A stretch of 64,000 nt of DNA from Nitrospina sp. LS_NOB (GTDB taxonomy: Bacteria > Nitrospinota > Nitrospinia > Nitrospinales > VA-1). Under the pieces are notes generated by a model, which saw only the letters and a program-made list of their open reading frames with translations, did no database searches and was not told the origin of the DNA. The first letter of the stretch is position 1. Each line of letters begins with the position of its first letter. Where the stretch lies: assembly GCA_001542995.1 (NCBI GenBank), contig LFLA01000025.1:27606-91605 (forward strand), read 5' to 3'. Positions 1-64,000 of the stretch are shown in pieces. The translations under genes and the position numbers were made by a program.

Positions 1-261
1 ATCGCGCAGCCACTGTCGTATCACCTGGCTGACCACTTCCAGATTCTTTTTCAGTAATTTCGTAGCGTTATCACGCAGTTGTTCACCTGTTGGCGAGATC
101 GGTTCAGGCTTTAAAGTTCTATTGCCTTTTTTCCGTTGCGCAATTTTTTTCGTCCGCGATTTAAGTTTTTTGGAAGGGCGAGATTTTCCGGATCGAAAAA
201 TCAGCCAGAGGGTTACTATGAGAGCCAAAGCGAAGCCGGTCATGAATAAAATAAACTGCAT
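1..261 (-). CDS. partial ORF (first 87 codons, runs off the window edge): small protein with one N-terminal TM helix and a Lys/Arg-rich linker
   Basis: ATG at 261..259 lies 2 nt after the TGA of the upstream J-protein gene. My translation MQFILFMTGFALALIVTLWLIFRSGKSRPSKK... stays open to position 1. It is absent from the ORF track because it has no stop inside the window. Confidence 0.3.
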   Translation of the reverse strand, partial: MQFILFMTGFALALIVTLWLIFRSGKSRPSKKLKSRTKKIAQRKKGNRTLKPEPISPTGEQLRDNATKLLKKNLEVVSQVIRQWLRD

Positions 262-263
262 GC

Positions 264-1175
264 TCAATTTTCCTCAATATTAAATTTGATAATGAGGTCG
301 CCCCGCTTTTTCCCCCAGTTTATGGCTGCGCCTTCTCCGGGTACGCGTAGTTCTTCTCCGATAAGGGTTTCTTCTTCCACTTGAATGGTTGTGGTGGCAT
401 TCAGTGTTTCAACCTCAAGTGATCCGCCTTCTTCCGCCAACTTGGAAGGGATGGTCACTTCATGGATGATATCGTTTTTGATCCGTTTGAATTTTGGGTG
501 GGGCTGAATGCAGACTTTTAAAAACAGGTCTCCGGGAGGGCCTCCATTTCTGCCTGCCCCGCCTTCCTTGATGATGGCAAGAGTGTATTGGTCGGCCACG
601 CCTGGAGGAATTTTTACGTCTAAGGTAACAGAGCGGACGACCAGTTGTTTCCCCTGGCATTCCGCGCATTCATCACTTCCCTGGGTTCCGGTTCCTTCAC
701 ATTCTTCGCATTGCATGTATTTCTCATAAGAGTAATGAATAGTTCCCCCCAATGCTGCGACAGGGAGAGGGACATCGACCATGAACTGCAGGTCAAACCC
801 GCTGGTTGGCATATCAGGATCAATCGGTTCCGGTTCCTGGGCGAAAGGTTCTTCAAACCCCTGCTTGCTGCCACCTGGTTCCCCTCCGAATCCGCCGGGA
901 GGAGCGTTCCAATTGGGTTGGCCCTTGGGCCGACGCGGAGTTTTTTTCTGATAGGCCCGCTGGCGGTCGTATTCTTTCCTTTTTTTAGCATTACTGAGTG
1001 TTTCATAGGCCTCGGAGATGAGCTTGAACTTGTCTTCGGCTTTTTTGCTACCCGCATTGGTGTCGGGGTGGTATTTTTTTGCCAACTCCCGATATCGTTT
1101 TTTGATATCTGCTTTGGAAGTTTTCTGGGTGATGCCGAGAATCTTGTAATAATTTAGGGTTGTAGGTTGGGCCAT
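264..1175 (-). CDS. DnaJ/CbpA-like co-chaperone (J domain, Gly/Pro-rich linker, one zinc-finger unit, C-terminal substrate-binding domain)
   Basis: N-terminal YYKILGI...KKRYRELAKKYHPD (HPD motif), CEECEGTG...CAECQGKQ zinc motif, and a DnaJ_C-like tail (GDLFLKV, IPGEG-like). Confidence 0.85.
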   Translation of the reverse strand: MAQPTTLNYYKILGITQKTSKADIKKRYRELAKKYHPDTNAGSKKAEDKFKLISEAYETLSNAKKRKEYDRQRAYQKKTPRRPKGQPNWNAPPGGFGGEPGGSKQGFEEPFAQEPEPIDPDMPTSGFDLQFMVDVPLPVAALGGTIHYSYEKYMQCEECEGTGTQGSDECAECQGKQLVVRSVTLDVKIPPGVADQYTLAIIKEGGAGRNGGPPGDLFLKVCIQPHPKFKRIKNDIIHEVTIPSKLAEEGGSLEVETLNATTTIQVEEETLIGEELRVPGEGAAINWGKKRGDLIIKFNIEEN

Positions 1176-1254
1176 GAAAGGGAATCTCTGCTTTTGGAGG
1201 TTTCTTTATTCTATCTTCTATTATGGAATCATTCAATAGAGGGAATGAACGATT

Positions 1255-1944
1255 TCAGGAGGGTTGGGATTGCCTCACCAATTGTTTGAAAATTTTATCG
1301 CGGTCGTGGCGGCTTTTGAAGGGATAAAATTTTTCCTTCAGGGTGATTAAAAACACTTCTGCGTTTTTAAGACCATTCTGCTTGGAGAAAATTTTTATTT
1401 TTTCGGAGCTTTTCCTTTCTACACGGGTGATATGGGTGAAGTTTTCCTCGCGAAACATCCCTTTAAAGACCACTCGGTTATTTTCCAGTGCCAAGGTCCC
1501 TGCATTGGTATAAACCGGGGCCAACCCGAAACCGTCCCTTTCTCGGAAACCCTGACAAACAGCAAAATAGGATGTGGTGAAAGTGTCTTGGGATTTGAGT
1601 TTGAATATAAGCAGCCGATAGAGGTTATGGGTGAAATCAAACCACCTCAGTGAAATCGCTGAGCAGAATAAAAAGTTGAAGATAAAAAGGTAAAAATTAG
1701 CAAAAATAAAATAATAGACTGCGAACGCCAGGGCGGCCCCCAGAAAAATACTGCAGATAAAATTTATCAGGAATAATAGTGTGCCCAGAATCATGCTTTT
1801 CTTGCCTTCGGTGGGCTGGGTTCTAAAGGACTCATACTTTTTGTAAAGGTTCCAAGTGGTGAACAATCCTAAACTGGCGGCAAAAGCGGGCAGGGGGAAC
1901 ACGAAGAAAAGCAGTATAAATAGGACTGAGGCCAATTCGATCAT
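1255..1944 (-). CDS. hypothetical membrane protein (about 4 TM helices plus a C-terminal soluble domain)
   Basis: 229-aa ORF with a hydrophobic, Phe-rich N-terminal half and a basic C-terminal half. It sits between two J-protein genes. I recognise no family. Confidence 0.6.
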   Translation of the reverse strand: MIELASVLFILLFFVFPLPAFAASLGLFTTWNLYKKYESFRTQPTEGKKSMILGTLLFLINFICSIFLGAALAFAVYYFIFANFYLFIFNFLFCSAISLRWFDFTHNLYRLLIFKLKSQDTFTTSYFAVCQGFRERDGFGLAPVYTNAGTLALENNRVVFKGMFREENFTHITRVERKSSEKIKIFSKQNGLKNAEVFLITLKEKFYPFKSRHDRDKIFKQLVRQSQPS

Positions 1945-2040
1945 AAATCGATTTTATAATATTTATAGGCATTTTTAATAACTGAATGTCATGATTTTGG
2001 CAGTTTTAGTGACCCTCTTGTCTTTTGAGACTGTATAATA

Positions 2041-2580
2041 ATGAGCATGAAATACCCTTCGGTTTTAAAAGCCTATAATCTTTATCGGCTCATGGGCCTG
2101 GAGAATTATGCCAGTGGAGAGCAGATTAAAAAACGTTATTGGCAATTGGCCCGGAAATATCACCCGGATTTGACAGATTCGACCGATAAAGAAAAGCAGC
2201 ATTTCGTTCTTTCCACCGCTGCCTATAACTTTCTACGCGATGAGCAAATGCGCCATTCTTATGAACAGCACCTGCAACGCAAAGAAGCAATCCAAATTCG
2301 TTTTAAGAGTGCTGAGCTTGTTTGCCAGCGGCAGAAAACCCATAAGCATTTTTACTCTGCCCGAATGACCGTCGATCATGATTTCAACCGGTTTGTGGAT
2401 GAATGCCGTGAAAACTTTGCCAAATTTATGAAATATGGCAGAAAGTTAAGACCCAGGCCCAAAGTAGTTTCTAAAAGCAATATGGAAGAGACTGCATTTG
2501 AAGTTTATGTTGCGGAGGGCCTGAATGGGTTTCAGGATTTCATCAAATCTGTCCCGAAGATCAAGACCCGCAGATTTTAA
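2041..2580 (+). CDS. J-domain protein (DnaJ N-terminal domain only)
   Basis: YNLYRLMGLENYASGEQIKKRYWQLARKYHPDL with the HPD tripeptide. The rest matches no family I recognise. Confidence 0.8.
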   Translation: MSMKYPSVLKAYNLYRLMGLENYASGEQIKKRYWQLARKYHPDLTDSTDKEKQHFVLSTAAYNFLRDEQMRHSYEQHLQRKEAIQIRFKSAELVCQRQKTHKHFYSARMTVDHDFNRFVDECRENFAKFMKYGRKLRPRPKVVSKSNMEETAFEVYVAEGLNGFQDFIKSVPKIKTRRF

Positions 2581-2618
2581 TCGGGTTTTCCTGTCTGATA
2601 CCATTTTGGCGTTTCCGG

Positions 2619-3519
2619 ATGCCATTTCCGGGAATCTCTTCTTTTATTGTAGTAATTCCTATTATGTTTTTAAGATCCCTTAAAGACGCTTTTTTAATTG
2701 TTGTCCTCACCGCTCCGGTGGTGATGGCTCAGGAGAAGCTGAAGATCTTTCCCCTTAAAAATAGAATTGTGGAGGAGGTGATTCCCATCATTCGTCCGTT
2801 GTTAGGGCGAAATGAGTTCGTCACGGGAATGCGCCAGCAACTCATTGTGCGAGCTTCTCCCCGGAAATTGCGGGAGATTAAAAATCTTCTCGGAAAAATA
2901 GATGGCCAACTCAAAAATTTACGAATTACGGTGAAGCAAGGCCTACGGTCTCAATTGAATGAACTGGAAGCGGGTATAGATGCCCAAATTCCAATCGGTG
3001 ATTCCGGCCGGGTGGTTATCAATCCTGGGAAAAAAGAAGGTGGAATAATCGTGGAAGGCAAATCTGGAGGAGGGACAGTCCGGGGAAGAATTTCTGAAAG
3101 AGAATCCTTTTCGGATGAGATGAATACGCAGCTCGTCACCACTCTGGAGGGAAGCCCGGCAACCATTTTTATCGGTCAGTAGGTACCCCTTCACAGCAAC
3201 GGAAAACTTGAGGTCCGGGAACAATATCACTCAATTTGAATCCACTCGGTTTAAGGATGTGAGGACGGGGTTCAGGGTCTTGCCTCGTATTCGGGGAGAT
3301 CAGGTGATTCTAGAAATTTCCCCGCAGCAATATCGAATCATTAATGGGCGTATAGAAACAATGGGGCTCAATACCGTAATAAGAGGACGAATTGGAGAGT
3401 GGATTGAATTGGGCGGATTAAACCAAAACCGGGATGAGCAGGGCTCGGAAATTGCGAGTAGGAACACGTCCCGGCGGGTAGAAAAGCGAAGCATCTTTAT
3501 AAAGGTGGAGGTGCAGTGA
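2619..3519 (+). pseudogene. small secretin-like (GspD/PilQ family) gene split by a +1 frame change at about 3180
   Basis: ORF 2619..3182 has a signal/TM segment, a secretin N-domain-like segment (LKIFPLKNR...LIVRASPRKLREIKNLLGKID) and the start of a secretin core (TTLEGSPATIFIGQ). The core continues in the +1 frame as RYPFTATENLRSGNNITQFESTRFKDVRTGFRVLPRIRGDQVILEISPQ..., which is ORF 3208..3519 extended upstream. Confidence 0.6.
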
Positions 3520-3560
3520 TCTCTTGTTGGGTGGACGGATGGATCTTCACCCGTTGAACG

Positions 3561-3692
3561 TTACATCAAAAAATAGAAAATGACTGCGGGAATAGAAGCC
3601 CCTGCTAAAGAGGCGACAATACTTTTGAATACAAAAGATTCTGAAGAATTAGAGCTGTCAGTGATGGGGTAAGCAATTTTAACCTTTTCCAT
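3561..3692 (-). CDS. possible 43-aa tail-anchored small membrane protein
   Basis: ATG preceded by AGGAAGG at good spacing. Translation is MEKVKIAYPITDSSNSSESFVFKSIVASLAGASIPAVIFYFLM. It is too short for the ORF track and no homology is recognised. Confidence 0.25.
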   Translation of the reverse strand: MEKVKIAYPITDSSNSSESFVFKSIVASLAGASIPAVIFYFLM

Positions 3693-3977
3693 GGTCGTTT
3701 ACCTTCCTGAAAGAGAAGCAGAAACATCTTTAGCTACATACCTTTACGGCAAGTTCCATGCCAAACTTTAATTTGGGAGGGATATCTCTGTAAGTCTTTT
3801 AAAGTAACGGGGTTAGTTCGAGCTGGAGCTTTCTCACCCGGTGTCTTGGCATTATGAATATGGGTATATTCCCAGCTTGCGTCAATATATTGTCTGTTTG
3901 TTTCAATTGTATAAGGCGGCATGATTATCTATGTGGAGTGATGAACCGGAACCCTACCTTTCAAAAAGGAATAGCCC

Positions 3978-4796
3978 ATGAAACAAAGGATTGGTGAAAT
4001 TCTTGAGCCGGAATCTAAAAGCGATTTTCTCAGCCGTGGTTTTAATATTTTTATTATTTGCCTGATTATTCTCAATGTCTTTGCTGTTGCTTTGGAAACC
4101 GTGCGGGAAATTTCCGAAATATATTCAGGACCGTTCAAGGTCTTTGAATGGTTTTCCATGGTGGTGTTTACCATTGAATATGTTCTGCGCGTCTGGACTT
4201 GTACGTTGAAGCCGGAATTCGCCGCTCCGGTCAGCGGGCGGATTCGTTACATGCTCACACCTTCCGCGATCATCGATTTGATGGTGGTGGTCCCCTTTTA
4301 TTTGCCATTCTTTTTTGATCTGGATTTGCGCTTTCTTCGAGTGCTCCGTTTGTTCCGACTTTTTACCTTATTTAAAATGGCGAGGTATTCAAAATCCCTG
4401 CATCTATTTAAAGAGGTGTTAAATGATACACGGCAAGAGTTGCTCATCGTCTTAGCCGTAACGATGGGAATGCTGGTTTTCGCTTCCGGAGTTATTTATT
4501 TTATAGAGAATAAAGCTCAGCCTGAGGCTTTTTCGAGTATTCCTGCAGCGATGTGGTGGGCGGTATCTACCATGACGACGGTGGGCTATGGAGATGTTTA
4601 TCCTATCACCACTGTAGGAAATTTTTTTGGAGGCTTCATCTCTATACTGGGTTTGGGAACATTTGGCCTGCCTGTCGGAATCATCGCATACGGATTTATC
4701 GAAGAGCTACAAAAACAAAAAACCCGACCTTTTGAGTGTCCTCATTGTGGGAAAGGACTCGAAGCCCCTATTGATAGAAGAAGTCTTCCGCGTTAG
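3978..4796 (+). CDS. voltage-gated-type potassium channel (6TM, Kv-like)
   Basis: Selectivity filter TMTTVGYGD. S4-like Arg repeat RFLRVLRLFRLFTLFKMAR. Ion_trans architecture. Confidence 0.9.
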   Translation: MKQRIGEILEPESKSDFLSRGFNIFIICLIILNVFAVALETVREISEIYSGPFKVFEWFSMVVFTIEYVLRVWTCTLKPEFAAPVSGRIRYMLTPSAIIDLMVVVPFYLPFFFDLDLRFLRVLRLFRLFTLFKMARYSKSLHLFKEVLNDTRQELLIVLAVTMGMLVFASGVIYFIENKAQPEAFSSIPAAMWWAVSTMTTVGYGDVYPITTVGNFFGGFISILGLGTFGLPVGIIAYGFIEELQKQKTRPFECPHCGKGLEAPIDRRSLPR

Positions 4797-4802
4797 ATTA
4801 TT

Positions 4803-5447
4803 GTGAAACGATTCTTTAATTTTCATTTAACTCCGGGTTTCCTGGTTTTATGGCTGGTTCTGAATCCGGGAATTAATACTTCTGGCATGGTATATGTTGC
4901 TCCTGATGAATCCAGCGCAACCGGCGCAGGTGAAAAAAAATATGGATTTCATATAGATCAATATGAAGTGACGCAGGCAGAATATTTCAAGGTCATGCTT
5001 ACCAATCCTTCTTATTTTCAAGGGACGGATCGGCCTGTTGAAAAGGTGACCTGGAACCAAGCCGTTGCCTTTTGTGACAAGGTCGGGAAGCGCTTGCCTA
5101 CGGAACAGGAGTGGGAAAGGGCTCTTCGGGCAGGCACGACTTCTCCTTATTATTGGGGAGGGAATCGGCCGGACCGCTACGCATGGCATAAGGGCAATGC
5201 CGACAAGCAGACCCATGCTGTGGGAAAAAAGGAACCGAATTCATGGGGACTCTATGATATGGCCGGAAATGTCTGGGAGTGGACCCAAAGTGATCACGAA
5301 CTCAGCGGGAAGGTGGTTCGGGGAGGCTCATGGCGGAATGGAGTGGGAAGTCTGAAATCTTCTCACAGGATATACAGCTTGCCCATTCATAAATTTCATT
5401 ATGTAGGATTCCGCTGCGCCACTAGCCGTGAGGGCAACGAGCAATGA
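4803..5447 (+). CDS. formylglycine-generating-enzyme (FGE/SUMF1) domain protein, secreted
   Basis: Signal-like N-terminus, then VTWNQAVAFCDKVGKRLPTEQEWERA...WGLYDMAGNVWEWT...RGGSW...VGFRCA, typical of the FGE-sulfatase fold. Confidence 0.85.
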   Translation: MKRFFNFHLTPGFLVLWLVLNPGINTSGMVYVAPDESSATGAGEKKYGFHIDQYEVTQAEYFKVMLTNPSYFQGTDRPVEKVTWNQAVAFCDKVGKRLPTEQEWERALRAGTTSPYYWGGNRPDRYAWHKGNADKQTHAVGKKEPNSWGLYDMAGNVWEWTQSDHELSGKVVRGGSWRNGVGSLKSSHRIYSLPIHKFHYVGFRCATSREGNEQ

Positions 5448-5681
5448 CTCTTTGGGCCGAGTAATCGGTTGAAAGCGATTTATAGCTATTGCAGTTTACC
5501 GGCGGAGGCTTTTTGTTTAACTCTCTTTTTCGTGATGCTGGCTTAAAAGGGATTTCTGTTCTTCCGGGGATAGGCGTTTGAAATTTTCATAGGCATTGCG
5601 CAGTACTTGCTTTTCCATCTCGGGCAGACTTTGGAATCGTTCGAACTGGTTACGGATTTGAAATTTTTCGTCCAGGGTCTT

Positions 5682-5990
5682 TTATTTCCATGTGTGAAGT
5701 TTTTGCTTAAAGATTTTTTGTTGTTCCTGGCTCATTGTGTTCCACGTCTTCGCTCCTTTGTTCAACCGGCTTTGTTTTGCTGGTGAAAGTCCATCCCATT
5801 CATTCTGAAGGGGGGCCAGGATCTGTTTTTCTCCAGACCCCATGTCATCCCATTTGATGCTGTTTTCCTGGCCTCTACCTGGGACCACTGAAAATACCAG
5901 TACGGCCAGAAAAAGAACTATGTTAATGGCTCTCTTTTTCACTTGCAATATTCTCGTCTTTCCATTTTTGGAGCAACTCCAGGTTTTCAT
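5682..5990 (-). CDS. secreted repeat protein (resembles DUF3106); start uncertain; an in-frame TAA is followed by a family-like continuation
   Basis: Signal-like KKRAINIVLFLAVLVFSVV, then W...LSPAKQ / W..MSQEQQ repeats. Alternative starts are ATG 5990 or GTG 5942. See the finding on the in-frame stop at 5682..5684. Confidence 0.55.
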   Translation of the reverse strand: MKTWSCSKNGKTRILQVKKRAINIVLFLAVLVFSVVPGRGQENSIKWDDMGSGEKQILAPLQNEWDGLSPAKQSRLNKGAKTWNTMSQEQQKIFKQKLHTWK

Positions 5991-6291
5991 AAAATTCAAT
6001 CGGATCATTAGATAACAGAATTTCCAGGTCTTCCGGGTTGTTGTTAATTTGAGGTTCCGGATTGGGTTTGACATAGACCAGTATTACAAAAATTACTGCG
6101 GTAATAAATGCAATGATGGGCAGGGTAGCCCATTCGGGGAAACTGCTTTCTCCTTCCAGAGAAGACTCCAGAGCCCGATGCCGCATTTGCAGTAATTTTT
6201 CGCGTGTGTCGGCATCCAGATCACTTGTGCCTGCTTCCAACTTACGGCGGGCAAAATCCAGGAATTTTTGCTGGTCTTCTCTATCGTTCAT
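5923..6291 (-). CDS. hypothetical single-pass membrane protein (anti-sigma-like topology; resembles DUF3619)
   Basis: 122-aa ORF with an acidic N-terminal part, one TM helix (LPIIAFITAVIFVILVYV) and an acidic tail. It is co-directional with the repeat protein downstream and overlaps it. Confidence 0.55.
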   Translation of the reverse strand: MNDREDQQKFLDFARRKLEAGTSDLDADTREKLLQMRHRALESSLEGESSFPEWATLPIIAFITAVIFVILVYVKPNPEPQINNNPEDLEILLSNDPIEFYENLELLQKWKDENIASEKESH

Positions 6292-6376
6292 GATGTGACG
6301 TCATGCTATGATGTATTGATTGCAAGCTAGTCCTGCGTTTTTAAAGACAGGTTTAATTACCCATAGTACCGAATAT

Positions 6377-8314
6377 ATGACTCGAAGCGTATCTAAAATT
6401 CCCAGAAAAGATGAGAAGTCTGCAACTTTTTCCCTTTTGACGAATGATGACCTTCATCTTTTTAATGAAGGCAATCATTTTTGTCTTTATGAAAAGATGG
6501 GAGCCCATCGGGTTGAGATAAATGGGGTGTCTGGGACTTACTTTTCGGTTTGGGCTCCCAATGCGGAATGCGTCCATGTTGTGGGTGATTTCAACGGATG
6601 GAAAAAAGAACAACACTCCCTGCACCCTAAACAGGAGTCTGGAATCTGGGAAGGATTCTTTCCCGGAGTCAATAAGGGCGATATCTATAAATATTATATT
6701 CAATCTCGCCATAATGAATACCAAGTAGAGAAGGCCGACCCTTTTGCATTTTTTTGCGAAACACCTCCCAGGACTGGAAGCATTGTCTGGGATCTGGATT
6801 ACTCTTGGAAAGATCAAAACTGGATGGACCAGGGACGCAAGAGGCATGACTTTCATAATAGTCCTGTTTCCATTTATGAAATGCATCTTGGGTCGTGGAG
6901 GCGTAAGCCCAATGATTCCCCGCTCACCTATCTTGAGTTGGCCCCGCTCTTAACGGAGTATCTCAAGAAAATGGAGTTCACCCACGTTGAATTCCTTCCT
7001 GTTATGGAGCATCCCTTCTATGGGTCATGGGGGTACCAGTGTACAGGATATTTTGCTCCAACGAGCCGCTATGGAACCCCACAGGAATTTATGCATCTTG
7101 TGGGCCAACTCCATCAGAATAATATTGGTGTGATACTGGATTGGGTGCCCTCCCATTTTGCTACCGATGAATTTGCTTTGGGTTTGTTTGATGGGACCCA
7201 TATTTATGAGCATGCCGATAAGCGGCAGGGTTTTCATCCAGACTGGGGATCGCATATCTTTAACTATGGCCGCAATGAGATATCCAGCTTTCTTATCAGC
7301 AACGCGCTTTATTGGTTGGATGTGTTTCATATTGATGGATTGCGGGTCGATGCGGTGGCATCCATGCTCTATCTGGACTATTCAAGAAAACAAGGAGAAT
7401 GGATTCCCAATATTCATGGTGGCCGGGAAAATCTGGAGGCTATTGGGTTTTTGCAAAAATTTAATGAGCAGGTGTACGAAAAGCATCCTCATGCCCAGAC
7501 CATGGCAGAGGAGTCGACGGACTGGCCCATGGTCTCGAAACCTACCTATGTGGGTGGGTTGGGATTTGGAATGAAGTGGGACATGGGCTGGATGCATGAC
7601 ACGCTGGAGTATATGAAGAAAGATCCCATCCACAGGAAATTTCATCACGATCGCTTAACATTTCGGATGTTGTATGCCTACCATGAAAATTTTATTTTAC
7701 CCCTGTCTCATGATGAAGTAGTTCATGGAAAGGGTTCCCTGATTGCCCGTATGCCGGGAGATGACTGGCAAAAGTTTGCCAACTTGAGATTGCTATTCGG
7801 TCATATGTTTGCTCAGCCCGGGAAAAAACTTCTTTTCATGGGAGGGGAGTTTGGCCAGTGGGCAGAATGGAATCATGATAAGAGTCTTGACTGGAATTTA
7901 TTGGAATACCCAAATCATAAAGGACTGCAGCTTTGGCTTAAAAGCCTCAACCATCTTTATCTCAATGAGTCGGCTCTTTTTGAAAATGAGTTTTCTCCTG
8001 AAGGATTCGAATGGATAGACTGCAGTGACTCGCAACAATGCGCTCTCATTCTAATGCGGAAGGGGATCGATCCTGATGATAAAATTATCGTGGCCTTGAA
8101 CTTTACTCCGGTTCCGAGATTTGATTACCGTGTTGGGGTTCCTTGTGAAGGAGCCTGGGAGGAAGTTCTCAACAGTGATGCCGAAGAGTTTGGCGGAGGT
8201 GGGGTTGGCAATCCACAACCTGTTCAAAGTGCTTCCATGACCTGGCACGGGCAGCCTTATTCGGTTAATCTTGTTTTGCCTCCCCTTGCTGTGATCTTTT
8301 TGAAATGCCAATGA
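6377..8314 (+). CDS. glgB: 1,4-alpha-glucan branching enzyme (GH13)
   Basis: GH13 conserved regions GVILDWVPSHF, IDGLRVDAVASMLY, MAEESTDWP and PLSHDEVVHGK. I take the start at ATG 6377; the track ORF starts at an upstream TTG. Confidence 0.95.
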   Translation: MTRSVSKIPRKDEKSATFSLLTNDDLHLFNEGNHFCLYEKMGAHRVEINGVSGTYFSVWAPNAECVHVVGDFNGWKKEQHSLHPKQESGIWEGFFPGVNKGDIYKYYIQSRHNEYQVEKADPFAFFCETPPRTGSIVWDLDYSWKDQNWMDQGRKRHDFHNSPVSIYEMHLGSWRRKPNDSPLTYLELAPLLTEYLKKMEFTHVEFLPVMEHPFYGSWGYQCTGYFAPTSRYGTPQEFMHLVGQLHQNNIGVILDWVPSHFATDEFALGLFDGTHIYEHADKRQGFHPDWGSHIFNYGRNEISSFLISNALYWLDVFHIDGLRVDAVASMLYLDYSRKQGEWIPNIHGGRENLEAIGFLQKFNEQVYEKHPHAQTMAEESTDWPMVSKPTYVGGLGFGMKWDMGWMHDTLEYMKKDPIHRKFHHDRLTFRMLYAYHENFILPLSHDEVVHGKGSLIARMPGDDWQKFANLRLLFGHMFAQPGKKLLFMGGEFGQWAEWNHDKSLDWNLLEYPNHKGLQLWLKSLNHLYLNESALFENEFSPEGFEWIDCSDSQQCALILMRKGIDPDDKIIVALNFTPVPRFDYRVGVPCEGAWEEVLNSDAEEFGGGGVGNPQPVQSASMTWHGQPYSVNLVLPPLAVIFLKCQ

Positions 8315-8361
8315 TGAATGTTTGCTCTTCCGCGCAAAATAAAAAATAGATTTTTGAATCC

Positions 8362-9849
8362 ATGACCAGGTTTGTTTGCATACACGGACATTTTTACCAG
8401 CCGCCCAGGGAGAATCCATGGCTGGAGGCAATTCCTTGTCAGGAATCCGCATACCCCTTCCATGATTGGAACGAGCGTATTCACACCGAATGTTATGCCC
8501 CTAACGCCCAGGCCCGAATTCTTGATGAAAAGGGTGTTGTCACCGAAACGGTCAATAATTATTCCCGAATCAGTTTTGACTTCGGTCCTACACTACTAAG
8601 CTGGTTGGAAAGCAAGGCTCCGGATACGTATCAGGCGGTTCTGGATGCAGATCAAATCAGCCGGAAAAAGTTTTCCGGACATGGTTCGGCGATGGCGCAA
8701 TGCTATTCGCATATGATCATGCCTCTGGCCAACTCGCGGGATAAATACACCCAGGTTTATTGGGGAATCCGGGATTTTGAATCTCGTTTTAAACGCTTGC
8801 CGGAGGGAATGTGGCTGCCGGAAACGGCGGTGGATTTGGAAACCCTCGACATAATGGCTGACTCAGGCATTCTATTTACGATTTTAGCCCCTCATCAGGC
8901 AGGCAAACTATTAACTCCTGAAGGGAAAACCGGGCAGGAGAGTGAGTTGGATATTTACCGTCCTTATCGAATAAAGTTGCAGGCAGAAAGAAGTATTAAT
9001 CTGTTCTTTTATAACGGCTCCTTGTCTCAATCCATGGCGTTTGAAAATCTTTTGCGGGATGGAAAATCTTTTGCTGAAAAATTAATGCAGATGGATGTCA
9101 GCGATGGGCCGCAATTGCTCAGTGTGGCGACTGATGGAGAAACCTATGGGCATCATCATAAGTTTGGCGATATGGCATTGGCTTTTGCCTTGCGGTACAT
9201 CGATAGCCATAGTGATGCGCGATTGACCAATTTTGCCGAGTATCTGGAAAAATTTCCTCCACAAGAGGAGATTAAAATTAATGAAAGAACTTCGTGGAGT
9301 TGCGCTCATGGGATTGCACGCTGGAGCATCCATTGCGGATGCGAAACAGGGGGCCACCCGGAATGGAGGCAAAACTGGAGGGCTCCTCTCAGGCATGCAC
9401 TGGATTGGCTTCAGGGCATCGCGGATACTATTTTTACAGAAATCAGCATGCCTTTAATTAAAGATCCCTGGCGGGCGAGAAATCGTTATATTAATATTCT
9501 TATGAATCAATGTGGTAGAGATACTTTTCTGGAAGAGGAATCCCGACGCGGGTTGGACAAATCCGAAAAAGTTATTGTGCTTAAACTTCTAGAATTGCAG
9601 CGCAATTCTATGCTTATGTATACCAGTTGCGGGTGGTTTTTTAATGATGTCTCGGGGATTGAAACTGAACAGGTTTTGTTATACGCAGGAAGAGTCATTC
9701 AACTTGCTGAAGAACTTTCTGGCGATGCATTGGAACCTTATTTTTTGCAATTACTCGAGTTAGCGGCGAGTAATGTTCCGGAGAAAGGCAACGGTGCCCT
9801 GATTTATAAAAACGTGGTTAAAAAAGCCACAATGGATTTGCCAGCTTAA
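8362..9849 (+). CDS. glycoside hydrolase family 57 alpha-glucan-active enzyme
   Basis: GH57 signatures VCIHGHFYQPPRENPW, GMWLPETAV and ATDGETYGHHH. It sits between glgB and malQ. Confidence 0.9.
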   Translation: MTRFVCIHGHFYQPPRENPWLEAIPCQESAYPFHDWNERIHTECYAPNAQARILDEKGVVTETVNNYSRISFDFGPTLLSWLESKAPDTYQAVLDADQISRKKFSGHGSAMAQCYSHMIMPLANSRDKYTQVYWGIRDFESRFKRLPEGMWLPETAVDLETLDIMADSGILFTILAPHQAGKLLTPEGKTGQESELDIYRPYRIKLQAERSINLFFYNGSLSQSMAFENLLRDGKSFAEKLMQMDVSDGPQLLSVATDGETYGHHHKFGDMALAFALRYIDSHSDARLTNFAEYLEKFPPQEEIKINERTSWSCAHGIARWSIHCGCETGGHPEWRQNWRAPLRHALDWLQGIADTIFTEISMPLIKDPWRARNRYINILMNQCGRDTFLEEESRRGLDKSEKVIVLKLLELQRNSMLMYTSCGWFFNDVSGIETEQVLLYAGRVIQLAEELSGDALEPYFLQLLELAASNVPEKGNGALIYKNVVKKATMDLPA

Positions 9850-9879
9850 ACGTTAAACGTAGAGGTCATAAATATATAC

Positions 9880-11370
9880 ATGTCTCAAAACCAAGAATCT
9901 CGATGCAGTGGAATTCTTCTTCATATCACTTCACTGCCATCAAAATTTGGCGTAGGAGATTTTGGCCCCTCTGCGTTTGAGTTTATTGATTTATTAAAGC
10001 AGGCCGGTCAGACTCTTTGGCAAATTCTTCCGATTAATCCGCCCTCATTCGGAAATTCACCCTATAGTTGTACGTCAGCATTTGCCATCAGTCCGTTATT
10101 TGTCAGCCCGGAACTCTTGATTCGTGGCGGCTTGTTGGATGAGAGTGATTTGGAGCCTACTCTCGAATGTTCCCCGCATCGGGTGCAATATGCTCCCGTT
10201 TTAGAATTTAAGATCAGACTCCTTTCAAAAAGCTACGCCCGCTTCAGAATGCGGGCGAACAAAATCGAGTATGAAAGGTTTTGTGTTGACCACTCCTATT
10301 GGCTGGAGGATTTTTGTGTTTTCTCGGTTCTAAAAAACCACTTTAATGGGAGGTCTTGGATTGCGTGGCCGGAGGATATAAAAAAAAGAAATACAGTGGA
10401 AAAATATATTGAGAGGCTTGGAGAACTTATCGACCAGGAAAAATATTTTCAGTTTGTTCTGTTTTGCCAATGGGAGAAATTACAAAAGTATTGTCACGAT
10501 AAAGGGATCCGTATTTTTGGTGATGTGGCACTCTATGTGAATCATGACAGCGCTGATGTATGGGCCCACCCGGAATTTTTTAAACTCGATCAGGAAATGA
10601 GGCCTGTTGTTGTTGCGGGAGTCCCTCCTGACTATTTCAGCGAAACGGGTCAAAAATGGGGGAATCCTGTCTTTGACTGGAATATTCTTCAAGAAAATGA
10701 TTACCTCTGGTGGTTGAAGAGAATGAGGCATAGCCTGAAACTGTTTGATTTGGTTCGGATTGATCATTTTCGCGGGTTTCTGGCGGCCTGGGAGATACCC
10801 GCCAGCGATTCGACCGCAGTAAACGGGCGCTGGCAGGAATGTCCAGGGGTCGAATTCTTTTCCCGGCTATTCAAGGAATTTAAATCTATTCCCGTTGTCG
10901 CGGAGGACTTAGGTATTATTACTCAGGATGTTAAAGACGCTATGGCACGGTTTGGGTTTCCGGGAATGAAACTTTTGATCTTTGCTTTCGATGGAGATAT
11001 TTTACAAAACCCTTATGCTCCGGCTAACCATGTGAAGAACTGCATTTTGTATACCGGCACACATGATTGTAATACTACTAGGGGCTGGTTTGATGAAGAA
11101 ATGAGTGATGAGTCAAAGCTGAAACTCGAAAGTATTATAGGGCACAAAGTGAATTCAGCGACGGTTGCTGAAGAAATGGTGGTTTTGGCAATGAGATCGG
11201 TTGCATACATAGTTATTCTTCCCATGCAGGACGTGTTGGGGTTGGGTTCTGACGCTCGTATGAATTGCCCCGGAACTGCTGAAAATAATTGGGAGTGGAG
11301 GTTGCGTCAATGGTCAACCGATGATGTGGCAAAACTTGCTGAGTTGACTAAAACCTATGGCAGGGGTTAA
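9880..11370 (+). CDS. malQ: 4-alpha-glucanotransferase (amylomaltase, GH77)
   Basis: GILLHITSLPSKFGVGDFG N-terminus, LVRIDHFRGF catalytic region, YTGTHDCNT. Confidence 0.92.
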   Translation: MSQNQESRCSGILLHITSLPSKFGVGDFGPSAFEFIDLLKQAGQTLWQILPINPPSFGNSPYSCTSAFAISPLFVSPELLIRGGLLDESDLEPTLECSPHRVQYAPVLEFKIRLLSKSYARFRMRANKIEYERFCVDHSYWLEDFCVFSVLKNHFNGRSWIAWPEDIKKRNTVEKYIERLGELIDQEKYFQFVLFCQWEKLQKYCHDKGIRIFGDVALYVNHDSADVWAHPEFFKLDQEMRPVVVAGVPPDYFSETGQKWGNPVFDWNILQENDYLWWLKRMRHSLKLFDLVRIDHFRGFLAAWEIPASDSTAVNGRWQECPGVEFFSRLFKEFKSIPVVAEDLGIITQDVKDAMARFGFPGMKLLIFAFDGDILQNPYAPANHVKNCILYTGTHDCNTTRGWFDEEMSDESKLKLESIIGHKVNSATVAEEMVVLAMRSVAYIVILPMQDVLGLGSDARMNCPGTAENNWEWRLRQWSTDDVAKLAELTKTYGRG

Positions 11371-11374
11371 GAAT

Positions 11375-13840
11375 TTAGTATTTTTGGTTAACGGGAACGT
11401 TCCAAATCTCTTTTGCATATTCTTTGATAGAACGGTCGCTGGAAAACTTTCCCATCCGTGATACATTGATGATGGCTTTTCTAGTCCATGCATCAATATC
11501 CAAATAGGCATTGCCGATCTTTTCCTGGATGTCACAAAAAGATTGAAAGTCTGCCAGGATCATATAAGGGTCACCATGATCCAACAGGTTTTCCAGGATG
11601 GGTTGAAAAAGATTGGGTTGTTGGCCGAAAAAAAAGCCTTTCTGAACCATGTCTAGAGCCTCTCGCAATTCTAGATTTTGCTTGTAAATCTCCCTGGGTT
11701 GGTAACCGCCTTGTTTCTTCTCCATAACTTCATCGGCATTCAAACCAAATATGAAGATATTTTCGCTTCCAACCTCCTCCATAATTTCAATATTTGCGCC
11801 ATCGAGTGTTCCCACGGTTAAAGCACCATTGAGAGACAGCTTCATATTTCCGGTACCTGAAGCTTCCATCCCTGCTGTGGAAATTTGTACGGAAAGATCG
11901 GCGGCGGGAATAATTCTTTCCGCAAGAGTCACGGAATAATTCGGTAAAAATACGATTTTGAGTTTCCCCTGTAAACTGGAGTCGGCATTGATGGTGTCCG
12001 CGACGCTGTTGATGAATTTGATGATCAGTTTTGCCATGGCATAACCCGGAGCAGCTTTTCCGGAAAACATAATGGTTCGGGGAGTTTTAAAGTCTTTAGG
12101 GTTTCTACGCATGCGGTTATAAAGCGCGATGGCGTGCAGAACGCCTAATAGCTGCCTTTTGTATTCATGAATTCGCTTGACCTGTATATCAAATAGGGAG
12201 TTTGGATCAATTTCCAGACTTAAAGTCTCTTGAATATAGTTTGCTAGCCGTTTTTTATTATCGAATTTTATTTTTTTCCAGCGGTCGATCAGTTGAGGAT
12301 CGTTGATATGATCCTGAAGGTATTTTATCTCTGATAAATCCCGGACCCATAAATCTCCAATATAATCTGTGATTAGTTTTGATAGTTCAGGATTACAGGC
12401 TTTCAGCCAGCGGCGCGGGGTAATGCCGTTAGTTTTGTTGTTGAAACGGTCGGGAAACATTTCATAAAAGTCGGGAAATATCTTTTCCTTGAGTATACTG
12501 GAATGTAGTTTTGCAACCCCATTGGTGGAATGACTGCCAATAATGGAGAGGTTTGCCATGCGAATATATTTTGTATGGTTTTCCTCAATAAGGGACATTC
12601 TATTCATTTTCTCTAGATCACCAGGGTAACGTTCCTGTACCTGATCCATAAAATCCTGGTTGATTTGGAAAATGATGTCGAGATGCCGGGGTAAAACTCT
12701 GCTAAATAATTCCAGTGACCATTTTTCCATCGCCTCGGGAAGAATGGTGTGGTTGGTGAATGCAAATGTGTTAACGGTTATTTTCCAGGCTTTGGCCCAA
12801 GGCACTTTTTCAATATCAATCAGAATGCGCATTAATTCAGCAATGGCCAATGCGGGATGGGTGTCATTCAATTGGATGGCGACCTTGTCACTGAACTCGT
12901 CAAAGGTGGTATGGCATTTTTTGTATCGTCGGATGATATCGCTCAGGGAGGCAGCCACGAAAAAGTATTCCTGCTTGAACCGGAGTTCCTTCCCCGATTG
13001 ATTATGGTCTGCCGGATAAAGTACTTTGGAAATTATTTCGCTTTCATGTTTGTTTTGCACGGCCTGGAAATAATCACCGGACTGAAAATATTCCAGTTCC
13101 AACTCCCGGCTGGACCGGGCACTCCATAGACGAAGGTTGTTGACCGTATCATTTTTATAACCGGGGACGGGGATGTCGTAAGCCATGGCCATGACATCCT
13201 GGGTGTCGACCCACTTATGTTCCTTTTCACCCTTTGCGTTTTGAATGGATTGCACATGGCCATAAAACTTAACCGGAAACAGGGAGCGTGGTCGGGGGAT
13301 TTCCCATGGATTCCCCACTCGCAACCAGTTGTCAGCCTTTTCCACCTGGTAGCCCCGGACTATTTTTTGGTAAAAGATTCCAAATTCATAACGGATTCCG
13401 TATCCATATCCGGGAATTCCCAGGCTGGAAATAGAGTCGAGATAACAGGCCGCAAGACGCCCAAGGCCGCCATTGCCCAACCCTGCCTCGACCTCGTGCT
13501 CCTCCAGTTCATGAATGTCATGGTCGAGCTCTCCCAGAGCCTGTTTGTATTCATCATAAATTCCAAGGTTGATCAGATTATTGGTCAGCAATCTGCCAAT
13601 TAGAAATTCCATGGAAAGGTAGTAAACCCTTTTTACGTTGTGCTCGTAATAAGATTGCTGGGTGTGCAACCATCTGTTTACCAAGTGATCGCGGACCGAT
13701 AAAGCCAGGCTGATGAAGTGGTCCATTTTTGTTGCAGAATACTGGTCGTCGACTAAGGTGTATTTCAGATGATGTTTGAACCAAAGCTTGAGCGATTCCC
13801 GGGTGATTTGTCCTGGTTCGTGTTTAATTTTGTCAATCAT
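11375..13840 (-). CDS. glgP: glycogen/maltodextrin phosphorylase (GT35)
   Basis: 821 aa. Pyridoxal-phosphate lysine motif EASGTGNMKLSLNGALTVGTLDGANIE; GLGNGGLGRLAAC. Confidence 0.95.
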   Translation of the reverse strand: MIDKIKHEPGQITRESLKLWFKHHLKYTLVDDQYSATKMDHFISLALSVRDHLVNRWLHTQQSYYEHNVKRVYYLSMEFLIGRLLTNNLINLGIYDEYKQALGELDHDIHELEEHEVEAGLGNGGLGRLAACYLDSISSLGIPGYGYGIRYEFGIFYQKIVRGYQVEKADNWLRVGNPWEIPRPRSLFPVKFYGHVQSIQNAKGEKEHKWVDTQDVMAMAYDIPVPGYKNDTVNNLRLWSARSSRELELEYFQSGDYFQAVQNKHESEIISKVLYPADHNQSGKELRFKQEYFFVAASLSDIIRRYKKCHTTFDEFSDKVAIQLNDTHPALAIAELMRILIDIEKVPWAKAWKITVNTFAFTNHTILPEAMEKWSLELFSRVLPRHLDIIFQINQDFMDQVQERYPGDLEKMNRMSLIEENHTKYIRMANLSIIGSHSTNGVAKLHSSILKEKIFPDFYEMFPDRFNNKTNGITPRRWLKACNPELSKLITDYIGDLWVRDLSEIKYLQDHINDPQLIDRWKKIKFDNKKRLANYIQETLSLEIDPNSLFDIQVKRIHEYKRQLLGVLHAIALYNRMRRNPKDFKTPRTIMFSGKAAPGYAMAKLIIKFINSVADTINADSSLQGKLKIVFLPNYSVTLAERIIPAADLSVQISTAGMEASGTGNMKLSLNGALTVGTLDGANIEIMEEVGSENIFIFGLNADEVMEKKQGGYQPREIYKQNLELREALDMVQKGFFFGQQPNLFQPILENLLDHGDPYMILADFQSFCDIQEKIGNAYLDIDAWTRKAIINVSRMGKFSSDRSIKEYAKEIWNVPVNQKY

Positions 13841-14002
13841 GAGTTGGAATGTGTTGAAAAAACTGCTAGTGATCGAATTTATGGATCAGGGTTGTGCCCA
13901 AATCGTATACGAAATTGCGATAATACATTTTTAGCATATTATCCAAACCCCTGCCAGTAACTTTGAAGAATTGGTTTAGCATTATGGGGCTCGAAAAAAG
14001 AT

Positions 14003-15598
14003 TTATTGGCACTCCTGTATAGCTTGGGTTTTCTGGCGCTCCAAGGCCCGTAATTTACGGGCTTCCTTTTTGTTCATTTTGGTTTTTACCTTTTTCTCCG
14101 TGATGGGCTCTCCCTCCCAACCCACTTTTTCCAGGAAGTCCTCGTACCCTCCATGAAAATATTCCGCTCGGCCCTGATGGAAAATAATCAGGTTTTTAGC
14201 CAGGGTTTTAAGGATGAGTTCAGAGTGAGTCACAATCACCAGCGCTCCGGCATAATCGTTCAATTCTTCTATCAAAGCTTCAATAGATTCTACATCCAGA
14301 TGATGAGAAGGTTCATCCAAAAGCAGAAGGTTGGTCGGGTGGGAAATGATTTTTCCCAACAGAACGCGGCTTCTTTCTCCGCCGGATAACACGCTCACCT
14401 TTTTCTTGCTCAGGTCTCCATCAAACATCATGGCTCCACATATGCTGTGGGCGGCTTGCAGGGAAAGGTTGGGATTGGAACGCAGTATCTCATCCAGCAC
14501 CTTGTTTTTGGGTTCGAGCCTGTCGATATTGGTCTGACCAAAATGGCCGAAACAGGCAGAGGGATGCTGGATGATAGAACCGGAAGTAGGCGTCAATTCC
14601 TCTGCCAGACAATTTAACAGAGTCGACTTGCCTTTTCCGTTGGCTCCGATGATTCCAATGCGGTCCTTCCGCCCAATGGAGAATGATAGATCTGTGAAAA
14701 TATTGTTTTCAGGATTGCCGTCGTAGGAGAAAGAAATATCCTTTATATTCATGACTATTTTTCCCGGGCAGAGGCGGTGGTTGAATCTGAATCCGAGATT
14801 CTTCTCGGTACCCAGTTTTTCCATCGTGCCCATCTTTTTCATCATCTTTAGCCGGGACTGGGCCATTGTTGCCTTGGAAGCCTTGGCGCGAAACCGGTCT
14901 ATAAGGGATTGCATTTCTTTTCGCTTGTTCTCCAGGTTTTTGCGGGTTAATTCGTAGGTCTCTTCTTCCTGGATCATTTGCTCGTAAAATTTTATGGTGC
15001 CGCCCCGGACTTTTCGGGCCTGTTTGCGATGCAGGCCCAGTGTGTGGGTGGTGACTTTATCCATGAAATCCCGGTCATGCGTGATGAGTATCATTTCTCC
15101 GGGCCATTTGTTCAGGTAGTCCTTGAGCCAACGGAGTGAAATGATGTCGAGATAGTTGGTGGGTTCATCAAGCAGAAGCATATTGGGGTCGGCCAACAAT
15201 GTTTTACAAAGATTGATTCGCACCTGGAAACCACCACTGAAGGTGATGGGGTCTTTTTGAAAATCTTGGTCGGAAAAACCCAGACCGGCAAGGATGATCT
15301 CAGCTTTGTAATGATCCCATTGCTTTTCAACGGGCAGGGCTTCAATACATTCCTTGAGAACGGTGGGTTGGGTGAAACGGATATGCTGGTCCAGAGCACC
15401 GATCCTGTATCCTTTGGGTGTTGAAAGGGTTCCCGAGTCCTGCCTCTCCTGTCCCAGGATCATCCTGAATAGGGTGGACTTCCCGGTACCATTTTTACCG
15501 ACCAACCCAACGTGTTCGCCTTTATTGATAAGAAAAGACACATCCTCAAAAAGAATTTGAGGGCCAAAAGATTTTTCAAGACTGCTAGCTATAATCAT
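14003..15598 (-). CDS. ABC-F family ATPase (two tandem ABC domains, no TM domain)
   Basis: Two Walker A motifs (GKNGTGKST, GANGKGKST), two signature motifs (FSGGFQVR, LSGGERSR) and a charged inter-domain linker. Confidence 0.9.
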   Translation of the reverse strand: MIIASSLEKSFGPQILFEDVSFLINKGEHVGLVGKNGTGKSTLFRMILGQERQDSGTLSTPKGYRIGALDQHIRFTQPTVLKECIEALPVEKQWDHYKAEIILAGLGFSDQDFQKDPITFSGGFQVRINLCKTLLADPNMLLLDEPTNYLDIISLRWLKDYLNKWPGEMILITHDRDFMDKVTTHTLGLHRKQARKVRGGTIKFYEQMIQEEETYELTRKNLENKRKEMQSLIDRFRAKASKATMAQSRLKMMKKMGTMEKLGTEKNLGFRFNHRLCPGKIVMNIKDISFSYDGNPENNIFTDLSFSIGRKDRIGIIGANGKGKSTLLNCLAEELTPTSGSIIQHPSACFGHFGQTNIDRLEPKNKVLDEILRSNPNLSLQAAHSICGAMMFDGDLSKKKVSVLSGGERSRVLLGKIISHPTNLLLLDEPSHHLDVESIEALIEELNDYAGALVIVTHSELILKTLAKNLIIFHQGRAEYFHGGYEDFLEKVGWEGEPITEKKVKTKMNKKEARKLRALERQKTQAIQECQ

Positions 15599-15676
15599 TA
15601 GGGATTAAATTTATAAATGAGTTGAAAAAAATAATTCTTAATTTAAGAGTGAGTGGATCAGGAAGGAAAAGAAAAC

Positions 15677-15753
15677 TGGTCGGGATGAGAAGATTTGAAC
15701 TTCCGACCCCCTACTCCCGAAGCAGGTGCGCTACCAGGCTGCGCTACATCCCG
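15677..15753 (-). tRNA. tRNA-Pro (anticodon CGG)
   Basis: Hand-folded 77-nt cloverleaf on the minus strand: CGGGATG-TA-GCGC-AGCCTGGTA-GCGC-A-CCTGC-TTCGGGA-GTAGG-GGGTC-GGAAG-TTCAAAT-CTTCT-CATCCCG-A-CCA. Very close to the E. coli proK-type sequence as I remember it. CCA is encoded. Confidence 0.9.
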
Positions 15754-15759
15754 ACTGTT

Positions 15760-16890
15760 TTAGCTTGTTTTGTAAAAGAATTTTTTGAGGTATTTCCAGA
15801 TAATGATTGAACCTACTCGATTCAGCACCGACTTAAACCAGGTGCTCCCTCCTAAACATTTTTGGCAGTGGGGGTGGACTACTTTATTCTTTTGAAATCC
15901 TTCCACCGCGTCAATGACCGGCTGGGTGTTCATGATCTCCGTGATCGAATTTTTGAACACGTTCCCGGCTGCTGTCTTTCCGTCAAAATCGACACAGCAG
16001 TAAGTCAAATCGCCGCTAACCAAAATGGCAAAGTGGTCGCTCAGCGCACTGCAATAACCGGTTTTGGAGGGTACCACTTGGCTACCCTCGGTAAATGCGT
16101 TACCCCATGTGTTGAGAATGTAGGTCTCGAAAAAAATATTCGGCGCGACTTCCACCACGTTCCATTTAAAGGAGGAGAGTTTATCTATCTTCTTTTCCAC
16201 TGCGGCTTTCTGTTCTTCGCTGAGGGGTGGACAGATTTTATGAACCTCTCGAGCCCAATATCGAAAAGTTTTGCGTAATTCTTTGGTGTTGTTGATGACA
16301 CTCATCGTCCCCACTGTCCAGTCGTCACCGGGTACTTCGGTTTTGATCGATGTGTTCAAAAAGTGGACTTTTATCTTAGGAGGCTTTTCTTGTTTCAGGC
16401 AGCCTTCAATGAATTGCAAAATGCGGTTGTGATATTCATCGAACTTCATCCGCCTGGACTTCCGGGTTTTAAAGGATTCCTCGTCAGGAGTTTGCAGGGA
16501 GATGTTCACTTGCGAGGCGGTAACTTTTTCCAGCTTGATAGCCATCTCGTTATCGAGATAAGTCCCATTGGTGGTGATGCCGGTCTTCACGCCTAACTGC
16601 GCTGCATACTCAAGAATTTCGAAAAAGAGGGGGTGCATGAATGGCTCGCCCATCACATGGAAGGTGATTTTTTCCGCCATATTGTATTCGGCGATCTCGT
16701 CAATGATTCCACAGACTCTTTCAAATTTCATATACTCATAATGGCGGGTCATTTCCTGCTTGGGGCAAAAGGTGCAGTCAAAGTTGCAGACGTTGGTCAA
16801 TTCAATATGAATACGTTGCAGGGGAAACTGGACCAATTCGCCAAAGCGGCCGGGAAAATTTTGGGTACCGGGTTGAACCTGAGTCAGCAT
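15760..16890 (-). CDS. radical SAM protein with a C-terminal SPASM/twitch-like Cys cluster
   Basis: CNFDCTFCP (CxxxCxxC) near the N-terminus. C-terminal GYCSAL...LTYCCVDF...HPHCQKC. The stop lies 6 nt before the tRNA-Pro 5' end. Confidence 0.85.
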   Translation of the reverse strand: MLTQVQPGTQNFPGRFGELVQFPLQRIHIELTNVCNFDCTFCPKQEMTRHYEYMKFERVCGIIDEIAEYNMAEKITFHVMGEPFMHPLFFEILEYAAQLGVKTGITTNGTYLDNEMAIKLEKVTASQVNISLQTPDEESFKTRKSRRMKFDEYHNRILQFIEGCLKQEKPPKIKVHFLNTSIKTEVPGDDWTVGTMSVINNTKELRKTFRYWAREVHKICPPLSEEQKAAVEKKIDKLSSFKWNVVEVAPNIFFETYILNTWGNAFTEGSQVVPSKTGYCSALSDHFAILVSGDLTYCCVDFDGKTAAGNVFKNSITEIMNTQPVIDAVEGFQKNKVVHPHCQKCLGGSTWFKSVLNRVGSIIIWKYLKKFFYKTS

Positions 16891-16911
16891 GATTTATTTC
16901 TATCGCAGGAA

Positions 16912-17106
16912 TTAATCGTTATTAGTTTTTGAATAATTATAACGGTCTATGCTTTCGCTCCAAAATGAGTTGTTGGTCACGTTGCGCGAAACCTTTTTAG
17001 ACCCACATTCAGGGCAAGACACCTTTTTTTTATCCACTTCTGACATCTTCATTTCGATCACGAAATCTTTTTTACATTTTTCGCAGGTATGATCGTAATG
17101 GGGCAT
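16912..17106 (-). CDS. FmdB-family zinc-ribbon protein
   Basis: MPHYDHTCEKCKKDF...VSCPECGSKKVSR (CxxC...CxxC). I take the start at the internal ATG 17106. Confidence 0.7.
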   Translation of the reverse strand: MPHYDHTCEKCKKDFVIEMKMSEVDKKKVSCPECGSKKVSRNVTNNSFWSESIDRYNYSKTNND

Positions 17107-17184
17107 TATCGAGTCCTCCGGATTCACTTAAACTTCATAAAAACATGGGTGTTCCTCATGAAGCTACTAAGAATACAATAGTTT

Positions 17185-17844
17185 CTAATTCAAAGCAATA
17201 AATCCAGCAAAGTTGTTCCATTTGAAAAACAGATCAACCGTCGGGAAGCCGGCCTTTTTGATGAGATCCCGGTTTTCCTCTACTGTCCAGGGGATGAGCA
17301 CATTTTCCAGAGCTTCGCGTTTTCTGGAAATCTCCAAGTTGGAATACCCTCGGTCCCGCTTAAACCGATGGTGAAAATCGATGAATGTCCGGTCCAGCTC
17401 AGGAATGCCGCTTTTAATTTTTTCAATGAGGACGAGGGACCCTCCGGGAACCAGACCCTCACAGATATTTTTTAGCAAGGGAATTCTGCGTTCCGGTAAG
17501 ACAAACTGCAGGGTATAGTTCATCACCACCACAGACGCATTTTGGATGGAGAGTCCCTGATTTAAGTCTGCCTCAAAGAGTTCGCAGGGGATCGGTGATT
17601 CTCTCAGTGTTTTGCTGGATTTTTCCAACATGGCTGAAGAGTTGTCGACGCCATACAAAGAGATCCCCTTATTTTTGTCTATCGACTGGGCCAGTTTAAG
17701 AAGCAGGGTGCCGGTGGAACAACCCAGGTCGTAGACGGAAGTGTTTGCCTTGGCGAATTGGGCACACCAGTGCACCGCCAACGACTGACATTCCTGATAC
17801 ATCGGCACACTTCGTTCCAGCATATCGTCGAATACATTTGCCAC
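17185..17844 (-). CDS. cmoA: carboxy-S-adenosyl-L-methionine synthase (CmoA-type class I methyltransferase fold); true start probably upstream of 17844
   Basis: FDDMLERSVPMYQE, DLGCSTG, MNYTLQF and HHRFKRDRGYS..EISRKREALENVL are all CmoA-like. Homology continues in frame to about 17906 (see finding). Confidence 0.85.
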   Translation of the reverse strand: MANVFDDMLERSVPMYQECQSLAVHWCAQFAKANTSVYDLGCSTGTLLLKLAQSIDKNKGISLYGVDNSSAMLEKSSKTLRESPIPCELFEADLNQGLSIQNASVVVMNYTLQFVLPERRIPLLKNICEGLVPGGSLVLIEKIKSGIPELDRTFIDFHHRFKRDRGYSNLEISRKREALENVLIPWTVEENRDLIKKAGFPTVDLFFKWNNFAGFIALN

Positions 17845-17979
17845 TGACTCATCAAACTCGAAAGGCTCGCTGGCAGTATCCCGATTGAATAATGTGTCCC
17901 GCTTGGAGATGGCATCCTCCAGTCAAAAATTTTTAAAAGAAAATCCCCTTCCGGAAAACTGGAAGGGGACTATGGCTGA

Positions 17980-19542
17980 TTACGGTCCTGGTAGTTCGCT
18001 GTCTTCAACCGGGCCGGACTTTGACTTTAATAAAAGTTTGTTGATCGCGTTGATATACGCAAATCCGCTGGCCTCTATGGTGTTGACCCCAGCACCTTTC
18101 CCTAATACTTCCCACTTTTCATGTTGAACACGAACAGTGACTTCACCCTGGGCATCCTGTCCTTTGGTTTTAGCCATCACCTGGTAGTCGATAAGCTTGC
18201 ATCTGAGGCCGGTGATCTTATCGATGGCGTTATAAATCGCGTCCACCGGGCCATCGCCGCTGGCGTTGGAAGACTGTTCATTGCCATCACGGCTAACCAA
18301 GACCACAGTCGCATGAGGAATTTTCCCAGTTTCAAAACCGCATTGCATAGAACCCAGCTTGTAGGTGTTCTGCTGTTCTTCAGAAAACTTCTGTTTCTGG
18401 CAGAGTGTGTGGATGTCGTCTTCAAAGATTTCCTTTTTTTCATCTGCAAGAATCTTGAACTCCTGGAACACCTTGTCCAGTTCATCCTTTTCCAGGTGGT
18501 ATCCCAACTCCTGAACCTTGTGAAGGAGTGCGTTTCGCCCAGAATGCTTGCCCATCACCAGTTCCGACTCGTCACCGCCGATATCCTTGGGGTCCATGAT
18601 CTCAAAAGTGTCTTTACGTTTGAGAAACCCATGCTGATGAATGCCAGACTCATGCGCGAAAGCGTTTTTTCCTACAATGGCTTTATTGCGTTGCACGAAG
18701 AACCCGGTCAAGCTGCTGACCAGCTTGCTGCATGCATGGATATGTTTGGTCTCGATTCCCGTGTACACGTTGTTAAAAAAATCTTTTCGGGTTTTAATAG
18801 CCATGACCACTTCTTCCATGGCGGCGTTTCCGGCTCGTTCACCAATGCCGTTGATGGTGCACTCGACCTGCCGTGCTCCGGCCTGCACCGCAGAAAGGGA
18901 ATTGGAAACCGCGAGCCCGAGGTCGTTATGGCAATGCACGCTGATGACCGCCTGGTCAATATTGGAAACATTTGTCTTCAAGTACCGGATGAGTTCGGCG
19001 AACTCTTCTGGAACGGTGTATCCCACAGTGTCAGGAATATTGACTGTTGTGGCCCCGGCACCGATCACCTCTTGGGTGACCTCGGCGAGAAAATCTTTCT
19101 CTGTCCGGGTCGCGTCCATGGGGGAGAACTCCACATCGTCGCAATATTTGCGAGCAAACTGGATGGCTTTGACTCCCATTTCGACAATTTCTTCCTTGGC
19201 TTTCTCGACCATGTGTTCTCGATGTAACTTGGATGTGGACAAAAATATATGAATACGTGGTGATTCGGCTTTTTCTAAAGCGCGGGCCGTTGCCTCAATA
19301 TCCTTTTCTAACGCGCGTGAAAGTCCGGCGATTTTTGAGCCTCGGATTTCTTCCGCAATCTGTTTGACCGATTCGAAGTCCCCCGGAGAAGCAACTGGAA
19401 AACCCGCCTCGATCACATCTACATTGAGTAGAGCCAGTTGCCGCGCGATCTCAAGTTTTTCCTTGATATTCAAGCTGGCGCCGGGGCATTGCTCTCCGTC
19501 TCTTAATGTGGTGTCGAAGATGATGAGTTTTTCGGGTTGCAT
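17980..19542 (-). CDS. leuA: 2-isopropylmalate synthase
   Basis: IFDTTLRDGEQCPGASL, HCHNDLGLAVSNSLSAV, a C-terminal LeuA dimerisation/regulatory domain, and a strong SD (AAAAGGAGA). Confidence 0.95.
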   Translation of the reverse strand: MQPEKLIIFDTTLRDGEQCPGASLNIKEKLEIARQLALLNVDVIEAGFPVASPGDFESVKQIAEEIRGSKIAGLSRALEKDIEATARALEKAESPRIHIFLSTSKLHREHMVEKAKEEIVEMGVKAIQFARKYCDDVEFSPMDATRTEKDFLAEVTQEVIGAGATTVNIPDTVGYTVPEEFAELIRYLKTNVSNIDQAVISVHCHNDLGLAVSNSLSAVQAGARQVECTINGIGERAGNAAMEEVVMAIKTRKDFFNNVYTGIETKHIHACSKLVSSLTGFFVQRNKAIVGKNAFAHESGIHQHGFLKRKDTFEIMDPKDIGGDESELVMGKHSGRNALLHKVQELGYHLEKDELDKVFQEFKILADEKKEIFEDDIHTLCQKQKFSEEQQNTYKLGSMQCGFETGKIPHATVVLVSRDGNEQSSNASGDGPVDAIYNAIDKITGLRCKLIDYQVMAKTKGQDAQGEVTVRVQHEKWEVLGKGAGVNTIEASGFAYINAINKLLLKSKSGPVEDSELPGP

Positions 19543-19717
19543 GACTGAAAAATCTCCTTTTAAATAAATAGTCCTTCCATATTATAAGATGTATCCAATT
19601 AATTGCCAGAGGATTGGAAAGTTTTCCCCGGAATCAGAATAAATAAAATTGTGAATCTATTGGGAGCTTTAAGAAACCGGTTGGGGGAGCCTGATTGCTC
19701 AGAGTGAAGGCTCGCCC

Positions 19718-19789
19718 TTAGAGCAGGGCCAGTAGGCGTAGGTCCAGGCGAGAGAAAGAACCGAATTGTATTTTGGAGTGAATAACCAT
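19718..19789 (-). promoter_or_regulatory. candidate Leu-rich leader peptide ORF (23 codons) upstream of leuA
   Basis: My translation is MVIHSKIQFGSFSRLDLRLLALL-stop, with 5 Leu in the last 9 codons. The TAA is directly followed by a 10-bp (9 paired) GC-rich hairpin at 19717..19683. Confidence 0.35.
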
Positions 19790-19830
19790 TATCTCAAGCC
19801 TGTTTTTAAGAATGCATCCGAAGAGTTTGC

Positions 19831-19860
19831 ATTGTAAACGAAACCAGACCCAAAAGACAA
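19831..19860 (-). promoter_or_regulatory. candidate sigma-70-type promoter for the leuA leader
   Basis: Minus strand reads TTGTCT-N18-TACAAT, about 35 nt upstream of the leader ATG. Confidence 0.3.
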
Positions 19861-20062
19861 ATATTTAAAGGCCGGTTCGCGTTCTTTGTGCCTTGGCGGT
19901 GCAATAGTTTTTTTAGGTGGCAAAGAGTTATCTTGGCTCAAAGTTCCTGCTGGCCGCGGTTCGTCGGCCCACTCCCGAGGGAGGGAATGGGTTTAATTGC
20001 GCCGAGAAAAATCTTTGCTCGCCAGATAAAGTTATCGCTATCTGCCCCCGGCGGTTCGCCGG

Positions 20063-20701
20063 TCAGTCGATGGCGTTTAGCACCTTGAACCCGGCCTTTT
20101 CAATCTTTTTGACAAGAGGGGCTGTCTCACATAGGTCCAGTCGAAAGAAATAGACCTGTTTCTTTTTGTTTTTGGCATAAGGGGCCATGCCAACGCTGAT
20201 GATGTTTAAATCCTGGCCGTGGATGATTTTGGACACCGATTCAAAGTTTTTGGGATCCTTGTCCATGATGACGTCTACTCTCGAACTGGAATGAAGAATG
20301 CCCATCATATCTATGAACAATCCCAGCATATCGAGAATGGAGATGATGCCCACCAACTTATCGCCATCTAAAACCGGAAGTGACCCAATCTTATTTTTGT
20401 AAATCAGGAGGGCCGCATCTTCCACATTGGTGTCCGGTCCTACAGTTTGGGGATTCCGGGTCATGAAATCCTCAACTCTCATTTCCTTCGGGTCGAGGAT
20501 TGTTACCCTTGATGAATCTATATTATTTTGAATGAAAGCTCCGCGGATATCGCTTTCTGTGATGATCCCTTCAAGTTCTTTTTTTTGGGTGACCGGTAAA
20601 TGGCGGATGGAATTCTTAACCATCAATTCCTGCGCCTTATAAAGGGTGTCCCTGGATTTAATTGTGATGACCTTGCGGGTCATTATTTCATCAATGATCA
20701 T
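20063..20701 (-). CDS. CBS-domain pair protein with a C-terminal ACT-like domain (AcuB-like)
   Basis: Two CBS repeats (IMTRKVITI...; FMTRNPQTVGPDTNVEDAA...IGSLPVLD..KLVGIIS) followed by a small regulatory-type domain. Confidence 0.85.
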   Translation of the reverse strand: MIIDEIMTRKVITIKSRDTLYKAQELMVKNSIRHLPVTQKKELEGIITESDIRGAFIQNNIDSSRVTILDPKEMRVEDFMTRNPQTVGPDTNVEDAALLIYKNKIGSLPVLDGDKLVGIISILDMLGLFIDMMGILHSSSRVDVIMDKDPKNFESVSKIIHGQDLNIISVGMAPYAKNKKKQVYFFRLDLCETAPLVKKIEKAGFKVLNAID

Positions 20702-21180
20702 TGCGGCCCTAATTTGATAGATAAAAAATTAACAACAATTTGCCACTATATATGAAGGGAAGCGATACTTCCGTTCTTAAAATTTAAAGGAATCAAAAAC
20801 TCCAATCCGGGGAAGGTTACCTTAACACGGCTCAAAAAGGGTACTTTATGATCCGGATGGAAAAGGGAAAGCTGCTCATTATAACGCCAATTTGAGAAAT
20901 AAAAACAGTTAATTAAACTGCAATTTCTGGGGATCGAAAAAGGCTAGAACGCTCTTTTTGCGGCGAGTGTGAGGGAAAGCCGCCACTTTATCGGGGCTTT
21001 CAATTATAATAGCGATGAAAATCCCCTATGGTTTGGGTGTCGGGCGGTGAAGCGCAAGGTTTTACACCACAAACGGCAAATTCTATAATAATTATATAAA
21101 ATATATACTTAATAGTGTATATAAATTACTCTATTTTAGGGGTATTTCTTTTTAACCTCTTATATCAAGGGGTTCCCTCA

Positions 21181-21196
21181 GGCACGACTCTTGCTC
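21181..21196 (+). promoter_or_regulatory. sigma-54 (-24/-12) type promoter upstream of gltB
   Basis: aGGCACGACTCTTGCT has GG-N10-GC spacing and matches TGGCACG-N4-TTGCW except for the first T. It is about 90 nt upstream of the gltB ATG, preceded by a very AT-rich tract at 21080..21150. Confidence 0.55.
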
Positions 21197-21283
21197 TTCA
21201 TACTCATTCCTCATTGAAAATCTTTGAATTTTCGATGTTTGGGGGAATTAAACGCTTTTTAAATTCAATGAGTTAATTAATCT

Positions 21284-24200
21284 ATGTACGCTTTTCCAAA
21301 AAAACAGGGCCTCTATGATCCCGCCTTTGAAAAAGACAGTTGTGGGGTGGGGTTTGTCATGAATATGAAGGGGGAGAAGTCCCATGAAATCATTACTCAG
21401 GGACTGGAAATCCTCAAAAAACTGGAACATCGCGGGGCCTGCGGTTCCGACTCGGCTACGGGAGACGGTGCTGGGATTCTCATCCAGATTCCCCACAAGT
21501 TTTTTCAGAAACACTGCGAAAAAGCAGGGATCAAGTTGCCCGATGCGGGGCGTTATGCTGTGGGCAATATTTTTCTTCCTATCGGCGAGGATACCAAACA
21601 GGGCCAGGAAATCATGGAACGTGCGGTTGTGACCGAAGGCCTTGAGCTTCTCGGTTGGCGGGATGTTCCGGTCGACAACACAACGATTGGGAAAACGGCG
21701 CGTTCTGTCGAGCCGGTGATCAAGCAGATTTTTGTCGGTGCGGGAGCGGATGTGTCAGACCAGTTGGCTTTTGAGAGAAGGCTTTATTGTGTTCGCAAAC
21801 GTACTGCGTGGGGAGTACGTCGGGCCGGACTCAATGACAATAATGAAAACTTTTACGCATGCAGTCTTTCCAGCAAAACCCTCATTTACAAAGGTCAACT
21901 GATGGCTCCACAATTGGAGACCTATTATCTGGATCTCAAAGATCCGAACATGGTTTCAGCTTTGGCGTTAGCCCATTCCCGATACAGTACCAATACCTTT
22001 CCCTCTTGGGGACGAGCTCAACCTTTTCGTTACATTGCGCATAATGGCGAGATCAATACAGTGCGGGGAAACCAGAACTGGATGCGTGCCCGTGAGTCGA
22101 TGTTTGAATCGCCTTTATTTAAAGACATCAATATGATCCTTCCTGTCATTGCTCCGGGTGGCAGTGATTCGGCGGATTTTGACCAGGCCTTGGAGATGTT
22201 GTTCCTGACCGGCCGGTCTTTAGCCCATTCTATGATGATGATGATTCCTGAGCCGTGGAGTGGACACGAAACGATGAGCGAAGACAAGCGCGGATTTTAT
22301 GAATTCCACGCTTCCATGATGGAACCCTGGGATGGCCCTGCCTCTATCGCTTTCACCGATGGGGAAACCTGTGGTGCGGTGCTGGACCGGAATGGCTTGC
22401 GGCCGTCCCGTTATTATGTGACCAAAGACGGGCTGGTCATCATGGCTTCGGAAGTGGGAGTCCTTCCGGTGGATGAAGCCAATATTGTTTACAAAGGGAG
22501 GTTGCAGCCAGGAAAGATGTTTCTCATCGATATTAATGAAGGTCGCATCATTTCTGATGAAGAATTGAAAGCAAAAATCACAACGCAAAAACCCTATAAA
22601 AAATGGGTAGCAGAAAATCAGGTTGACCTCAAGGATTTGCCAGAGACAGATTACAAGTTCGAGCCGGATTATGATTCCCTTTTGACCCGTCAGACCGCGT
22701 TTGGATATACCGTCGAAGATATCAAGTTTATCATGGCACCCATGATTGGAACTGCACAGGAAGCTACTGGCTCGATGGGTAACGACACACCACTTGCGAT
22801 TTTGTCGCAAAAGCCGCAACTGTTATTCCATTATTTCAAACAACTCTTTGCCCAAGTGACCAATCCGGCTATCGATTCCATCCGAGAAGAACTTGTTATG
22901 TCTATGGAGGTGACACTTGGAAAAGAACGAAACCTTCTGGAAGAGAGTCCTGAACATTGCCGCAAATTAAAAGTCGAGCATCCCATTCTTACCGGGGTAG
23001 AAATGGAGAAAATCCGCAAACTCGATAAGGAATATTTCAAAACCGTTGTGCTTTCAACCTTGTTTCCTGTCTCTGAAGGAGAAAAGGGTATGGAACGGGC
23101 CTTGGATGCGTTATGTCAGAAAGCTTCGCAAGCTATCGAAGAAGGTGCCACCATTCTGGTTCTATCTGATAAAGGAATCGATGCTGATCACGCTGCTTTG
23201 CCCAGTCTTCTGGCTACCGCTGGGGTGCACCATCACCTTTTGCGTGAGAGGACTCGTACTCGTGTAGGGCTGGCTGTAGAAACAGGTGAAGCTCGGGAGA
23301 TGATGCACTTCGCCCTGTTGATTGGTTATGGTGCGGGTGCTATTTATCCGTATCTTGCTTATGAAACGGTATCGCAGATGGCAAGCGAGGCGGTGTATAT
23401 CGAAGAACTGGACATGGACAAAGCGGTCGATAACTTTATCAAGGCAACAAGAAAGGGTCTGTTCAAAATCATTGCAAAAATGGGAATCTCCACGATCCAG
23501 AGCTACCGTGGTGCCCAGATTTTTGAAGCCGTTGGATTAAACGAAGATGTGATCGAACGTTTTTTTACCGGAACCCCTTCCAGAGTGAGCGGAGCGAATC
23601 TTGATGTTCTGGCCAAGGAGGCTCTGGCAAGGCATCGAAGGGCTTATAGTAATGAACTTTTCTCGCAACTGGATCTTGGCGGTGATTACCATTGGCGTCG
23701 CGGTGAAGAAAAACATATGCTCAATCCGCATGCTATCGGCTTGTTGCAACACGCCACCCGTTCCAATGATTATGCAACCTTCAAAAAGTTTTCCCAGCAT
23801 GCTGATAAAGAAAGTACCCGACAATGCACTTTAAGGGGACTTTTTAATTTTAAAGAGACCACGCCGATACCCATCGAAGAGGTGGAGTCTGTAGAAGAGA
23901 TCACCAAACGTTTTTGCACCGGTGCCATGTCCATTGGTTCGATTTCCCGCGAAGCCCATGAGACACTGGCGATTGCTATGAACAGGCTGGGTGGTAAAAG
24001 TAATACCGGTGAGGGCGGCGAGGACTCGGCCCGTTATACCTTGGATGTGAACGGGGATGACCGTCGCAGTAAAATCAAGCAAGTGGCCTCAGGACGATTC
24101 GGGGTGAACAGTTATTACCTGGCCAATGCCGATGAAATGCAAATCAAGATTGCCCAGGGCGCTAAACCCGGTGAAGGGGGGCAATTGCCAGGGCATAAGG

Positions 24201-25804
24201 TTAGCGAGTACATCGCTAAGATCCGGAGTTCTACTCCGGGTGTGGCTTTGATTTCTCCACCACCCCACCATGATATTTACTCCATAGAAGATTTGCAGCA
24301 ATTGATATTCGATCTTCATAATGCCAACCCTGATGCCAGGGTGAGTGTGAAATTGGTTGCGGAAGCGGGGGTGGGTACTATCGCGGCGGGAGTTTCCAAA
24401 GCGCGTGCGGAGGGAGTACTGATCGCCGGACACGATGGTGGAACCGGAGCTTCGCCTCAGACCTCAATCAAACACGCTGGGCTTCCCTGGGAACTGGGAC
24501 TCTCTGAAACACAGCAGATTCTTATACTCAACGATCTCAGAGGACGCATCCGTGTTCAGGTGGACGGGCAGCTCAAAACAGGACGCGATGTTGTGATCGG
24601 CGGAATCCTTGGTGCCGATGAATTTGGGTTCTCCACCACAGCTCTGATCACTATGGGTTGCATTTTGATGAGAAAATGTCACCTCAATACCTGTTCTGTA
24701 GGGATTGCCACTCAAAACCCGGACCTCAGGAAAAAGTTTGACGCCAAGGCAGATTATGTCGTCAATTTCTTTCGCTTCATTGCGGAAGAAGTCAGGGAAA
24801 TCATGGCGCAATTAGGTATTAGAAAATTCAATGATCTGATTGGCAAAGTAGAACTGCTCAAAGGAGAAGAAGCGGTCGACCACTGGAAAGCAAGTGGGCT
24901 GGATGTGAGTAAAATTTTATTTAAGCCCGAGGTTGATGAAAAGGTGGCGTTGAGGAATATCTGCACGCAGGATTTGAGTGGAGATCTGGACAATGCACTG
25001 GACCATAAACTGATAGAAATGAGCCAGCTAGCCCTCGAAAAGAAGACCCAGATTTATGGCGATCTCCCAATTCTTAACACGGACCGGGCTACCGGGGCGA
25101 TGCTCAGTTATCGTATTTCTAAATTGCACGGGGAAGAAGGGCTGCCAGCCGATACCATCCAGTTCGGTTTTACGGGCTCTGCGGGTCAGAGCTTCGGGGC
25201 TTTTCTTGCGCCGGGAGTGACCTTTGGTCTTGCCGGTGATGCCAATGACTATGTAGGAAAAGGTTTGTCGGGCGGTAGACTAATTATTTATCCGCCAAAA
25301 GACTCCCCCCTCGTTCCGGAAGATAATATTTTGATCGGAAATACGGTTCTCTACGGTGCCGTTTCCGGAAAAGCATTTTTCCGAGGAGTTGGGGGAGAGC
25401 GGTTTGCTGTACGCAACAGTGGAGCTCAGGCAGTGGTAGAAGGGGTAGGGGACCATGGCTGCGAGTACATGACAGGAGGAACCGTTGTGGTTCTCGGTTC
25501 CACAGGTAGAAACTTCGCCGCGGGAATGAGTGGGGGGCTGGCGTATGTTCTGGATCGAGATAATACGTTCCCCATCCATTGCAACCAGAGCATTGTTGAT
25601 CTGCTTCCAGTTGAAGAACCTGAAGATGTTCAACAACTAAGGGCATTGATTGAGGAACACTTTCACAGCACACAAAGCAGTGTTGCCAAAAGGGTGCTTG
25701 ATGAGTGGGAGGAGACCCTGCCAAAATTTGTCAAAGTTTATCCAACCGATTACCGTCGGGTTTTGGAAGAACGTAAAAGAAAAGATGAAGTGCTGGTTGC
25801 CTGA
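21284..25804 (+). CDS. gltB: glutamate synthase large subunit
   Basis: 1506 aa. Ntn amidotransferase Cys (KDSCGVGFV), FMN domain (HDGGTGASPQTSIKHAGLPWELGL), GXGXG C-terminal domain. Confidence 0.97.
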   Translation: MYAFPKKQGLYDPAFEKDSCGVGFVMNMKGEKSHEIITQGLEILKKLEHRGACGSDSATGDGAGILIQIPHKFFQKHCEKAGIKLPDAGRYAVGNIFLPIGEDTKQGQEIMERAVVTEGLELLGWRDVPVDNTTIGKTARSVEPVIKQIFVGAGADVSDQLAFERRLYCVRKRTAWGVRRAGLNDNNENFYACSLSSKTLIYKGQLMAPQLETYYLDLKDPNMVSALALAHSRYSTNTFPSWGRAQPFRYIAHNGEINTVRGNQNWMRARESMFESPLFKDINMILPVIAPGGSDSADFDQALEMLFLTGRSLAHSMMMMIPEPWSGHETMSEDKRGFYEFHASMMEPWDGPASIAFTDGETCGAVLDRNGLRPSRYYVTKDGLVIMASEVGVLPVDEANIVYKGRLQPGKMFLIDINEGRIISDEELKAKITTQKPYKKWVAENQVDLKDLPETDYKFEPDYDSLLTRQTAFGYTVEDIKFIMAPMIGTAQEATGSMGNDTPLAILSQKPQLLFHYFKQLFAQVTNPAIDSIREELVMSMEVTLGKERNLLEESPEHCRKLKVEHPILTGVEMEKIRKLDKEYFKTVVLSTLFPVSEGEKGMERALDALCQKASQAIEEGATILVLSDKGIDADHAALPSLLATAGVHHHLLRERTRTRVGLAVETGEAREMMHFALLIGYGAGAIYPYLAYETVSQMASEAVYIEELDMDKAVDNFIKATRKGLFKIIAKMGISTIQSYRGAQIFEAVGLNEDVIERFFTGTPSRVSGANLDVLAKEALARHRRAYSNELFSQLDLGGDYHWRRGEEKHMLNPHAIGLLQHATRSNDYATFKKFSQHADKESTRQCTLRGLFNFKETTPIPIEEVESVEEITKRFCTGAMSIGSISREAHETLAIAMNRLGGKSNTGEGGEDSARYTLDVNGDDRRSKIKQVASGRFGVNSYYLANADEMQIKIAQGAKPGEGGQLPGHKVSEYIAKIRSSTPGVALISPPPHHDIYSIEDLQQLIFDLHNANPDARVSVKLVAEAGVGTIAAGVSKARAEGVLIAGHDGGTGASPQTSIKHAGLPWELGLSETQQILILNDLRGRIRVQVDGQLKTGRDVVIGGILGADEFGFSTTALITMGCILMRKCHLNTCSVGIATQNPDLRKKFDAKADYVVNFFRFIAEEVREIMAQLGIRKFNDLIGKVELLKGEEAVDHWKASGLDVSKILFKPEVDEKVALRNICTQDLSGDLDNALDHKLIEMSQLALEKKTQIYGDLPILNTDRATGAMLSYRISKLHGEEGLPADTIQFGFTGSAGQSFGAFLAPGVTFGLAGDANDYVGKGLSGGRLIIYPPKDSPLVPEDNILIGNTVLYGAVSGKAFFRGVGGERFAVRNSGAQAVVEGVGDHGCEYMTGGTVVVLGSTGRNFAAGMSGGLAYVLDRDNTFPIHCNQSIVDLLPVEEPEDVQQLRALIEEHFHSTQSSVAKRVLDEWEETLPKFVKVYPTDYRRVLEERKRKDEVLVA

Positions 25805-25832
25805 AGGCAACGAAAGGATATAGAACGCGTAA

Positions 25833-27320
25833 ATGGGTGCGATAAAAGGATTCATGGAATATGGGCGGGAGACACCGTCAGGCCGGCCGGTTGAGGAAAG
25901 GCTCAAGGACCAGGAGGAGTGCTATACGCCTTTTCCGGAAGAAAAATATAAAGAGCAGGGAGCTCGCTGTATGGACTGTGGAGTTCCGTTCTGCCAGAGT
26001 GAAGCCGGGTGTCCGCTGGGAAACTTGATTCCCGACTGGAACGATATGGTATATCGAGGCCGGTACCGGGAGGCGGTGGAACTGATGCAGAAGACCAATA
26101 ACTTCCCCGAATTCACCGGGCGTGTTTGTCCGGCTCCCTGCGAGGGCGCCTGTGTGCTGGGTATCACTGAACCGGCGGTTACGATTTGTAAAATCGAGGA
26201 GATGATTGCGGAAAAAGGTTTTGAGATGGGGTTTATCAAGCCCCGCAAACCCGAGTCCCGGACAGGAAAAAAAATAGTGATTGTAGGATCGGGTCCGGCG
26301 GGGCTGGCCTGTGCCGATCAGCTTAATACGGCGGGTCATGAGGTTACTGTTTTTGAAAAAGATGATCGTATTGGCGGACTGCTGATGTATGGCATCCCTA
26401 ACTTTAAACTGGATAAGAAAATTGTTAAACGCCGCATAAAGGTGATGGAAGAATCCGGTGTCATTTTTAAGACCGGTATCAATGTCGGGGTTAATAAATC
26501 GGCCAACGAATTAAAAAATGAGTTTGACGCGGTGGTGCTTTGCGGCGGTTCCCAAAAATCCCGGGATCTTCCAGTGGAAGGACGCGATCTGGATGGTATT
26601 CATTTTGCCATGGACTTTCTCCCGCAACAGAATAAACGTAATGAGGGAGATACCATCCCTGAAGAAATTTCTATTACGGCCAAAGATAAAAATATTTTGA
26701 TCATCGGTGGTGGGGATACTGGTTCGGATTGTCTGGGAACCTCACTCAGGCAAGGCGCAAAAAACGTCTATCAGTTTGAACTCTTGCCGGAGCCTCCTCA
26801 GGAAAGAACTGATAACAACCCTTGGCCACAATGGCCAAAAATATTTCGGGTTTCTTCTTCCCATGCAGAAGCGAATGAGCGTGAAGGGAAAGAAAAGATC
26901 ACGGAATTTTGTGTATCGACTAAAAAGTTTACCGGCAAAGAGGGTAAGGTTTCCAAAATTCATGGTGTAAAGATAGAATTTGGCGATCCCGATCCTAAAA
27001 CGGGCCGTCCAGAAATGCGGGAAGTGCCTGGGTCGGAATTTGAGTTGGATGTTGAACTGGTTCTGCTGGCCATGGGTTTTGTTCACCCCATCCATGAAGG
27101 CATGCTTGTAGAGTTGGGTATGGAACTGGATGCGCGTGGAAACGTAGCTTGTGACGACAAGAAAATGACCAGTGTGGATGGAGTTTTTGTCGCCGGGGAC
27201 ATGACCCGGGGGCAGTCGCTGGTGGTCTGGGCCATTGCTGAAGGCCGTGAAGCCGCAAGATCAGTAGACCTTTACCTCATGGGAGTTACCCAACTTCCCC
27301 ACAGCGAGTTCCTGAAATAA
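25833..27320 (+). CDS. gltD: glutamate synthase small subunit (NAD(P)H-dependent)
   Basis: N-terminal Fe-S Cys cluster (CMDCGVPFC...C), dinucleotide-binding fold (IVGSGPAGLACADQL) and a second Rossmann fold (IIGGGDTGSDC). Confidence 0.95.
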   Translation: MGAIKGFMEYGRETPSGRPVEERLKDQEECYTPFPEEKYKEQGARCMDCGVPFCQSEAGCPLGNLIPDWNDMVYRGRYREAVELMQKTNNFPEFTGRVCPAPCEGACVLGITEPAVTICKIEEMIAEKGFEMGFIKPRKPESRTGKKIVIVGSGPAGLACADQLNTAGHEVTVFEKDDRIGGLLMYGIPNFKLDKKIVKRRIKVMEESGVIFKTGINVGVNKSANELKNEFDAVVLCGGSQKSRDLPVEGRDLDGIHFAMDFLPQQNKRNEGDTIPEEISITAKDKNILIIGGGDTGSDCLGTSLRQGAKNVYQFELLPEPPQERTDNNPWPQWPKIFRVSSSHAEANEREGKEKITEFCVSTKKFTGKEGKVSKIHGVKIEFGDPDPKTGRPEMREVPGSEFELDVELVLLAMGFVHPIHEGMLVELGMELDARGNVACDDKKMTSVDGVFVAGDMTRGQSLVVWAIAEGREAARSVDLYLMGVTQLPHSEFLK

Positions 27321-27338
27321 TTTTTCTCGAAAAAAGTT

Positions 27339-27376
27339 GGAAAGGGGACTGCCCTTGACAAAACAGTCCCCTTTCC
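27339..27376. terminator. bidirectional intrinsic terminator between convergent gltD and htrA
   Basis: Perfect 13-bp stem GGAAAGGGGACTG / CAGTCCCCTTTCC with a 12-nt loop. It is flanked by an A-run on the plus strand, which is a U-run on the minus transcript. Confidence 0.6.
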
Positions 27377-27404
27377 GGAGGTTAGCCCTTGCGGGCCCGG
27401 GGAA

Positions 27405-28553
27405 TCAGGCGGGCTTTTCTTCCTTCATCGGTTCGATCTTGATATCTAACGTCTTGACCTGACCATCGCGGATCACTTCGACCTTCACGGATTTTCCCGG
27501 TGTGATCGATGCGACCTGCTTGGGTAGCGTTTCCATCAATGCGATTTTAACGCCATCAAACCGGGTGATGACATCGCCGCGCTTCATGCCACCGCGGTCG
27601 GCAGGGCCGTTGGGAACGATATCGTTGACCAAAGCGCCCTTTGGATTTTTGAGCTTGAAAGATTCCTGCAACTCAGGCGTGATTCTCTGAATCATGACAC
27701 CTAACCAGCCGCGCGTGACTTTGCCTTTCTGTTTTAAATCATCAAGAATGCCTTTGGCCATATTGATAGGCAGGGCAAAACCAATGCCCACGTTTCCGCC
27801 ACTGCCGGAAAAGATCGCAGTGTTGATGCCTATGACATCTCCGTTCATGTTTAGTAATGGTCCGCCGCTGTTGCCGGGATTGATCGAGGCATCTGTCTGG
27901 ATGAACTCATCATAGGGTCCGGCACCAATGTTCCTGCCTTTAGCGCTGACCACGCCTGTGGTCACGGTATGGGACAGGCCGAACGGGTTGCCAATGGCGA
28001 CCACCCATTCACCGACTTCCAATTGTTTAGAATCGCCTAGGGCCAAAAATGGGAAGGACGTATGTTCCCCATTTTCCTGAACGATTTTTATCAATGCGAT
28101 GTCGGTCTTGGGGTCTGATCCGACAAGCCGGGCTTCGTATTCTTTTTCATTTTGCAGGGCCACTTTTATGATGTCGGCACCTTCCACGACATGGTTGTTG
28201 GTCAGAATATGCCCTTCATGGTCAATGATGAATCCAGTTCCGGTGCCGTTCCCCGGTGTGGGGGGAGGCGCAAAAGGTCCGCCCCTGGATGGCGGAGGAA
28301 ACTGCCCGAAGGATCCCGGAGGATTTCCTTTTGCCGGTTGAATTTTAGTTTTGGATGTGACGAATACGACAGCGGGGTTCTTCTTTTTCGCGATTTCCAC
28401 AATCAGGTTGGTGCCTACAGGAATGGCTTTGGTGCTAAGGCCAAATGCGGAATCGGCAGTGAAAAAACCTGGGATCCCCATTCCATAAGAAAGCGGAAGG
28501 ACCATCAGAGTGAACAGGGCAATGGCAACTGGGAACTTTAATTTTTGAGTCAT
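27405..28553 (-). CDS. HtrA/DegP-family periplasmic serine protease, single PDZ domain
   Basis: Signal peptide. Catalytic triad context TNNHVV / DIALIK / GNSGGPLL. One PDZ (GALVNDIVPNGPADRGGMKRGDVI). Confidence 0.92.
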   Translation of the reverse strand: MTQKLKFPVAIALFTLMVLPLSYGMGIPGFFTADSAFGLSTKAIPVGTNLIVEIAKKKNPAVVFVTSKTKIQPAKGNPPGSFGQFPPPSRGGPFAPPPTPGNGTGTGFIIDHEGHILTNNHVVEGADIIKVALQNEKEYEARLVGSDPKTDIALIKIVQENGEHTSFPFLALGDSKQLEVGEWVVAIGNPFGLSHTVTTGVVSAKGRNIGAGPYDEFIQTDASINPGNSGGPLLNMNGDVIGINTAIFSGSGGNVGIGFALPINMAKGILDDLKQKGKVTRGWLGVMIQRITPELQESFKLKNPKGALVNDIVPNGPADRGGMKRGDVITRFDGVKIALMETLPKQVASITPGKSVKVEVIRDGQVKTLDIKIEPMKEEKPA

Positions 28554-28722
28554 GATGGAAAACCTCCAACTCTATTGATTTTTTGAAACCGTGACAACAC
28601 GGGTTTTGATAATTAATGCTGTTGAAATAATAATAAAACCTGAAAGTTAAAGGTCCATTAATTCCCAATTAAAAATCCTTAATGAGATTTGTTTAATTTA
28701 AAAGGAGAGCTTTGCATAACCC

Positions 28723-28798
28723 GAGATTCTTCGTCGCAATGCTCATCAGAATGACAAAAGTACTTTTTCTTGTCATGCTGAGCTTGTCGAAGCATCTC
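28723..28798. repeat. imperfect palindromic element (about 32-nt arms) in the htrA-dnaJ spacer
   Basis: GAGATTCTTCGTCGCAATGCTCATCAGAATGACA ... TGTCATGCTGAGCTTGTCGAAGCATCTC. The arms are reverse complements apart from a few mismatches and indels. Confidence 0.6.
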
Positions 28799-28914
28799 GC
28801 TTTTCTGCTTTTTTGACTTATGCAAAGGCATCATTTAGAAGAGGGTGGTGAACTCTACCGGGTGCAGAGTATTTTAAGCGTCGATGGAATTTGGAAATAA
28901 ATCGCATGAAAAGA

Positions 28915-30003
28915 TTACATCCGTAATTTCTGAAAAAAGCCTTTTAACGTTTCCTTGACGGAGTTGCCGTCTATTTCGGACAGTTCCCTGAACAACTCCT
29001 TTTGTCTCTTGTTCAGGCCTTTGGGTGTTTCTACAATGAAATGAATCATCAGGTCACCTCTGCCGTGTCCGCGTAATTGTGGAACCCCGGCACCAGGAAT
29101 TCGATAGCTTTCATTCGTTTGCACACCGGCAGGAACAGATATAACCTGGGACTTCCCTTCATCGAGAAGGGGAACCTCGATATCAGCTCCCAGAGCGGCC
29201 TGGGAAAATGTCAGCATCAGCCGGCAATGGATATCGTGGCCTTCTCGATGAAAAGACTCATGTGCGGCGACATGCATGATGACATAAAGGTCCCCCGGTG
29301 GAAGGCCTTGTTGTCCCGGCTCTCCCTCCTCTCTTAATCGAAGACGGGAGCCATCGTCGACACCTGCTGGAATATTGATGGAAAGTTTTTTATTTTTAAG
29401 AACCCGTCCATCTCCATGGCATTCGGTGCAGGGATGGGTAATGGTTTGTCCTGCACCCCGGCAATCGGGGCAGGTAGACTGGACGCTAAAAAACCCTTGC
29501 GCACGGATGACCTGGCCGGTCCCTCTGCAGGTTCGGCAGGGTTGGGGACTGTGACCGGGTTTTGCTCCGGAACCTCTGCAGGTTCCGCAAGGGTTATGCT
29601 TGCTAACTTCAACTTCTTTTTCGGTACCAAAGACCGCTTCCTGAAAGGATATGGAGATATCAAGGCGCAGGTCTGATCCTGCCCTTTGTCCACCCCCTCC
29701 GCCAAAGAAGTCACCAAAAATATCGCCAAACTGGGAGAAGATGTCATCGAATCCGCTGAATCCGCCAAAACCACGGCCCTTAAGGCCTTCGTGGCCGAAC
29801 TGATCATAGACTTGCCTTTTTTCCGGGTTTTTCAGGATATCGTAAGCCTCGGAGGCTTCCTTAAACTTATCTTCTGCCTGTTTATCGCCGGGGTTTTTGT
29901 CGGGGTGGTATTTGAGGGCTTGTTGCCGGTAGGCTTTTTTCAGTTCACTTTCATTGGCACTTTTAGAAACGCCGAGTACTTCATAATAATCACGTTGGCT
30001 CAT
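28915..30003 (-). CDS. dnaJ: chaperone DnaJ (type I Hsp40)
   Basis: J domain (YYEVLGV...KYHPDKNPG), G/F-rich region, four CxxCxGxG repeats (CGTCRGSG, CRTCRGTG, CPDCRGAG, CTECHGDG) and the C-terminal domains. Confidence 0.95.
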   Translation of the reverse strand: MSQRDYYEVLGVSKSANESELKKAYRQQALKYHPDKNPGDKQAEDKFKEASEAYDILKNPEKRQVYDQFGHEGLKGRGFGGFSGFDDIFSQFGDIFGDFFGGGGGQRAGSDLRLDISISFQEAVFGTEKEVEVSKHNPCGTCRGSGAKPGHSPQPCRTCRGTGQVIRAQGFFSVQSTCPDCRGAGQTITHPCTECHGDGRVLKNKKLSINIPAGVDDGSRLRLREEGEPGQQGLPPGDLYVIMHVAAHESFHREGHDIHCRLMLTFSQAALGADIEVPLLDEGKSQVISVPAGVQTNESYRIPGAGVPQLRGHGRGDLMIHFIVETPKGLNKRQKELFRELSEIDGNSVKETLKGFFQKLRM

Positions 30004-30116
30004 GAGTCGTTATTTTCCAGTAAGAACCACTAGGCGTGGAGCCAGCCAGCAATCGCTTTATTTGCCAGCAAAGTGATAGCTCGGTTTGATGAGTCCTTGC
30101 CCAGTTGCCTCCCCTG

Positions 30117-30722
30117 CTAAGGGGTTTTTAAATGGGCCACTTTGACTTTGGCGGCCTTGATCAACTTTTCCTTAAAAACATAACCCGGCTCCAGCTCTTC
30201 AACAATCATATTATCCTTTTCCGGATCGGTGGTGTCTTCCGTCATGATAACTTCGTCTGTTTCTGGATTGAATTTTCGGTTCTGAGTGTCGATTTTTTCC
30301 ACTCCGTTGTTCTTCAGTTCCCGGGCGTATTGTTTGGCAACCAGTTCCACACCTTGCTGAAGCGCATCCTTGTTTGAGTCGGTGGTTTGAATGGCCCGGT
30401 TCAAATTGTCAAGAATCGGGATCAAGCGTGCGAACAGGTTGGCCTTGAACTGATCCAGGCGAATGTCGTTGTCTTTTTCCAGGCGCTTACGAAAGTCATC
30501 ATTTTCCCCGGATTTTTCTTTGTAGGCAGCAATGTATTCGCGAAGGCGTTTGTCTTTTTCTTCTGCCTCCTGCTTGAGTTGTTCCACATAGGTGGGCAAG
30601 CGTTCGTCAATGTTCGCGCTCGCTTCACCATTGGTTTCTTCGTCAATCAGGGAAGATCTTCGGTCAACAATATTAATGACGGGTTCGTCTTTGGCTTTTG
30701 CAGGTTGATTTTTTTTGGCCAT
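30117..30722 (-). CDS. grpE: nucleotide exchange factor GrpE
   Basis: Coiled-coil N-terminus and GrpE C-terminal beta domain (EELEPGYVFKEKLIKAAKVKV). I take the start at ATG 30722 (MAKKNQ...). Confidence 0.9.
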   Translation of the reverse strand: MAKKNQPAKAKDEPVINIVDRRSSLIDEETNGEASANIDERLPTYVEQLKQEAEEKDKRLREYIAAYKEKSGENDDFRKRLEKDNDIRLDQFKANLFARLIPILDNLNRAIQTTDSNKDALQQGVELVAKQYARELKNNGVEKIDTQNRKFNPETDEVIMTEDTTDPEKDNMIVEELEPGYVFKEKLIKAAKVKVAHLKTP

Positions 30723-30793
30723 GGAGTTGTTCGTGTTTGTTGGGAAATAGATTCGTGCCCCCGAAGAACTCGGGGGCACGCGATTGGGTACTA

Positions 30794-32707
30794 TTATTTT
30801 TTCCCGACATCCTCAAACTCGGCATCGACAACGTCATCGTCCGACTTGCTTTCGCTGTCAGCGTCTGCACCCGCGTCACCCTCGGGGGGTGTTTCGCCGT
30901 CTTGCTGTTCCTGGGATTGGGAATACATAGATTGAGCCAGTTTGTGGGCCACCTCATTGACTTTTTCCAGCTGCTCTTTCATAGCCGGTACTTCGCCTTC
31001 AAGGTGTTTCTTGGCTTCTTCTATAGCTTCTTCAGCTTCTTTGATATCTTCCTCTTTGAGCTTTTCTTTATTTTCCTTAATGGTTTTTTCTGTGCTGTAA
31101 ATGACGGAATCAAGCTGGTTTTTTACGTCAATTTTCTCCCGTCTTTCCTTATCCACTTCTGCATTGGTTTCAGCATCTTTCACCATTTGCTCGATATCGC
31201 TTTCGCTCAAACCGGTTGAGTCGGTTATGGTGATTTTTTGTTCCTTGCCGGTACCCTTATCTTTGGCGCCTACATGTAGAATGCCATTGGCATCAATGTC
31301 AAAGGTCACTTCAATTTGCGGCATGCCCCGGGGTGCAGGTGGAATTCCGTCCAGATGGAATTTCCCGATAGACCGGTTATCCTTTGCCATTTCGCGCTCA
31401 CCCTGGATAACATTGATCTCTACCGAAGGCTGGTTGTCTGCGGCCGTCGAAAAGGTCTCCGCCTTGCGAGTGGGGATGGTTGTGTTACGTTCAATAAGTT
31501 TTGTGGTGACCCCGCCCAGTGTTTCAATTCCGAGAGAAAGCGGAGTGACATCAAGAAGAAGGATATCTTTCACGTCACCGGAAAGGACACCTGCCTGAAC
31601 CGCTGCACCCAGTGCGACCACTTCGTCCGGATTAACACCGCGATGAGGCTCCTTACCAAAAAGGGTTTTAACCAGTTCCTGTGTTTTGGGGATCCGGGTG
31701 GAGCCGCCGACCAGAATCGCTTCATGAACTTGATCTGCTTTCACTCCGGCATCCTTTAATGCCTGGACACAGGGAGTCTTTGATTTTTCTATTAGATCAT
31801 CAATCATGCTTTCAAATTTTGCTCTGGAAAGTTTGATGTTGAGATGCTTGGGGCCTCCCGCGTCCGCAGTGATGAAGGGAAGGTTGATATCGGTTTCATT
31901 GGTGGTTGAAAGTTCCATTTTGGCTTTTTCAGCCGCTTCTTTAAGCCTTTGCAGAGCCATATTGTCTTTGGAAAGATCAATGCCCTGTTCCTTTTTAAAC
32001 TCGTCTACCAGCCAGTTGATAACACGCTGATCAAGATTGTCACCACCCAGATGCGTGTCCCCGTTTGTGGCTTTAACTTCGACGACATTGTCGCCCACTT
32101 CAAGGATTGAAATATCAAAAGTACCGCCACCGAAGTCATAAACTGCAATGGTGTGGTCCTTATTCTTGTCCAGTCCATAAGCCAGCGCGGAGGCGGTGGG
32201 CTCGTTGATAATCCGCTTAACTTCCAGTCCTGCAATTTTCCCGGCATCTTTGGTTGCCTGGCGTTGGGCATCATTGAAGTATGCCGGTACAGTGATAACG
32301 GCTTCGGTGACCGGTTGGCCAAGATAGGCTTCTGCGGATTTCTTCAATTTTTGCAGAATCATGGCTGATATTTCGGGGGGAGTGTAAGACTTATCGCCGG
32401 CTTTTATCCGAACTTCCTTGTTGGATCCTTGAATGACTTCGTAAGGAACCATTTTCATTTCTTCCGACACTTCATTCAGGGCTCGGCCCATGAAACGTTT
32501 GATGGAGAAAATCGTATTTTCCGGGTTAGCGATGGCCTGTCTTTTTGCCACTTGCCCCACCAGTATCTCGCCTTCTTTCGTGAATGCGACTACGGAAGGA
32601 GTGGTCCGGCTTCCTTCCTCATTGAGGATAACTTTAGGTTCGCTTCCTTCCATAACGGCGACCACGGAGTTGGTGGTGCCCAAGTCTATGCCTACGATTT
32701 TTCCCAT
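30794..32707 (-). CDS. dnaK: chaperone DnaK (Hsp70)
   Basis: [29 protein letters not shown] and an acidic C-terminal tail. I take the start at ATG 32707 ([10 protein letters not shown]). Confidence 0.97.
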
Positions 32708-32790
32708 TAGCTTTGATCCTTTCCTTGTTTTTATAAATACCATTTACCGGGTTGAGTAAATGGGTGATATCTCTTTGCAAATCTGCTAGT

Positions 32791-32819
32791 TAAATAAGAC
32801 CCCATAGCAGTCGTGTCAA
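32791..32819 (-). promoter_or_regulatory. candidate sigma-70-type promoter for dnaK-grpE-dnaJ
   Basis: Minus strand reads TTGACA-N17-TATTTA, about 80 nt upstream of the dnaK ATG. Confidence 0.4.
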
Positions 32820-33005
32820 GCTGGCGGGAGGATTTTTTTGTTTGATTTTTGGTGGAATTCTGAGGCAGAGGGGAGGTTTTAAGTTATTCAAATTAAATGA
32901 ACTAACCCATTTTGGGCTCAAAGACCGAGTAGAAACAAATTTACCTCACTTTTCTTTCTTATTGGGCTATAATCAAATTTGACAGTAATTATCAGGTTTT
33001 TCGAT

Positions 33006-33398
33006 ATGACGGAGAAAAATAAGGGTGAGCACAGGGAGTTTACCCGGGTTCCCATAAAGGTCTGGGTAGAAGTGCGTTCCAAGGACGCAGTGATAAAAAT
33101 CCACGAAACTCATGACCTGAGTATGGTAGGGATATCACTCCAGCATCAGGGAGAGGCTTTACCTGTGGGAACCTTGTGCGATATTTCGGTGTTTTTAGAG
33201 GGTGCCGACCCTCCTGTTCATGTTGACATGAAGGGAAATGTTGGGCGTGTCACTGATGAAAATCTGTGTATTGAGTTTACAGAGGTGAAGTTTGAAAGTT
33301 ACGAGCATCTACAAAACCTGATTCGATATAATTCAAAGGATATTGATGCGGTCGATAAAGAAATCGATGAGCATGTTGGCCTGAAGAGAAAAGAATAA
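33006..33398 (+). CDS. PilZ-domain protein (c-di-GMP receptor type)
   Basis: REFTR (RxxxR) followed by DLSMVG (D/NxSxxG). About 130 aa, single domain. Confidence 0.8.
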   Translation: MTEKNKGEHREFTRVPIKVWVEVRSKDAVIKIHETHDLSMVGISLQHQGEALPVGTLCDISVFLEGADPPVHVDMKGNVGRVTDENLCIEFTEVKFESYEHLQNLIRYNSKDIDAVDKEIDEHVGLKRKE

Positions 33399-33427
33399 GC
33401 GTTGAAGTTTTTTATAAATTTGGAATT

Positions 33428-33788
33428 CTAGCGTTTTCTAAAAGATTTTTCTACTCGCTCATACAGGGATATGGCGAAAGCCTTTCCCTGGCATTCAAAT
33501 TGGCAGTGGGTCACCAATTTTGTGGAAGGGAAATACAGGCTGTGACCTTCCAAAGCCAGAAGGGGCACTGAAAGCACGGAAGGTTCAGGTAAGAGTGCCT
33601 TGATATTCCCTCCTATCATGTTTGATCAATTCTCCTACGGCGTCTTTCTTATCCTCAATAGAGGCTTTTCCCGGTTCAAGAGAAAACATGGTTTCTGTCA
33701 ACGCGTTGACCAGGGATGAGGGGAGGGAAAGCACGATAGCACCCGTCCACTTTCCTGTGATTTGAACGCTACCTGTGACGGTATCCAT
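33428..33788 (-). pseudogene. CheX-like (chemotaxis phosphatase family) gene split by a 1-nt frame change at about 33610
   Basis: ORF 33585..33788 ends ...DKKDAVGELIKHDRREY. ORF 33428..33619 begins MIGGNIKALLPEP... Together they read GELI(N)MIGGNIKA, the CheX core motif as I remember it. The junction is ATC AAA C ATG. Confidence 0.65.
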
Positions 33789-33868
33789 CGAGGAGGCCTC
33801 AAAAGAGTCTGGTATGGGTTGGACCTCAAAGCCTAGTGTTGTAAAAACTATTTAGTTTGAAGTTGTGC

Positions 33869-34588
33869 TTACTCTGCGTTTTCGTCCAGTCCCTGCTCCA
33901 ATTCTCCCATAAACAGAGTGGTGTCTGCTTTTGCGGGAGCCTTTGCAGCCGCTTTTCGAGCGGCGATATCTTCCAGTTCATCTTTCCCTGCCTTAGTCAG
34001 GCCCCAAGGTTCTACACCATCCTTTTTAGCCTGGCGAATTGCTTCCGTCACCTTTTGCAGTTTAACATCAGCCACATCTCTTAAAGAGATAAGCGCATCT
34101 TCATGACCATCGTACTGACAAAATGCCATGGTGTAGCAATTGGTATTTGCGCGGATCATTTTCAGAGTTATATTTGCGAAATGACAATGCACTCCGATAA
34201 GGATGCAAGTCTCAATTTTATTATGCTGAATGGTCAGGTTTGGATGGCAGGGGTTGATCACCCATTCGGGATCAATTTTAGGATAAATGGGTCGGTAGTC
34301 GGGCATGGTAATTATGTTCATACCGGGGACCTCCTTGACCAGCTCCATTGCCAACTCTGCCTTATGTACGGTTTCCTTAGTCCACCCCCAAACAATCATT
34401 GGCCCGGGAAAAAGGGTCGGGTTGCGACGAGTCAATATTTCGCGCGCGGCTTTTTTGATAGCTTCGTCAGTTGGAACCTGCTCTCCTTCAACCAAGTCCA
34501 ATCCTGAATCTTTGTCAGGCGAGAAAATACCCATTGCTGCGGCAGAAGGGGGGAGTAAACCGATAGGACCTATCTCTAATTTGGGCAT
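33869..34588 (-). CDS. conserved hypothetical protein; tentatively a CO-dehydrogenase/acetyl-CoA-synthase epsilon (CdhB)-like fold, with an Ala/Lys-rich acidic tail
   Basis: 239-aa ORF with good coding character. The family assignment is from memory only and weak. No partner subunits are adjacent. Confidence 0.55.
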   Translation of the reverse strand: MPKLEIGPIGLLPPSAAAMGIFSPDKDSGLDLVEGEQVPTDEAIKKAAREILTRRNPTLFPGPMIVWGWTKETVHKAELAMELVKEVPGMNIITMPDYRPIYPKIDPEWVINPCHPNLTIQHNKIETCILIGVHCHFANITLKMIRANTNCYTMAFCQYDGHEDALISLRDVADVKLQKVTEAIRQAKKDGVEPWGLTKAGKDELEDIAARKAAAKAPAKADTTLFMGELEQGLDENAE

Positions 34589-34811
34589 CTAAACAAACCT
34601 CCAATGAATATTTTGCAAATTGAAACCGGGTTCCCCTAAACAGGGGTTACGGAATAATTTAATCGATAAAAGTCGAGAGCCTGATTTATAACGGGCAATC
34701 GCTTTTTTTTGGACTGGGCAAACCCCATTAAGAAACGGGCATGCTATTATTAAATAAGGGGTTTGTCAATGATATTCATGTCCAGTTAAAACGGGAAGGA
34801 CAAAGATTTAT

Positions 34812-36314
34812 TTAGGGCCTAAGCGGAAGTTGAGATATTTCATCAACTTGCAGCCCTGTTGTTTGGTGGATGAGGTGAGTCACACTCGCGTCCATCATCT
34901 CCATCAATGGTCCGGGATACAATCCAATACACAATACGAGGATAGCCAATGGAATCAGCGTAGCCAATTCCCGAATTGCTAAATCTGGGAGCACTTTGGC
35001 GGCTTCTGTCGATGGCTCTCCCAACACCACCCTTTGGAGCATCCACAACATATATGCGGCAGCTAAAACAATACCGCCCATAGAGATAATAACCATGGCA
35101 AAGCTGACATAGGAAGTTCCTACTAAGACTAAAAATTCGCCAATGAAATTACTGGTGCCTGGTAGCCCAAAGGCGGCGACTGAAAACAAAAAGAACAATG
35201 CAACAAATCTTGGCATGGGTTTATGCAAGCCGCCGTAGTCAGAAATCGCTCGACTGTGAGTGCGGTCGTACAATTGTCCAACAGCAATAAATAAGGCTGC
35301 CGTAATAATCCCGTGATTAAACATTTGCAAGACGGCCCCCTGGATACCTTGGCTATTGAACACAAAAATTCCGAGAGTGACAAAACCCATGTGGGAAACT
35401 GAAGAATAGGCCACGAGCTTTTTAAGATCAGTCTGTGCTAAAGCCATGAGTCCACCGTAAATAATGGCTGCAATCGACAGCCATAAAATGAATGGTGCAA
35501 AATAAATGGAAGCTTCAGGGAAAAGAGGTAGGCAGACACGCAACAATCCGTAGGCTCCCATCTTGGATAATGCTCCAGCTAAAATAACACTGCCAGCAGT
35601 GGGTGATTCAGCATAAGCACCCGGCAACCAAGCATGAAAAGGAATCATGGGGACCTTAATAGCAAAGGCCAGAAAAAATGCGAGAAATAACCAGTATTGA
35701 GTAGAAGTGCTAAATGCATAATCTGATAACGTCACTAGATCAAATGTTTGTCCACCCTGAACATAGAGGCCCAATATAGCCAATAAGAGAAGAAGGCCAC
35801 CGCCAAAGCTATACAGGACAAATTTTAATCCAGCAGAGCTTCGACCCGGTCCCCCCCATACCACCATCAAAAAGTACGCACACACCATCGTAAGTTCCCA
35901 AAAGATATAGAAGAATACCAAATTTAGCGAAAGAAATACGCCGAGTGTGGCTGTCTCCAACAAGAGAATGAGGACCATAAAAACATGCAGATTTGTTTTG
36001 ATAGTGTTCCAAGAGCACAAAACGGCAATGGGAGTCAGCAAAGCAGTCAGGACGACCATGATAAGGCTGATGCCGTCAATACCCAAGGCATACTGAACCT
36101 TTAGCGTTGGCATTAATTCGAATCGTTCAACAAATTGCATATCGGCTTTTGCAAAATCGAACTGCATCCAGATGATTACCGACAAGCCAAAGGTGAGAAG
36201 GGTGCTGGCCAAGGCGACGCGATTGACCATTTCTCGGTCTCGGATACAGCATAAGGCTCCAATTCCCAAGGAGGGAAGCACAAGCAGCCAACTCAGAAGG
36301 TGATTTGAAAGCAT
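34812..36314 (-). CDS. antiporter-like subunit, NuoM/MrpD type (PF00361), last gene of the dabA-mrp operon
   Basis: 500 aa, about 14 TM helices. Proton_antipo_M features (FFYIFWELTMV, IKVPMIPFHAWLPGAYAESPTAGSVILAG). Confidence 0.9.
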   Translation of the reverse strand: MLSNHLLSWLLVLPSLGIGALCCIRDREMVNRVALASTLLTFGLSVIIWMQFDFAKADMQFVERFELMPTLKVQYALGIDGISLIMVVLTALLTPIAVLCSWNTIKTNLHVFMVLILLLETATLGVFLSLNLVFFYIFWELTMVCAYFLMVVWGGPGRSSAGLKFVLYSFGGGLLLLLAILGLYVQGGQTFDLVTLSDYAFSTSTQYWLFLAFFLAFAIKVPMIPFHAWLPGAYAESPTAGSVILAGALSKMGAYGLLRVCLPLFPEASIYFAPFILWLSIAAIIYGGLMALAQTDLKKLVAYSSVSHMGFVTLGIFVFNSQGIQGAVLQMFNHGIITAALFIAVGQLYDRTHSRAISDYGGLHKPMPRFVALFFLFSVAAFGLPGTSNFIGEFLVLVGTSYVSFAMVIISMGGIVLAAAYMLWMLQRVVLGEPSTEAAKVLPDLAIRELATLIPLAILVLCIGLYPGPLMEMMDASVTHLIHQTTGLQVDEISQLPLRP

Positions 36315-36362
36315 CGAATCAATAGACCCTTAAGTTCCATAAAAATTTCGACAATCTCGCAT

Positions 36363-38306
36363 TTAACTCAAAATATAAAGAAGGCTCATGATAAACACGA
36401 AACCAAAAATCAAAAAGAGAATGTTGTGCCCAATTAAGCGTGGTTTGGCAAAGACTAACATGTCGCTCAAAGGCATAGTCTGAAGACTGAACTTCCACAT
36501 ACTCTGTCGCATTTCTCTCGTCTCAGCCGATCGAGAGAACCGTTGGGCCAACCGGATGATGGGATTTACGATATACGTATCGTAGATTTCATCGACGTAG
36601 AATTTATTCCAAAATAGGACATACCATCGATTGCTTATCCTACTTGCTCTGGAGACCTGATGTTGAGATCGAACTTGTGTTGAGTATGCATAGACCCATC
36701 CCGCAATTGCCACACCAAGAGAAACCACAAGCCAAAAAGGAAAGCCATGCTCAACTGCACCTTCGCCCAACGTGACTCCTGGAAAGGTCAAAGCCGGAGC
36801 AAGAAAGTCGGCGAACCAACTCCAAAACAGAGTCAATAGCCCCCCAACAAAAACCGTAGCCAGAAAAAGGCCAGTTAAAATGGAGCCATTTAAAAGCTGT
36901 GGTCGAACAGATTGCGTCTCCAAACTATGCTGTCCTGAAGCGGGCCAGTACGTCTTTGGACCGTGAACAAAAAGCGAGGTGACACCTTTAAAAAGATATT
37001 GAGAAGTCACAAATACCGTGATCAAGCCAATGACTTTAAATCCGATCGTGGCAGAAATAAACCCCGTGACCCCCCACAAATATTCATACGATCCGGAAAA
37101 CAGCACTAACGGCGGGAGTAACGCCAACAACAAGGCCCCGCCATATAAGATCCCCATGTCATCAGAGACAGGGTGTTCATGGTCACCATGCCCAAGGCCC
37201 TGTTCCACTGATCGCAACGCATTGCCGGTAGATAGAAAAAAGAACGCTTTGTAGCACCCATGGGCAAGAAGATGGAAAATCGCAACTGCAAACGCGCCCA
37301 AACCACATGCCATAACCATGAACCCGATTTGACTCATTGTGGAATAGGCCAAAATCTTTTTGATGTCCGATTGAGTCAAGGAAACTAACCCAGCAAATAC
37401 CGCGGTAGTGGCACCAATAATGAAAATGACCGTCATGGCGAACGGAGAAAGAATAATCAATGGACTCAATCGCACTAACAAAAATGGACCCGCATTCACC
37501 ATGGTTGCAGCATGGATTAATGCAGACACAGGTGTGGGAGCTTCCATAGCAAACGGCAACCACACATGAAATGGAATCTGTGCGGATTTACCCATCACAC
37601 CTGTAAATAAAAGCAGTGAAATAAGTGTGACAGATCGAATATGAAGATCAAGACCCATCCACGCGAGGACATTTACTGTGTCATTAGCCATGGCTGGAGC
37701 TAGTTCCAAAATCTGAGGAATATCGAGTGTACCAAATGTCCTGAACGCAAGAATCACACCCAGACCGAATCCTAAATCAGCTACGGCATTGACCAAAAAC
37801 GCTTTGGTCGCAGCTTGTCCAGCTGACTTTCTATCTGCAGCATGAGAAATCAGCAGATAAGAACAGAGCCCCATGACCTCCCAAAAAAAATAAAGCATGA
37901 GCAGGTTGCGACTCATTACCACCATGAGCATGGAAAAAGTAAAGAGTGCAATCACCGCGAAGAATCGATTGTATTTAGGATCATCGATCATGTATCGAGA
38001 GGAGTACAGATGAACCACACCGCTGACACCAGTTACCAAAAGCAGCAGCAGCACAGTCAACTGATCGATATGCAAACCCAAGTCAATCGTTAAATTTCCA
38101 GACTCCAGCAGAGTATAAAGCGGCACATCAATCGGGCCATTTTTCAAGACCTGGACAAAAGCAAGGATCGACAATATAAAAGAGCCCGCAATTGCAGGGA
38201 TCCCTATTTTATGACTATCGCTTGGAAACCGGCTACCACCCAACGCAAGTACAACAAACGCCAATAAAGGGAGAAGCGGGATAAAGATATACACAAATTC
38301 CATCAC
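36363..38306 (-). CDS. antiporter-like subunit, NuoL/MrpA/DabB type (PF00662 + PF00361) with a long C-terminal extension
   Basis: 647 aa. The N-terminus MMEFVYIFIPLLPLLAFVVLAL is typical of NuoL/DabB. WEVMGLCSYLLI, SAQIPFHVWLPFAMEAPTPVSALIHAATMV. The C-terminal ~150 aa could form a lateral helix plus a terminal TM. Confidence 0.9.
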   Translation of the reverse strand: MMEFVYIFIPLLPLLAFVVLALGGSRFPSDSHKIGIPAIAGSFILSILAFVQVLKNGPIDVPLYTLLESGNLTIDLGLHIDQLTVLLLLLVTGVSGVVHLYSSRYMIDDPKYNRFFAVIALFTFSMLMVVMSRNLLMLYFFWEVMGLCSYLLISHAADRKSAGQAATKAFLVNAVADLGFGLGVILAFRTFGTLDIPQILELAPAMANDTVNVLAWMGLDLHIRSVTLISLLLFTGVMGKSAQIPFHVWLPFAMEAPTPVSALIHAATMVNAGPFLLVRLSPLIILSPFAMTVIFIIGATTAVFAGLVSLTQSDIKKILAYSTMSQIGFMVMACGLGAFAVAIFHLLAHGCYKAFFFLSTGNALRSVEQGLGHGDHEHPVSDDMGILYGGALLLALLPPLVLFSGSYEYLWGVTGFISATIGFKVIGLITVFVTSQYLFKGVTSLFVHGPKTYWPASGQHSLETQSVRPQLLNGSILTGLFLATVFVGGLLTLFWSWFADFLAPALTFPGVTLGEGAVEHGFPFWLVVSLGVAIAGWVYAYSTQVRSQHQVSRASRISNRWYVLFWNKFYVDEIYDTYIVNPIIRLAQRFSRSAETREMRQSMWKFSLQTMPLSDMLVFAKPRLIGHNILFLIFGFVFIMSLLYILS

Positions 38307-38331
38307 AACCCATTCACTTTAGTTAAAGAAA

Positions 38332-39804
38332 TTAAAATCCCTTCGGGATAACCGACTCAAAAATTAACCCCATAACAAGATCACTTCCCAACCCCAACGC
38401 TATAATCCAGAAAGTCAGAACACCTAAACTCATCTTTATGGGAAAGGGCGTCTCGAGAACATGAGGCTCAACTAGCGGAAGGGATTCTTCGGCCCACACA
38501 CGTTGAAACATTCGAAAGAAATACAAGGCGGTCAGCATACTCGTGACCAAAATAGCAACGACAGCAAAGTATTTCTCAGCCTCCAATGCACCGACGACCA
38601 AGTGCCATTTTCCGAAAAATCCAGCAGTCGGAGGAATGCCCACCATGGACAATGCCGAGATAACCAATGCAGCCAACACCCAGGGCATGTTTCGTCGCAA
38701 TCGCGCAAGGTCTGTCACTGTACTCGCGCCATATTGATAGCTCGCGGCTCCAGCCACGCCAAAGAGAGCGGCTTTCATCAAGGTATCCGCCAAGAGGTAA
38801 AACAGTCCTCCCGCAAATCCTGTTTCAGTACCCAGACTGAAACCCAACATAATTAACCCCATAGAGGAAACGCTAGAATACGCCAACATGCGTTTGAAAT
38901 TTTCTTGCCAAATTGCACGGTAAGCTCCAACAATCGCAGCCACAGCACCGACCCAGCCCAGCACCACCAAGATTGGGATTTGTGTGGTCACCGTGGCCAT
39001 ACCAAAAACCCAAAAGGCAATACGGACGAAAGCATATAATGGAACTTTCGTCACCACCGAGGCTAGTAAAGGAGTGCAAGAGTCCGGTGCGTAGGTATAT
39101 GCATCAGGCAACCATCCATGCAATGGGAATAATCCCATCTTAATGGACAACCCCAAGACAATGAATATCAACCCTGTTAGCACCGCCCGAGAATCGAGAA
39201 CATCCGGAAGTCGTAGCGCCATATCTGCCATGTTGAGCGTTCCGGTTTCCGCATAAAAATACCCCACACCCAACAAGTATAGGGATGCCCCGATGGTACC
39301 GAGAATCAAATAGCGATAAGCAGAAAGAAGAGAACGGCCTCCAGCCACACCGACCAGAACATAACTAGCCAGCGAGCCGATTTCTAAAAAAACAAAAAGG
39401 TTAAACAGGTCTCCGGCCAATACCATTCCGCCCAAGGCTGCAATTAACAGAAGAGAAAGAGAATAAAAGGGTATCACTCGACCGGATAATTCTTTTTCGA
39501 CCAGAGGGCCTGCATGCACAAGCGCAATAAGCGAGACGACACTAATCGCCACCATTAGGAGTCCGCTCAACCCATCGATCACCCACTCAATGCCAATAGG
39601 CGGTGCCCATCCCCCAAATTCATGAGACAGTGGACCATGCGATATAGCCTCACTCAAGCCAATGACCGATACAATGCTAAGGAAAACCAAAGCACCGAGA
39701 GCAATCGGGCGACAAAGTTTCTGATTAGTGAAACCGACAACTGGTATTACAATTGCGGCAAAAAAGGGAATGGCGAATAAAAAACCTGGTAGGCTTGAGG
39801 TCAT
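38332..39804 (-). CDS. antiporter-like subunit, MrpD/NuoN/MbhH type (PF00361)
   Basis: 490 aa. GLFPLHGWLPDAYTYAPDSCTPLLASVVTKV. Its start overlaps the mrpC-like stop (ATGA). Confidence 0.9.
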   Translation of the reverse strand: MTSSLPGFLFAIPFFAAIVIPVVGFTNQKLCRPIALGALVFLSIVSVIGLSEAISHGPLSHEFGGWAPPIGIEWVIDGLSGLLMVAISVVSLIALVHAGPLVEKELSGRVIPFYSLSLLLIAALGGMVLAGDLFNLFVFLEIGSLASYVLVGVAGGRSLLSAYRYLILGTIGASLYLLGVGYFYAETGTLNMADMALRLPDVLDSRAVLTGLIFIVLGLSIKMGLFPLHGWLPDAYTYAPDSCTPLLASVVTKVPLYAFVRIAFWVFGMATVTTQIPILVVLGWVGAVAAIVGAYRAIWQENFKRMLAYSSVSSMGLIMLGFSLGTETGFAGGLFYLLADTLMKAALFGVAGAASYQYGASTVTDLARLRRNMPWVLAALVISALSMVGIPPTAGFFGKWHLVVGALEAEKYFAVVAILVTSMLTALYFFRMFQRVWAEESLPLVEPHVLETPFPIKMSLGVLTFWIIALGLGSDLVMGLIFESVIPKGF

Positions 39805-40169
39805 TTCATCTTTTCAAGTATCTGATCTTCTTCCAATGTGTTGTACTCTCTGTACAAAGCAATAACCATGGCAAGCGAAACGCCAAGAGTGCTAACTCCA
39901 ACTACAATCGCCGTGAGCATCAACACGTGGGGAAGGGGGTTCGCATAGGCTTCGGGAGCCAATGCCGTCACAGAAGGCAAAATAATGGGAATCGTACTGT
40001 CCTCTTTCACTGCCAGGGTGATAAAGAATAACATGATACTGGTTTGCATGATGTACATACCGATGAGTTTTTTGACCAGGTTGAGACACACCACCATGAT
40101 ATATATGCCCAAAAGAAATAGGATGATAAACGCGACAAAGTGGGGACGATAGAGAAGTATGTCAGCCAT
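39801..40169 (-). CDS. Mrp subunit C-like (NuoK family)
   Basis: 122 aa, 3 TM helices. NPLPHVLMLTAIVVGVSTLGVSLAM is typical of MnhC/NuoK. Confidence 0.85.
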   Translation of the reverse strand: MADILLYRPHFVAFIILFLLGIYIMVVCLNLVKKLIGMYIMQTSIMLFFITLAVKEDSTIPIILPSVTALAPEAYANPLPHVLMLTAIVVGVSTLGVSLAMVIALYREYNTLEEDQILEKMK

Positions 40170-40170
40170 A

Positions 40171-40614
40171 CTATTTTTCCTCTCCTTCTCCGCGTTCTCT
40201 CAAACTATAATAAATTGAAACGGCTGTAGCAGCGACCGTAATCGTAACGCCTATTTCAATTCCCAAAATCCCCCAGTGCCGCCTGGCAGAAGCCTCCATA
40301 CCTGGGATAGGCAGTTTTCCGTAATTTAAAAACTCCCCTCCAAGGATAAGTGGAAGTAGACCGATTCCCGCAAAAAGTAAAATGCCGATCCCGCCTAAAA
40401 TAATCGCTCGCCTTTCAAGCACGCTCAGAGAACCTTGAATGCCGAAGGCAATGATTGGCAGAATGACACTAGCCGCAAACAACGTTCCTGCCTGGAACCC
40501 GCCACCTGGACTATCGTGTCCATGAATAAGTACATACAATGCAAAGAGTTGAATAACGGGTGTAATAACTCTGGTCAGGGTGTGAACTATTACACTGTCA
40601 AGTGGCTGAATCAT
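40171..40614 (-). CDS. Mrp subunit B-like (MnhB domain, MbhF-like)
   Basis: 147 aa. HGHDSPGGGFQAG motif of the MnhB family. Confidence 0.8.
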   Translation of the reverse strand: MIQPLDSVIVHTLTRVITPVIQLFALYVLIHGHDSPGGGFQAGTLFAASVILPIIAFGIQGSLSVLERRAIILGGIGILLFAGIGLLPLILGGEFLNYGKLPIPGMEASARRHWGILGIEIGVTITVAATAVSIYYSLRERGEGEEK

Positions 40615-41137
40615 CTCTTCTCCTTAATAACATCCAACAGGCTATCCCTGCGGTAAATATGACAGTGGTCTCGCCCAGGGTGTCGAAGCCTCGATAGTCG
40701 GCCAACACCGCCGTCACCACATTGGGGGTATCTGTTTCCTCCAGACTCTTTCTTAAATAGTGGGAAGAAACATGTTTACTAGGTAGCGATTTAGGGTCCC
40801 CGACCACCGGTAGATCCACGGACCCAAATAATAGTAGAAAACCCAGAATCCCCAGGCCCCCCAATGCCATTATCCGTACCGGCAACTGTTTGCGAACTTC
40901 TTCTTGATGAGAGGTTAGATACAAGGCCACCAAAAAAAACAAGGTGGACAAGCCAGCACCAACAACAGCTTCGGTAAAGGCCACATCAACAGCTCCGAGA
41001 CCAGCCCAGAGAAGTGCCAGAAAAAAACTGTAAGCAGCCAAGGTAAGCACTCCACTAAAGAGGTCGCGAACAAAGACAGCACCCAGTGCCGTCACAACCG
41101 CCAAAAGAAGAAGAAGATAGTCGTCAAATAGCGTCAT
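40598..41137 (-). CDS. DUF4040 (MbhD-like) fused to an MbhE/MnhB-N-like segment
   Basis: DVAFTEAVVGAGLSTLFF (DUF4040-like) and NVVTAVLADYRGFDTLGETTVIF (MnhB-type motif). ATG 41137 overlaps the mrpG-like stop (ATGA). Confidence 0.8.
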   Translation of the reverse strand: MTLFDDYLLLLLAVVTALGAVFVRDLFSGVLTLAAYSFFLALLWAGLGAVDVAFTEAVVGAGLSTLFFLVALYLTSHQEEVRKQLPVRIMALGGLGILGFLLLFGSVDLPVVGDPKSLPSKHVSSHYLRKSLEETDTPNVVTAVLADYRGFDTLGETTVIFTAGIACWMLLRRRDDSAT

Positions 41138-41433
41138 TTTTTCTCCTTGACCCAAGGGCGCACACCATTTCGGAGAGCTGCTCTAAGGATCACATGGGAA
41201 ATGACTGGATTAAGATGCCAAAGGGCAAGAAGAATCAACATTATTTTCACATCAGCAAGGGTAAGCCCTTGATAAAAAGCCACGCCTGTTAAGACAAAAA
41301 AAGTGCCAAGGGTATCGGTAATGCTTAACGCATGAGATCTGGAAAAGACATCAGGCAAACGAACGATGCCAATAGCCGCAACCGTCAGAAAAAAGAGGCC
41401 AATACAAATTAATAGGGTATCGACTGCTAACAT
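41134..41433 (-). CDS. Mrp subunit G-like
   Basis: 99 aa. GIVRLPDVFSRSHALSITDTLG matches the PhaG/MnhG motif. Confidence 0.85.
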   Translation of the reverse strand: MLAVDTLLICIGLFFLTVAAIGIVRLPDVFSRSHALSITDTLGTFFVLTGVAFYQGLTLADVKIMLILLALWHLNPVISHVILRAALRNGVRPWVKEKK

Positions 41434-41699
41434 TCCCGAGTCCCTTTTTGTTCTAGATATTTTCCTACTGCCAGTCCACCAATAATGTTGAGCATGGCAT
41501 AGCCCAACGCGATATCAACAAACATTTCTATTCGTCCATACAGACTTCCCAAAATGGTCAACAAAAGAATGGCCTTGGTTGAAATCCCATTTAGGCCCAA
41601 AATCCGGTCGTAGACTGTAGGACCCTGAAACACCCGATACATATAAACAAGGATAAGTATGGTGAGAATGAGAAAGAAAAAATGGTACGACGTAAACAT
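41427..41699 (-). CDS. Mrp subunit F-like
   Basis: 90 aa, 3 TM helices. FQGPTVYDRILGLN is typical of MrpF/PhaF. Confidence 0.85.
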   Translation of the reverse strand: MFTSYHFFFLILTILILVYMYRVFQGPTVYDRILGLNGISTKAILLLTILGSLYGRIEMFVDIALGYAMLNIIGGLAVGKYLEQKGTREC

Positions 41700-42181
41700 C
41701 AGGTTTGCCCCCTCGAATGGAAAGCCTCGGCAATTTTTCGTTCCATGTCTCTCGACTCCAGCCCGCTGGATGATTTGTCATCCAGAGCATGAATCACCAA
41801 TTCACTGGAGGAGACCTCAATCGTGACAGTCCCCGGGGTTAACGTAATAGAATTTCCCAACAATACAACCGCTGGATTACTTCCAAGATTAGTAGGATAT
41901 TGGATGAGTCGTGGATTGATAGGAAGCTTTGGATCAAGAATAATTTTCGTAATATTTAGACTGCTCTTGACAATTTCCAAGAATAACCAAGGCCAATAAA
42001 GGATAAGTCGTACGTGAGGCAATGGTGGTTCATCCAAATGTTGAGGTTCGGTGTTCACCCAAGCAATCAAAGCAGCACCGAGAAATCCAATTGAGAGATG
42101 AAACGCGTCCAGCTTGCCGGATAACAAGACCCAAAGCCCGAAAAGTCCGATAGTTTTTAGAATGAGTGTTCTTGGCGACAT
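41699..42181 (-). CDS. Mrp subunit E-like
   Basis: 160 aa. GNSITLTPGTVTIEV...LVIHAL is typical of MnhE. Its stop overlaps the mrpF-like start (TGATG). Confidence 0.85.
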   Translation of the reverse strand: MSPRTLILKTIGLFGLWVLLSGKLDAFHLSIGFLGAALIAWVNTEPQHLDEPPLPHVRLILYWPWLFLEIVKSSLNITKIILDPKLPINPRLIQYPTNLGSNPAVVLLGNSITLTPGTVTIEVSSSELVIHALDDKSSSGLESRDMERKIAEAFHSRGQT

Positions 42182-42190
42182 AACTCTGCT

Positions 42191-45100
42191 TTACCCCAGC
42201 CGTATGGATTCCCACGAAGCATTCGAATTGTACCGATGAAACTCAAACGTATTGGGATCCAAGGCCACAAGATTGAGCCATTGATTATGAAACAACTGTT
42301 GAAGGATCGAGTGTTTTTGAATGACAGATGAGATTACACTCGGTGTCTGTTCGATGATAGCTAAGAGTCGCATAGGTTCATGATAATGAGTTTCTCCGTT
42401 ATTAACTGTTTGTAAGGGGAATCCCATTTGCAAATCACTTTGGCTTCCCAGCATCATCCCAACACCCCCGACGACATTGTGCAACACCTTGCTGCCACTT
42501 CCATACACCCACGGATCAACCGTAGAAAAATAATAGCCTGTGCTAATCCACTGGCCGACAATTAATGGCGCAGTCATGATATTTTCGAGGATGGCTCCCT
42601 GGGGATCATCAGCAGAATCATAAGAATGCAAGAAAACCCGACCGCCTAAATCTAACCCTTTGGTCAGTTTTCGTTTTCCAATGAGAAATGCGCCATTGCC
42701 CGCTAATCCCCATTCCGGTCGAGTATTCGCCCAATCGCAACTGCGTTCGTCTACATGAGCAAAAGCCTGCTCTGGAGAAATTTCAGTCGGAGCACTGGGA
42801 ATGCGATGGCATCGCTCAAGAGCCTGCTTCGCACCAGCTTCTTCGAGATTCTTTTTCAACGCCTGAAAATCTTCTTTATGCGAATCAGGCAGTTCCTCTA
42901 GATCGTAAAACTCGACCCGATCAGTCGTCGTGTTATGTTTCCCCGGAAGAAACCAGGTGTCATCGGGAATCGGCAACCCTATTTCCTTGAGAATGCGACG
43001 AACTTCAGGTTCATTCGCCATCGCGGCAAAAACTCGCGCATTTGCATCGCCCGGTGCTCCCCCGCAAGCCCCGCAATCCAACGCCCCATAGTAGGGATTG
43101 TTGTCGGTCTCACTCCCATGGCCACAGAGGCACACCAAACGAGCAAAATTTTTGGTGAACCCCATAGCACGCAAACCATTTTCGATAAATGTCGCCCGTT
43201 CCGAAAGAGAAAACCCCCGAGAAAGCCTGTCAGGAATCCCTTCCGCATTCACTTCTCCGATCCCGGGATTTTGAGGATTAGATGGCGTGGAAATTGAGAT
43301 CTGGGTTGGAACCCTATGCGTCAACCAACTCTGGATAGTAGAGGTCATTCCACAAAATCTTTTTTGGAACAAGGTCTTGCCCACCAACCCCAGACTAAAA
43401 AAGAATCCCAATACATCAATCATCATCATCGACCCAATAGGATGATGTTTCAGGTCGTGAAAAAGATGGTGCCCCAGTTGGTACCAGCGAGTACCAGAAG
43501 AATATTTTTCTAACGCCGCTCCCTCTCCCGACCGAGGTGATTCCGTTACCGCATGGTTAGGAGTCAATAACACCGGACATAAAGAGTAACGTTGATTACT
43601 ATCAAAAGCTTGATGGCTAATGGGAATGCCAAAAAACCCTGCAAACCCAAACGTTTCATAGGAACCTTGGGCTTCAATATGGCGACGAAATGATTCGGAA
43701 CGTACGTCGATACAAAAGGCTAGTTGTGCATGGGGACGAGTTTCCAATTCTGGTACCGTTCCGCGATGCGCTGAAATATTTCTCAGCATCTTCTCTCGAA
43801 AGGAATCTTCGTATGCCTCAATCCATACCCTTCCATGTTGATCAGCAGGAAAGTGATCTAACCATTGCAACAACATCTGGGCATTAGTAAGCGAGAGATC
43901 TTGAACTTCTCTTGGAGATAACTCAAGAAACTGTGCCAAATGGAATAATCGCCAAGCATATCGACATTTCATCTGTTTGGTTTGATTCCCAGATTGCACT
44001 CCATGCCAACTTTGTTGGTGGTATTCTTTGGGTCGATCATTCCAATATGCAGTCAGGGTAGAAACGGTCCCATCAATTCCCCATTCTTGCTGGCACTTAA
44101 TGTTGGTCAACTCCATTTCATAGAATAAACGCACGGCCAGATATTGTGTGGTGTCAATGGGATGTTTGTGTTGCGCATGGTAGGTTGGGTGTTCCCCAAG
44201 CCACCGTATGTATCGCGTCCAGCCTGGTAATAATGATAGTTGCCTTGAGAGATAATCTTCCCATTGTTCTTGGGGAATTTCGAGTTGGTGCAAGCTGGAA
44301 CGGATTGCGTCCTCTGGAGTTGCAGGAAGGCTATGAACTTTTTGGGCGAAATCTGTAATCCCGAGAAGCTGCCCCGAAAAATCTTTCTGCGCCAGGTTCC
44401 GCCATACTTGGTAGAAACCTACTTCTCGGCCAGGCATTTCCCAGCAGGCTAATCCTTCATCGAGAAACGCCGCCACCCATTTTATGAGTTGATTATTGAC
44501 TTGGTCGACCACCCCACCCTCAGTCAAACCATCAACCCAATCGCTGATGGTCTGTTGAGGCGACAAGGAAATGGGTGCTGAAGTTTGCGAATGCGAATCC
44601 CCAGATATTTGAGATGAAGCATGAAAATCAGATAGCCCGAAGGTGGCTAACACACTCTTCCATAAATTCGTCAGGTAGGCCTCTTCTGGATACACCGGAC
44701 ACTGTTCACATTCTTTGATGGTTTGCTCAATAATTTGTTTCTGGGATTCCTCGGAAAGATCTTGCCGAAACTGTTTTGTAGCTCCACCACCGCTTAACTC
44801 CCATTCCAAGAGGGATAATGGCAATTCCTCGAAGCCAAAAAGTATGTGTAATTGCCAAACATCTTTTGGGGTAACCTTTCGACTTCCAACTTCAATAAAA
44901 ACCTGACCATCGGGGCGAGGCCCAACCCTGGAAAAAGCGCGCTTAAAACTTTCTTTGGTAATACGGCCATTTCGGTAAAATTGACGATACTCCTCATTCG
45001 CAAGATACCCATTTCCACCAAGGAGGGCCTTGCCTTTTCGAACAGCCTGATCAAACGGCAGATATTCCAATCCATGAATGGGATTCTGCGCGATCATGGT

Positions 45101-45205
45101 CCGCATGGGCCAAAACGGCGCAATTGGCTCACTGGCGTTCAATACAATTTGCCGAACCCGATCACGATCTTCTGAGGAAAGGGGCTTCACTGAAATAGTA
45201 CTCAT
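42191..45205 (-). CDS. dabA: DUF2309/DabA-family protein (putative energy-coupled, beta-carbonic-anhydrase-like CO2-hydrating subunit)
   Basis: 1004 aa. Family-typical N-terminus (PIAPFWPMRTMIAQNPIHGL). Zn-ligand-type motifs FCIDVRSE (Cys498/Asp500 by my count) and CLCGHGS...LDCGACGG (His696/Cys711). C-terminal YDSADDPQG...APLIVGQWI...GSGSKVLHNVVG. Confidence 0.9.
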   Translation of the reverse strand: MSTISVKPLSSEDRDRVRQIVLNASEPIAPFWPMRTMIAQNPIHGLEYLPFDQAVRKGKALLGGNGYLANEEYRQFYRNGRITKESFKRAFSRVGPRPDGQVFIEVGSRKVTPKDVWQLHILFGFEELPLSLLEWELSGGGATKQFRQDLSEESQKQIIEQTIKECEQCPVYPEEAYLTNLWKSVLATFGLSDFHASSQISGDSHSQTSAPISLSPQQTISDWVDGLTEGGVVDQVNNQLIKWVAAFLDEGLACWEMPGREVGFYQVWRNLAQKDFSGQLLGITDFAQKVHSLPATPEDAIRSSLHQLEIPQEQWEDYLSRQLSLLPGWTRYIRWLGEHPTYHAQHKHPIDTTQYLAVRLFYEMELTNIKCQQEWGIDGTVSTLTAYWNDRPKEYHQQSWHGVQSGNQTKQMKCRYAWRLFHLAQFLELSPREVQDLSLTNAQMLLQWLDHFPADQHGRVWIEAYEDSFREKMLRNISAHRGTVPELETRPHAQLAFCIDVRSESFRRHIEAQGSYETFGFAGFFGIPISHQAFDSNQRYSLCPVLLTPNHAVTESPRSGEGAALEKYSSGTRWYQLGHHLFHDLKHHPIGSMMMIDVLGFFFSLGLVGKTLFQKRFCGMTSTIQSWLTHRVPTQISISTPSNPQNPGIGEVNAEGIPDRLSRGFSLSERATFIENGLRAMGFTKNFARLVCLCGHGSETDNNPYYGALDCGACGGAPGDANARVFAAMANEPEVRRILKEIGLPIPDDTWFLPGKHNTTTDRVEFYDLEELPDSHKEDFQALKKNLEEAGAKQALERCHRIPSAPTEISPEQAFAHVDERSCDWANTRPEWGLAGNGAFLIGKRKLTKGLDLGGRVFLHSYDSADDPQGAILENIMTAPLIVGQWISTGYYFSTVDPWVYGSGSKVLHNVVGGVGMMLGSQSDLQMGFPLQTVNNGETHYHEPMRLLAIIEQTPSVISSVIQKHSILQQLFHNQWLNLVALDPNTFEFHRYNSNASWESIRLG

Positions 45206-45395
45206 ATAGAAGGATTTACCTCTTGCATAGAGATCTCCAGCGTACTCCCCATAAATGAGAACGCTTCACTCAGTTCGCTTTTATTTTCCGTATTTTTATT
45301 TTCCAAATAATTAGCTCGAGTATTCCGTAAGTAATTAAGTATATTTTCGGCTTCATCGAGGATGTTGATATATGGGCATTATGATTTGCTTCAAG

Positions 45396-45689
45396 TCATT
45401 TATTAATTAGCTGGATCAGATCATGTACTTGTCGATGTTTCTCAATACCATGTCTCAGGGGCTTGCGGCTGAACACTTTGTACACGTTTCTCCTTCCTTC
45501 GCGGATGTGGTCCAAATACCGGTCCGCCTCCAGCTCAACGATAATGCGCTGAACTGCACGTTCCGTGATTCCAACTTCCAATGCAATGTCTCGAATGCGT
45601 TCAGACGGATTTTTGGCCAGACACAACAGAACGTGTCCATGATTCGTCAAAAAAGTCCACGACGGAGTATTTATTTTTCTTGCGCTCAT
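45396..45689 (-). CDS. small winged-helix transcriptional regulator (ArsR/MarR-like HTH)
   Basis: 97 aa. TNHGHVLLCLAKNPSERIRDIALEVGITERAVQRIIVELEADRYL..REGRRNVYKV. It lies 190 nt upstream of dabA on the same strand. Confidence 0.75.
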   Translation of the reverse strand: MSARKINTPSWTFLTNHGHVLLCLAKNPSERIRDIALEVGITERAVQRIIVELEADRYLDHIREGRRNVYKVFSRKPLRHGIEKHRQVHDLIQLINK

Positions 45690-45988
45690 CCTAGATCCTA
45701 TTTGGAAAAGACAATACTTCCAAAGCTTAACTTATGCCATGATTAATACAAGAAATACAATACACGAAATAGATTTCATATGTCAATAAATTATTAAGGG
45801 GTTTGCCCATGAGCATACTTATTCTGATTCGAAATATAGAGGAAATGGACACGGTACTCGAAGCTGCAAACAAGTGAGTCGGAATCTGGACAAGAGCTTA
45901 TTGAGCCGAGACGATTCTTTGCTCACTAAAGAAAGTTATTGCTAGTCGAGCCCAGAGCAACGCAGACTTAAAGGTACGCTATAGTAGC

Positions 45989-46630
45989 TTAAAGCCCCTT
46001 ATTTTCTGCCCACTTGAAGGGGGCTTCCTGCCAGGAGCGCAGTGTTTCAATATCATTTTGAGGGAGATTTTGGGTGGATTGGGCTACCTGCAGCAGTTCG
46101 GAAAAAATTAGGATAGAATGGATTTGGCAGGAGATGCTTTTAAACTTTTCTGTGGCCTCGGGGAACCCATAGCTGAAAATACTGCAGCAATGTTCGACAA
46201 TGCCCCCGGCTTCCCGGACGGCTGCCACGGCGTTGATTGCACTCGCCCCTGTTGAAACCAGATCCTCAATGACTAATACCCGCTGATTTTGTTTTAGAAT
46301 CCCTTCAATTTTGTTGCCCATGCCATGGGATTTGGCCGTAGACCTGACATAAACCAAGGGAATCTGAAGCAGGTCAGCCAGAGTGGTGGCATGGGGGATC
46401 CCGGCGGTCGCGGTGCCAGCTATGACTTCTACTTCAGCCGCACATTTTTTTAACAGGTCTTGAAAGCCTTTTGCAATCAGGGCACGGTGTTCGGCGTTTC
46501 CCAGAAGCAGGCGGTTGTCATTATAGATGGGCATTTTATAACCGGAAGCCCAAGTGAAAGGCTCGCGGGCATTGATTTGGATTGCGCCGATTTCTAACGC
46601 CACCTGGGCAATATTCTCTGCGCTGGTCAT
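45989..46630 (-). CDS. pyrE: orotate phosphoribosyltransferase
   Basis: PRPP-binding motif RVLVIEDLVSTGAS. Type I PRTase fold. Its start overlaps the lptD stop. Confidence 0.9.
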   Translation of the reverse strand: MTSAENIAQVALEIGAIQINAREPFTWASGYKMPIYNDNRLLLGNAEHRALIAKGFQDLLKKCAAEVEVIAGTATAGIPHATTLADLLQIPLVYVRSTAKSHGMGNKIEGILKQNQRVLVIEDLVSTGASAINAVAAVREAGGIVEHCCSIFSYGFPEATEKFKSISCQIHSILIFSELLQVAQSTQNLPQNDIETLRSWQEAPFKWAENKGL

Positions 46631-49080
46631 TTTATCGATTTAAACTCGCGGTGGATTAATTTTTTTTTGTTTCCCGTGCTGAGAGAGCCGAGGCCTCTCA
46701 GTGTAATACCCAAAAGATATTTGACCTCCCTGTCACTCCCCAGTCCTCGCGCAAGGTTATTTCTTTCAACTATATCAAATTTGAAACCCCAGCATTTGCA
46801 GGGGTTATCGTATAGCAAGCTGAAGTTGTTTTCCTGAAATACTTTTTCTTTTTCGTCAAAGCGGGTTGTGCCTTGGATTCTCCAGCCTTCGCCGAAGGTC
46901 CAGTCCACGGTACCCACGAGAAAGGTTTCCTGATTTCTGGTAAAACGCCTTTCAAAAAAAAGATATAGGGAGTCAATGGGTTTGACCCCTAACTCAACGT
47001 TAAAGGTTTTGAGAACATTTTCATGGACGTCAAAAGTCGAGTCGAAATTGAGTTCCAAATTGTCATACAATCGGCTATCCAGGTCAAAACGAAGGTCAGA
47101 AAATGGGCGCTTGTTCTCGGATGTTTCCGATCCGGTGGCCTCGATCAGATCAATCGTTTGGCTGATATCAAAGCGAAGGACTTCGCGGGTATTAAAGTTG
47201 TCACCTTTCTCCCGTTCCTTTTGTAATATCCTTTGGGTTAACGAATAAGTAATCGTGCTTCGTCGACTCACAGTATCGATGCCATCGAATACTTTTATTT
47301 TTCCACGATCCGTTTCATCCAAGTCGGGAATGTAATTATAGGTGATGCGGGGTTCTATTAAATGTTTGACCTTGGGGGTATATTTATTTTTGAGGTCGAA
47401 AATCTTTTCAAATCTTGGGCCCTGGAGACTGGCACTGACATCGAAGGATTCCCGGGTGAAAAAGTCCAGGCGTTTATTATTATCTGCTGCGTCCAATCCT
47501 TTGCTGTAAATGGTTTCTCTAAGCCCCAAAGAAGGGGTGAAGGCCAGCCAGGGAGCGATTTTCGTCGTGTAAGAGATTCGAGGATGAAAGTCGAAGCGCT
47601 GTACTGAAAAATTGTCATCTACATCCGGACTGGAATCCAGATCCGTAAGAAACGAGGTGAAGCTGGAATCTTGGCTGAAGAAAAAATCTGTGTCTCCAAT
47701 GGATTGCTTTTGTGTTTTATAGGTTATTTGAGGCAGTTGCGCAAAGGTTTGGTCGCTGTCTGATTGAGAACTGTCCCGATATCGGGTCAGAATATCCAGG
47801 GAACTGCTTCCCCAGTTTTTTGTGATGGTAGCGTGGGAGTCTGAATTGCGGCGAGCCCTTTGGCTGGTGCTATCGTTGAAGTTTCTATTGAATGCCTCAC
47901 TTTCCAAGTCAAGTTTGCCACTAAACTTGAAATCATTAGGCAGAGTCTGTTTGTGGATGGCATCCACTTTCCAGAATGTAGAGTCAGTAGCCTTGTCATC
48001 AATAAAAGAAGCATTTAAGGAGCCCGTAGTATGACTATTGGGGGTGTACCTGTACTCAATTGAAGGTTTGAAGCCGCGCTGCTCCGAATAATCCAAGCCG
48101 AATGTCGCGTCGGAGTGCCCATTGATGGCCCAATAATAGGCATTGTTAAAGGAGGCTCCCCCAACACTACCGCTTCCAAAAGAAGGAATTAGAAGTCCAC
48201 TTTTACGTTCCCGATCGATGGGCAGGTAGCCTATCGGGATGTAAAGGATGGGGATATCTCTTATTTTAAAGACCCCATTGGTAAAAAGAACCCGGTCACC
48301 CATTACAATGTCCATCGATTCCGCTTCAAAAAGCCAATCCGGAAGCTTACCTTCACAGGTTGTGAGATGTCCTTTCTGAACTTTATAATGATTTTTAGAG
48401 TACCGGGTGATTTCCTTTCCCTCGATATAATACTTTTCACCAAGCCTGCCTCGGGTTTCAAAAAGTTTGCCTTGCTGGTTATTGATATTAAACAGGGCTT
48501 TTTTGGATTTGAGACGGGTTCCGTCATCTTGAGTGATGATGACATGGCCGGTGGCCTTACCGTTTCCTGTCTTATTGTTCACCTTGACTTTATCTGCCCG
48601 AATAACTCTGCCATCCAACCGGATAATCACTTTTCCCCATGCCCAGAGGAGATTGCGGTTATTACCATGCGTCATGTGGTCGGCGGTTAGAAAAACTTCT
48701 TGTCCGGCGGGTTGAGATTTTGTTTCTTCTGGCGGACGGTTGATGGGGTCGTCACCATTCTGGATCCAGTTTGGGAAGGTTAGTGACCGGGGCATGGCCA
48801 AACTTTCATTTGTTGTCAACGGATTTCCATTTGCCCAAAACCAATCTGCCGCAGGAGCTTCCTCTTCAGCTTCCAAATACTGCAATTCCGAGGGTGGAAG
48901 TGGTCTCTCATCTTTTCCCCACTGCCAATCAGGAGTGCCTGATTCCCCCTTGTCTAATTCAGGGAGCTTGAGAGCCTTTTCCTGGCTGGACTGGTAGGAG
49001 CGCATCCCCTCTTGGCCAATGGAAAAAGATTCACTCGTCAGAGTGAAGAGTATTCCTAGAACTAAAAAAAGTATTTTCAT
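46627..49080 (-). CDS. lptD: LPS-assembly outer-membrane protein LptD (OstA family)
   Basis: Signal peptide (MKILFLVLGILFTLTS), OstA N-domain (ADHMTH...AWGKVIIRLDG..IRADKVKVNNKTG...GHV) and a large beta-barrel region. The start is uncertain (49080 or 49107) and overlaps the folC 3' end. Confidence 0.88.
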   Translation of the reverse strand: MKILFLVLGILFTLTSESFSIGQEGMRSYQSSQEKALKLPELDKGESGTPDWQWGKDERPLPPSELQYLEAEEEAPAADWFWANGNPLTTNESLAMPRSLTFPNWIQNGDDPINRPPEETKSQPAGQEVFLTADHMTHGNNRNLLWAWGKVIIRLDGRVIRADKVKVNNKTGNGKATGHVIITQDDGTRLKSKKALFNINNQQGKLFETRGRLGEKYYIEGKEITRYSKNHYKVQKGHLTTCEGKLPDWLFEAESMDIVMGDRVLFTNGVFKIRDIPILYIPIGYLPIDRERKSGLLIPSFGSGSVGGASFNNAYYWAINGHSDATFGLDYSEQRGFKPSIEYRYTPNSHTTGSLNASFIDDKATDSTFWKVDAIHKQTLPNDFKFSGKLDLESEAFNRNFNDSTSQRARRNSDSHATITKNWGSSSLDILTRYRDSSQSDSDQTFAQLPQITYKTQKQSIGDTDFFFSQDSSFTSFLTDLDSSPDVDDNFSVQRFDFHPRISYTTKIAPWLAFTPSLGLRETIYSKGLDAADNNKRLDFFTRESFDVSASLQGPRFEKIFDLKNKYTPKVKHLIEPRITYNYIPDLDETDRGKIKVFDGIDTVSRRSTITYSLTQRILQKEREKGDNFNTREVLRFDISQTIDLIEATGSETSENKRPFSDLRFDLDSRLYDNLELNFDSTFDVHENVLKTFNVELGVKPIDSLYLFFERRFTRNQETFLVGTVDWTFGEGWRIQGTTRFDEKEKVFQENNFSLLYDNPCKCWGFKFDIVERNNLARGLGSDREVKYLLGITLRGLGSLSTGNKKKLIHREFKSIK

Positions 49081-50362
49081 CGTTAAAACATTTTTTGGCT
49101 GCGCCAACCAGGAAAATGGAACCCGTGATACAAACCAGGTCGTCCTGATTGGCGATTTGTTTTACAGCTTGTAACGCATCAAAAACAGTCCCGAAAACCT
49201 GAGACGGTTTATTGTGAACTTTCAGTTTCTCGGCCAGTTTTTCCGGGGCTTCTCCCCGGGGAGGATTGACCGATACCAGGAAAAACTGATCTCCCAACTG
49301 GCTTAAAATTTTTATGACTTCATCAATTTTCTTGTCCTGCATCAGCCCCAAAACAATAAAACAGCGGGAAAACTTAAAGTTTTTGCGCAATTCCAGTGTC
49401 ATATTTCTGACGCTGGCCTCATTGTGGGCGCAATCCAACACCACTGTGGGGTGCGAGAAAACTGTTTCCAATCGACCTTCCCACGAAACCGTTTCCAGGC
49501 CTTGCCTTATGTGTTTTTCTTCAATATTGAGCCCGCGTTCATTTAACTTCAAACAAGCTGACAGGGCCAACCCTGCGTTACTCCTTTGAAAATGGCCAGT
49601 AAGAGGCAGAATCAGGTTATTTAGAACCCGGGAGCCCCACTTGTAGCTGAAGATGTTTTTCTCTTCATTTTCGGCTTCAGGGGTCACCTGGAAATCCACT
49701 CCCGACCGGTAAAGGTCTGCCGAACACTTTCTGGCCGAATTCTTGACGACTTGAAACAGTTCCTCTTCAGGGATATGAGCAAATACTATACCGCTTTCCT
49801 TTATAATTGAAGCCTTTTCAAAGGCGATTTGTTTCAGATCTTCTCCAAGATATTGAGTATGGTCCAGGGATATGGACGTGATAATGGATATTTGGGCTTT
49901 GCAAAGATTGGTGGCATCCAGCCGACCCCCCAGTCCGACTTCAATAATGTTTATATCGGTATTTTGTTCACGAAAATAAAGAAAGGCTAAAACGGTTCCA
50001 AACTCAAAAAATGTGATGGGGATTTTCAGGCTTTCCACAGCCAATTTAATTCTTAAGATCAGGTCCGTAGTTTGCTGTTTTTCGATCATTCTGCGGTTAA
50101 TCTGTATGCGCTCGCGAAAATCCAACAAATGTGGAGAGGTATAAAGCCCAACTTTATAACCCGATGCTTTTAAAATGGATTCTGTGATCGCCGCAGTAGA
50201 TCCTTTACCATTGGTGCCACCGATATGAATGGTGGTCGTTTTTAATTGAGGATCACCGAAATGTTGAAGAATCCGAGCGGTATTTTTAAGTCCAAGTTTG
50301 ATGCCGCTTTGTGTAAGACTGTAGAGGTAGTTTAGAGCCTCTTGATAATTGGATTCATTCAT
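49031..50362 (-). CDS. folC: folylpolyglutamate synthase / dihydrofolate synthase
   Basis: Mur-ligase-type P-loop IHIGGTNGKGST, and DHTQYLG. Confidence 0.9.
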   Translation of the reverse strand: MNESNYQEALNYLYSLTQSGIKLGLKNTARILQHFGDPQLKTTTIHIGGTNGKGSTAAITESILKASGYKVGLYTSPHLLDFRERIQINRRMIEKQQTTDLILRIKLAVESLKIPITFFEFGTVLAFLYFREQNTDINIIEVGLGGRLDATNLCKAQISIITSISLDHTQYLGEDLKQIAFEKASIIKESGIVFAHIPEEELFQVVKNSARKCSADLYRSGVDFQVTPEAENEEKNIFSYKWGSRVLNNLILPLTGHFQRSNAGLALSACLKLNERGLNIEEKHIRQGLETVSWEGRLETVFSHPTVVLDCAHNEASVRNMTLELRKNFKFSRCFIVLGLMQDKKIDEVIKILSQLGDQFFLVSVNPPRGEAPEKLAEKLKVHNKPSQVFGTVFDALQAVKQIANQDDLVCITGSIFLVGAAKKCFNDENTFFSSRNTLHSDE

Positions 50363-50535
50363 GAAAAATTATAATGTATGGCATAATTTATTAGAGTTAT
50401 TGATGCTCTCTTCTGCAAATAAAATAAGGCATCTGGAAAAAGTATGAAACACATAGTCCAGTAAATATTAAGTGCCTGAGCAATATAAAACTGTTCAATT
50501 CTGTAATCTGTTTTGTCAGGGAACAGAAAAAAGCT

Positions 50536-51045
50536 ATGAAGAACGATTCCAAGATTTCCATTCCCCTGGTCTCATTTTCCTCCAGCCGGGAAAGTAGGCA
50601 GCCCGGTGCTGAGAGGGGAAAAAAGGTTTTTCTTTCAAATAGTTATACCAGAATATCCCCGCCAATGGAACTGCCGGATTCATGCTACGGGGTGAGAATC
50701 GAAGACGCTTGTCACACTCCATTTTTGCCGCCAGGCTGTCTGGCTGTTTTTTCAAAAACTGACGGGACTGCGTTGGAAAATATTTATGCGGTTGGGGTTC
50801 AAGAGGAGTTTCCATTTTTAGGGAAATGGATGCAAAAAGAAATTCCTGAAGAAAGTGCGGGCGGCAGGCGGAAAGTGTTCATGGTTCCAACTCCCCTGCA
50901 TATTCCGGATAGCCGGATTTCCCCCATAGCCCCGTCCCTGCACCATGCCTTGCTCTTTAAAGATTTTATGAGCCCTGAAAAGCTGAGGGTGATCCCTGCC
51001 AGTAAAATCCTATGGAAACACCCATTGGTATATGTGCAAAAATAA
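50536..51045 (+). CDS. hypothetical protein
   Basis: 169-aa ORF starting at ATG. No recognisable motif. A 93-aa antisense ORF overlaps it. The coding call is weak. Confidence 0.4.
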   Translation: MKNDSKISIPLVSFSSSRESRQPGAERGKKVFLSNSYTRISPPMELPDSCYGVRIEDACHTPFLPPGCLAVFSKTDGTALENIYAVGVQEEFPFLGKWMQKEIPEESAGGRRKVFMVPTPLHIPDSRISPIAPSLHHALLFKDFMSPEKLRVIPASKILWKHPLVYVQK

Positions 51046-51077
51046 CAAGGTTGAATTATTTGTTGCAGAGGGAGGGA

Positions 51078-51722
51078 TCAATCCAGACAAACAGGGGCCA
51101 TGTCCTTCCAGAACTTTATTCCGGCTTCTGTCCAGTCTAACTCTTCAAACGATTCATCAGCGATAGAATAAAACCGCATGATCTTCATATGATCTAAAAG
51201 GTTTGATGGGTCAGTCCAGGCCTGTTGGTTACTCACTGGCGCGAAATATTTCTTGTCCTGGCGCCATTCCCACGGGGTGGGGGCCAGGGAGAGGTAGACA
51301 TCTTGAAAGGATGGTTCGTTGCAGGCGACGGATAGGCGTTGAAAATAGGTTTTTAGTTTGTCGCCTTTCAAGATCAGGGAAAACCCAAGATAATGCCCCC
51401 ACCAGAATAGGGTTCGATAGGTGTACATCTCGGTTTTGGAAAAGTTCTGTGGAATATCCAGAGACAAAAAGGGGAACCCGTTATGGTTCTCGCCTCTGGC
51501 AATTTGTCCTTTTTCAATATCTGTTCCCGGTGGTAATTGGTGAACGCAAGACAGTAACTCAACAGCCATTGCTTCTTTAAGTTTGTTTAGACGGTTTTCA
51601 ACCTTTTTGAGTATGGCGGGTTTCTTCTGGAACACTTCAACATGGTTGATCATTTCCATATCTTTGGCGTGCCAGTCTTGAGAAAAAGAGGGGGAGGAAT
51701 TTTCCGGGTTTTCAATGCTCAT
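51078..51722 (-). CDS. hypothetical protein
   Basis: 214-aa ORF with coding-like composition (Trp/Phe-rich, no TM helices). No family recognised. Confidence 0.6.
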   Translation of the reverse strand: MSIENPENSSPSFSQDWHAKDMEMINHVEVFQKKPAILKKVENRLNKLKEAMAVELLSCVHQLPPGTDIEKGQIARGENHNGFPFLSLDIPQNFSKTEMYTYRTLFWWGHYLGFSLILKGDKLKTYFQRLSVACNEPSFQDVYLSLAPTPWEWRQDKKYFAPVSNQQAWTDPSNLLDHMKIMRFYSIADESFEELDWTEAGIKFWKDMAPVCLD

Positions 51723-51768
51723 GTTTTTGATAGGGCATGATTTTTGCGGGAACGCCTCGAATCACCGG

Positions 51769-51809
51769 CAAAATAAAGTTGCAGAGCGAAGCGGCGCAAC
51801 TTTATTTTG
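51769..51809 (-). terminator. intrinsic terminator-like hairpin after the SPFH/NfeD-like pair
   Basis: Perfect 14-bp inverted repeat CAAAATAAAGTTGC-N13-GCAACTTTATTTTG. On the minus transcript the 3' arm ends in a U-rich run. Confidence 0.5.
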
Positions 51810-51835
51810 TCCGAGCGTATGTTTTTGTTAGGTAA

Positions 51836-52102
51836 TTAATCATTAATGTCCTGATTTGATGCTTGAGTTTTTCTAAATTTACTCCAAGCCAGAGATGCCA
51901 CTGAAAGACTAATCGTGCTATGAATAAAAACAACTTCATACCATTCAGTTAGTAAAGTTGGCCACACTTTCAATAGTAATGCCATTCCGAAACTTGCTAC
52001 CCCGAATGATAAGGCAACAAACAAACCACTAAATACCTCTAGAATGGACAAACAGAGACCAACAATAAGCCAAAATTCAACTGTAAATATTAATTCCATC
52101 AT
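51836..52102 (-). CDS. small membrane protein, NfeD-like (membrane part only)
   Basis: 88 aa, 3 TM helices. Its start overlaps the stop of the upstream SPFH gene, the usual SPFH/NfeD pairing. Confidence 0.5.
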   Translation of the reverse strand: MMELIFTVEFWLIVGLCLSILEVFSGLFVALSFGVASFGMALLLKVWPTLLTEWYEVVFIHSTISLSVASLAWSKFRKTQASNQDIND

Positions 52103-52962
52103 TGTTTCCTAAAGAGACTTTTTGCGGAACTTAATGCGTCTATTATATCATTTGGCAATAAAATAACTTTGGAGTTATCTGAACTTGACAGCTGGCCTAT
52201 TGCCTCTACTTGGCGCTTTTGTATTTCAAACTGAACTGCTGCTGCTCCCTCATTATTAATAGCTTCTGCGATTGTCTTTGTTGCATATGCATCAGCATCA
52301 GCAAGCAAACGCTTGGCATCAGCTTGTTTTTGTGCTGTATAAAGTTCAGCATCAGCATTTAACTCGACTGATTTTTTCTTTCCTTCTGCCTCCATAACCG
52401 CTGCTCGACGTTCTCGTTCCGCATTAATTTGTTGTTGCATGGCTTTTCTTGTGCTTTCATCAACAGTTACATCTAATATCTCGGTGCGTGTTATATCTAC
52501 ACCCCAATCCATACATGTTTCTTCAAGACTGCTTCTGATTTTTTTATTAATTTGATCCCTATGTGATTGCACCTCATCGAATTCAATAGAGCCTATGATT
52601 GAACGGACTGTTCCAGTTACTGCATTATTTATAGCACTCTCTAAATCATTTATTCGGTATGATGCTTTTGCCGCATCAATAATTTTAAAAAATATAGTGT
52701 TCGTGATAAGAATGGTTACATTATCTCTCGTTATGACATCATGTGGTTTTTCAGGTAGCTGCTTTTCAAGGATGCTTAATTTCCTTGCCACTCTGTCCAA
52801 TATCGGTAGAATGAAGTTTAAACCAGCTTTTAGGGTTTTCGTGTATTTCCCAAATCGTTCAACAACATGATTTTCACTTTGAGGAACGATTTTAGCTCCC
52901 ATGAGAATTAGCACTATCGCTAATAATGTAGCTACAATAAAAATGATTGCTGTAATAGACAT
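52099..52962 (-). CDS. SPFH/band-7 (stomatin/HflC-like) membrane protein
   Basis: N-terminal TM helix, SPFH core (IVPQSENHVVERFGKYTKTLKAGLNFILP...TRDNV) and an Ala/Glu-rich coiled-coil tail. Confidence 0.9.
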   Translation of the reverse strand: MSITAIIFIVATLLAIVLILMGAKIVPQSENHVVERFGKYTKTLKAGLNFILPILDRVARKLSILEKQLPEKPHDVITRDNVTILITNTIFFKIIDAAKASYRINDLESAINNAVTGTVRSIIGSIEFDEVQSHRDQINKKIRSSLEETCMDWGVDITRTEILDVTVDESTRKAMQQQINAERERRAAVMEAEGKKKSVELNADAELYTAQKQADAKRLLADADAYATKTIAEAINNEGAAAVQFEIQKRQVEAIGQLSSSDNSKVILLPNDIIDALSSAKSLFRKQ

Positions 52963-53401
52963 AGAGATCCCCTCTTTTTTGGTTTACCTAACAGTTAGTA
53001 TAAAGCAACATCACCCTTTACCATTCGCTATAAATAAAATCAAGCAAGAGAAAAGGCGTCAAACAAGAGTGTCGGCGATATCTTGTTAATCGCTTTTTTT
53101 AGAGAGGTCGATGTTTCTTTTGGGCCATTTTTTATTTTTGCCGTGCGAAAACATTAAAAATGGATTCTGTCTTCTTGGTACGGGCTTGAACCAGCTATTT
53201 CGAGACGGCGGACATGCCTACCGTTAATTTTGAGGATTTCGATTTTAACATTAGGCAGGTTGCTCCCAAACTGAAACTCTTGCTGTCAAAGGATACACCA
53301 CTTTACTCAAATTTCCGCTATATTTTCTATTAGTTAGTACGCTTGCCCTGTCAGGAAATTGGCCTAAAATCATGGCAAGACCTTGAAATCTGAATTTCCA
53401 G

Positions 53402-53650
53402 CAGTTTTCAGTCCATTTTTGTTCGTAATGGTTGGTTGCGCAGCTATAATCATTATGAACCTAAAATTTTATCGGTTTTTTTTTCAGAGTTTTTTTAACT
53501 GCTGGAAAGATGATTTAAGGAAGCATCAGGGAGAAGAGTTTTTGTTGGCCTGGATAACGAAACGGTCACCCATCATAAAGATGGCAGTGTACCTGATGTC
53601 CTTCTTCCAGTTGAATTTGACGGGGGACTTCATTTTTGCAACGGTCCATC
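53402..53650. repeat. direct repeat copy A (~249 bp): decayed duplicate of the 3' end and downstream region of the ABC ATPase gene at 60672..61640
   Basis: Aligned by eye with 60510..60756, it shows about 10 differences including two T-run length changes (roughly 96% identity). On the minus strand it still encodes [27 protein letters not shown]-stop, against ...[13 protein letters not shown]-stop in the intact gene. Confidence 0.9.
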
Positions 53651-53706
53651 CCTTTTTCAGTTGAAATTTGAACAGACGCTTATCGGCCCAAAGCGGACAT
53701 TGGTGT

Positions 53707-56700
53707 TTACCCCAATTTGACATTATCCGCCTCTGAAAAAAACAAACTATAGAGCACTGGCACAAAACCGAGGGTCAGGATGGTGCCAACAGCTAGACCT
53801 CCCATTATGACAACCGCCATAGGAAACCACATCGCCCCACCATAAACGGCGAGAGGAATGAGGCCGAGGATGGTTGTCAGCGTTGTCATTAAAATTGGAC
53901 GCAAGCGCGCTAGGCACGCTTCAATGATTGCCGTGCGCACGCTCATCCCTGCTGCACGCTCACTATCAATCCGATCAATTAGCACTATACCGTTGTTCAC
54001 GATAATTCCAACCAGGCTGTATATTCCCAAAATGGCTGTGAAGCTTAAGAAAGCATTACTGATCATTAAACCTAGAGCTGCACCAATAATCACAAGTGGA
54101 ATGGTCAACATGATAATAGTCGGACGGCGGAAAGAGTTGAATTGTAAAACAAGCAGCACAATGATACCGAGCAATGCAAAAGGTAGATATTGGGAAAGAG
54201 CCTGATTGCCTTTTTCGGAGCTCTCGACTTCCCCCCCGATTTCGATGCGGAACCCCTCTGGAAGAGGCAGGGACTGAATAAGCGGCCACAGCTTTTCATG
54301 CAGTTCTGTCGCCTGCATGGTTTTGTGTGTGGCAGAAACTGTAAGGGTGCGTTCCTGATTGTATCTTTTAAATTTCCCCGGTGCGATGAAGCCTTTAAAA
54401 TCTGCTACCTGAATAAGCGGTACAGGTTCCCCCGTTTTTGATATGATTGGAAGAAGGCGTATTTTACTCCAGTCATCGCGATTCTCATCTCCGCGAAAAA
54501 CAATCGGAATGGTTTTATCACCTTCTCGGTAATCACTAACTTGCTTTCCCTCGAAATAAGCATTCAAGGCCGTGGCTATGGATTTACTGCTCACACCGGC
54601 GCGTCGGGCACGGTCCTGATCTATTTCAACTCGCGTCCGGATTACAGGTTCATTCCAATCATTGGTAACGCCCAAGGTTCCTTCTATGTCGAGCATGTGA
54701 TTTTCAATGGAACGTGCGAGTCGATATTGGCCGACAACATTGGGCCCGATGATTCTATATTCCACCAGCCCAATTTCAGCCGCACCCAAAGACATTCTTT
54801 TCGACCTTCCATTGGCTTCGGGGAGTTGTTCTAGAATAAAACGATCTACTTTTTTCATAACCGGTAGAACATCTTCTGATGTTTTTGTGTTCACGATCAA
54901 AAAAGCTACATTACTATCCGAATCTGGGGGGGGGGAAGCGTTAAAAAAAAGCGGGGCCCGCCATAGCCCATATAAGCGACGTTATTCTCTACATGAGGAT
55001 TCTCCTCTGGGTCGGATAACCAGAAGGTTAATCGTCTTGTCACTTTTATGGTTTCGTTGATATGTGTGCCGGAAGGCATATCAATATAAACCAGGAATTG
55101 ATTTCGGTCAGAGTAAGGCATCATTTGTTTGGGAATGGTCGCAAAACTCTGAAGCGACATAACCATGGCAACAATAATAACTACTATAAATCTGAATCTG
55201 AAACGAAGGAGTGCCTCCAGGAGTCGTCTGTAAACTAAATAGGAGCGGCTTTGATAGGAAAGTAAATTACTATTATCTTCCTTGTGCTTTCTTTCACTGA
55301 GAAACCAATAACATAACGCCGGGGTGGCAAACATAGATAAAAACCATGAAGACAAGAGTGTCGTGATAATCACCTGAGAGAGGGAACGCAAATATTCGCT
55401 ACTGACGTCTTCCGCCAACATGAGCGGCATAAAGGCCAGAATTGTAGTCAAGGATGAGGTTAGTAGTGGAATGCCGAGGCTTCCAGCAGCTTTGATGGCA
55501 GCTTCCTTTTTGTTCATCCCCATATCCATCCGGCTTCGTGTATCTTCGGCGATGACTATGCCATTGTCGACCAAAAGGCCCAGCGCAATAATGATGGCGG
55601 CAATTGACATGCGTTGCAGATCAATGCCCCAGATTGCCATGATGATAAACGAAAGCAGAATAGTCAGAGGAACAATGGCACCGACAATGAGCCCTGTACG
55701 AAACCCTAAAAACAGAATGACGACACCCAAAACAACCGCAATGGTCTGATATAGGTTGTTGACAGCGGCACTGACTGATTTTGTCACCAAGGCGGGCTGG
55801 TAGGTCACATAATTAAGCGCTACCCCAAATGGCAAAGTATTTTGTAGTGCATTAACTTTTGCAGTTATTTCCTGGCCAAAGTGTTCAATATTGTAGTGTG
55901 GCACCATCGAAACAGCTAAAATAACGGTAGGCTGATCGTTGAAAAAGGCCGCTCTTTCGGAAGGTTCAACATAGCTGCGCCTGACATCGACAATGTCCTG
56001 CAAATAAACAACCTGCTCACTGTCAGGAGCTCGCACCTGAAGGTTTTTGATTTCTTCAACAGATTGAAAATTACCGGAAGGCTCGATCACAATAATGCGA
56101 CCATCGGCATTGATGCTTCCGCCGGGAAGAATAATATTCTGGTTAATAAGTTCCTGGGCGAGTTCTTTAAAAGAAAACCCGTAATGGGCAAGCCGTGTGG
56201 CATTAACATCCAGATAGATGCGTTCTTGTTGCACGCCCATGACATCTACTTTGCTGACACTGTCCACCGCACCGATCTGGTCCTGCAAATGTAGAGCAAT
56301 CTCGCGCATCTCCTTCATGGTGAAATCATCACCGGTCATGGCGAGCGTAACAACGGATACGCGACCTAAATCATCATTGACGATCGGGCCAACCGAGCCT
56401 TCTGGAAGGTCATTTTTAATGTCATCCATTTTATTACGCAAATCCTGCCAGATGGAATCCAGTTCAAAATAACGGTCGTATATTTTAGGTTTGACCAGGA
56501 CTTCCCCGGTTTTTACTGTTGTTTCGATCGATTGAACTTCTGGAATTTGTTTAATTTTTTTCTCCAGAGGCCTGGCAATCAGATTTTCGATCTGGTCCGT
56601 TGGCATGCCAGGGAAATAGACACTGACCTGTGCTTCGCGGATTGTGACTTCTGGGTCTTCCTGTGATGGCATGGTCACAAAGGCATTAATGCCGAAAAAA

Positions 56701-56768
56701 ATGACAAGCACCAATATCAAAATGGTAGCGCGAGAATTATTTATTGCGAAATGGGTAATACGTTCCAT
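53707..56768 (-). pseudogene. RND (AcrB/HAE1-type) efflux permease interrupted by a frameshift in a C10 homopolymer
   Basis: ORF 54906..56768 is the N-terminal 620 aa (MERITHFAINNSRATILILV...). ORF 53707..54900 is the C-terminal 397 aa. The reading frame continues as ...GGPRFFLTLPPP/DSDSNVAFLIVNTKT across the G10 run at 54926..54935 (plus strand). Confidence 0.85.
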
Positions 56769-56786
56769 TTGAAAACAGGTTTATAA

Positions 56787-57923
56787 TTATTTCCTGAGAT
56801 TTATAGTTGCGGGAATACTATAGGTAGGCTTCCACAGTTTAACTTTCTGTCCTTCTCTTAAAAAAGGCACACCGGCGACAACCAAATTTTCGCCCTCCTT
56901 CAGCCCTTTCACAACTTCCAGTTTATTACCACGGAGATCGCGAATGCTGACTTGGCGTGCCTCAATAATGCGTTTTTCCGGATTGAAAACAAAAACTCTT
57001 GCCCATCCCTCGGTACTGTCAGCCTTCCCCTCCGGGATACGCAAATCAAGCGCGGAAACGGGAATGAGGTAGACCGATGTATCCTTTGATTCGCCAAAGT
57101 TAAAAGTAACCTGGGCCGTCATGCCAGCACGGATATCTGATGTGGTTTTGGAAAGCAGAATCTTTACAGAGAATGCGTTACCCTTTTCCGCCCGCGCCCC
57201 TATTTCCGAGATGGTTCCACCGATAACAATATCCTTCAATGTGGGAAAGTTCACACTGACCACATCACCATAATTCGTATCACGAATAAGCGTTTCCGGC
57301 ATGAGCACTTCAACTTTATGACCACCTTGACTTTGCAACTGAAACGCCACTTTTCCTGCCAAAGTATCAACAAATGGATCGATCATGCGCTTTGCAATTT
57401 TCCCAGAAAAAGGTGCCCGTAAAATTGTATCTTCTAGATCGTTCTGGGCTGTTTTAAGTCTTGTTTGTGCAACACTTACACTGCTTTTTGAGGATTCAAA
57501 TCCGGTTTGCGCCTTGTCAACGGCGGCTTGAGAGACAAAATCTTTTTTCTTGAGAGATTTTTGCCGCCTTAAAGCATCTTTCTTTTCGGCCAAATCCGCT
57601 CTGGCACCTGCAAGATTAGCCTGGGTTTCTTCCAACGACAGCTTGTATGTTTTTTGGTCCAGGGTTGCAAGAACTTGTCCCTTTTTAACAGTTTCCCCTG
57701 TTTTCACCTTAACGCTCGCAATACGGCCTCCAACTCGAAAGCCAAGCGAGGATTCATCTGTTGTCTCGACAACACCTGATATTTGTCGGCTGTTGGATTT
57801 ACTGGCCTCAGAAATAACCATAGTTTTTACGGCGCGCACAGGTTGCACTTCAGGGTTTTCAACCACATGATTGCAAGCTGATAACATCAATATCGAAATC
57901 ATAGAAATAAACAACTTTTTCAT
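56787..57923 (-). CDS. RND-system periplasmic adaptor (MFP, HlyD/AcrA family) lipoprotein
   Basis: Lipobox MLSAC, coiled-coil hairpin region, barrel-sandwich and beta-barrel domains. I take the start at ATG 57923 (MKKLFISM...). Confidence 0.88.
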   Translation of the reverse strand: MKKLFISMISILMLSACNHVVENPEVQPVRAVKTMVISEASKSNSRQISGVVETTDESSLGFRVGGRIASVKVKTGETVKKGQVLATLDQKTYKLSLEETQANLAGARADLAEKKDALRRQKSLKKKDFVSQAAVDKAQTGFESSKSSVSVAQTRLKTAQNDLEDTILRAPFSGKIAKRMIDPFVDTLAGKVAFQLQSQGGHKVEVLMPETLIRDTNYGDVVSVNFPTLKDIVIGGTISEIGARAEKGNAFSVKILLSKTTSDIRAGMTAQVTFNFGESKDTSVYLIPVSALDLRIPEGKADSTEGWARVFVFNPEKRIIEARQVSIRDLRGNKLEVVKGLKEGENLVVAGVPFLREGQKVKLWKPTYSIPATINLRK

Positions 57924-58008
57924 ATCTTCCTTGCATATCTGACGTGACTTATGGAGGCAAGTATAATACATTTGCTCAAAAGAATCACACTATAAGGCAT
58001 CATCTCTT

Positions 58009-59418
58009 ATGAGTAGACGTAAAATTTTCAGAAGTGTTTTAGCTATTGCGCTCTGTTTGTTCCTTAATGCCTGCGCCACAACGCAGAAAGAACCAACGGT
58101 AACCAAACAGAAGCCATTGGCAACACCTGAATTTGATGTACCTGAAAAATTTCAAAGCACACTGCCACAGGCTTCTGCCCCTGTTGTGCAATCCGACTGG
58201 CTCAAATCATTCAATGATCCAAAATTGGATGCTTTGGTTGAAGAAGTTCTGAATAAAAATTTTGACCTGCAAATTGTGGCCGCAAAAATAGAGGCGGCAA
58301 TGGCATCTGCCAAGCTAGCCGGTGCGGATTTAACCCCTGCCGTGAATTTGGGCCTGTCGAATTCGAATCAGGGTAATCTGGCAAGCGGTCTTTCCAATGA
58401 TATTTCTACCATTGGAGCTTCATTGGATGTTTCGTGGGAATTAGATATTTGGGGTCGCATTGCTGCCGGACATAATGCCGCAACCAAGGAGCTTGTCGCC
58501 TCAAAGTTGGATTATGCCTTTGCAAAACTTTCCCTTGCGGCACAAACGGCCAAAGCCTATTTTTTAGCAATTGAAACAGGACGTCAGTTTCGATTGGCTG
58601 AAGACCATGTTGCCAATTATTCCAAAAGCCTGGAAGTCGCAAACGCCTTTTTTGCAGAAGGCATAGTTTCGATTCAGGATATTCACCTTGCCCAATCAGA
58701 AAAGGCCCGTGCGGAAGATGCATTGGGAAAAAACAAAAGCGCACATCTTGAAGCATTGCGTAGTCTTGAGGCATTGCTGGGTCGATATCCTTCTGCCAAG
58801 GTTGAAATCGCCAAGGAATTTCCTTCCCTCCCTTCTCCGGTTCCCTTTGGCATTCCATCGGAGGTTTTGGAACGGCGTCCAGATATCGTTTCTGCTGAGC
58901 GCCGGGTTGCCGCAGCTTTTGAAAAAGTGACAGAAGCCAAAGCAGCGAAACTGCCGCGAATAAGCCTGACTGGGAGTTTGGGCGTTGCTAGCAATGGGCT
59001 CTCAACTTTGATCAATCCCGCAAATGCTTTGTGGAATGTAGCATCAAATTTAATGTTTCCCCTTTTTGACGGAGGTAAGCTGGATGCCCAGGTTGAGGCC
59101 GCTACGGCTTCTCAAAAACAAGCATTAGCTGCCTATCAAAAAACGGCACTAGCTGCGTTCAGTGATATTGAGACAGCTCTTAGCAATGAATCCATATTCA
59201 GAAAGCGTGCCCAAAGTTTAAAGGTTGCTTTTGAACAGGCAAAGCTTGCTGAAGAAATCGGTATGGAAAAATATAAATCAGGTGAGGGTGACCTTTTGGA
59301 CGTCCTTCAATTGCAACGTGCAACAACTTCTTCCCAAACGGCTCTTACAAGAATTGAAAATGACCTGCTTGTCCAGCGGGTCAATTTGCATCTTGGTCTT
59401 GGGGGAAATTTTAAATAA
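58009..59418 (+). CDS. outer-membrane efflux lipoprotein (NodT/OprM-type OMF)
   Basis: Lipobox FLNAC. Two TolC-like repeats (RPDIVSAERRVAAA..., LDVLQLQR). Confidence 0.9.
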   Translation: MSRRKIFRSVLAIALCLFLNACATTQKEPTVTKQKPLATPEFDVPEKFQSTLPQASAPVVQSDWLKSFNDPKLDALVEEVLNKNFDLQIVAAKIEAAMASAKLAGADLTPAVNLGLSNSNQGNLASGLSNDISTIGASLDVSWELDIWGRIAAGHNAATKELVASKLDYAFAKLSLAAQTAKAYFLAIETGRQFRLAEDHVANYSKSLEVANAFFAEGIVSIQDIHLAQSEKARAEDALGKNKSAHLEALRSLEALLGRYPSAKVEIAKEFPSLPSPVPFGIPSEVLERRPDIVSAERRVAAAFEKVTEAKAAKLPRISLTGSLGVASNGLSTLINPANALWNVASNLMFPLFDGGKLDAQVEAATASQKQALAAYQKTALAAFSDIETALSNESIFRKRAQSLKVAFEQAKLAEEIGMEKYKSGEGDLLDVLQLQRATTSSQTALTRIENDLLVQRVNLHLGLGGNFK

Positions 59419-59467
59419 GAAGAACTACCATGAAGATGACTATTTAGTAAATTAGAGGAGATGATTT

Positions 59468-60124
59468 ATGCAAAATGCCTACAAAGAGATATTAACTCTT
59501 TCATTGATATATTTTTTATCAGCATGTAGTCCCATATCCCAAACAATCAAAGAAGACAAAGTTCTCGGTGAAATTGACGGGTTAGAAAGAATAGAAGCAG
59601 GTGGAGATGCTTTAATATATCGCCGCCCAGGTTTCAATCTCCGAAAGTTTGATAAATTTAAAATTGATCCCGTCCGCACAAAATTATCTTCAAAAGAGAG
59701 AGCTGAAATTTCATCGTATGACAAAAGGGAGCTTGAAAAATACCTGCGAAGGGCTGTTTGGTTGGAGCTAAGAAAGGGAGGATACGAAGTGGTCAATAGC
59801 ACGGGTCCTGGTGTTTTGGGGATACGATTTACGCTTTCTGATTTAAATTCAGGTAATCCATATTTAAATGTTCTTCAATTCCATCCTCTTGGCGCTTCTT
59901 TGGATGTGGGAGGCATTACCATTGAGTCTGAATTTTATGACACGTCTAACAATCAGGTTAATGCCATCGCTGTAGTAGGTGCTGAGGGGGCTAGAAAGTT
60001 TAATATCTCGTCAGTAAATGGGCAATGGGGGGATGTGAAAAAAATATTCGATGAATGGGCAAAAGGTTTCCGAAATAGATTGGATGAAAAACACTCCAAC
60101 TACAAAAAAGATGATCTGCCTTAG
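59468..60124 (+). CDS. putative lipoprotein (resembles DUF3313)
   Basis: Lipobox FLSAC. 218 aa with no other motif. Co-directional with the OMF gene. Confidence 0.65.
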   Translation: MQNAYKEILTLSLIYFLSACSPISQTIKEDKVLGEIDGLERIEAGGDALIYRRPGFNLRKFDKFKIDPVRTKLSSKERAEISSYDKRELEKYLRRAVWLELRKGGYEVVNSTGPGVLGIRFTLSDLNSGNPYLNVLQFHPLGASLDVGGITIESEFYDTSNNQVNAIAVVGAEGARKFNISSVNGQWGDVKKIFDEWAKGFRNRLDEKHSNYKKDDLP

Positions 60125-60338
60125 TCTCTTTTCATAAATGAATGAAGAGTGGTTTCCTATTTTTCATCTTGACTTTTTGCTAGAGAAAATTGATCGCGCG
60201 AGGTAGGTTAACCGCTTAAAACTTTATAATATAGCCAGTTGTGAAAACTTTGTCAGCAAGATTATTTAGTATCCCGGCCTCTCACGCCGGGAGCTGAGGT
60301 GCAAATCCTTGGGGCCACTCCCTGTGATCTAAATTTTT

Positions 60339-60413
60339 GGAAGTGGTAAATGTCCGCTTTTGGCCGAAAGCCGACATTGATCCTGACCTGCCCCAGTTAG
60401 TTGTACCACTTCC
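60339..60413. repeat. 75-bp element bounded by perfect 10-bp inverted repeats, with an internal 12-bp hairpin
   Basis: GGAAGTGGTA ... TACCACTTCC. Inside is AATGTCCGCTTT-TGGCCG-AAAGCCGACATT (11 of 12 positions paired). Confidence 0.5.
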
Positions 60414-60509
60414 TAGGTTAGAATTGTCGCTTTTGGTTTAATCGTCTCAGGTGCTGGAGGTCGATAATTCAGTGAGCTATGCGGTCGAAATTAGTTATAT
60501 TCCTTCCTC

Positions 60510-60756
60510 CAGTTTTCAGTCCATTTTTGTTCGTAATGGTTGGTTGCGCAGCTATAATCATTATGAACCTAAAATTTTATCGGTTTTTTTTCAGGATTTT
60601 TTAACTGCTGGAAAGATGATCTAAGGAAGCATCAGGGAGAAGAGTTTTTGTTGGCCTGGATAACGAAACGGTCACTCATCATAAAGATGGCAGTGCACCT
60701 GATGGTCTTCTTCCAGTTGAATTTGACGGGGGACTTCATTTTTGCAACGATCCATC
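60510..60756. repeat. direct repeat copy B (~247 bp), overlapping the genuine 3' end of the ABC ATPase gene
   Basis: See copy A. It covers the last ~28 codons (60672..60756) plus about 160 bp downstream of the gene. Confidence 0.9.
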
Positions 60757-61640
60757 ACTTTTGGACAACGCGGGTGAAAATGACAGCCGGATGGGGGATT
60801 TAGAGGAGAGGGGACGTCTCCCGGAAGGGGTTGTGGCCGGTTGCGGGACCTGGGGTCCAGGGATGGCTTGGAAGCGAGCAATGCCTGGGTGTAAGGGTGT
60901 GCTGGATTGTTGGCAATTTGTTCTGTGCGGGCCAGCTCCACGATTTTCCCCAGATACATGACAGCGGTTCTTTGGGAGAGATGCTTGACGACATTCAGGT
61001 CGTGCGAAATAAAGAGCATGGACAGGTTTTCTTCCTGCTGAAGCGTTTGCAGTAAATTGATGATTTGAGCCTGGATAGATACATCTAATGCGGAAACAGG
61101 TTCATCGCAAACGATATAACGGGGGCCAAGCGCGAGAGCTCTGGCAATACCGATGCGTTGCCTTTGCCCCCCAGAAAACTCGTGCGCATACCGGTTTAAA
61201 TACATGGGAGAAAGTCCGACCTTCTCCATGAGCGACTCCACCTTTGCTCGCAATTCTTTTCCGTTGATATGGAAATGCACGGAAAGTGCCTCTCCGATAA
61301 TTTGCTCGACCGTAAACCTGGGATTCAGTGAGCTATATGGGTCCTGGAAAATGATCTGCATCCTGGGACGGAATTTTGCCAGCTCCTTTCTGTTCAGTTT
61401 GAAAATATTGGCATCTTCAAAATACACCTTCCCGGATGTGGGTTGCATGAGGCGCAAACTCATTCGCCCCACCGTTGTTTTGCCGCAGCCGGATTCCCCG
61501 ACAAGCCCTAAAACTTCTCCTTCATGGATATCAAACGACACGCCATCCACAGCTTTAACTTGTCCGACCACTCGCGAGAACAGTCCTCCGTATACTGGAA
61601 AATATTTTTTCAAAGACTGAACAGTCAATAATTTTTTCAT
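60672..61640 (-). CDS. oligopeptide/dipeptide ABC transporter ATP-binding protein (OppF/DppF type)
   Basis: Walker [10 protein letters not shown], signature FSGGQRQR, Walker [12 protein letters not shown] and the oligopeptide-type C-terminal extension ([10 protein letters not shown]). Confidence 0.92.
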
Positions 61641-62605
61641 GCTGTAGGCGTGGTTTCATATAGCCAGCAGGCAGTCTTATGGGGATTTTTTCCGTCAACA
61701 GATTCCAATGGAGGAATCATCTTCATGCACTGATCGAGTTTTTCTGCGCACCGGGGATGAAATGCGCAACCTTCGGGCAGGTATGCCGGGTGGGGAACGG
61801 TTCCCGGTATTGTTTCCAGTTTAGCACCGTCTTTGGGTAATGAATTTAGCAGGCCGCGGGTATAGGGATGTGCCGGCGAGGCAAACAACTCTTCAACCGG
61901 GGCCAGTTCCACCACCTTTCCTGCATACATCACGGCTACCCGGTCGGCGTATTGGGCGACGATACCCAGGTTATGGGTGATGAGCAGAATGGACATATGG
62001 GTTTCTTTTCTCAATTGATCGAGCAGGTCGAGAATCTGCGCCTGAATGGTAACATCCAAGGCAGTGGTGGGTTCATCGGCGATGAGAAGAGCTGGCTTGC
62101 AAACGATCGCCATGGCGATCATCACGCGTTGCTTCATGCCGCCTGACAGTTCATGCGGATACTGGTCAATCCTGTTCTCGGGAGAGGGAATGGCCACTTG
62201 GCGCAGAACGTCCAGCGTCAACTCACGGGCCTGAGCTTCCGTTTTGTTCTGATGCAGAAGGAGGGCTTCCATGATCTGGTCTCCGACGGTGAATATCGGA
62301 TTGAGAGAAGTCATAGGTTCCTGAAAAATCATGCTGATTTCGTTGCCGCGGATGTTTTGCATTCCCGCTTCGGAAGCCTGTAGAAGATCCTGCCCTTTAA
62401 AAAGGATACGGCCCGATTCGAATTTTCCCGGAGGAGTGGGGATGAGGCGCATGACACTTAAGGCTGTGACAGATTTCCCGCAACCGGATTCACCCACCAG
62501 TGCCAAGGTCTCGCCTTTGTGGAGGGTCAGGTCCACATTGCGTACGGCTTTAACGATGTTTTCTTCGGTGTGAAAAAACGTGCTCAGGTCTTCGATTTCG
62601 AGCAT
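61637..62605 (-). CDS. oligopeptide/dipeptide ABC transporter ATP-binding protein (OppD/DppD type)
   Basis: Walker [10 protein letters not shown], signature LSGGMKQR, Walker [12 protein letters not shown] and C-terminal [10 protein letters not shown]. Its stop overlaps the start of the OppF-type gene. Confidence 0.92.
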
Positions 62606-62638
62606 GCTATCTTTGAAGGAAAAAAGGTGTCAGACGTT

Positions 62639-63556
62639 TTAGGGGTGGTCATGACCTTCGTGGTCGTCGTGATCTTCATGTTCGTCGTGTCCGTCGTCTT
62701 CATCGAGGATATCTTCATAGCGGTATTCATCATCCTCATCAATGTCGTAACGATTCAGCTGGGTATCAATTTTTTCCGACCACAGATCGATGCCACCTTC
62801 CAGACACTTCATGTTGGTGAATCCTTTCTGGGTCAGCCATTTCTGAAAGCTGGGACTGCGATCCTGTTTCCAGTCGATCAAAACTATTTCGCGATCTTTT
62901 TCAAAGGTTCCCAGAACATGGTCATTGTTTTCGGCATTGATGATATGCGAGCCCTCGATCTTGGAAATATCTCTTTCCCAGCTTTCGCGAATGTCCAGTA
63001 GGACGGGCTTGTTGTCGGAATCTATTTTTTGCTTCAGTTCCTCACAGGTCATGACGGCAATGTTTTTGTCTGCATGCTCCCTGTTCAGACAGTTGATAAC
63101 CTCTTGTACATTTTTCCTATGGGTCTGGCATAGAGAGGCCAGGGTTTCATCCTTATTATAGGGAGTCACTGGCATACCAATATGAAATTCTTTGAAGAGC
63201 AAGGTATGGACCTCCGGAAAAATCTGGTTGGCCGTTTCCATAGACAGCTCTGCATTGAACGGGCCTTCTATTTTTTCCACTTCAATTTCAGAAATTTTAA
63301 GGATGTGATAACCGTATTGGGAATGAACCGGGCCGATAATATTTCCTAAATCTGCTTCGGAAACTTCCTGTCCCATAATGGATTGCAGATTTCCTTCTGG
63401 CATCCATCCCAGGTCACCAGCGTTTTCTTTGGAGGGGCAGGTGCTGAAGTTTGTCACCACCTCTTCAAAAGGAGTGCCGCTATCTAACTGTTTCTTTGCC
63501 GCAACGACATCTTCCTTGGAATGGGTAAAAATCTGGCTCGCTCGAACCCGGATCAT
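62639..63556 (-). CDS. fusion protein: PpiC-type parvulin PPIase + DUF1858-like middle region + rhodanese-homology domain + acidic/His-rich tail
   Basis: Parvulin: RASQIF...CPSKENAGDLGWM...GPVHSQYGYHILKI. Rhodanese: VLLDIRESWE...IVLIDWKQDRS...LEGGIDLW. Tail: DEDDGHDEHEDHDDHEGHDHP. I take the start at ATG 63556. Confidence 0.8.
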   Translation of the reverse strand: MIRVRASQIFTHSKEDVVAAKKQLDSGTPFEEVVTNFSTCPSKENAGDLGWMPEGNLQSIMGQEVSEADLGNIIGPVHSQYGYHILKISEIEVEKIEGPFNAELSMETANQIFPEVHTLLFKEFHIGMPVTPYNKDETLASLCQTHRKNVQEVINCLNREHADKNIAVMTCEELKQKIDSDNKPVLLDIRESWERDISKIEGSHIINAENNDHVLGTFEKDREIVLIDWKQDRSPSFQKWLTQKGFTNMKCLEGGIDLWSEKIDTQLNRYDIDEDDEYRYEDILDEDDGHDEHEDHDDHEGHDHP

Positions 63557-64000
63557 AGGCTTGTCTCCTGAATGCTTAGTTTGTAGAGGGATATGATAGT
63601 ACGCTAACCGTTTGATGTCAAAAGCCAGTTTAAAGGAGCAAAATAAATGCTGGTGCTCAAAGCGATTGAAGTTCCAAGCCTTAAAAACTATTTTATCTAA
63701 AGGTTTTAGTGATTTTGCGGACCGGCCGATAAAAAAAGTGAGAGGAAGCTTCTTGGAAAGCTGGTTAAAATGTGACAATTATGTGACAAAGCTTTTAGAA
63801 TCAGAAGCTTATAATAGTATCAATAAAAAGATGAGTAATTTTTATTAGGGCCATGAGCAGAACAGAGGCTGGTTTTTAATCATTGTGACCAGTATTTTGT
63901 AGAGATCCTGACCGCTTCGTCTAACAAAAAAAGAATCTTCTACATAACTCATACTCACTTTTCCTCCATTAAAATATTATTAATTTCGCCTTACTTGTAT

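Follow-up and report, generated by a model that had tools for sequence, protein, structure and literature searches.

The minus strand of the window (the whole stretch of DNA analysed, 64,000 nt in length) carries ten co-directional genes between positions 45205 and 34812, all of which were found as open reading frames at the coordinates below when the ORFs of the window were re-read, and a winged-helix gene 190 nt upstream of dabA. The host is a marine nitrite-oxidising bacterium of the Nitrospinaceae. From upstream to downstream, the features are:

45396..45689, minus strand: winged-helix regulator, 97 aa (HTH_24 at threshold)
42191..45205, minus strand: DabA, beta-carbonic-anhydrase-like catalytic subunit, 1004 aa (PF10070)
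41699..42181, minus strand: MrpE/MbhA-type subunit, 160 aa (PF01899)
41427..41699, minus strand: MrpF-type subunit, 90 aa (PF04066; NCBIfam MrpF models)
41134..41433, minus strand: MrpG-type subunit, 99 aa (PF03334; TIGR01300 above cut-off)
40598..41137, minus strand: MbhD+MbhE fusion, 179 aa from ATG 41137 (PF13244+PF20501; NF009159 above cut-off)
40171..40614, minus strand: MrpB-type subunit, 147 aa (PF04039)
39801..40169, minus strand: MrpC/NuoK-type subunit, 122 aa (PF00420; NCBIfam MrpC models)
38332..39804, minus strand: MrpD/MbhH-type antiporter-like subunit, 490 aa (PF00361; best models MrpD-type)
36363..38306, minus strand: NuoL-type antiporter-like subunit, 647 aa (PF00662+PF00361; TIGR01974)
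34812..36314, minus strand: NuoM-type antiporter-like subunit, 500 aa (PF00361; TIGR01972)

In gene order the junctions measure +9, -1, -7, -4, -17, +1, -4, +25 and +48 nt, the +9 nt between dabA and mrpE being confirmed by direct reading of the letters. The -4 nt junction before the MbhD+MbhE fusion requires the start ATG 41137, which creates an ATGA overlap and has GGAGA upstream; in the mechanical ORF list this gene starts at TTG 41155. A first-pass annotation had described the ten-gene minus-strand cluster, its order and its junction lengths correctly, and its family assignments (PF10070, PF01899, PF04066, PF03334, PF13244, PF04039, PF00420, PF00361 and PF00662) all matched upon HMM comparison, as did its statement that a redox module is absent, no NuoB/C/D/H/I-like or hydrogenase gene being found by family assignment within the cluster. 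The cluster is preceded by genes for a PRTase, LptD and a Mur ligase and followed by a PF02552 gene and those for PilZ and DnaK; arrangement and flanks recur in an independent 2.68-Mb assembly (L090). The predicted winged-helix gene is likewise present, its protein matching HTH_24 just at threshold (22.0 vs 21.9 bits). It is kept upstream of dabA in L001, L085 and L090, while homologues adjoin canonical dabB-dabA in Actinobacteria and precede the second dabB of N. watsonii; the protein is a candidate DAB-associated transcription factor.

DabA matches PF10070 with 888 bits and the solved DabA2 structure 9rd0_A with E=7e-117. The four zinc-site residues of DabA2, C351/D353/H524/C539, correspond to C498, D500, H696 and C711, which are invariant across 60 diverse DabAs, and the RPEWGL motif at 829-834 retains the conserved Leu that is said to prevent stable bicarbonate binding (bioRxiv 10.64898/2026.05.01.722082). 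The sole hydrophobic stretch (589-614) lies inside a group of predicted helices (562-628) that is the counterpart of the membrane 'elbow' seen in solved DAB structures, and the AF2 model reaches pLDDT 89 and pTM 0.90. As judged from its sequence, DabA looks catalytically competent.

Every Mrp antiporter subunit family is represented in the cluster, with MrpA split into the NuoL-type protein and the MbhD+MbhE fusion and with the NuoM-type protein as an extra. Among solved structures, the MrpE-type subunit is closest to the MBS subunit 6u8y_A and next closest to MrpE chains; the fusion matches the D and E chains of MBH/MBS as well as MrpA residues ~600-800, and is equivalent to the MrpA C-terminal domain; the MrpB-type subunit matches solved MrpB/MbhF chains. 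Charged transport residues are kept in all three antiporter-like subunits on sequence comparison. The MrpD-type subunit, with MBS 6u8y_H and MrpD 7qru_D as best solved relatives, retains the equivalents of E. coli NuoN E133, K217, K247 and K395. The NuoM-type subunit passes TIGR01972 (586 bits vs a cut-off of 263.8), scores 364-390 bits against ND4/NuoM and retains E144, K234, K265, H322, H348 and E407. The NuoL-type subunit passes TIGR01974 (472 bits vs a cut-off of 407.5) over profile positions 3-628 of 630, possesses the lateral helix and the terminal TM helix, and scores 250-276 bits against complex I NuoL/ND5, 134 bits against DabB2 and ~125 bits against MrpA. It retains E144, which canonical DabBs lack, together with D178, K229, H254, D303, H334, H338 and K342, while K399 is replaced by E. 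Within the cluster it is nearest to DabB, being 42% identical to a Nitrospinota DabB over 365 aa; its core is 44% identical to E. coli NuoL vs 45% to DabB, an equal closeness that counts against the one-complex reading given below. As profile assignment of the cluster proteins finds no MrpA N-terminal domain within the seven-gene Mrp block, the NuoL-type protein is left as its sole possible source, and this subunit is a candidate for the equivalent of both DabB and the MrpA N-terminal domain.

The neighbourhood survey that the first pass had suggested for the dabA-mrp linkage found the identical gene set in 27 loci, those showing fewer than ten genes being cut by contig ends; according to the record titles they belong to four phyla, represented by Nitrospinota, Nitrospirota, Acidobacteriota/Terriglobia and Gammaproteobacteria (Arenicellaceae). 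The Mrp-linked DabAs form, together with the DabA of L026, one clade (bootstrap 0.895), as do the NuoL-type subunits of the Mrp-linked clusters (0.96). Most of the Nitrospirales carrying the cluster are marine (PMC12342949). DabA operons containing several PF00361 genes were pointed out in 2017 (PMC5700660), and an mrp+nuoL/M cluster has been noted for nitrifiers and read as a salt-tolerance antiporter (PMC7784846; PMC12342949), DabA not being mentioned in that nitrifier literature. The DAB literature describes two- or three-subunit complexes only. In line with the claim of an uncharacterised architecture, none of the papers searched links DabA to such an Mrp arm; 'new class' was too strong a term for a combination of known modules, parts of which had been noted (PMC7784846; PMC12342949; PMC5700660).

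Since the same layout recurs under four phyla, we are probably dealing with a large form of the DAB CO2-uptake pump that has not been described before and may be driven by sodium. On balance we lean towards the reading that the ten genes encode a single vectorial carbonic anhydrase driven by an ion gradient, possibly that of Na+, a variant of the DAB kind; single complex, ion-gradient drive, ion specificity, docking site and function are what we infer from sequence. The arm would be ordered as in complex I/Mrp, [MrpE/F/G/B, MbhDE, MrpC] - MrpD-type - NuoM-type - NuoL-type, with DabA seated on the NuoL-type subunit from the cytoplasmic side, as it is on DabB, and the NuoM-type subunit in the position of the half-size DabC of DAB1, which aligns with NuoM helices beside NuoL in the DAB1 structure (bioRxiv 10.64898/2026.05.01.722082). 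Down-gradient flow of H+ via the three antiporter-like subunits and of Na+ via the Mrp small-subunit module would cause conformational and proton-transfer steps by which the buried zinc site hydrates CO2 in one direction only, and diffusing CO2 would be trapped as bicarbonate in the cytoplasm. At pH ~8, with little CO2 available and only a weak proton gradient, the Mrp module would allow uptake to be powered by the large seawater Na+ gradient, or by several ions per CO2. Against this reading, the DabB residues H328/R331, which contact DabA in DAB1, and their DabA partner E704 are not conserved here, and the membrane arm, taken by itself, looks like a group-3 Mrp antiporter, a group with three antiporter-like subunits of which one member is a working Na+/H+ antiporter (PMC5703873).

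Variation between loci bears on an alternative that we consider rather unlikely, although it accommodates several observations, namely two cooperating machines clustered because of one shared task. DabA with the NuoL- and NuoM-type subunits would be a DAB1-like CO2 pump, and MrpEFG-MbhDE-BCD would be or complete a Na+/H+ antiporter expelling the Na+ imported by a neighbouring SulP/BicA-type Na+/bicarbonate symporter, in line with the Mrp-supports-BicA model proposed for Ca. N. alkalitolerans and Aphanothece (PMC7784846). Insertions occur exactly at the dabA|mrpE junction: the gap reaches up to ~0.5 kb in other loci, an HtrA protease gene lies there in L010, L021 and L087 and an opposite-strand DAB cassette in L003, so co-transcription is not universal. 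The tight junction is confined to the lineage of the window, and 'one translationally coupled operon', as first proposed, describes this sub-lineage but not the loci elsewhere. The Mrp block is also swapped independently of dabA, as between the window and L085 DabA is 95% identical and the Mrp block only 44-61%; the histories of the two differ, which makes the modules exchangeable. In L026, dabA directly precedes nuoL-nuoM, but the contig ends inside nuoM and mrp genes could follow. A SulP gene lies upstream in most loci (directly upstream of dabA, with or without MpsC, in at least 12), but none adjoins the cluster in the window or in N. watsonii. Two machines are further opposed by the Mrp block, whose MrpA N-terminal domain would have to come from the NuoL-type protein, and by the NuoL-type lateral helix, in which the number of 27-aa repeats tracks the Mrp-block allele, with none alongside the window-type allele (window, L086, L087, L090) and one to three alongside the other (L001, L002, L085, L088, L089). 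This co-variation suggests contact between the NuoL-type subunit and the Mrp block.

It is improbable that the cluster encodes an ordinary Mrp-type Na+/H+ antiporter for salt or alkali tolerance, with DabA separate or auxiliary, for example as a source of protons or bicarbonate in pH homeostasis. In favour of it, no Mrp subunit family is missing, and the genes have been published as Mnh/Mrp with extra mnh-like nuoL/M, enriched in marine and haloalkaline lineages (PMC3578206; PMC7784846; PMC12342949). On the other hand, the linkage to dabA persists down to 42% DabA identity and across the four phyla of the record titles, with congruent DabA and NuoL-type clades, and DabA is reported to require a PF00361 partner for activity (bioRxiv 10.1101/476713), for which the cluster offers no other candidate. 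Genes tied to inorganic carbon uptake also often accompany the cluster: besides SulP and MpsC upstream of dabA, P-II and MpsC follow nuoM in L088, and L001 and L003 have canonical DAB cassettes directly next to it.

Operation in reverse, whereby arm-imported protons would let DabA dehydrate imported bicarbonate to CO2 for rTCA carboxylases, or an exergonic DabA reaction would drive ion export as proposed by COGNAT for YbcC operons (PMC5700660), seems very doubtful. In the rTCA cycle, OGOR and POR are among the enzymes that use CO2, L086 has a PF02552/POR-type cluster 3 kb downstream, and SulP would bring in bicarbonate with Na+. Characterised DABs, however, use CO2 and accumulate bicarbonate (bioRxiv 10.1101/476713; PMC13147460), the RPEWGL Leu held to disfavour bicarbonate binding is conserved (bioRxiv 10.64898/2026.05.01.722082), near-equilibrium CO2 hydration should yield little energy, and dehydration is already performed by an ordinary carbonic anhydrase encoded by most Nitrospinota (PMC10839748). 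Equally far-fetched appears docking of the arm on a redox module encoded elsewhere, as in NDH-1MS, with electron transfer instead of an ion gradient driving hydration: the NuoL- and NuoM-type subunits do belong to the true complex-I types, a second, scattered complex I is known from Nitrospina (PMC3578206), and L087 has a nuoA-D cluster ~5 kb downstream and L088 a NuoF-like gene behind MpsC, but the cluster lacks a NuoH/MbhM-type subunit, the docking subunit of every known peripheral arm, the nearby nuo genes are not conserved as neighbours across loci, and nuoL, M and N are already part of Nitrospina NUO-2 itself (PMC3578206).

With respect to known systems, the cluster shares with DAB/DAC/MpsAB (9rd0 of H. 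neapolitanus DAB2; T. albus DAB1) a PF10070 DabA with the same Zn ligands, RPEWGL and elbow, a NuoL-related PF00361 gene, P-II, MpsC and SulP neighbours and the lack of a redox module. Those systems have one or two membrane proteins vs nine here, where the system is known from genes alone. Canonical DabBs lack the TM5 Glu/TM7 Lys pair, which the NuoL-type subunit keeps along with a full lateral helix and terminal TM helix, while DAB1 has the half-size DabC where a full NuoM-type subunit is found here, its DabAs carry a ~80-aa cytosolic arm missing from the present DabA, and its DabA-DabB contact residues are not conserved.

Group 3 of the Mrp (CPA3) antiporters, with two MrpD genes as in Aphanothece mrpCD1D2EFGAB, is alike in the seven Mrp families, three antiporter-like subunits and marine or saline hosts; here, a complex-I-type NuoL protein and the MbhD/E fusion together take the place of an undivided MrpA, a true NuoM type serves as third large subunit, and the soluble catalytic DabA is attached genetically. 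With MBH/MBS/MBX of Thermococcales (6cfw, 6u8y) the cluster shares the gene order E-F-G-(D,E)-B-C-D, equalling mbhA-H, the best solved relatives of the small and MrpD-type subunits, and the principle of coupling a cytoplasmic enzyme to an Mrp module, but it has two extra complex-I-type pump subunits and neither MbhM/NuoH, NiFe or Fe-S subunits nor a redox reaction.

In proposed logic, NDH-1MS/MS' (CupA/CupB on NdhD3/F3 and NdhD4/F4) is alike as a vectorial carbonic anhydrase on distal antiporter-like subunits of a complex-I-type arm, whereas CupA/B are unrelated to DabA, and NDH-1MS has the complete module for quinone and ferredoxin, is considered redox-driven and lacks Mrp small subunits. The likewise uncharacterised NuoM-DabA-NuoL-NuoM-NuoM operon (COGNAT 'clade C'; PMC5700660) of methanotrophs, ammonia oxidisers, Accumulibacter and myxobacteria also combines DabA with several PF00361 genes, four in number and without Mrp small subunits, but its L-type protein is DabB-sized, its middle M-type protein has lost key residues, and its DabA forms a deep clade separate from the Mrp-linked DabAs.

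The ORF list of the window contains ten co-directional genes on the minus strand, running from 45205 to 34812, and thus reproduces the cluster described in the first-pass annotation, all of whose family assignments were upheld by Pfam and NCBIfam searches.

Minus strand, DabA: PF10070, 888 bits
Minus strand, MrpE, MrpF and MrpG: Pfam/NCBIfam models
Minus strand, MbhDE (fused MbhD and MbhE, the MrpA C-terminal domain): NF009159, above its cut-off
Minus strand, MrpB and MrpC (NuoK-like): Pfam/NCBIfam models
Minus strand, 490-aa PF00361 protein (MrpD-type): best models are MrpD types
Minus strand, 647-aa NuoL-type protein: passes TIGR01974, profile positions 3-628 of 630
Minus strand, 500-aa NuoM-type protein: passes TIGR01972

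The junction lengths reported earlier are correct, the -4 junction requiring ATG 41137 as the start of MbhDE (ATGA overlap, GGAGA upstream), while the dabA/mrpE spacer was read directly as 9 nt. A winged-helix gene encoding 97 aa does lie 190 nt upstream of dabA, and the cluster does lack a redox module, as family searches of the ten proteins and the flanking ORFs found no NuoB/C/D/H/I-like or hydrogenase gene. The independent 2.68-Mb assembly L090 holds an identical gene set with identical flanks. A promoter/terminator scan of 33500-46200 gave a site frequency not above that of shuffled sequence and no convincing internal terminator.

PF10070 spans the full length of the window DabA (profile positions 3-747 of 747), which matches the solved H. 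neapolitanus DabA2 chain 9rd0_A with E=7e-117. The residues of a beta-carbonic anhydrase (beta-CA)-type Zn site, C498, D500, H696 and C711, align to DabA2 C351, D353, H524 and C539, required by experiment (bioRxiv 10.1101/476713), and none of the four varies in two alignments of diverse DabAs (17 and 60 sequences). Equally conserved are the DW...RPEWGL coupling motif (DWANTRPEWGL at 824-834) and the two-helix, membrane-inserting 'elbow'. The latter reaches into DabB in the two DAB structures and here holds the sole hydrophobic stretch of the protein (589-614). The AF2 model of DabA (pLDDT 89, pTM 0.90) places helices at 562-587, 589-612 and 614-628; Foldseek with this model against a PDB set to 2026-04-08, evidently without 9rd0, gave no match. 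Named DabA homologues belong to Nitrospinaceae or Nitrospina. The cytosolic 'arm' of about 80 aa that follows the elbow in DAB1-type DabAs is absent from all Mrp-linked DabAs, those encoded with an mrp-nuoL-nuoM set (window about 630-660), as judged by comparison of the window DabA with the loci L003 (13601-16846), L024, L047, L079 and L026. The last of these, a dabA-nuoL-nuoM locus at a contig end, has retained the arm and seems to be an intermediate form.

Homologues of the 97-aa winged-helix protein adjoin canonical dabB-dabA operons in Actinobacteria and precede the second dabB of N. watsonii (window 45396-45689, L001 21091-21384, L038, L040, L060, L070 and L077 compared), which suggests that the protein belongs to an unnamed DAB-specific regulator family. 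An alignment of the HTH-dabA spacers of the window, L085 and L001 displayed no common operator.

With respect to the membrane subunits, the 647-aa protein matches complex I NuoL/ND5 among the solved structures with 250-276 bits over nearly its full length, far above DabB2 (134 bits) and MrpA (about 125 bits), and the 500-aa protein is of the NuoM/ND4 type (364-390 bits). The nearest solved relatives of the 490-aa protein are MBS MbsH, MrpD and MbhH, and for the small subunits the matches are MBS, MBH and Mrp chains. With E. coli NuoL, NuoM and NuoN as rulers, the NuoL-type protein retains E144, D178, K229, H254, D303, H334, H338 and K342, with K399 replaced by Glu, the NuoM-type protein E144, K234, K265, H322, H348 and E407, and the MrpD-type protein E133, K217, K247 and K395. 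As the charged transport residues are kept in all three, the arm appears to be a functional series of three pump modules, joined by an Mrp small-subunit module. The TM5 Glu is absent from the canonical DabBs of nine loci, which have Q, H, L, S, G or F at this position, in agreement with the DAB2 paper, where DabB lacks ion-pair motifs. The position of NuoL K399 (TM12) is occupied by Glu in most Mrp-linked NuoL-type proteins and by Arg in two; Glu is the NuoM-like state and may hint at a charged distal partner. An AF2 model of the NuoL-type subunit, built on a shallow alignment (67-100% identity), reached only pLDDT 56. The NuoL-type subunits form one clade (bootstrap 0.96) apart from the DabBs and equidistant from E. 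coli NuoL (44%) and Nitrospinota DabB (45%); with E. coli as the one true complex-I reference, the NJ bootstrap supports only the Mrp-linked NuoL-type clade and not a DabB- versus a NuoL-derived origin.

The DabA family comprises 4,201 clusters at 50% identity. The window proteins were mapped on the best 80 of at least 580 loci from a DabA alignment scan with one genome per GTDB species, and among these and further loci looked up, 27 including the window carry dabA with the mrp-nuoL-nuoM set, those short of ten genes ending at contig edges, so that the proposed linkage recurs in other genomes. By record title, with phylogeny unchecked, these are Nitrospina/Nitrospinaceae, many Nitrospirales/Nitrospira, and MAGs of Arenicellaceae (49% DabA identity), Acidobacteria (51%) and Terriglobia (47%). 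In an NJ tree all Mrp-linked DabAs and L026 form one clade (bootstrap 0.895), neighboured, in a weakly supported sister relation, by the DabAs of canonical DabB-DabC-like-DabA-P-II cassettes of Nitrospira/Nitrospinota. A SulP gene on the same strand, often with a divergent MpsC gene, lies directly upstream of dabA in at least 12 loci, the Arenicellaceae, Acidobacteria and Terriglobia ones among them; P-II and MpsC genes follow nuoM in L088, and a canonical DAB cassette stands after the cluster in N. watsonii and inside it in L003.

Fragmented dabA genes of the Mrp-linked clade, with no mrp genes downstream, occur in two small (2.4-2.6 Mb) Nitrospirales genomes (L017 9944-13334, L023 9944-13027). 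Co-loss of dabA and mrp in these two was dropped as firm evidence, as they are long-read MAGs in which frameshifts may be sequencing errors, and in L021 dabA is split yet mrp is kept. A second DabA operon, NuoM-DabA(~1100 aa)-NuoL(520 aa)-NuoM-NuoM without small subunits, belongs to a separate deep DabA clade (L034, L039, L042-L046, L049, L053, L058, L063, L064, L067, L071). Its hosts are methanotrophs, ammonia oxidisers (Nitrosomonas/Nitrosospira), Accumulibacter, Magnetococcales, myxobacteria (Polyangium) and Roseovarius, and in its middle NuoM-like protein the key Glu and Lys residues are no longer present.

The claim of one translationally coupled operon holds for the tight dabA-mrpE junction of the window, L086 and L090, but not elsewhere, where the junction is gapped, by tens to about 500 nt, or interrupted. 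An HtrA/DegP-type protease gene (Trypsin_2 and two PDZ domains, ~500-511 aa) stands between dabA and mrpE on the same strand in L010 (13073-14572), L021 (13216-14751) and L087 (5776-7308), and L003 has there, on the opposite strand, a dabB-dabC-dabA-P-II cassette. From mrpE to nuoM the genes are tightly packed in every locus. A shorter relative of the inserted HtrA is encoded in the window 6 kb downstream of the cluster (27405-28553).

Compared with L085, the window DabA is 95%, the HTH protein 90% and the PF02552 gene 87% identical, whereas the seven proteins MrpE to MrpD (38332-42181) are only 44-61% identical, as distant as the Acidobacteria versions; compared with L086, the same seven are 89-94% and DabA 88% identical. 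This split pattern indicates two old alleles of the Mrp block in Nitrospinaceae, recombining beside dabA, and marks the window cluster as a recombinant. Each allele is linked to DabA in every case.

The NuoL-type proteins fall into length classes of about 645, 672, 699 and 721-726 aa, which correspond to 0, 1, 2 or 3 tandem amphipathic units of 27 aa ('ARWLWRIVDIRxIDxFIHxIATYSVx') between the conserved FWNKxYxDEIYD and the last TM helix. The window protein (3' gene end 36363-36600) has no repeat and hence a lateral helix of about E. coli length. Repeats are absent with the window-type allele (window, L086, L087, L090), and loci with the other allele (L001, L002, L085, L088, L089) have one to three; the number of PF00361 genes is constant at three whatever the repeat number. 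In complex I the lateral helix clamps neighbouring pump subunits. A 26-aa lateral-helix insertion has been tied to the extra NuoM of the Nitrospira '2M' complex I, in work cited by PMC9040806. The co-variation of repeat number with Mrp allele suggests that the C-terminus of the NuoL-type protein contacts the Mrp block. Since the block itself lacks an MrpA N-terminal domain, and no protein of the cluster other than the NuoL-type one is DabB-like (42% identity to Nitrospinota DabB over 365 aa), a single protein would bridge DabA and the Mrp module.

The PF02552 (CO_dh/CdhB-like) gene lies directly downstream of the cluster (window 33869-34588, minus strand). A homologue opens a POR/OGOR-type 2-oxoacid:ferredoxin oxidoreductase cluster in L086 (14381-18043), which encodes rTCA carboxylases, and others occur 6-7 kb upstream of dabB-dabA in two Aquificota loci (L079 2807-3514, L083 3943-4656). 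A dnaK-grpE-dnaJ-htrA chaperone/protease row (27405-32743) and a glycogen gene set of branching enzyme, GH57, 4-alpha-glucanotransferase and phosphorylase (6320-13840) look ordinary; a guess from ORF sizes that 6320-11370 encodes nuoL/M/N is ruled out by these glycogen-metabolism genes.

Of the interpretation attached to the cluster initially, the functional link to inorganic carbon (Ci) uptake is well supported by comparative genomics, and the single-complex, ion-driven mechanism stays only plausible. Given the component genes, the catalytic and transport residues left intact, the linkage conserved across loci and the Ci context, a complex may be proposed in the order [MrpE/F/G/B, MbhDE, MrpC] - MrpD-type - NuoM-type - NuoL-type, in which DabA would be seated on the NuoL-type subunit just as it is on DabB in DAB complexes. 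Ions passing down their gradient through the arm would make CO2 hydration one-way, and the Mrp module could tap the Na+ gradient, which in seawater, at its pH, would probably exceed the proton gradient. Hosts of the mnh and nuoL/M cluster in Nitrospirales are mostly marine or saline (PMC12342949, PMC7784846), which fits a Na+-gradient drive. The NuoM-type subunit would take the place of DabC, which in the DAB1 structure aligns with the NuoM helices next to NuoL (bioRxiv 10.64898/2026.05.01.722082). The residues in contact in DAB1, H328/R331 of DabB and E704 of DabA, have no conserved counterparts here, which together with the missing arm of DabA argues against a firm docking claim. It is possible, though rather unlikely, that a bolder reading holds: that CO2 uptake in the dominant nitrite oxidisers of the sea (Nitrospinota, marine Nitrospirales) runs through a ten-subunit, redox-free, complex-I-like machine, in which DabA, as a vectorial carbonic anhydrase powered by the Na+-motive force, is driven by an Mrp sodium module together with three proton-pump subunits, that the number of 27-aa repeats sets the count of clamped membrane modules, and that the small DAB1 systems (DabABC) are reduced relatives of such an arm.

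The cluster has been read differently by others. A 'putative eight subunit Mnh-type' antiporter of N. gracilis, possibly its counterpart, was assigned to salt tolerance (Lücker et al., 2013; PMC3578206), a group-3 Mrp cluster in which mrpD is followed by two NuoM/NuoL-like genes, with bicA nearby, was read as an antiporter (Daebeler et al., 2020; PMC7784846), and a 2025 Nitrospirales comparison followed for marine lineage IV (PMC12342949). DabA is mentioned neither in these three papers nor in those searched on Nitrospinota (PMC10839748) and N. marina (PMC8115632). In the DAB/DAC papers and surveys the system is defined by DabA with one PF00361 subunit and in some cases DabC, and term searches of bioRxiv 10.1101/476713, PMC13144422, bioRxiv 10.64898/2026.05.01.722082, PMC10880623 and PMC13147460 found no Mrp-linked form. 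COGNAT in 2017 (PMC5700660) recorded that where ybcC lies upstream of nuoL, NuoM and SulP genes are often present too, and proposed multi-subunit ion-translocating complexes, their function then not known. The DabA-Mrp arrangement is thus undescribed as a DAB variant in the DAB/DAC and nitrifier literature examined.

In the ocean water column nitrite is oxidised mainly by Nitrospinota, which also account for a sizeable part of the inorganic carbon fixed in the dark ocean (PMC10839748); their genome papers name only carbonic anhydrase and SulP/BicA-type transporters for CO2 supply and file the cluster under salt tolerance. The arrangement may bear on how these bacteria acquire CO2 at pH ~8. The first DAB structures date from 2026 and leave the coupling mechanism open. 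If the proposed mechanism is true, here is a natural DabA joined to a full chain of pump subunits, with charged residues intact and no redox chemistry, a clean system for studying energy transfer between antiporter-like modules and a catalytic site. How such transfer works is the main question still open in complex I, Mrp and MBH. The cluster further suggests an evolutionary link between DabC and NuoM and may offer a Na+-driven CO2 pump for engineering. For annotation, the 'NuoL', 'NuoM' and 'Mnh' genes of such nitrifier clusters would be neither complex I nor simply a salt pump, which corrects a routine error.

Among known systems, complex I/NDH-1 including NDH-1MS requires a NuoH-type subunit and a Q-module (NuoB, C, D, I), none of which is found among the ten proteins or the flanking ORFs, and MBH/MBS respiratory complexes require MbhM (NuoH-like) and NiFe-hydrogenase-like catalytic subunits, which the cluster lacks. 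Of Mrp/CPA3 systems the MrpA, B, C, D, E, F and G families are all present, with MrpA split into the NuoL-type protein and MbhD+E. DabA itself carries the hallmarks of DAB/DAC, namely full-length PF10070, the beta-CA-type Zn site, the elbow and DW...RPEWGL, and is co-located with PF00361 genes, the criterion of PMC13147460, three of them standing in the co-directional cluster. The partner differs: canonical systems have a DabB-type protein of ~520-565 aa with a short lateral helix and no TM5 Glu, in a 1:1 heterodimer or a heterotrimer with DabC, whereas the only L-type protein of the cluster, at 647 aa, aligns with NuoL from end to end and retains E144/K229. The candidate 'new class' of pump proposed by the first-pass annotation is not borne out; by its gene content the cluster is a variant within the DAB kind that rests on an Mrp/complex-I-type membrane arm.
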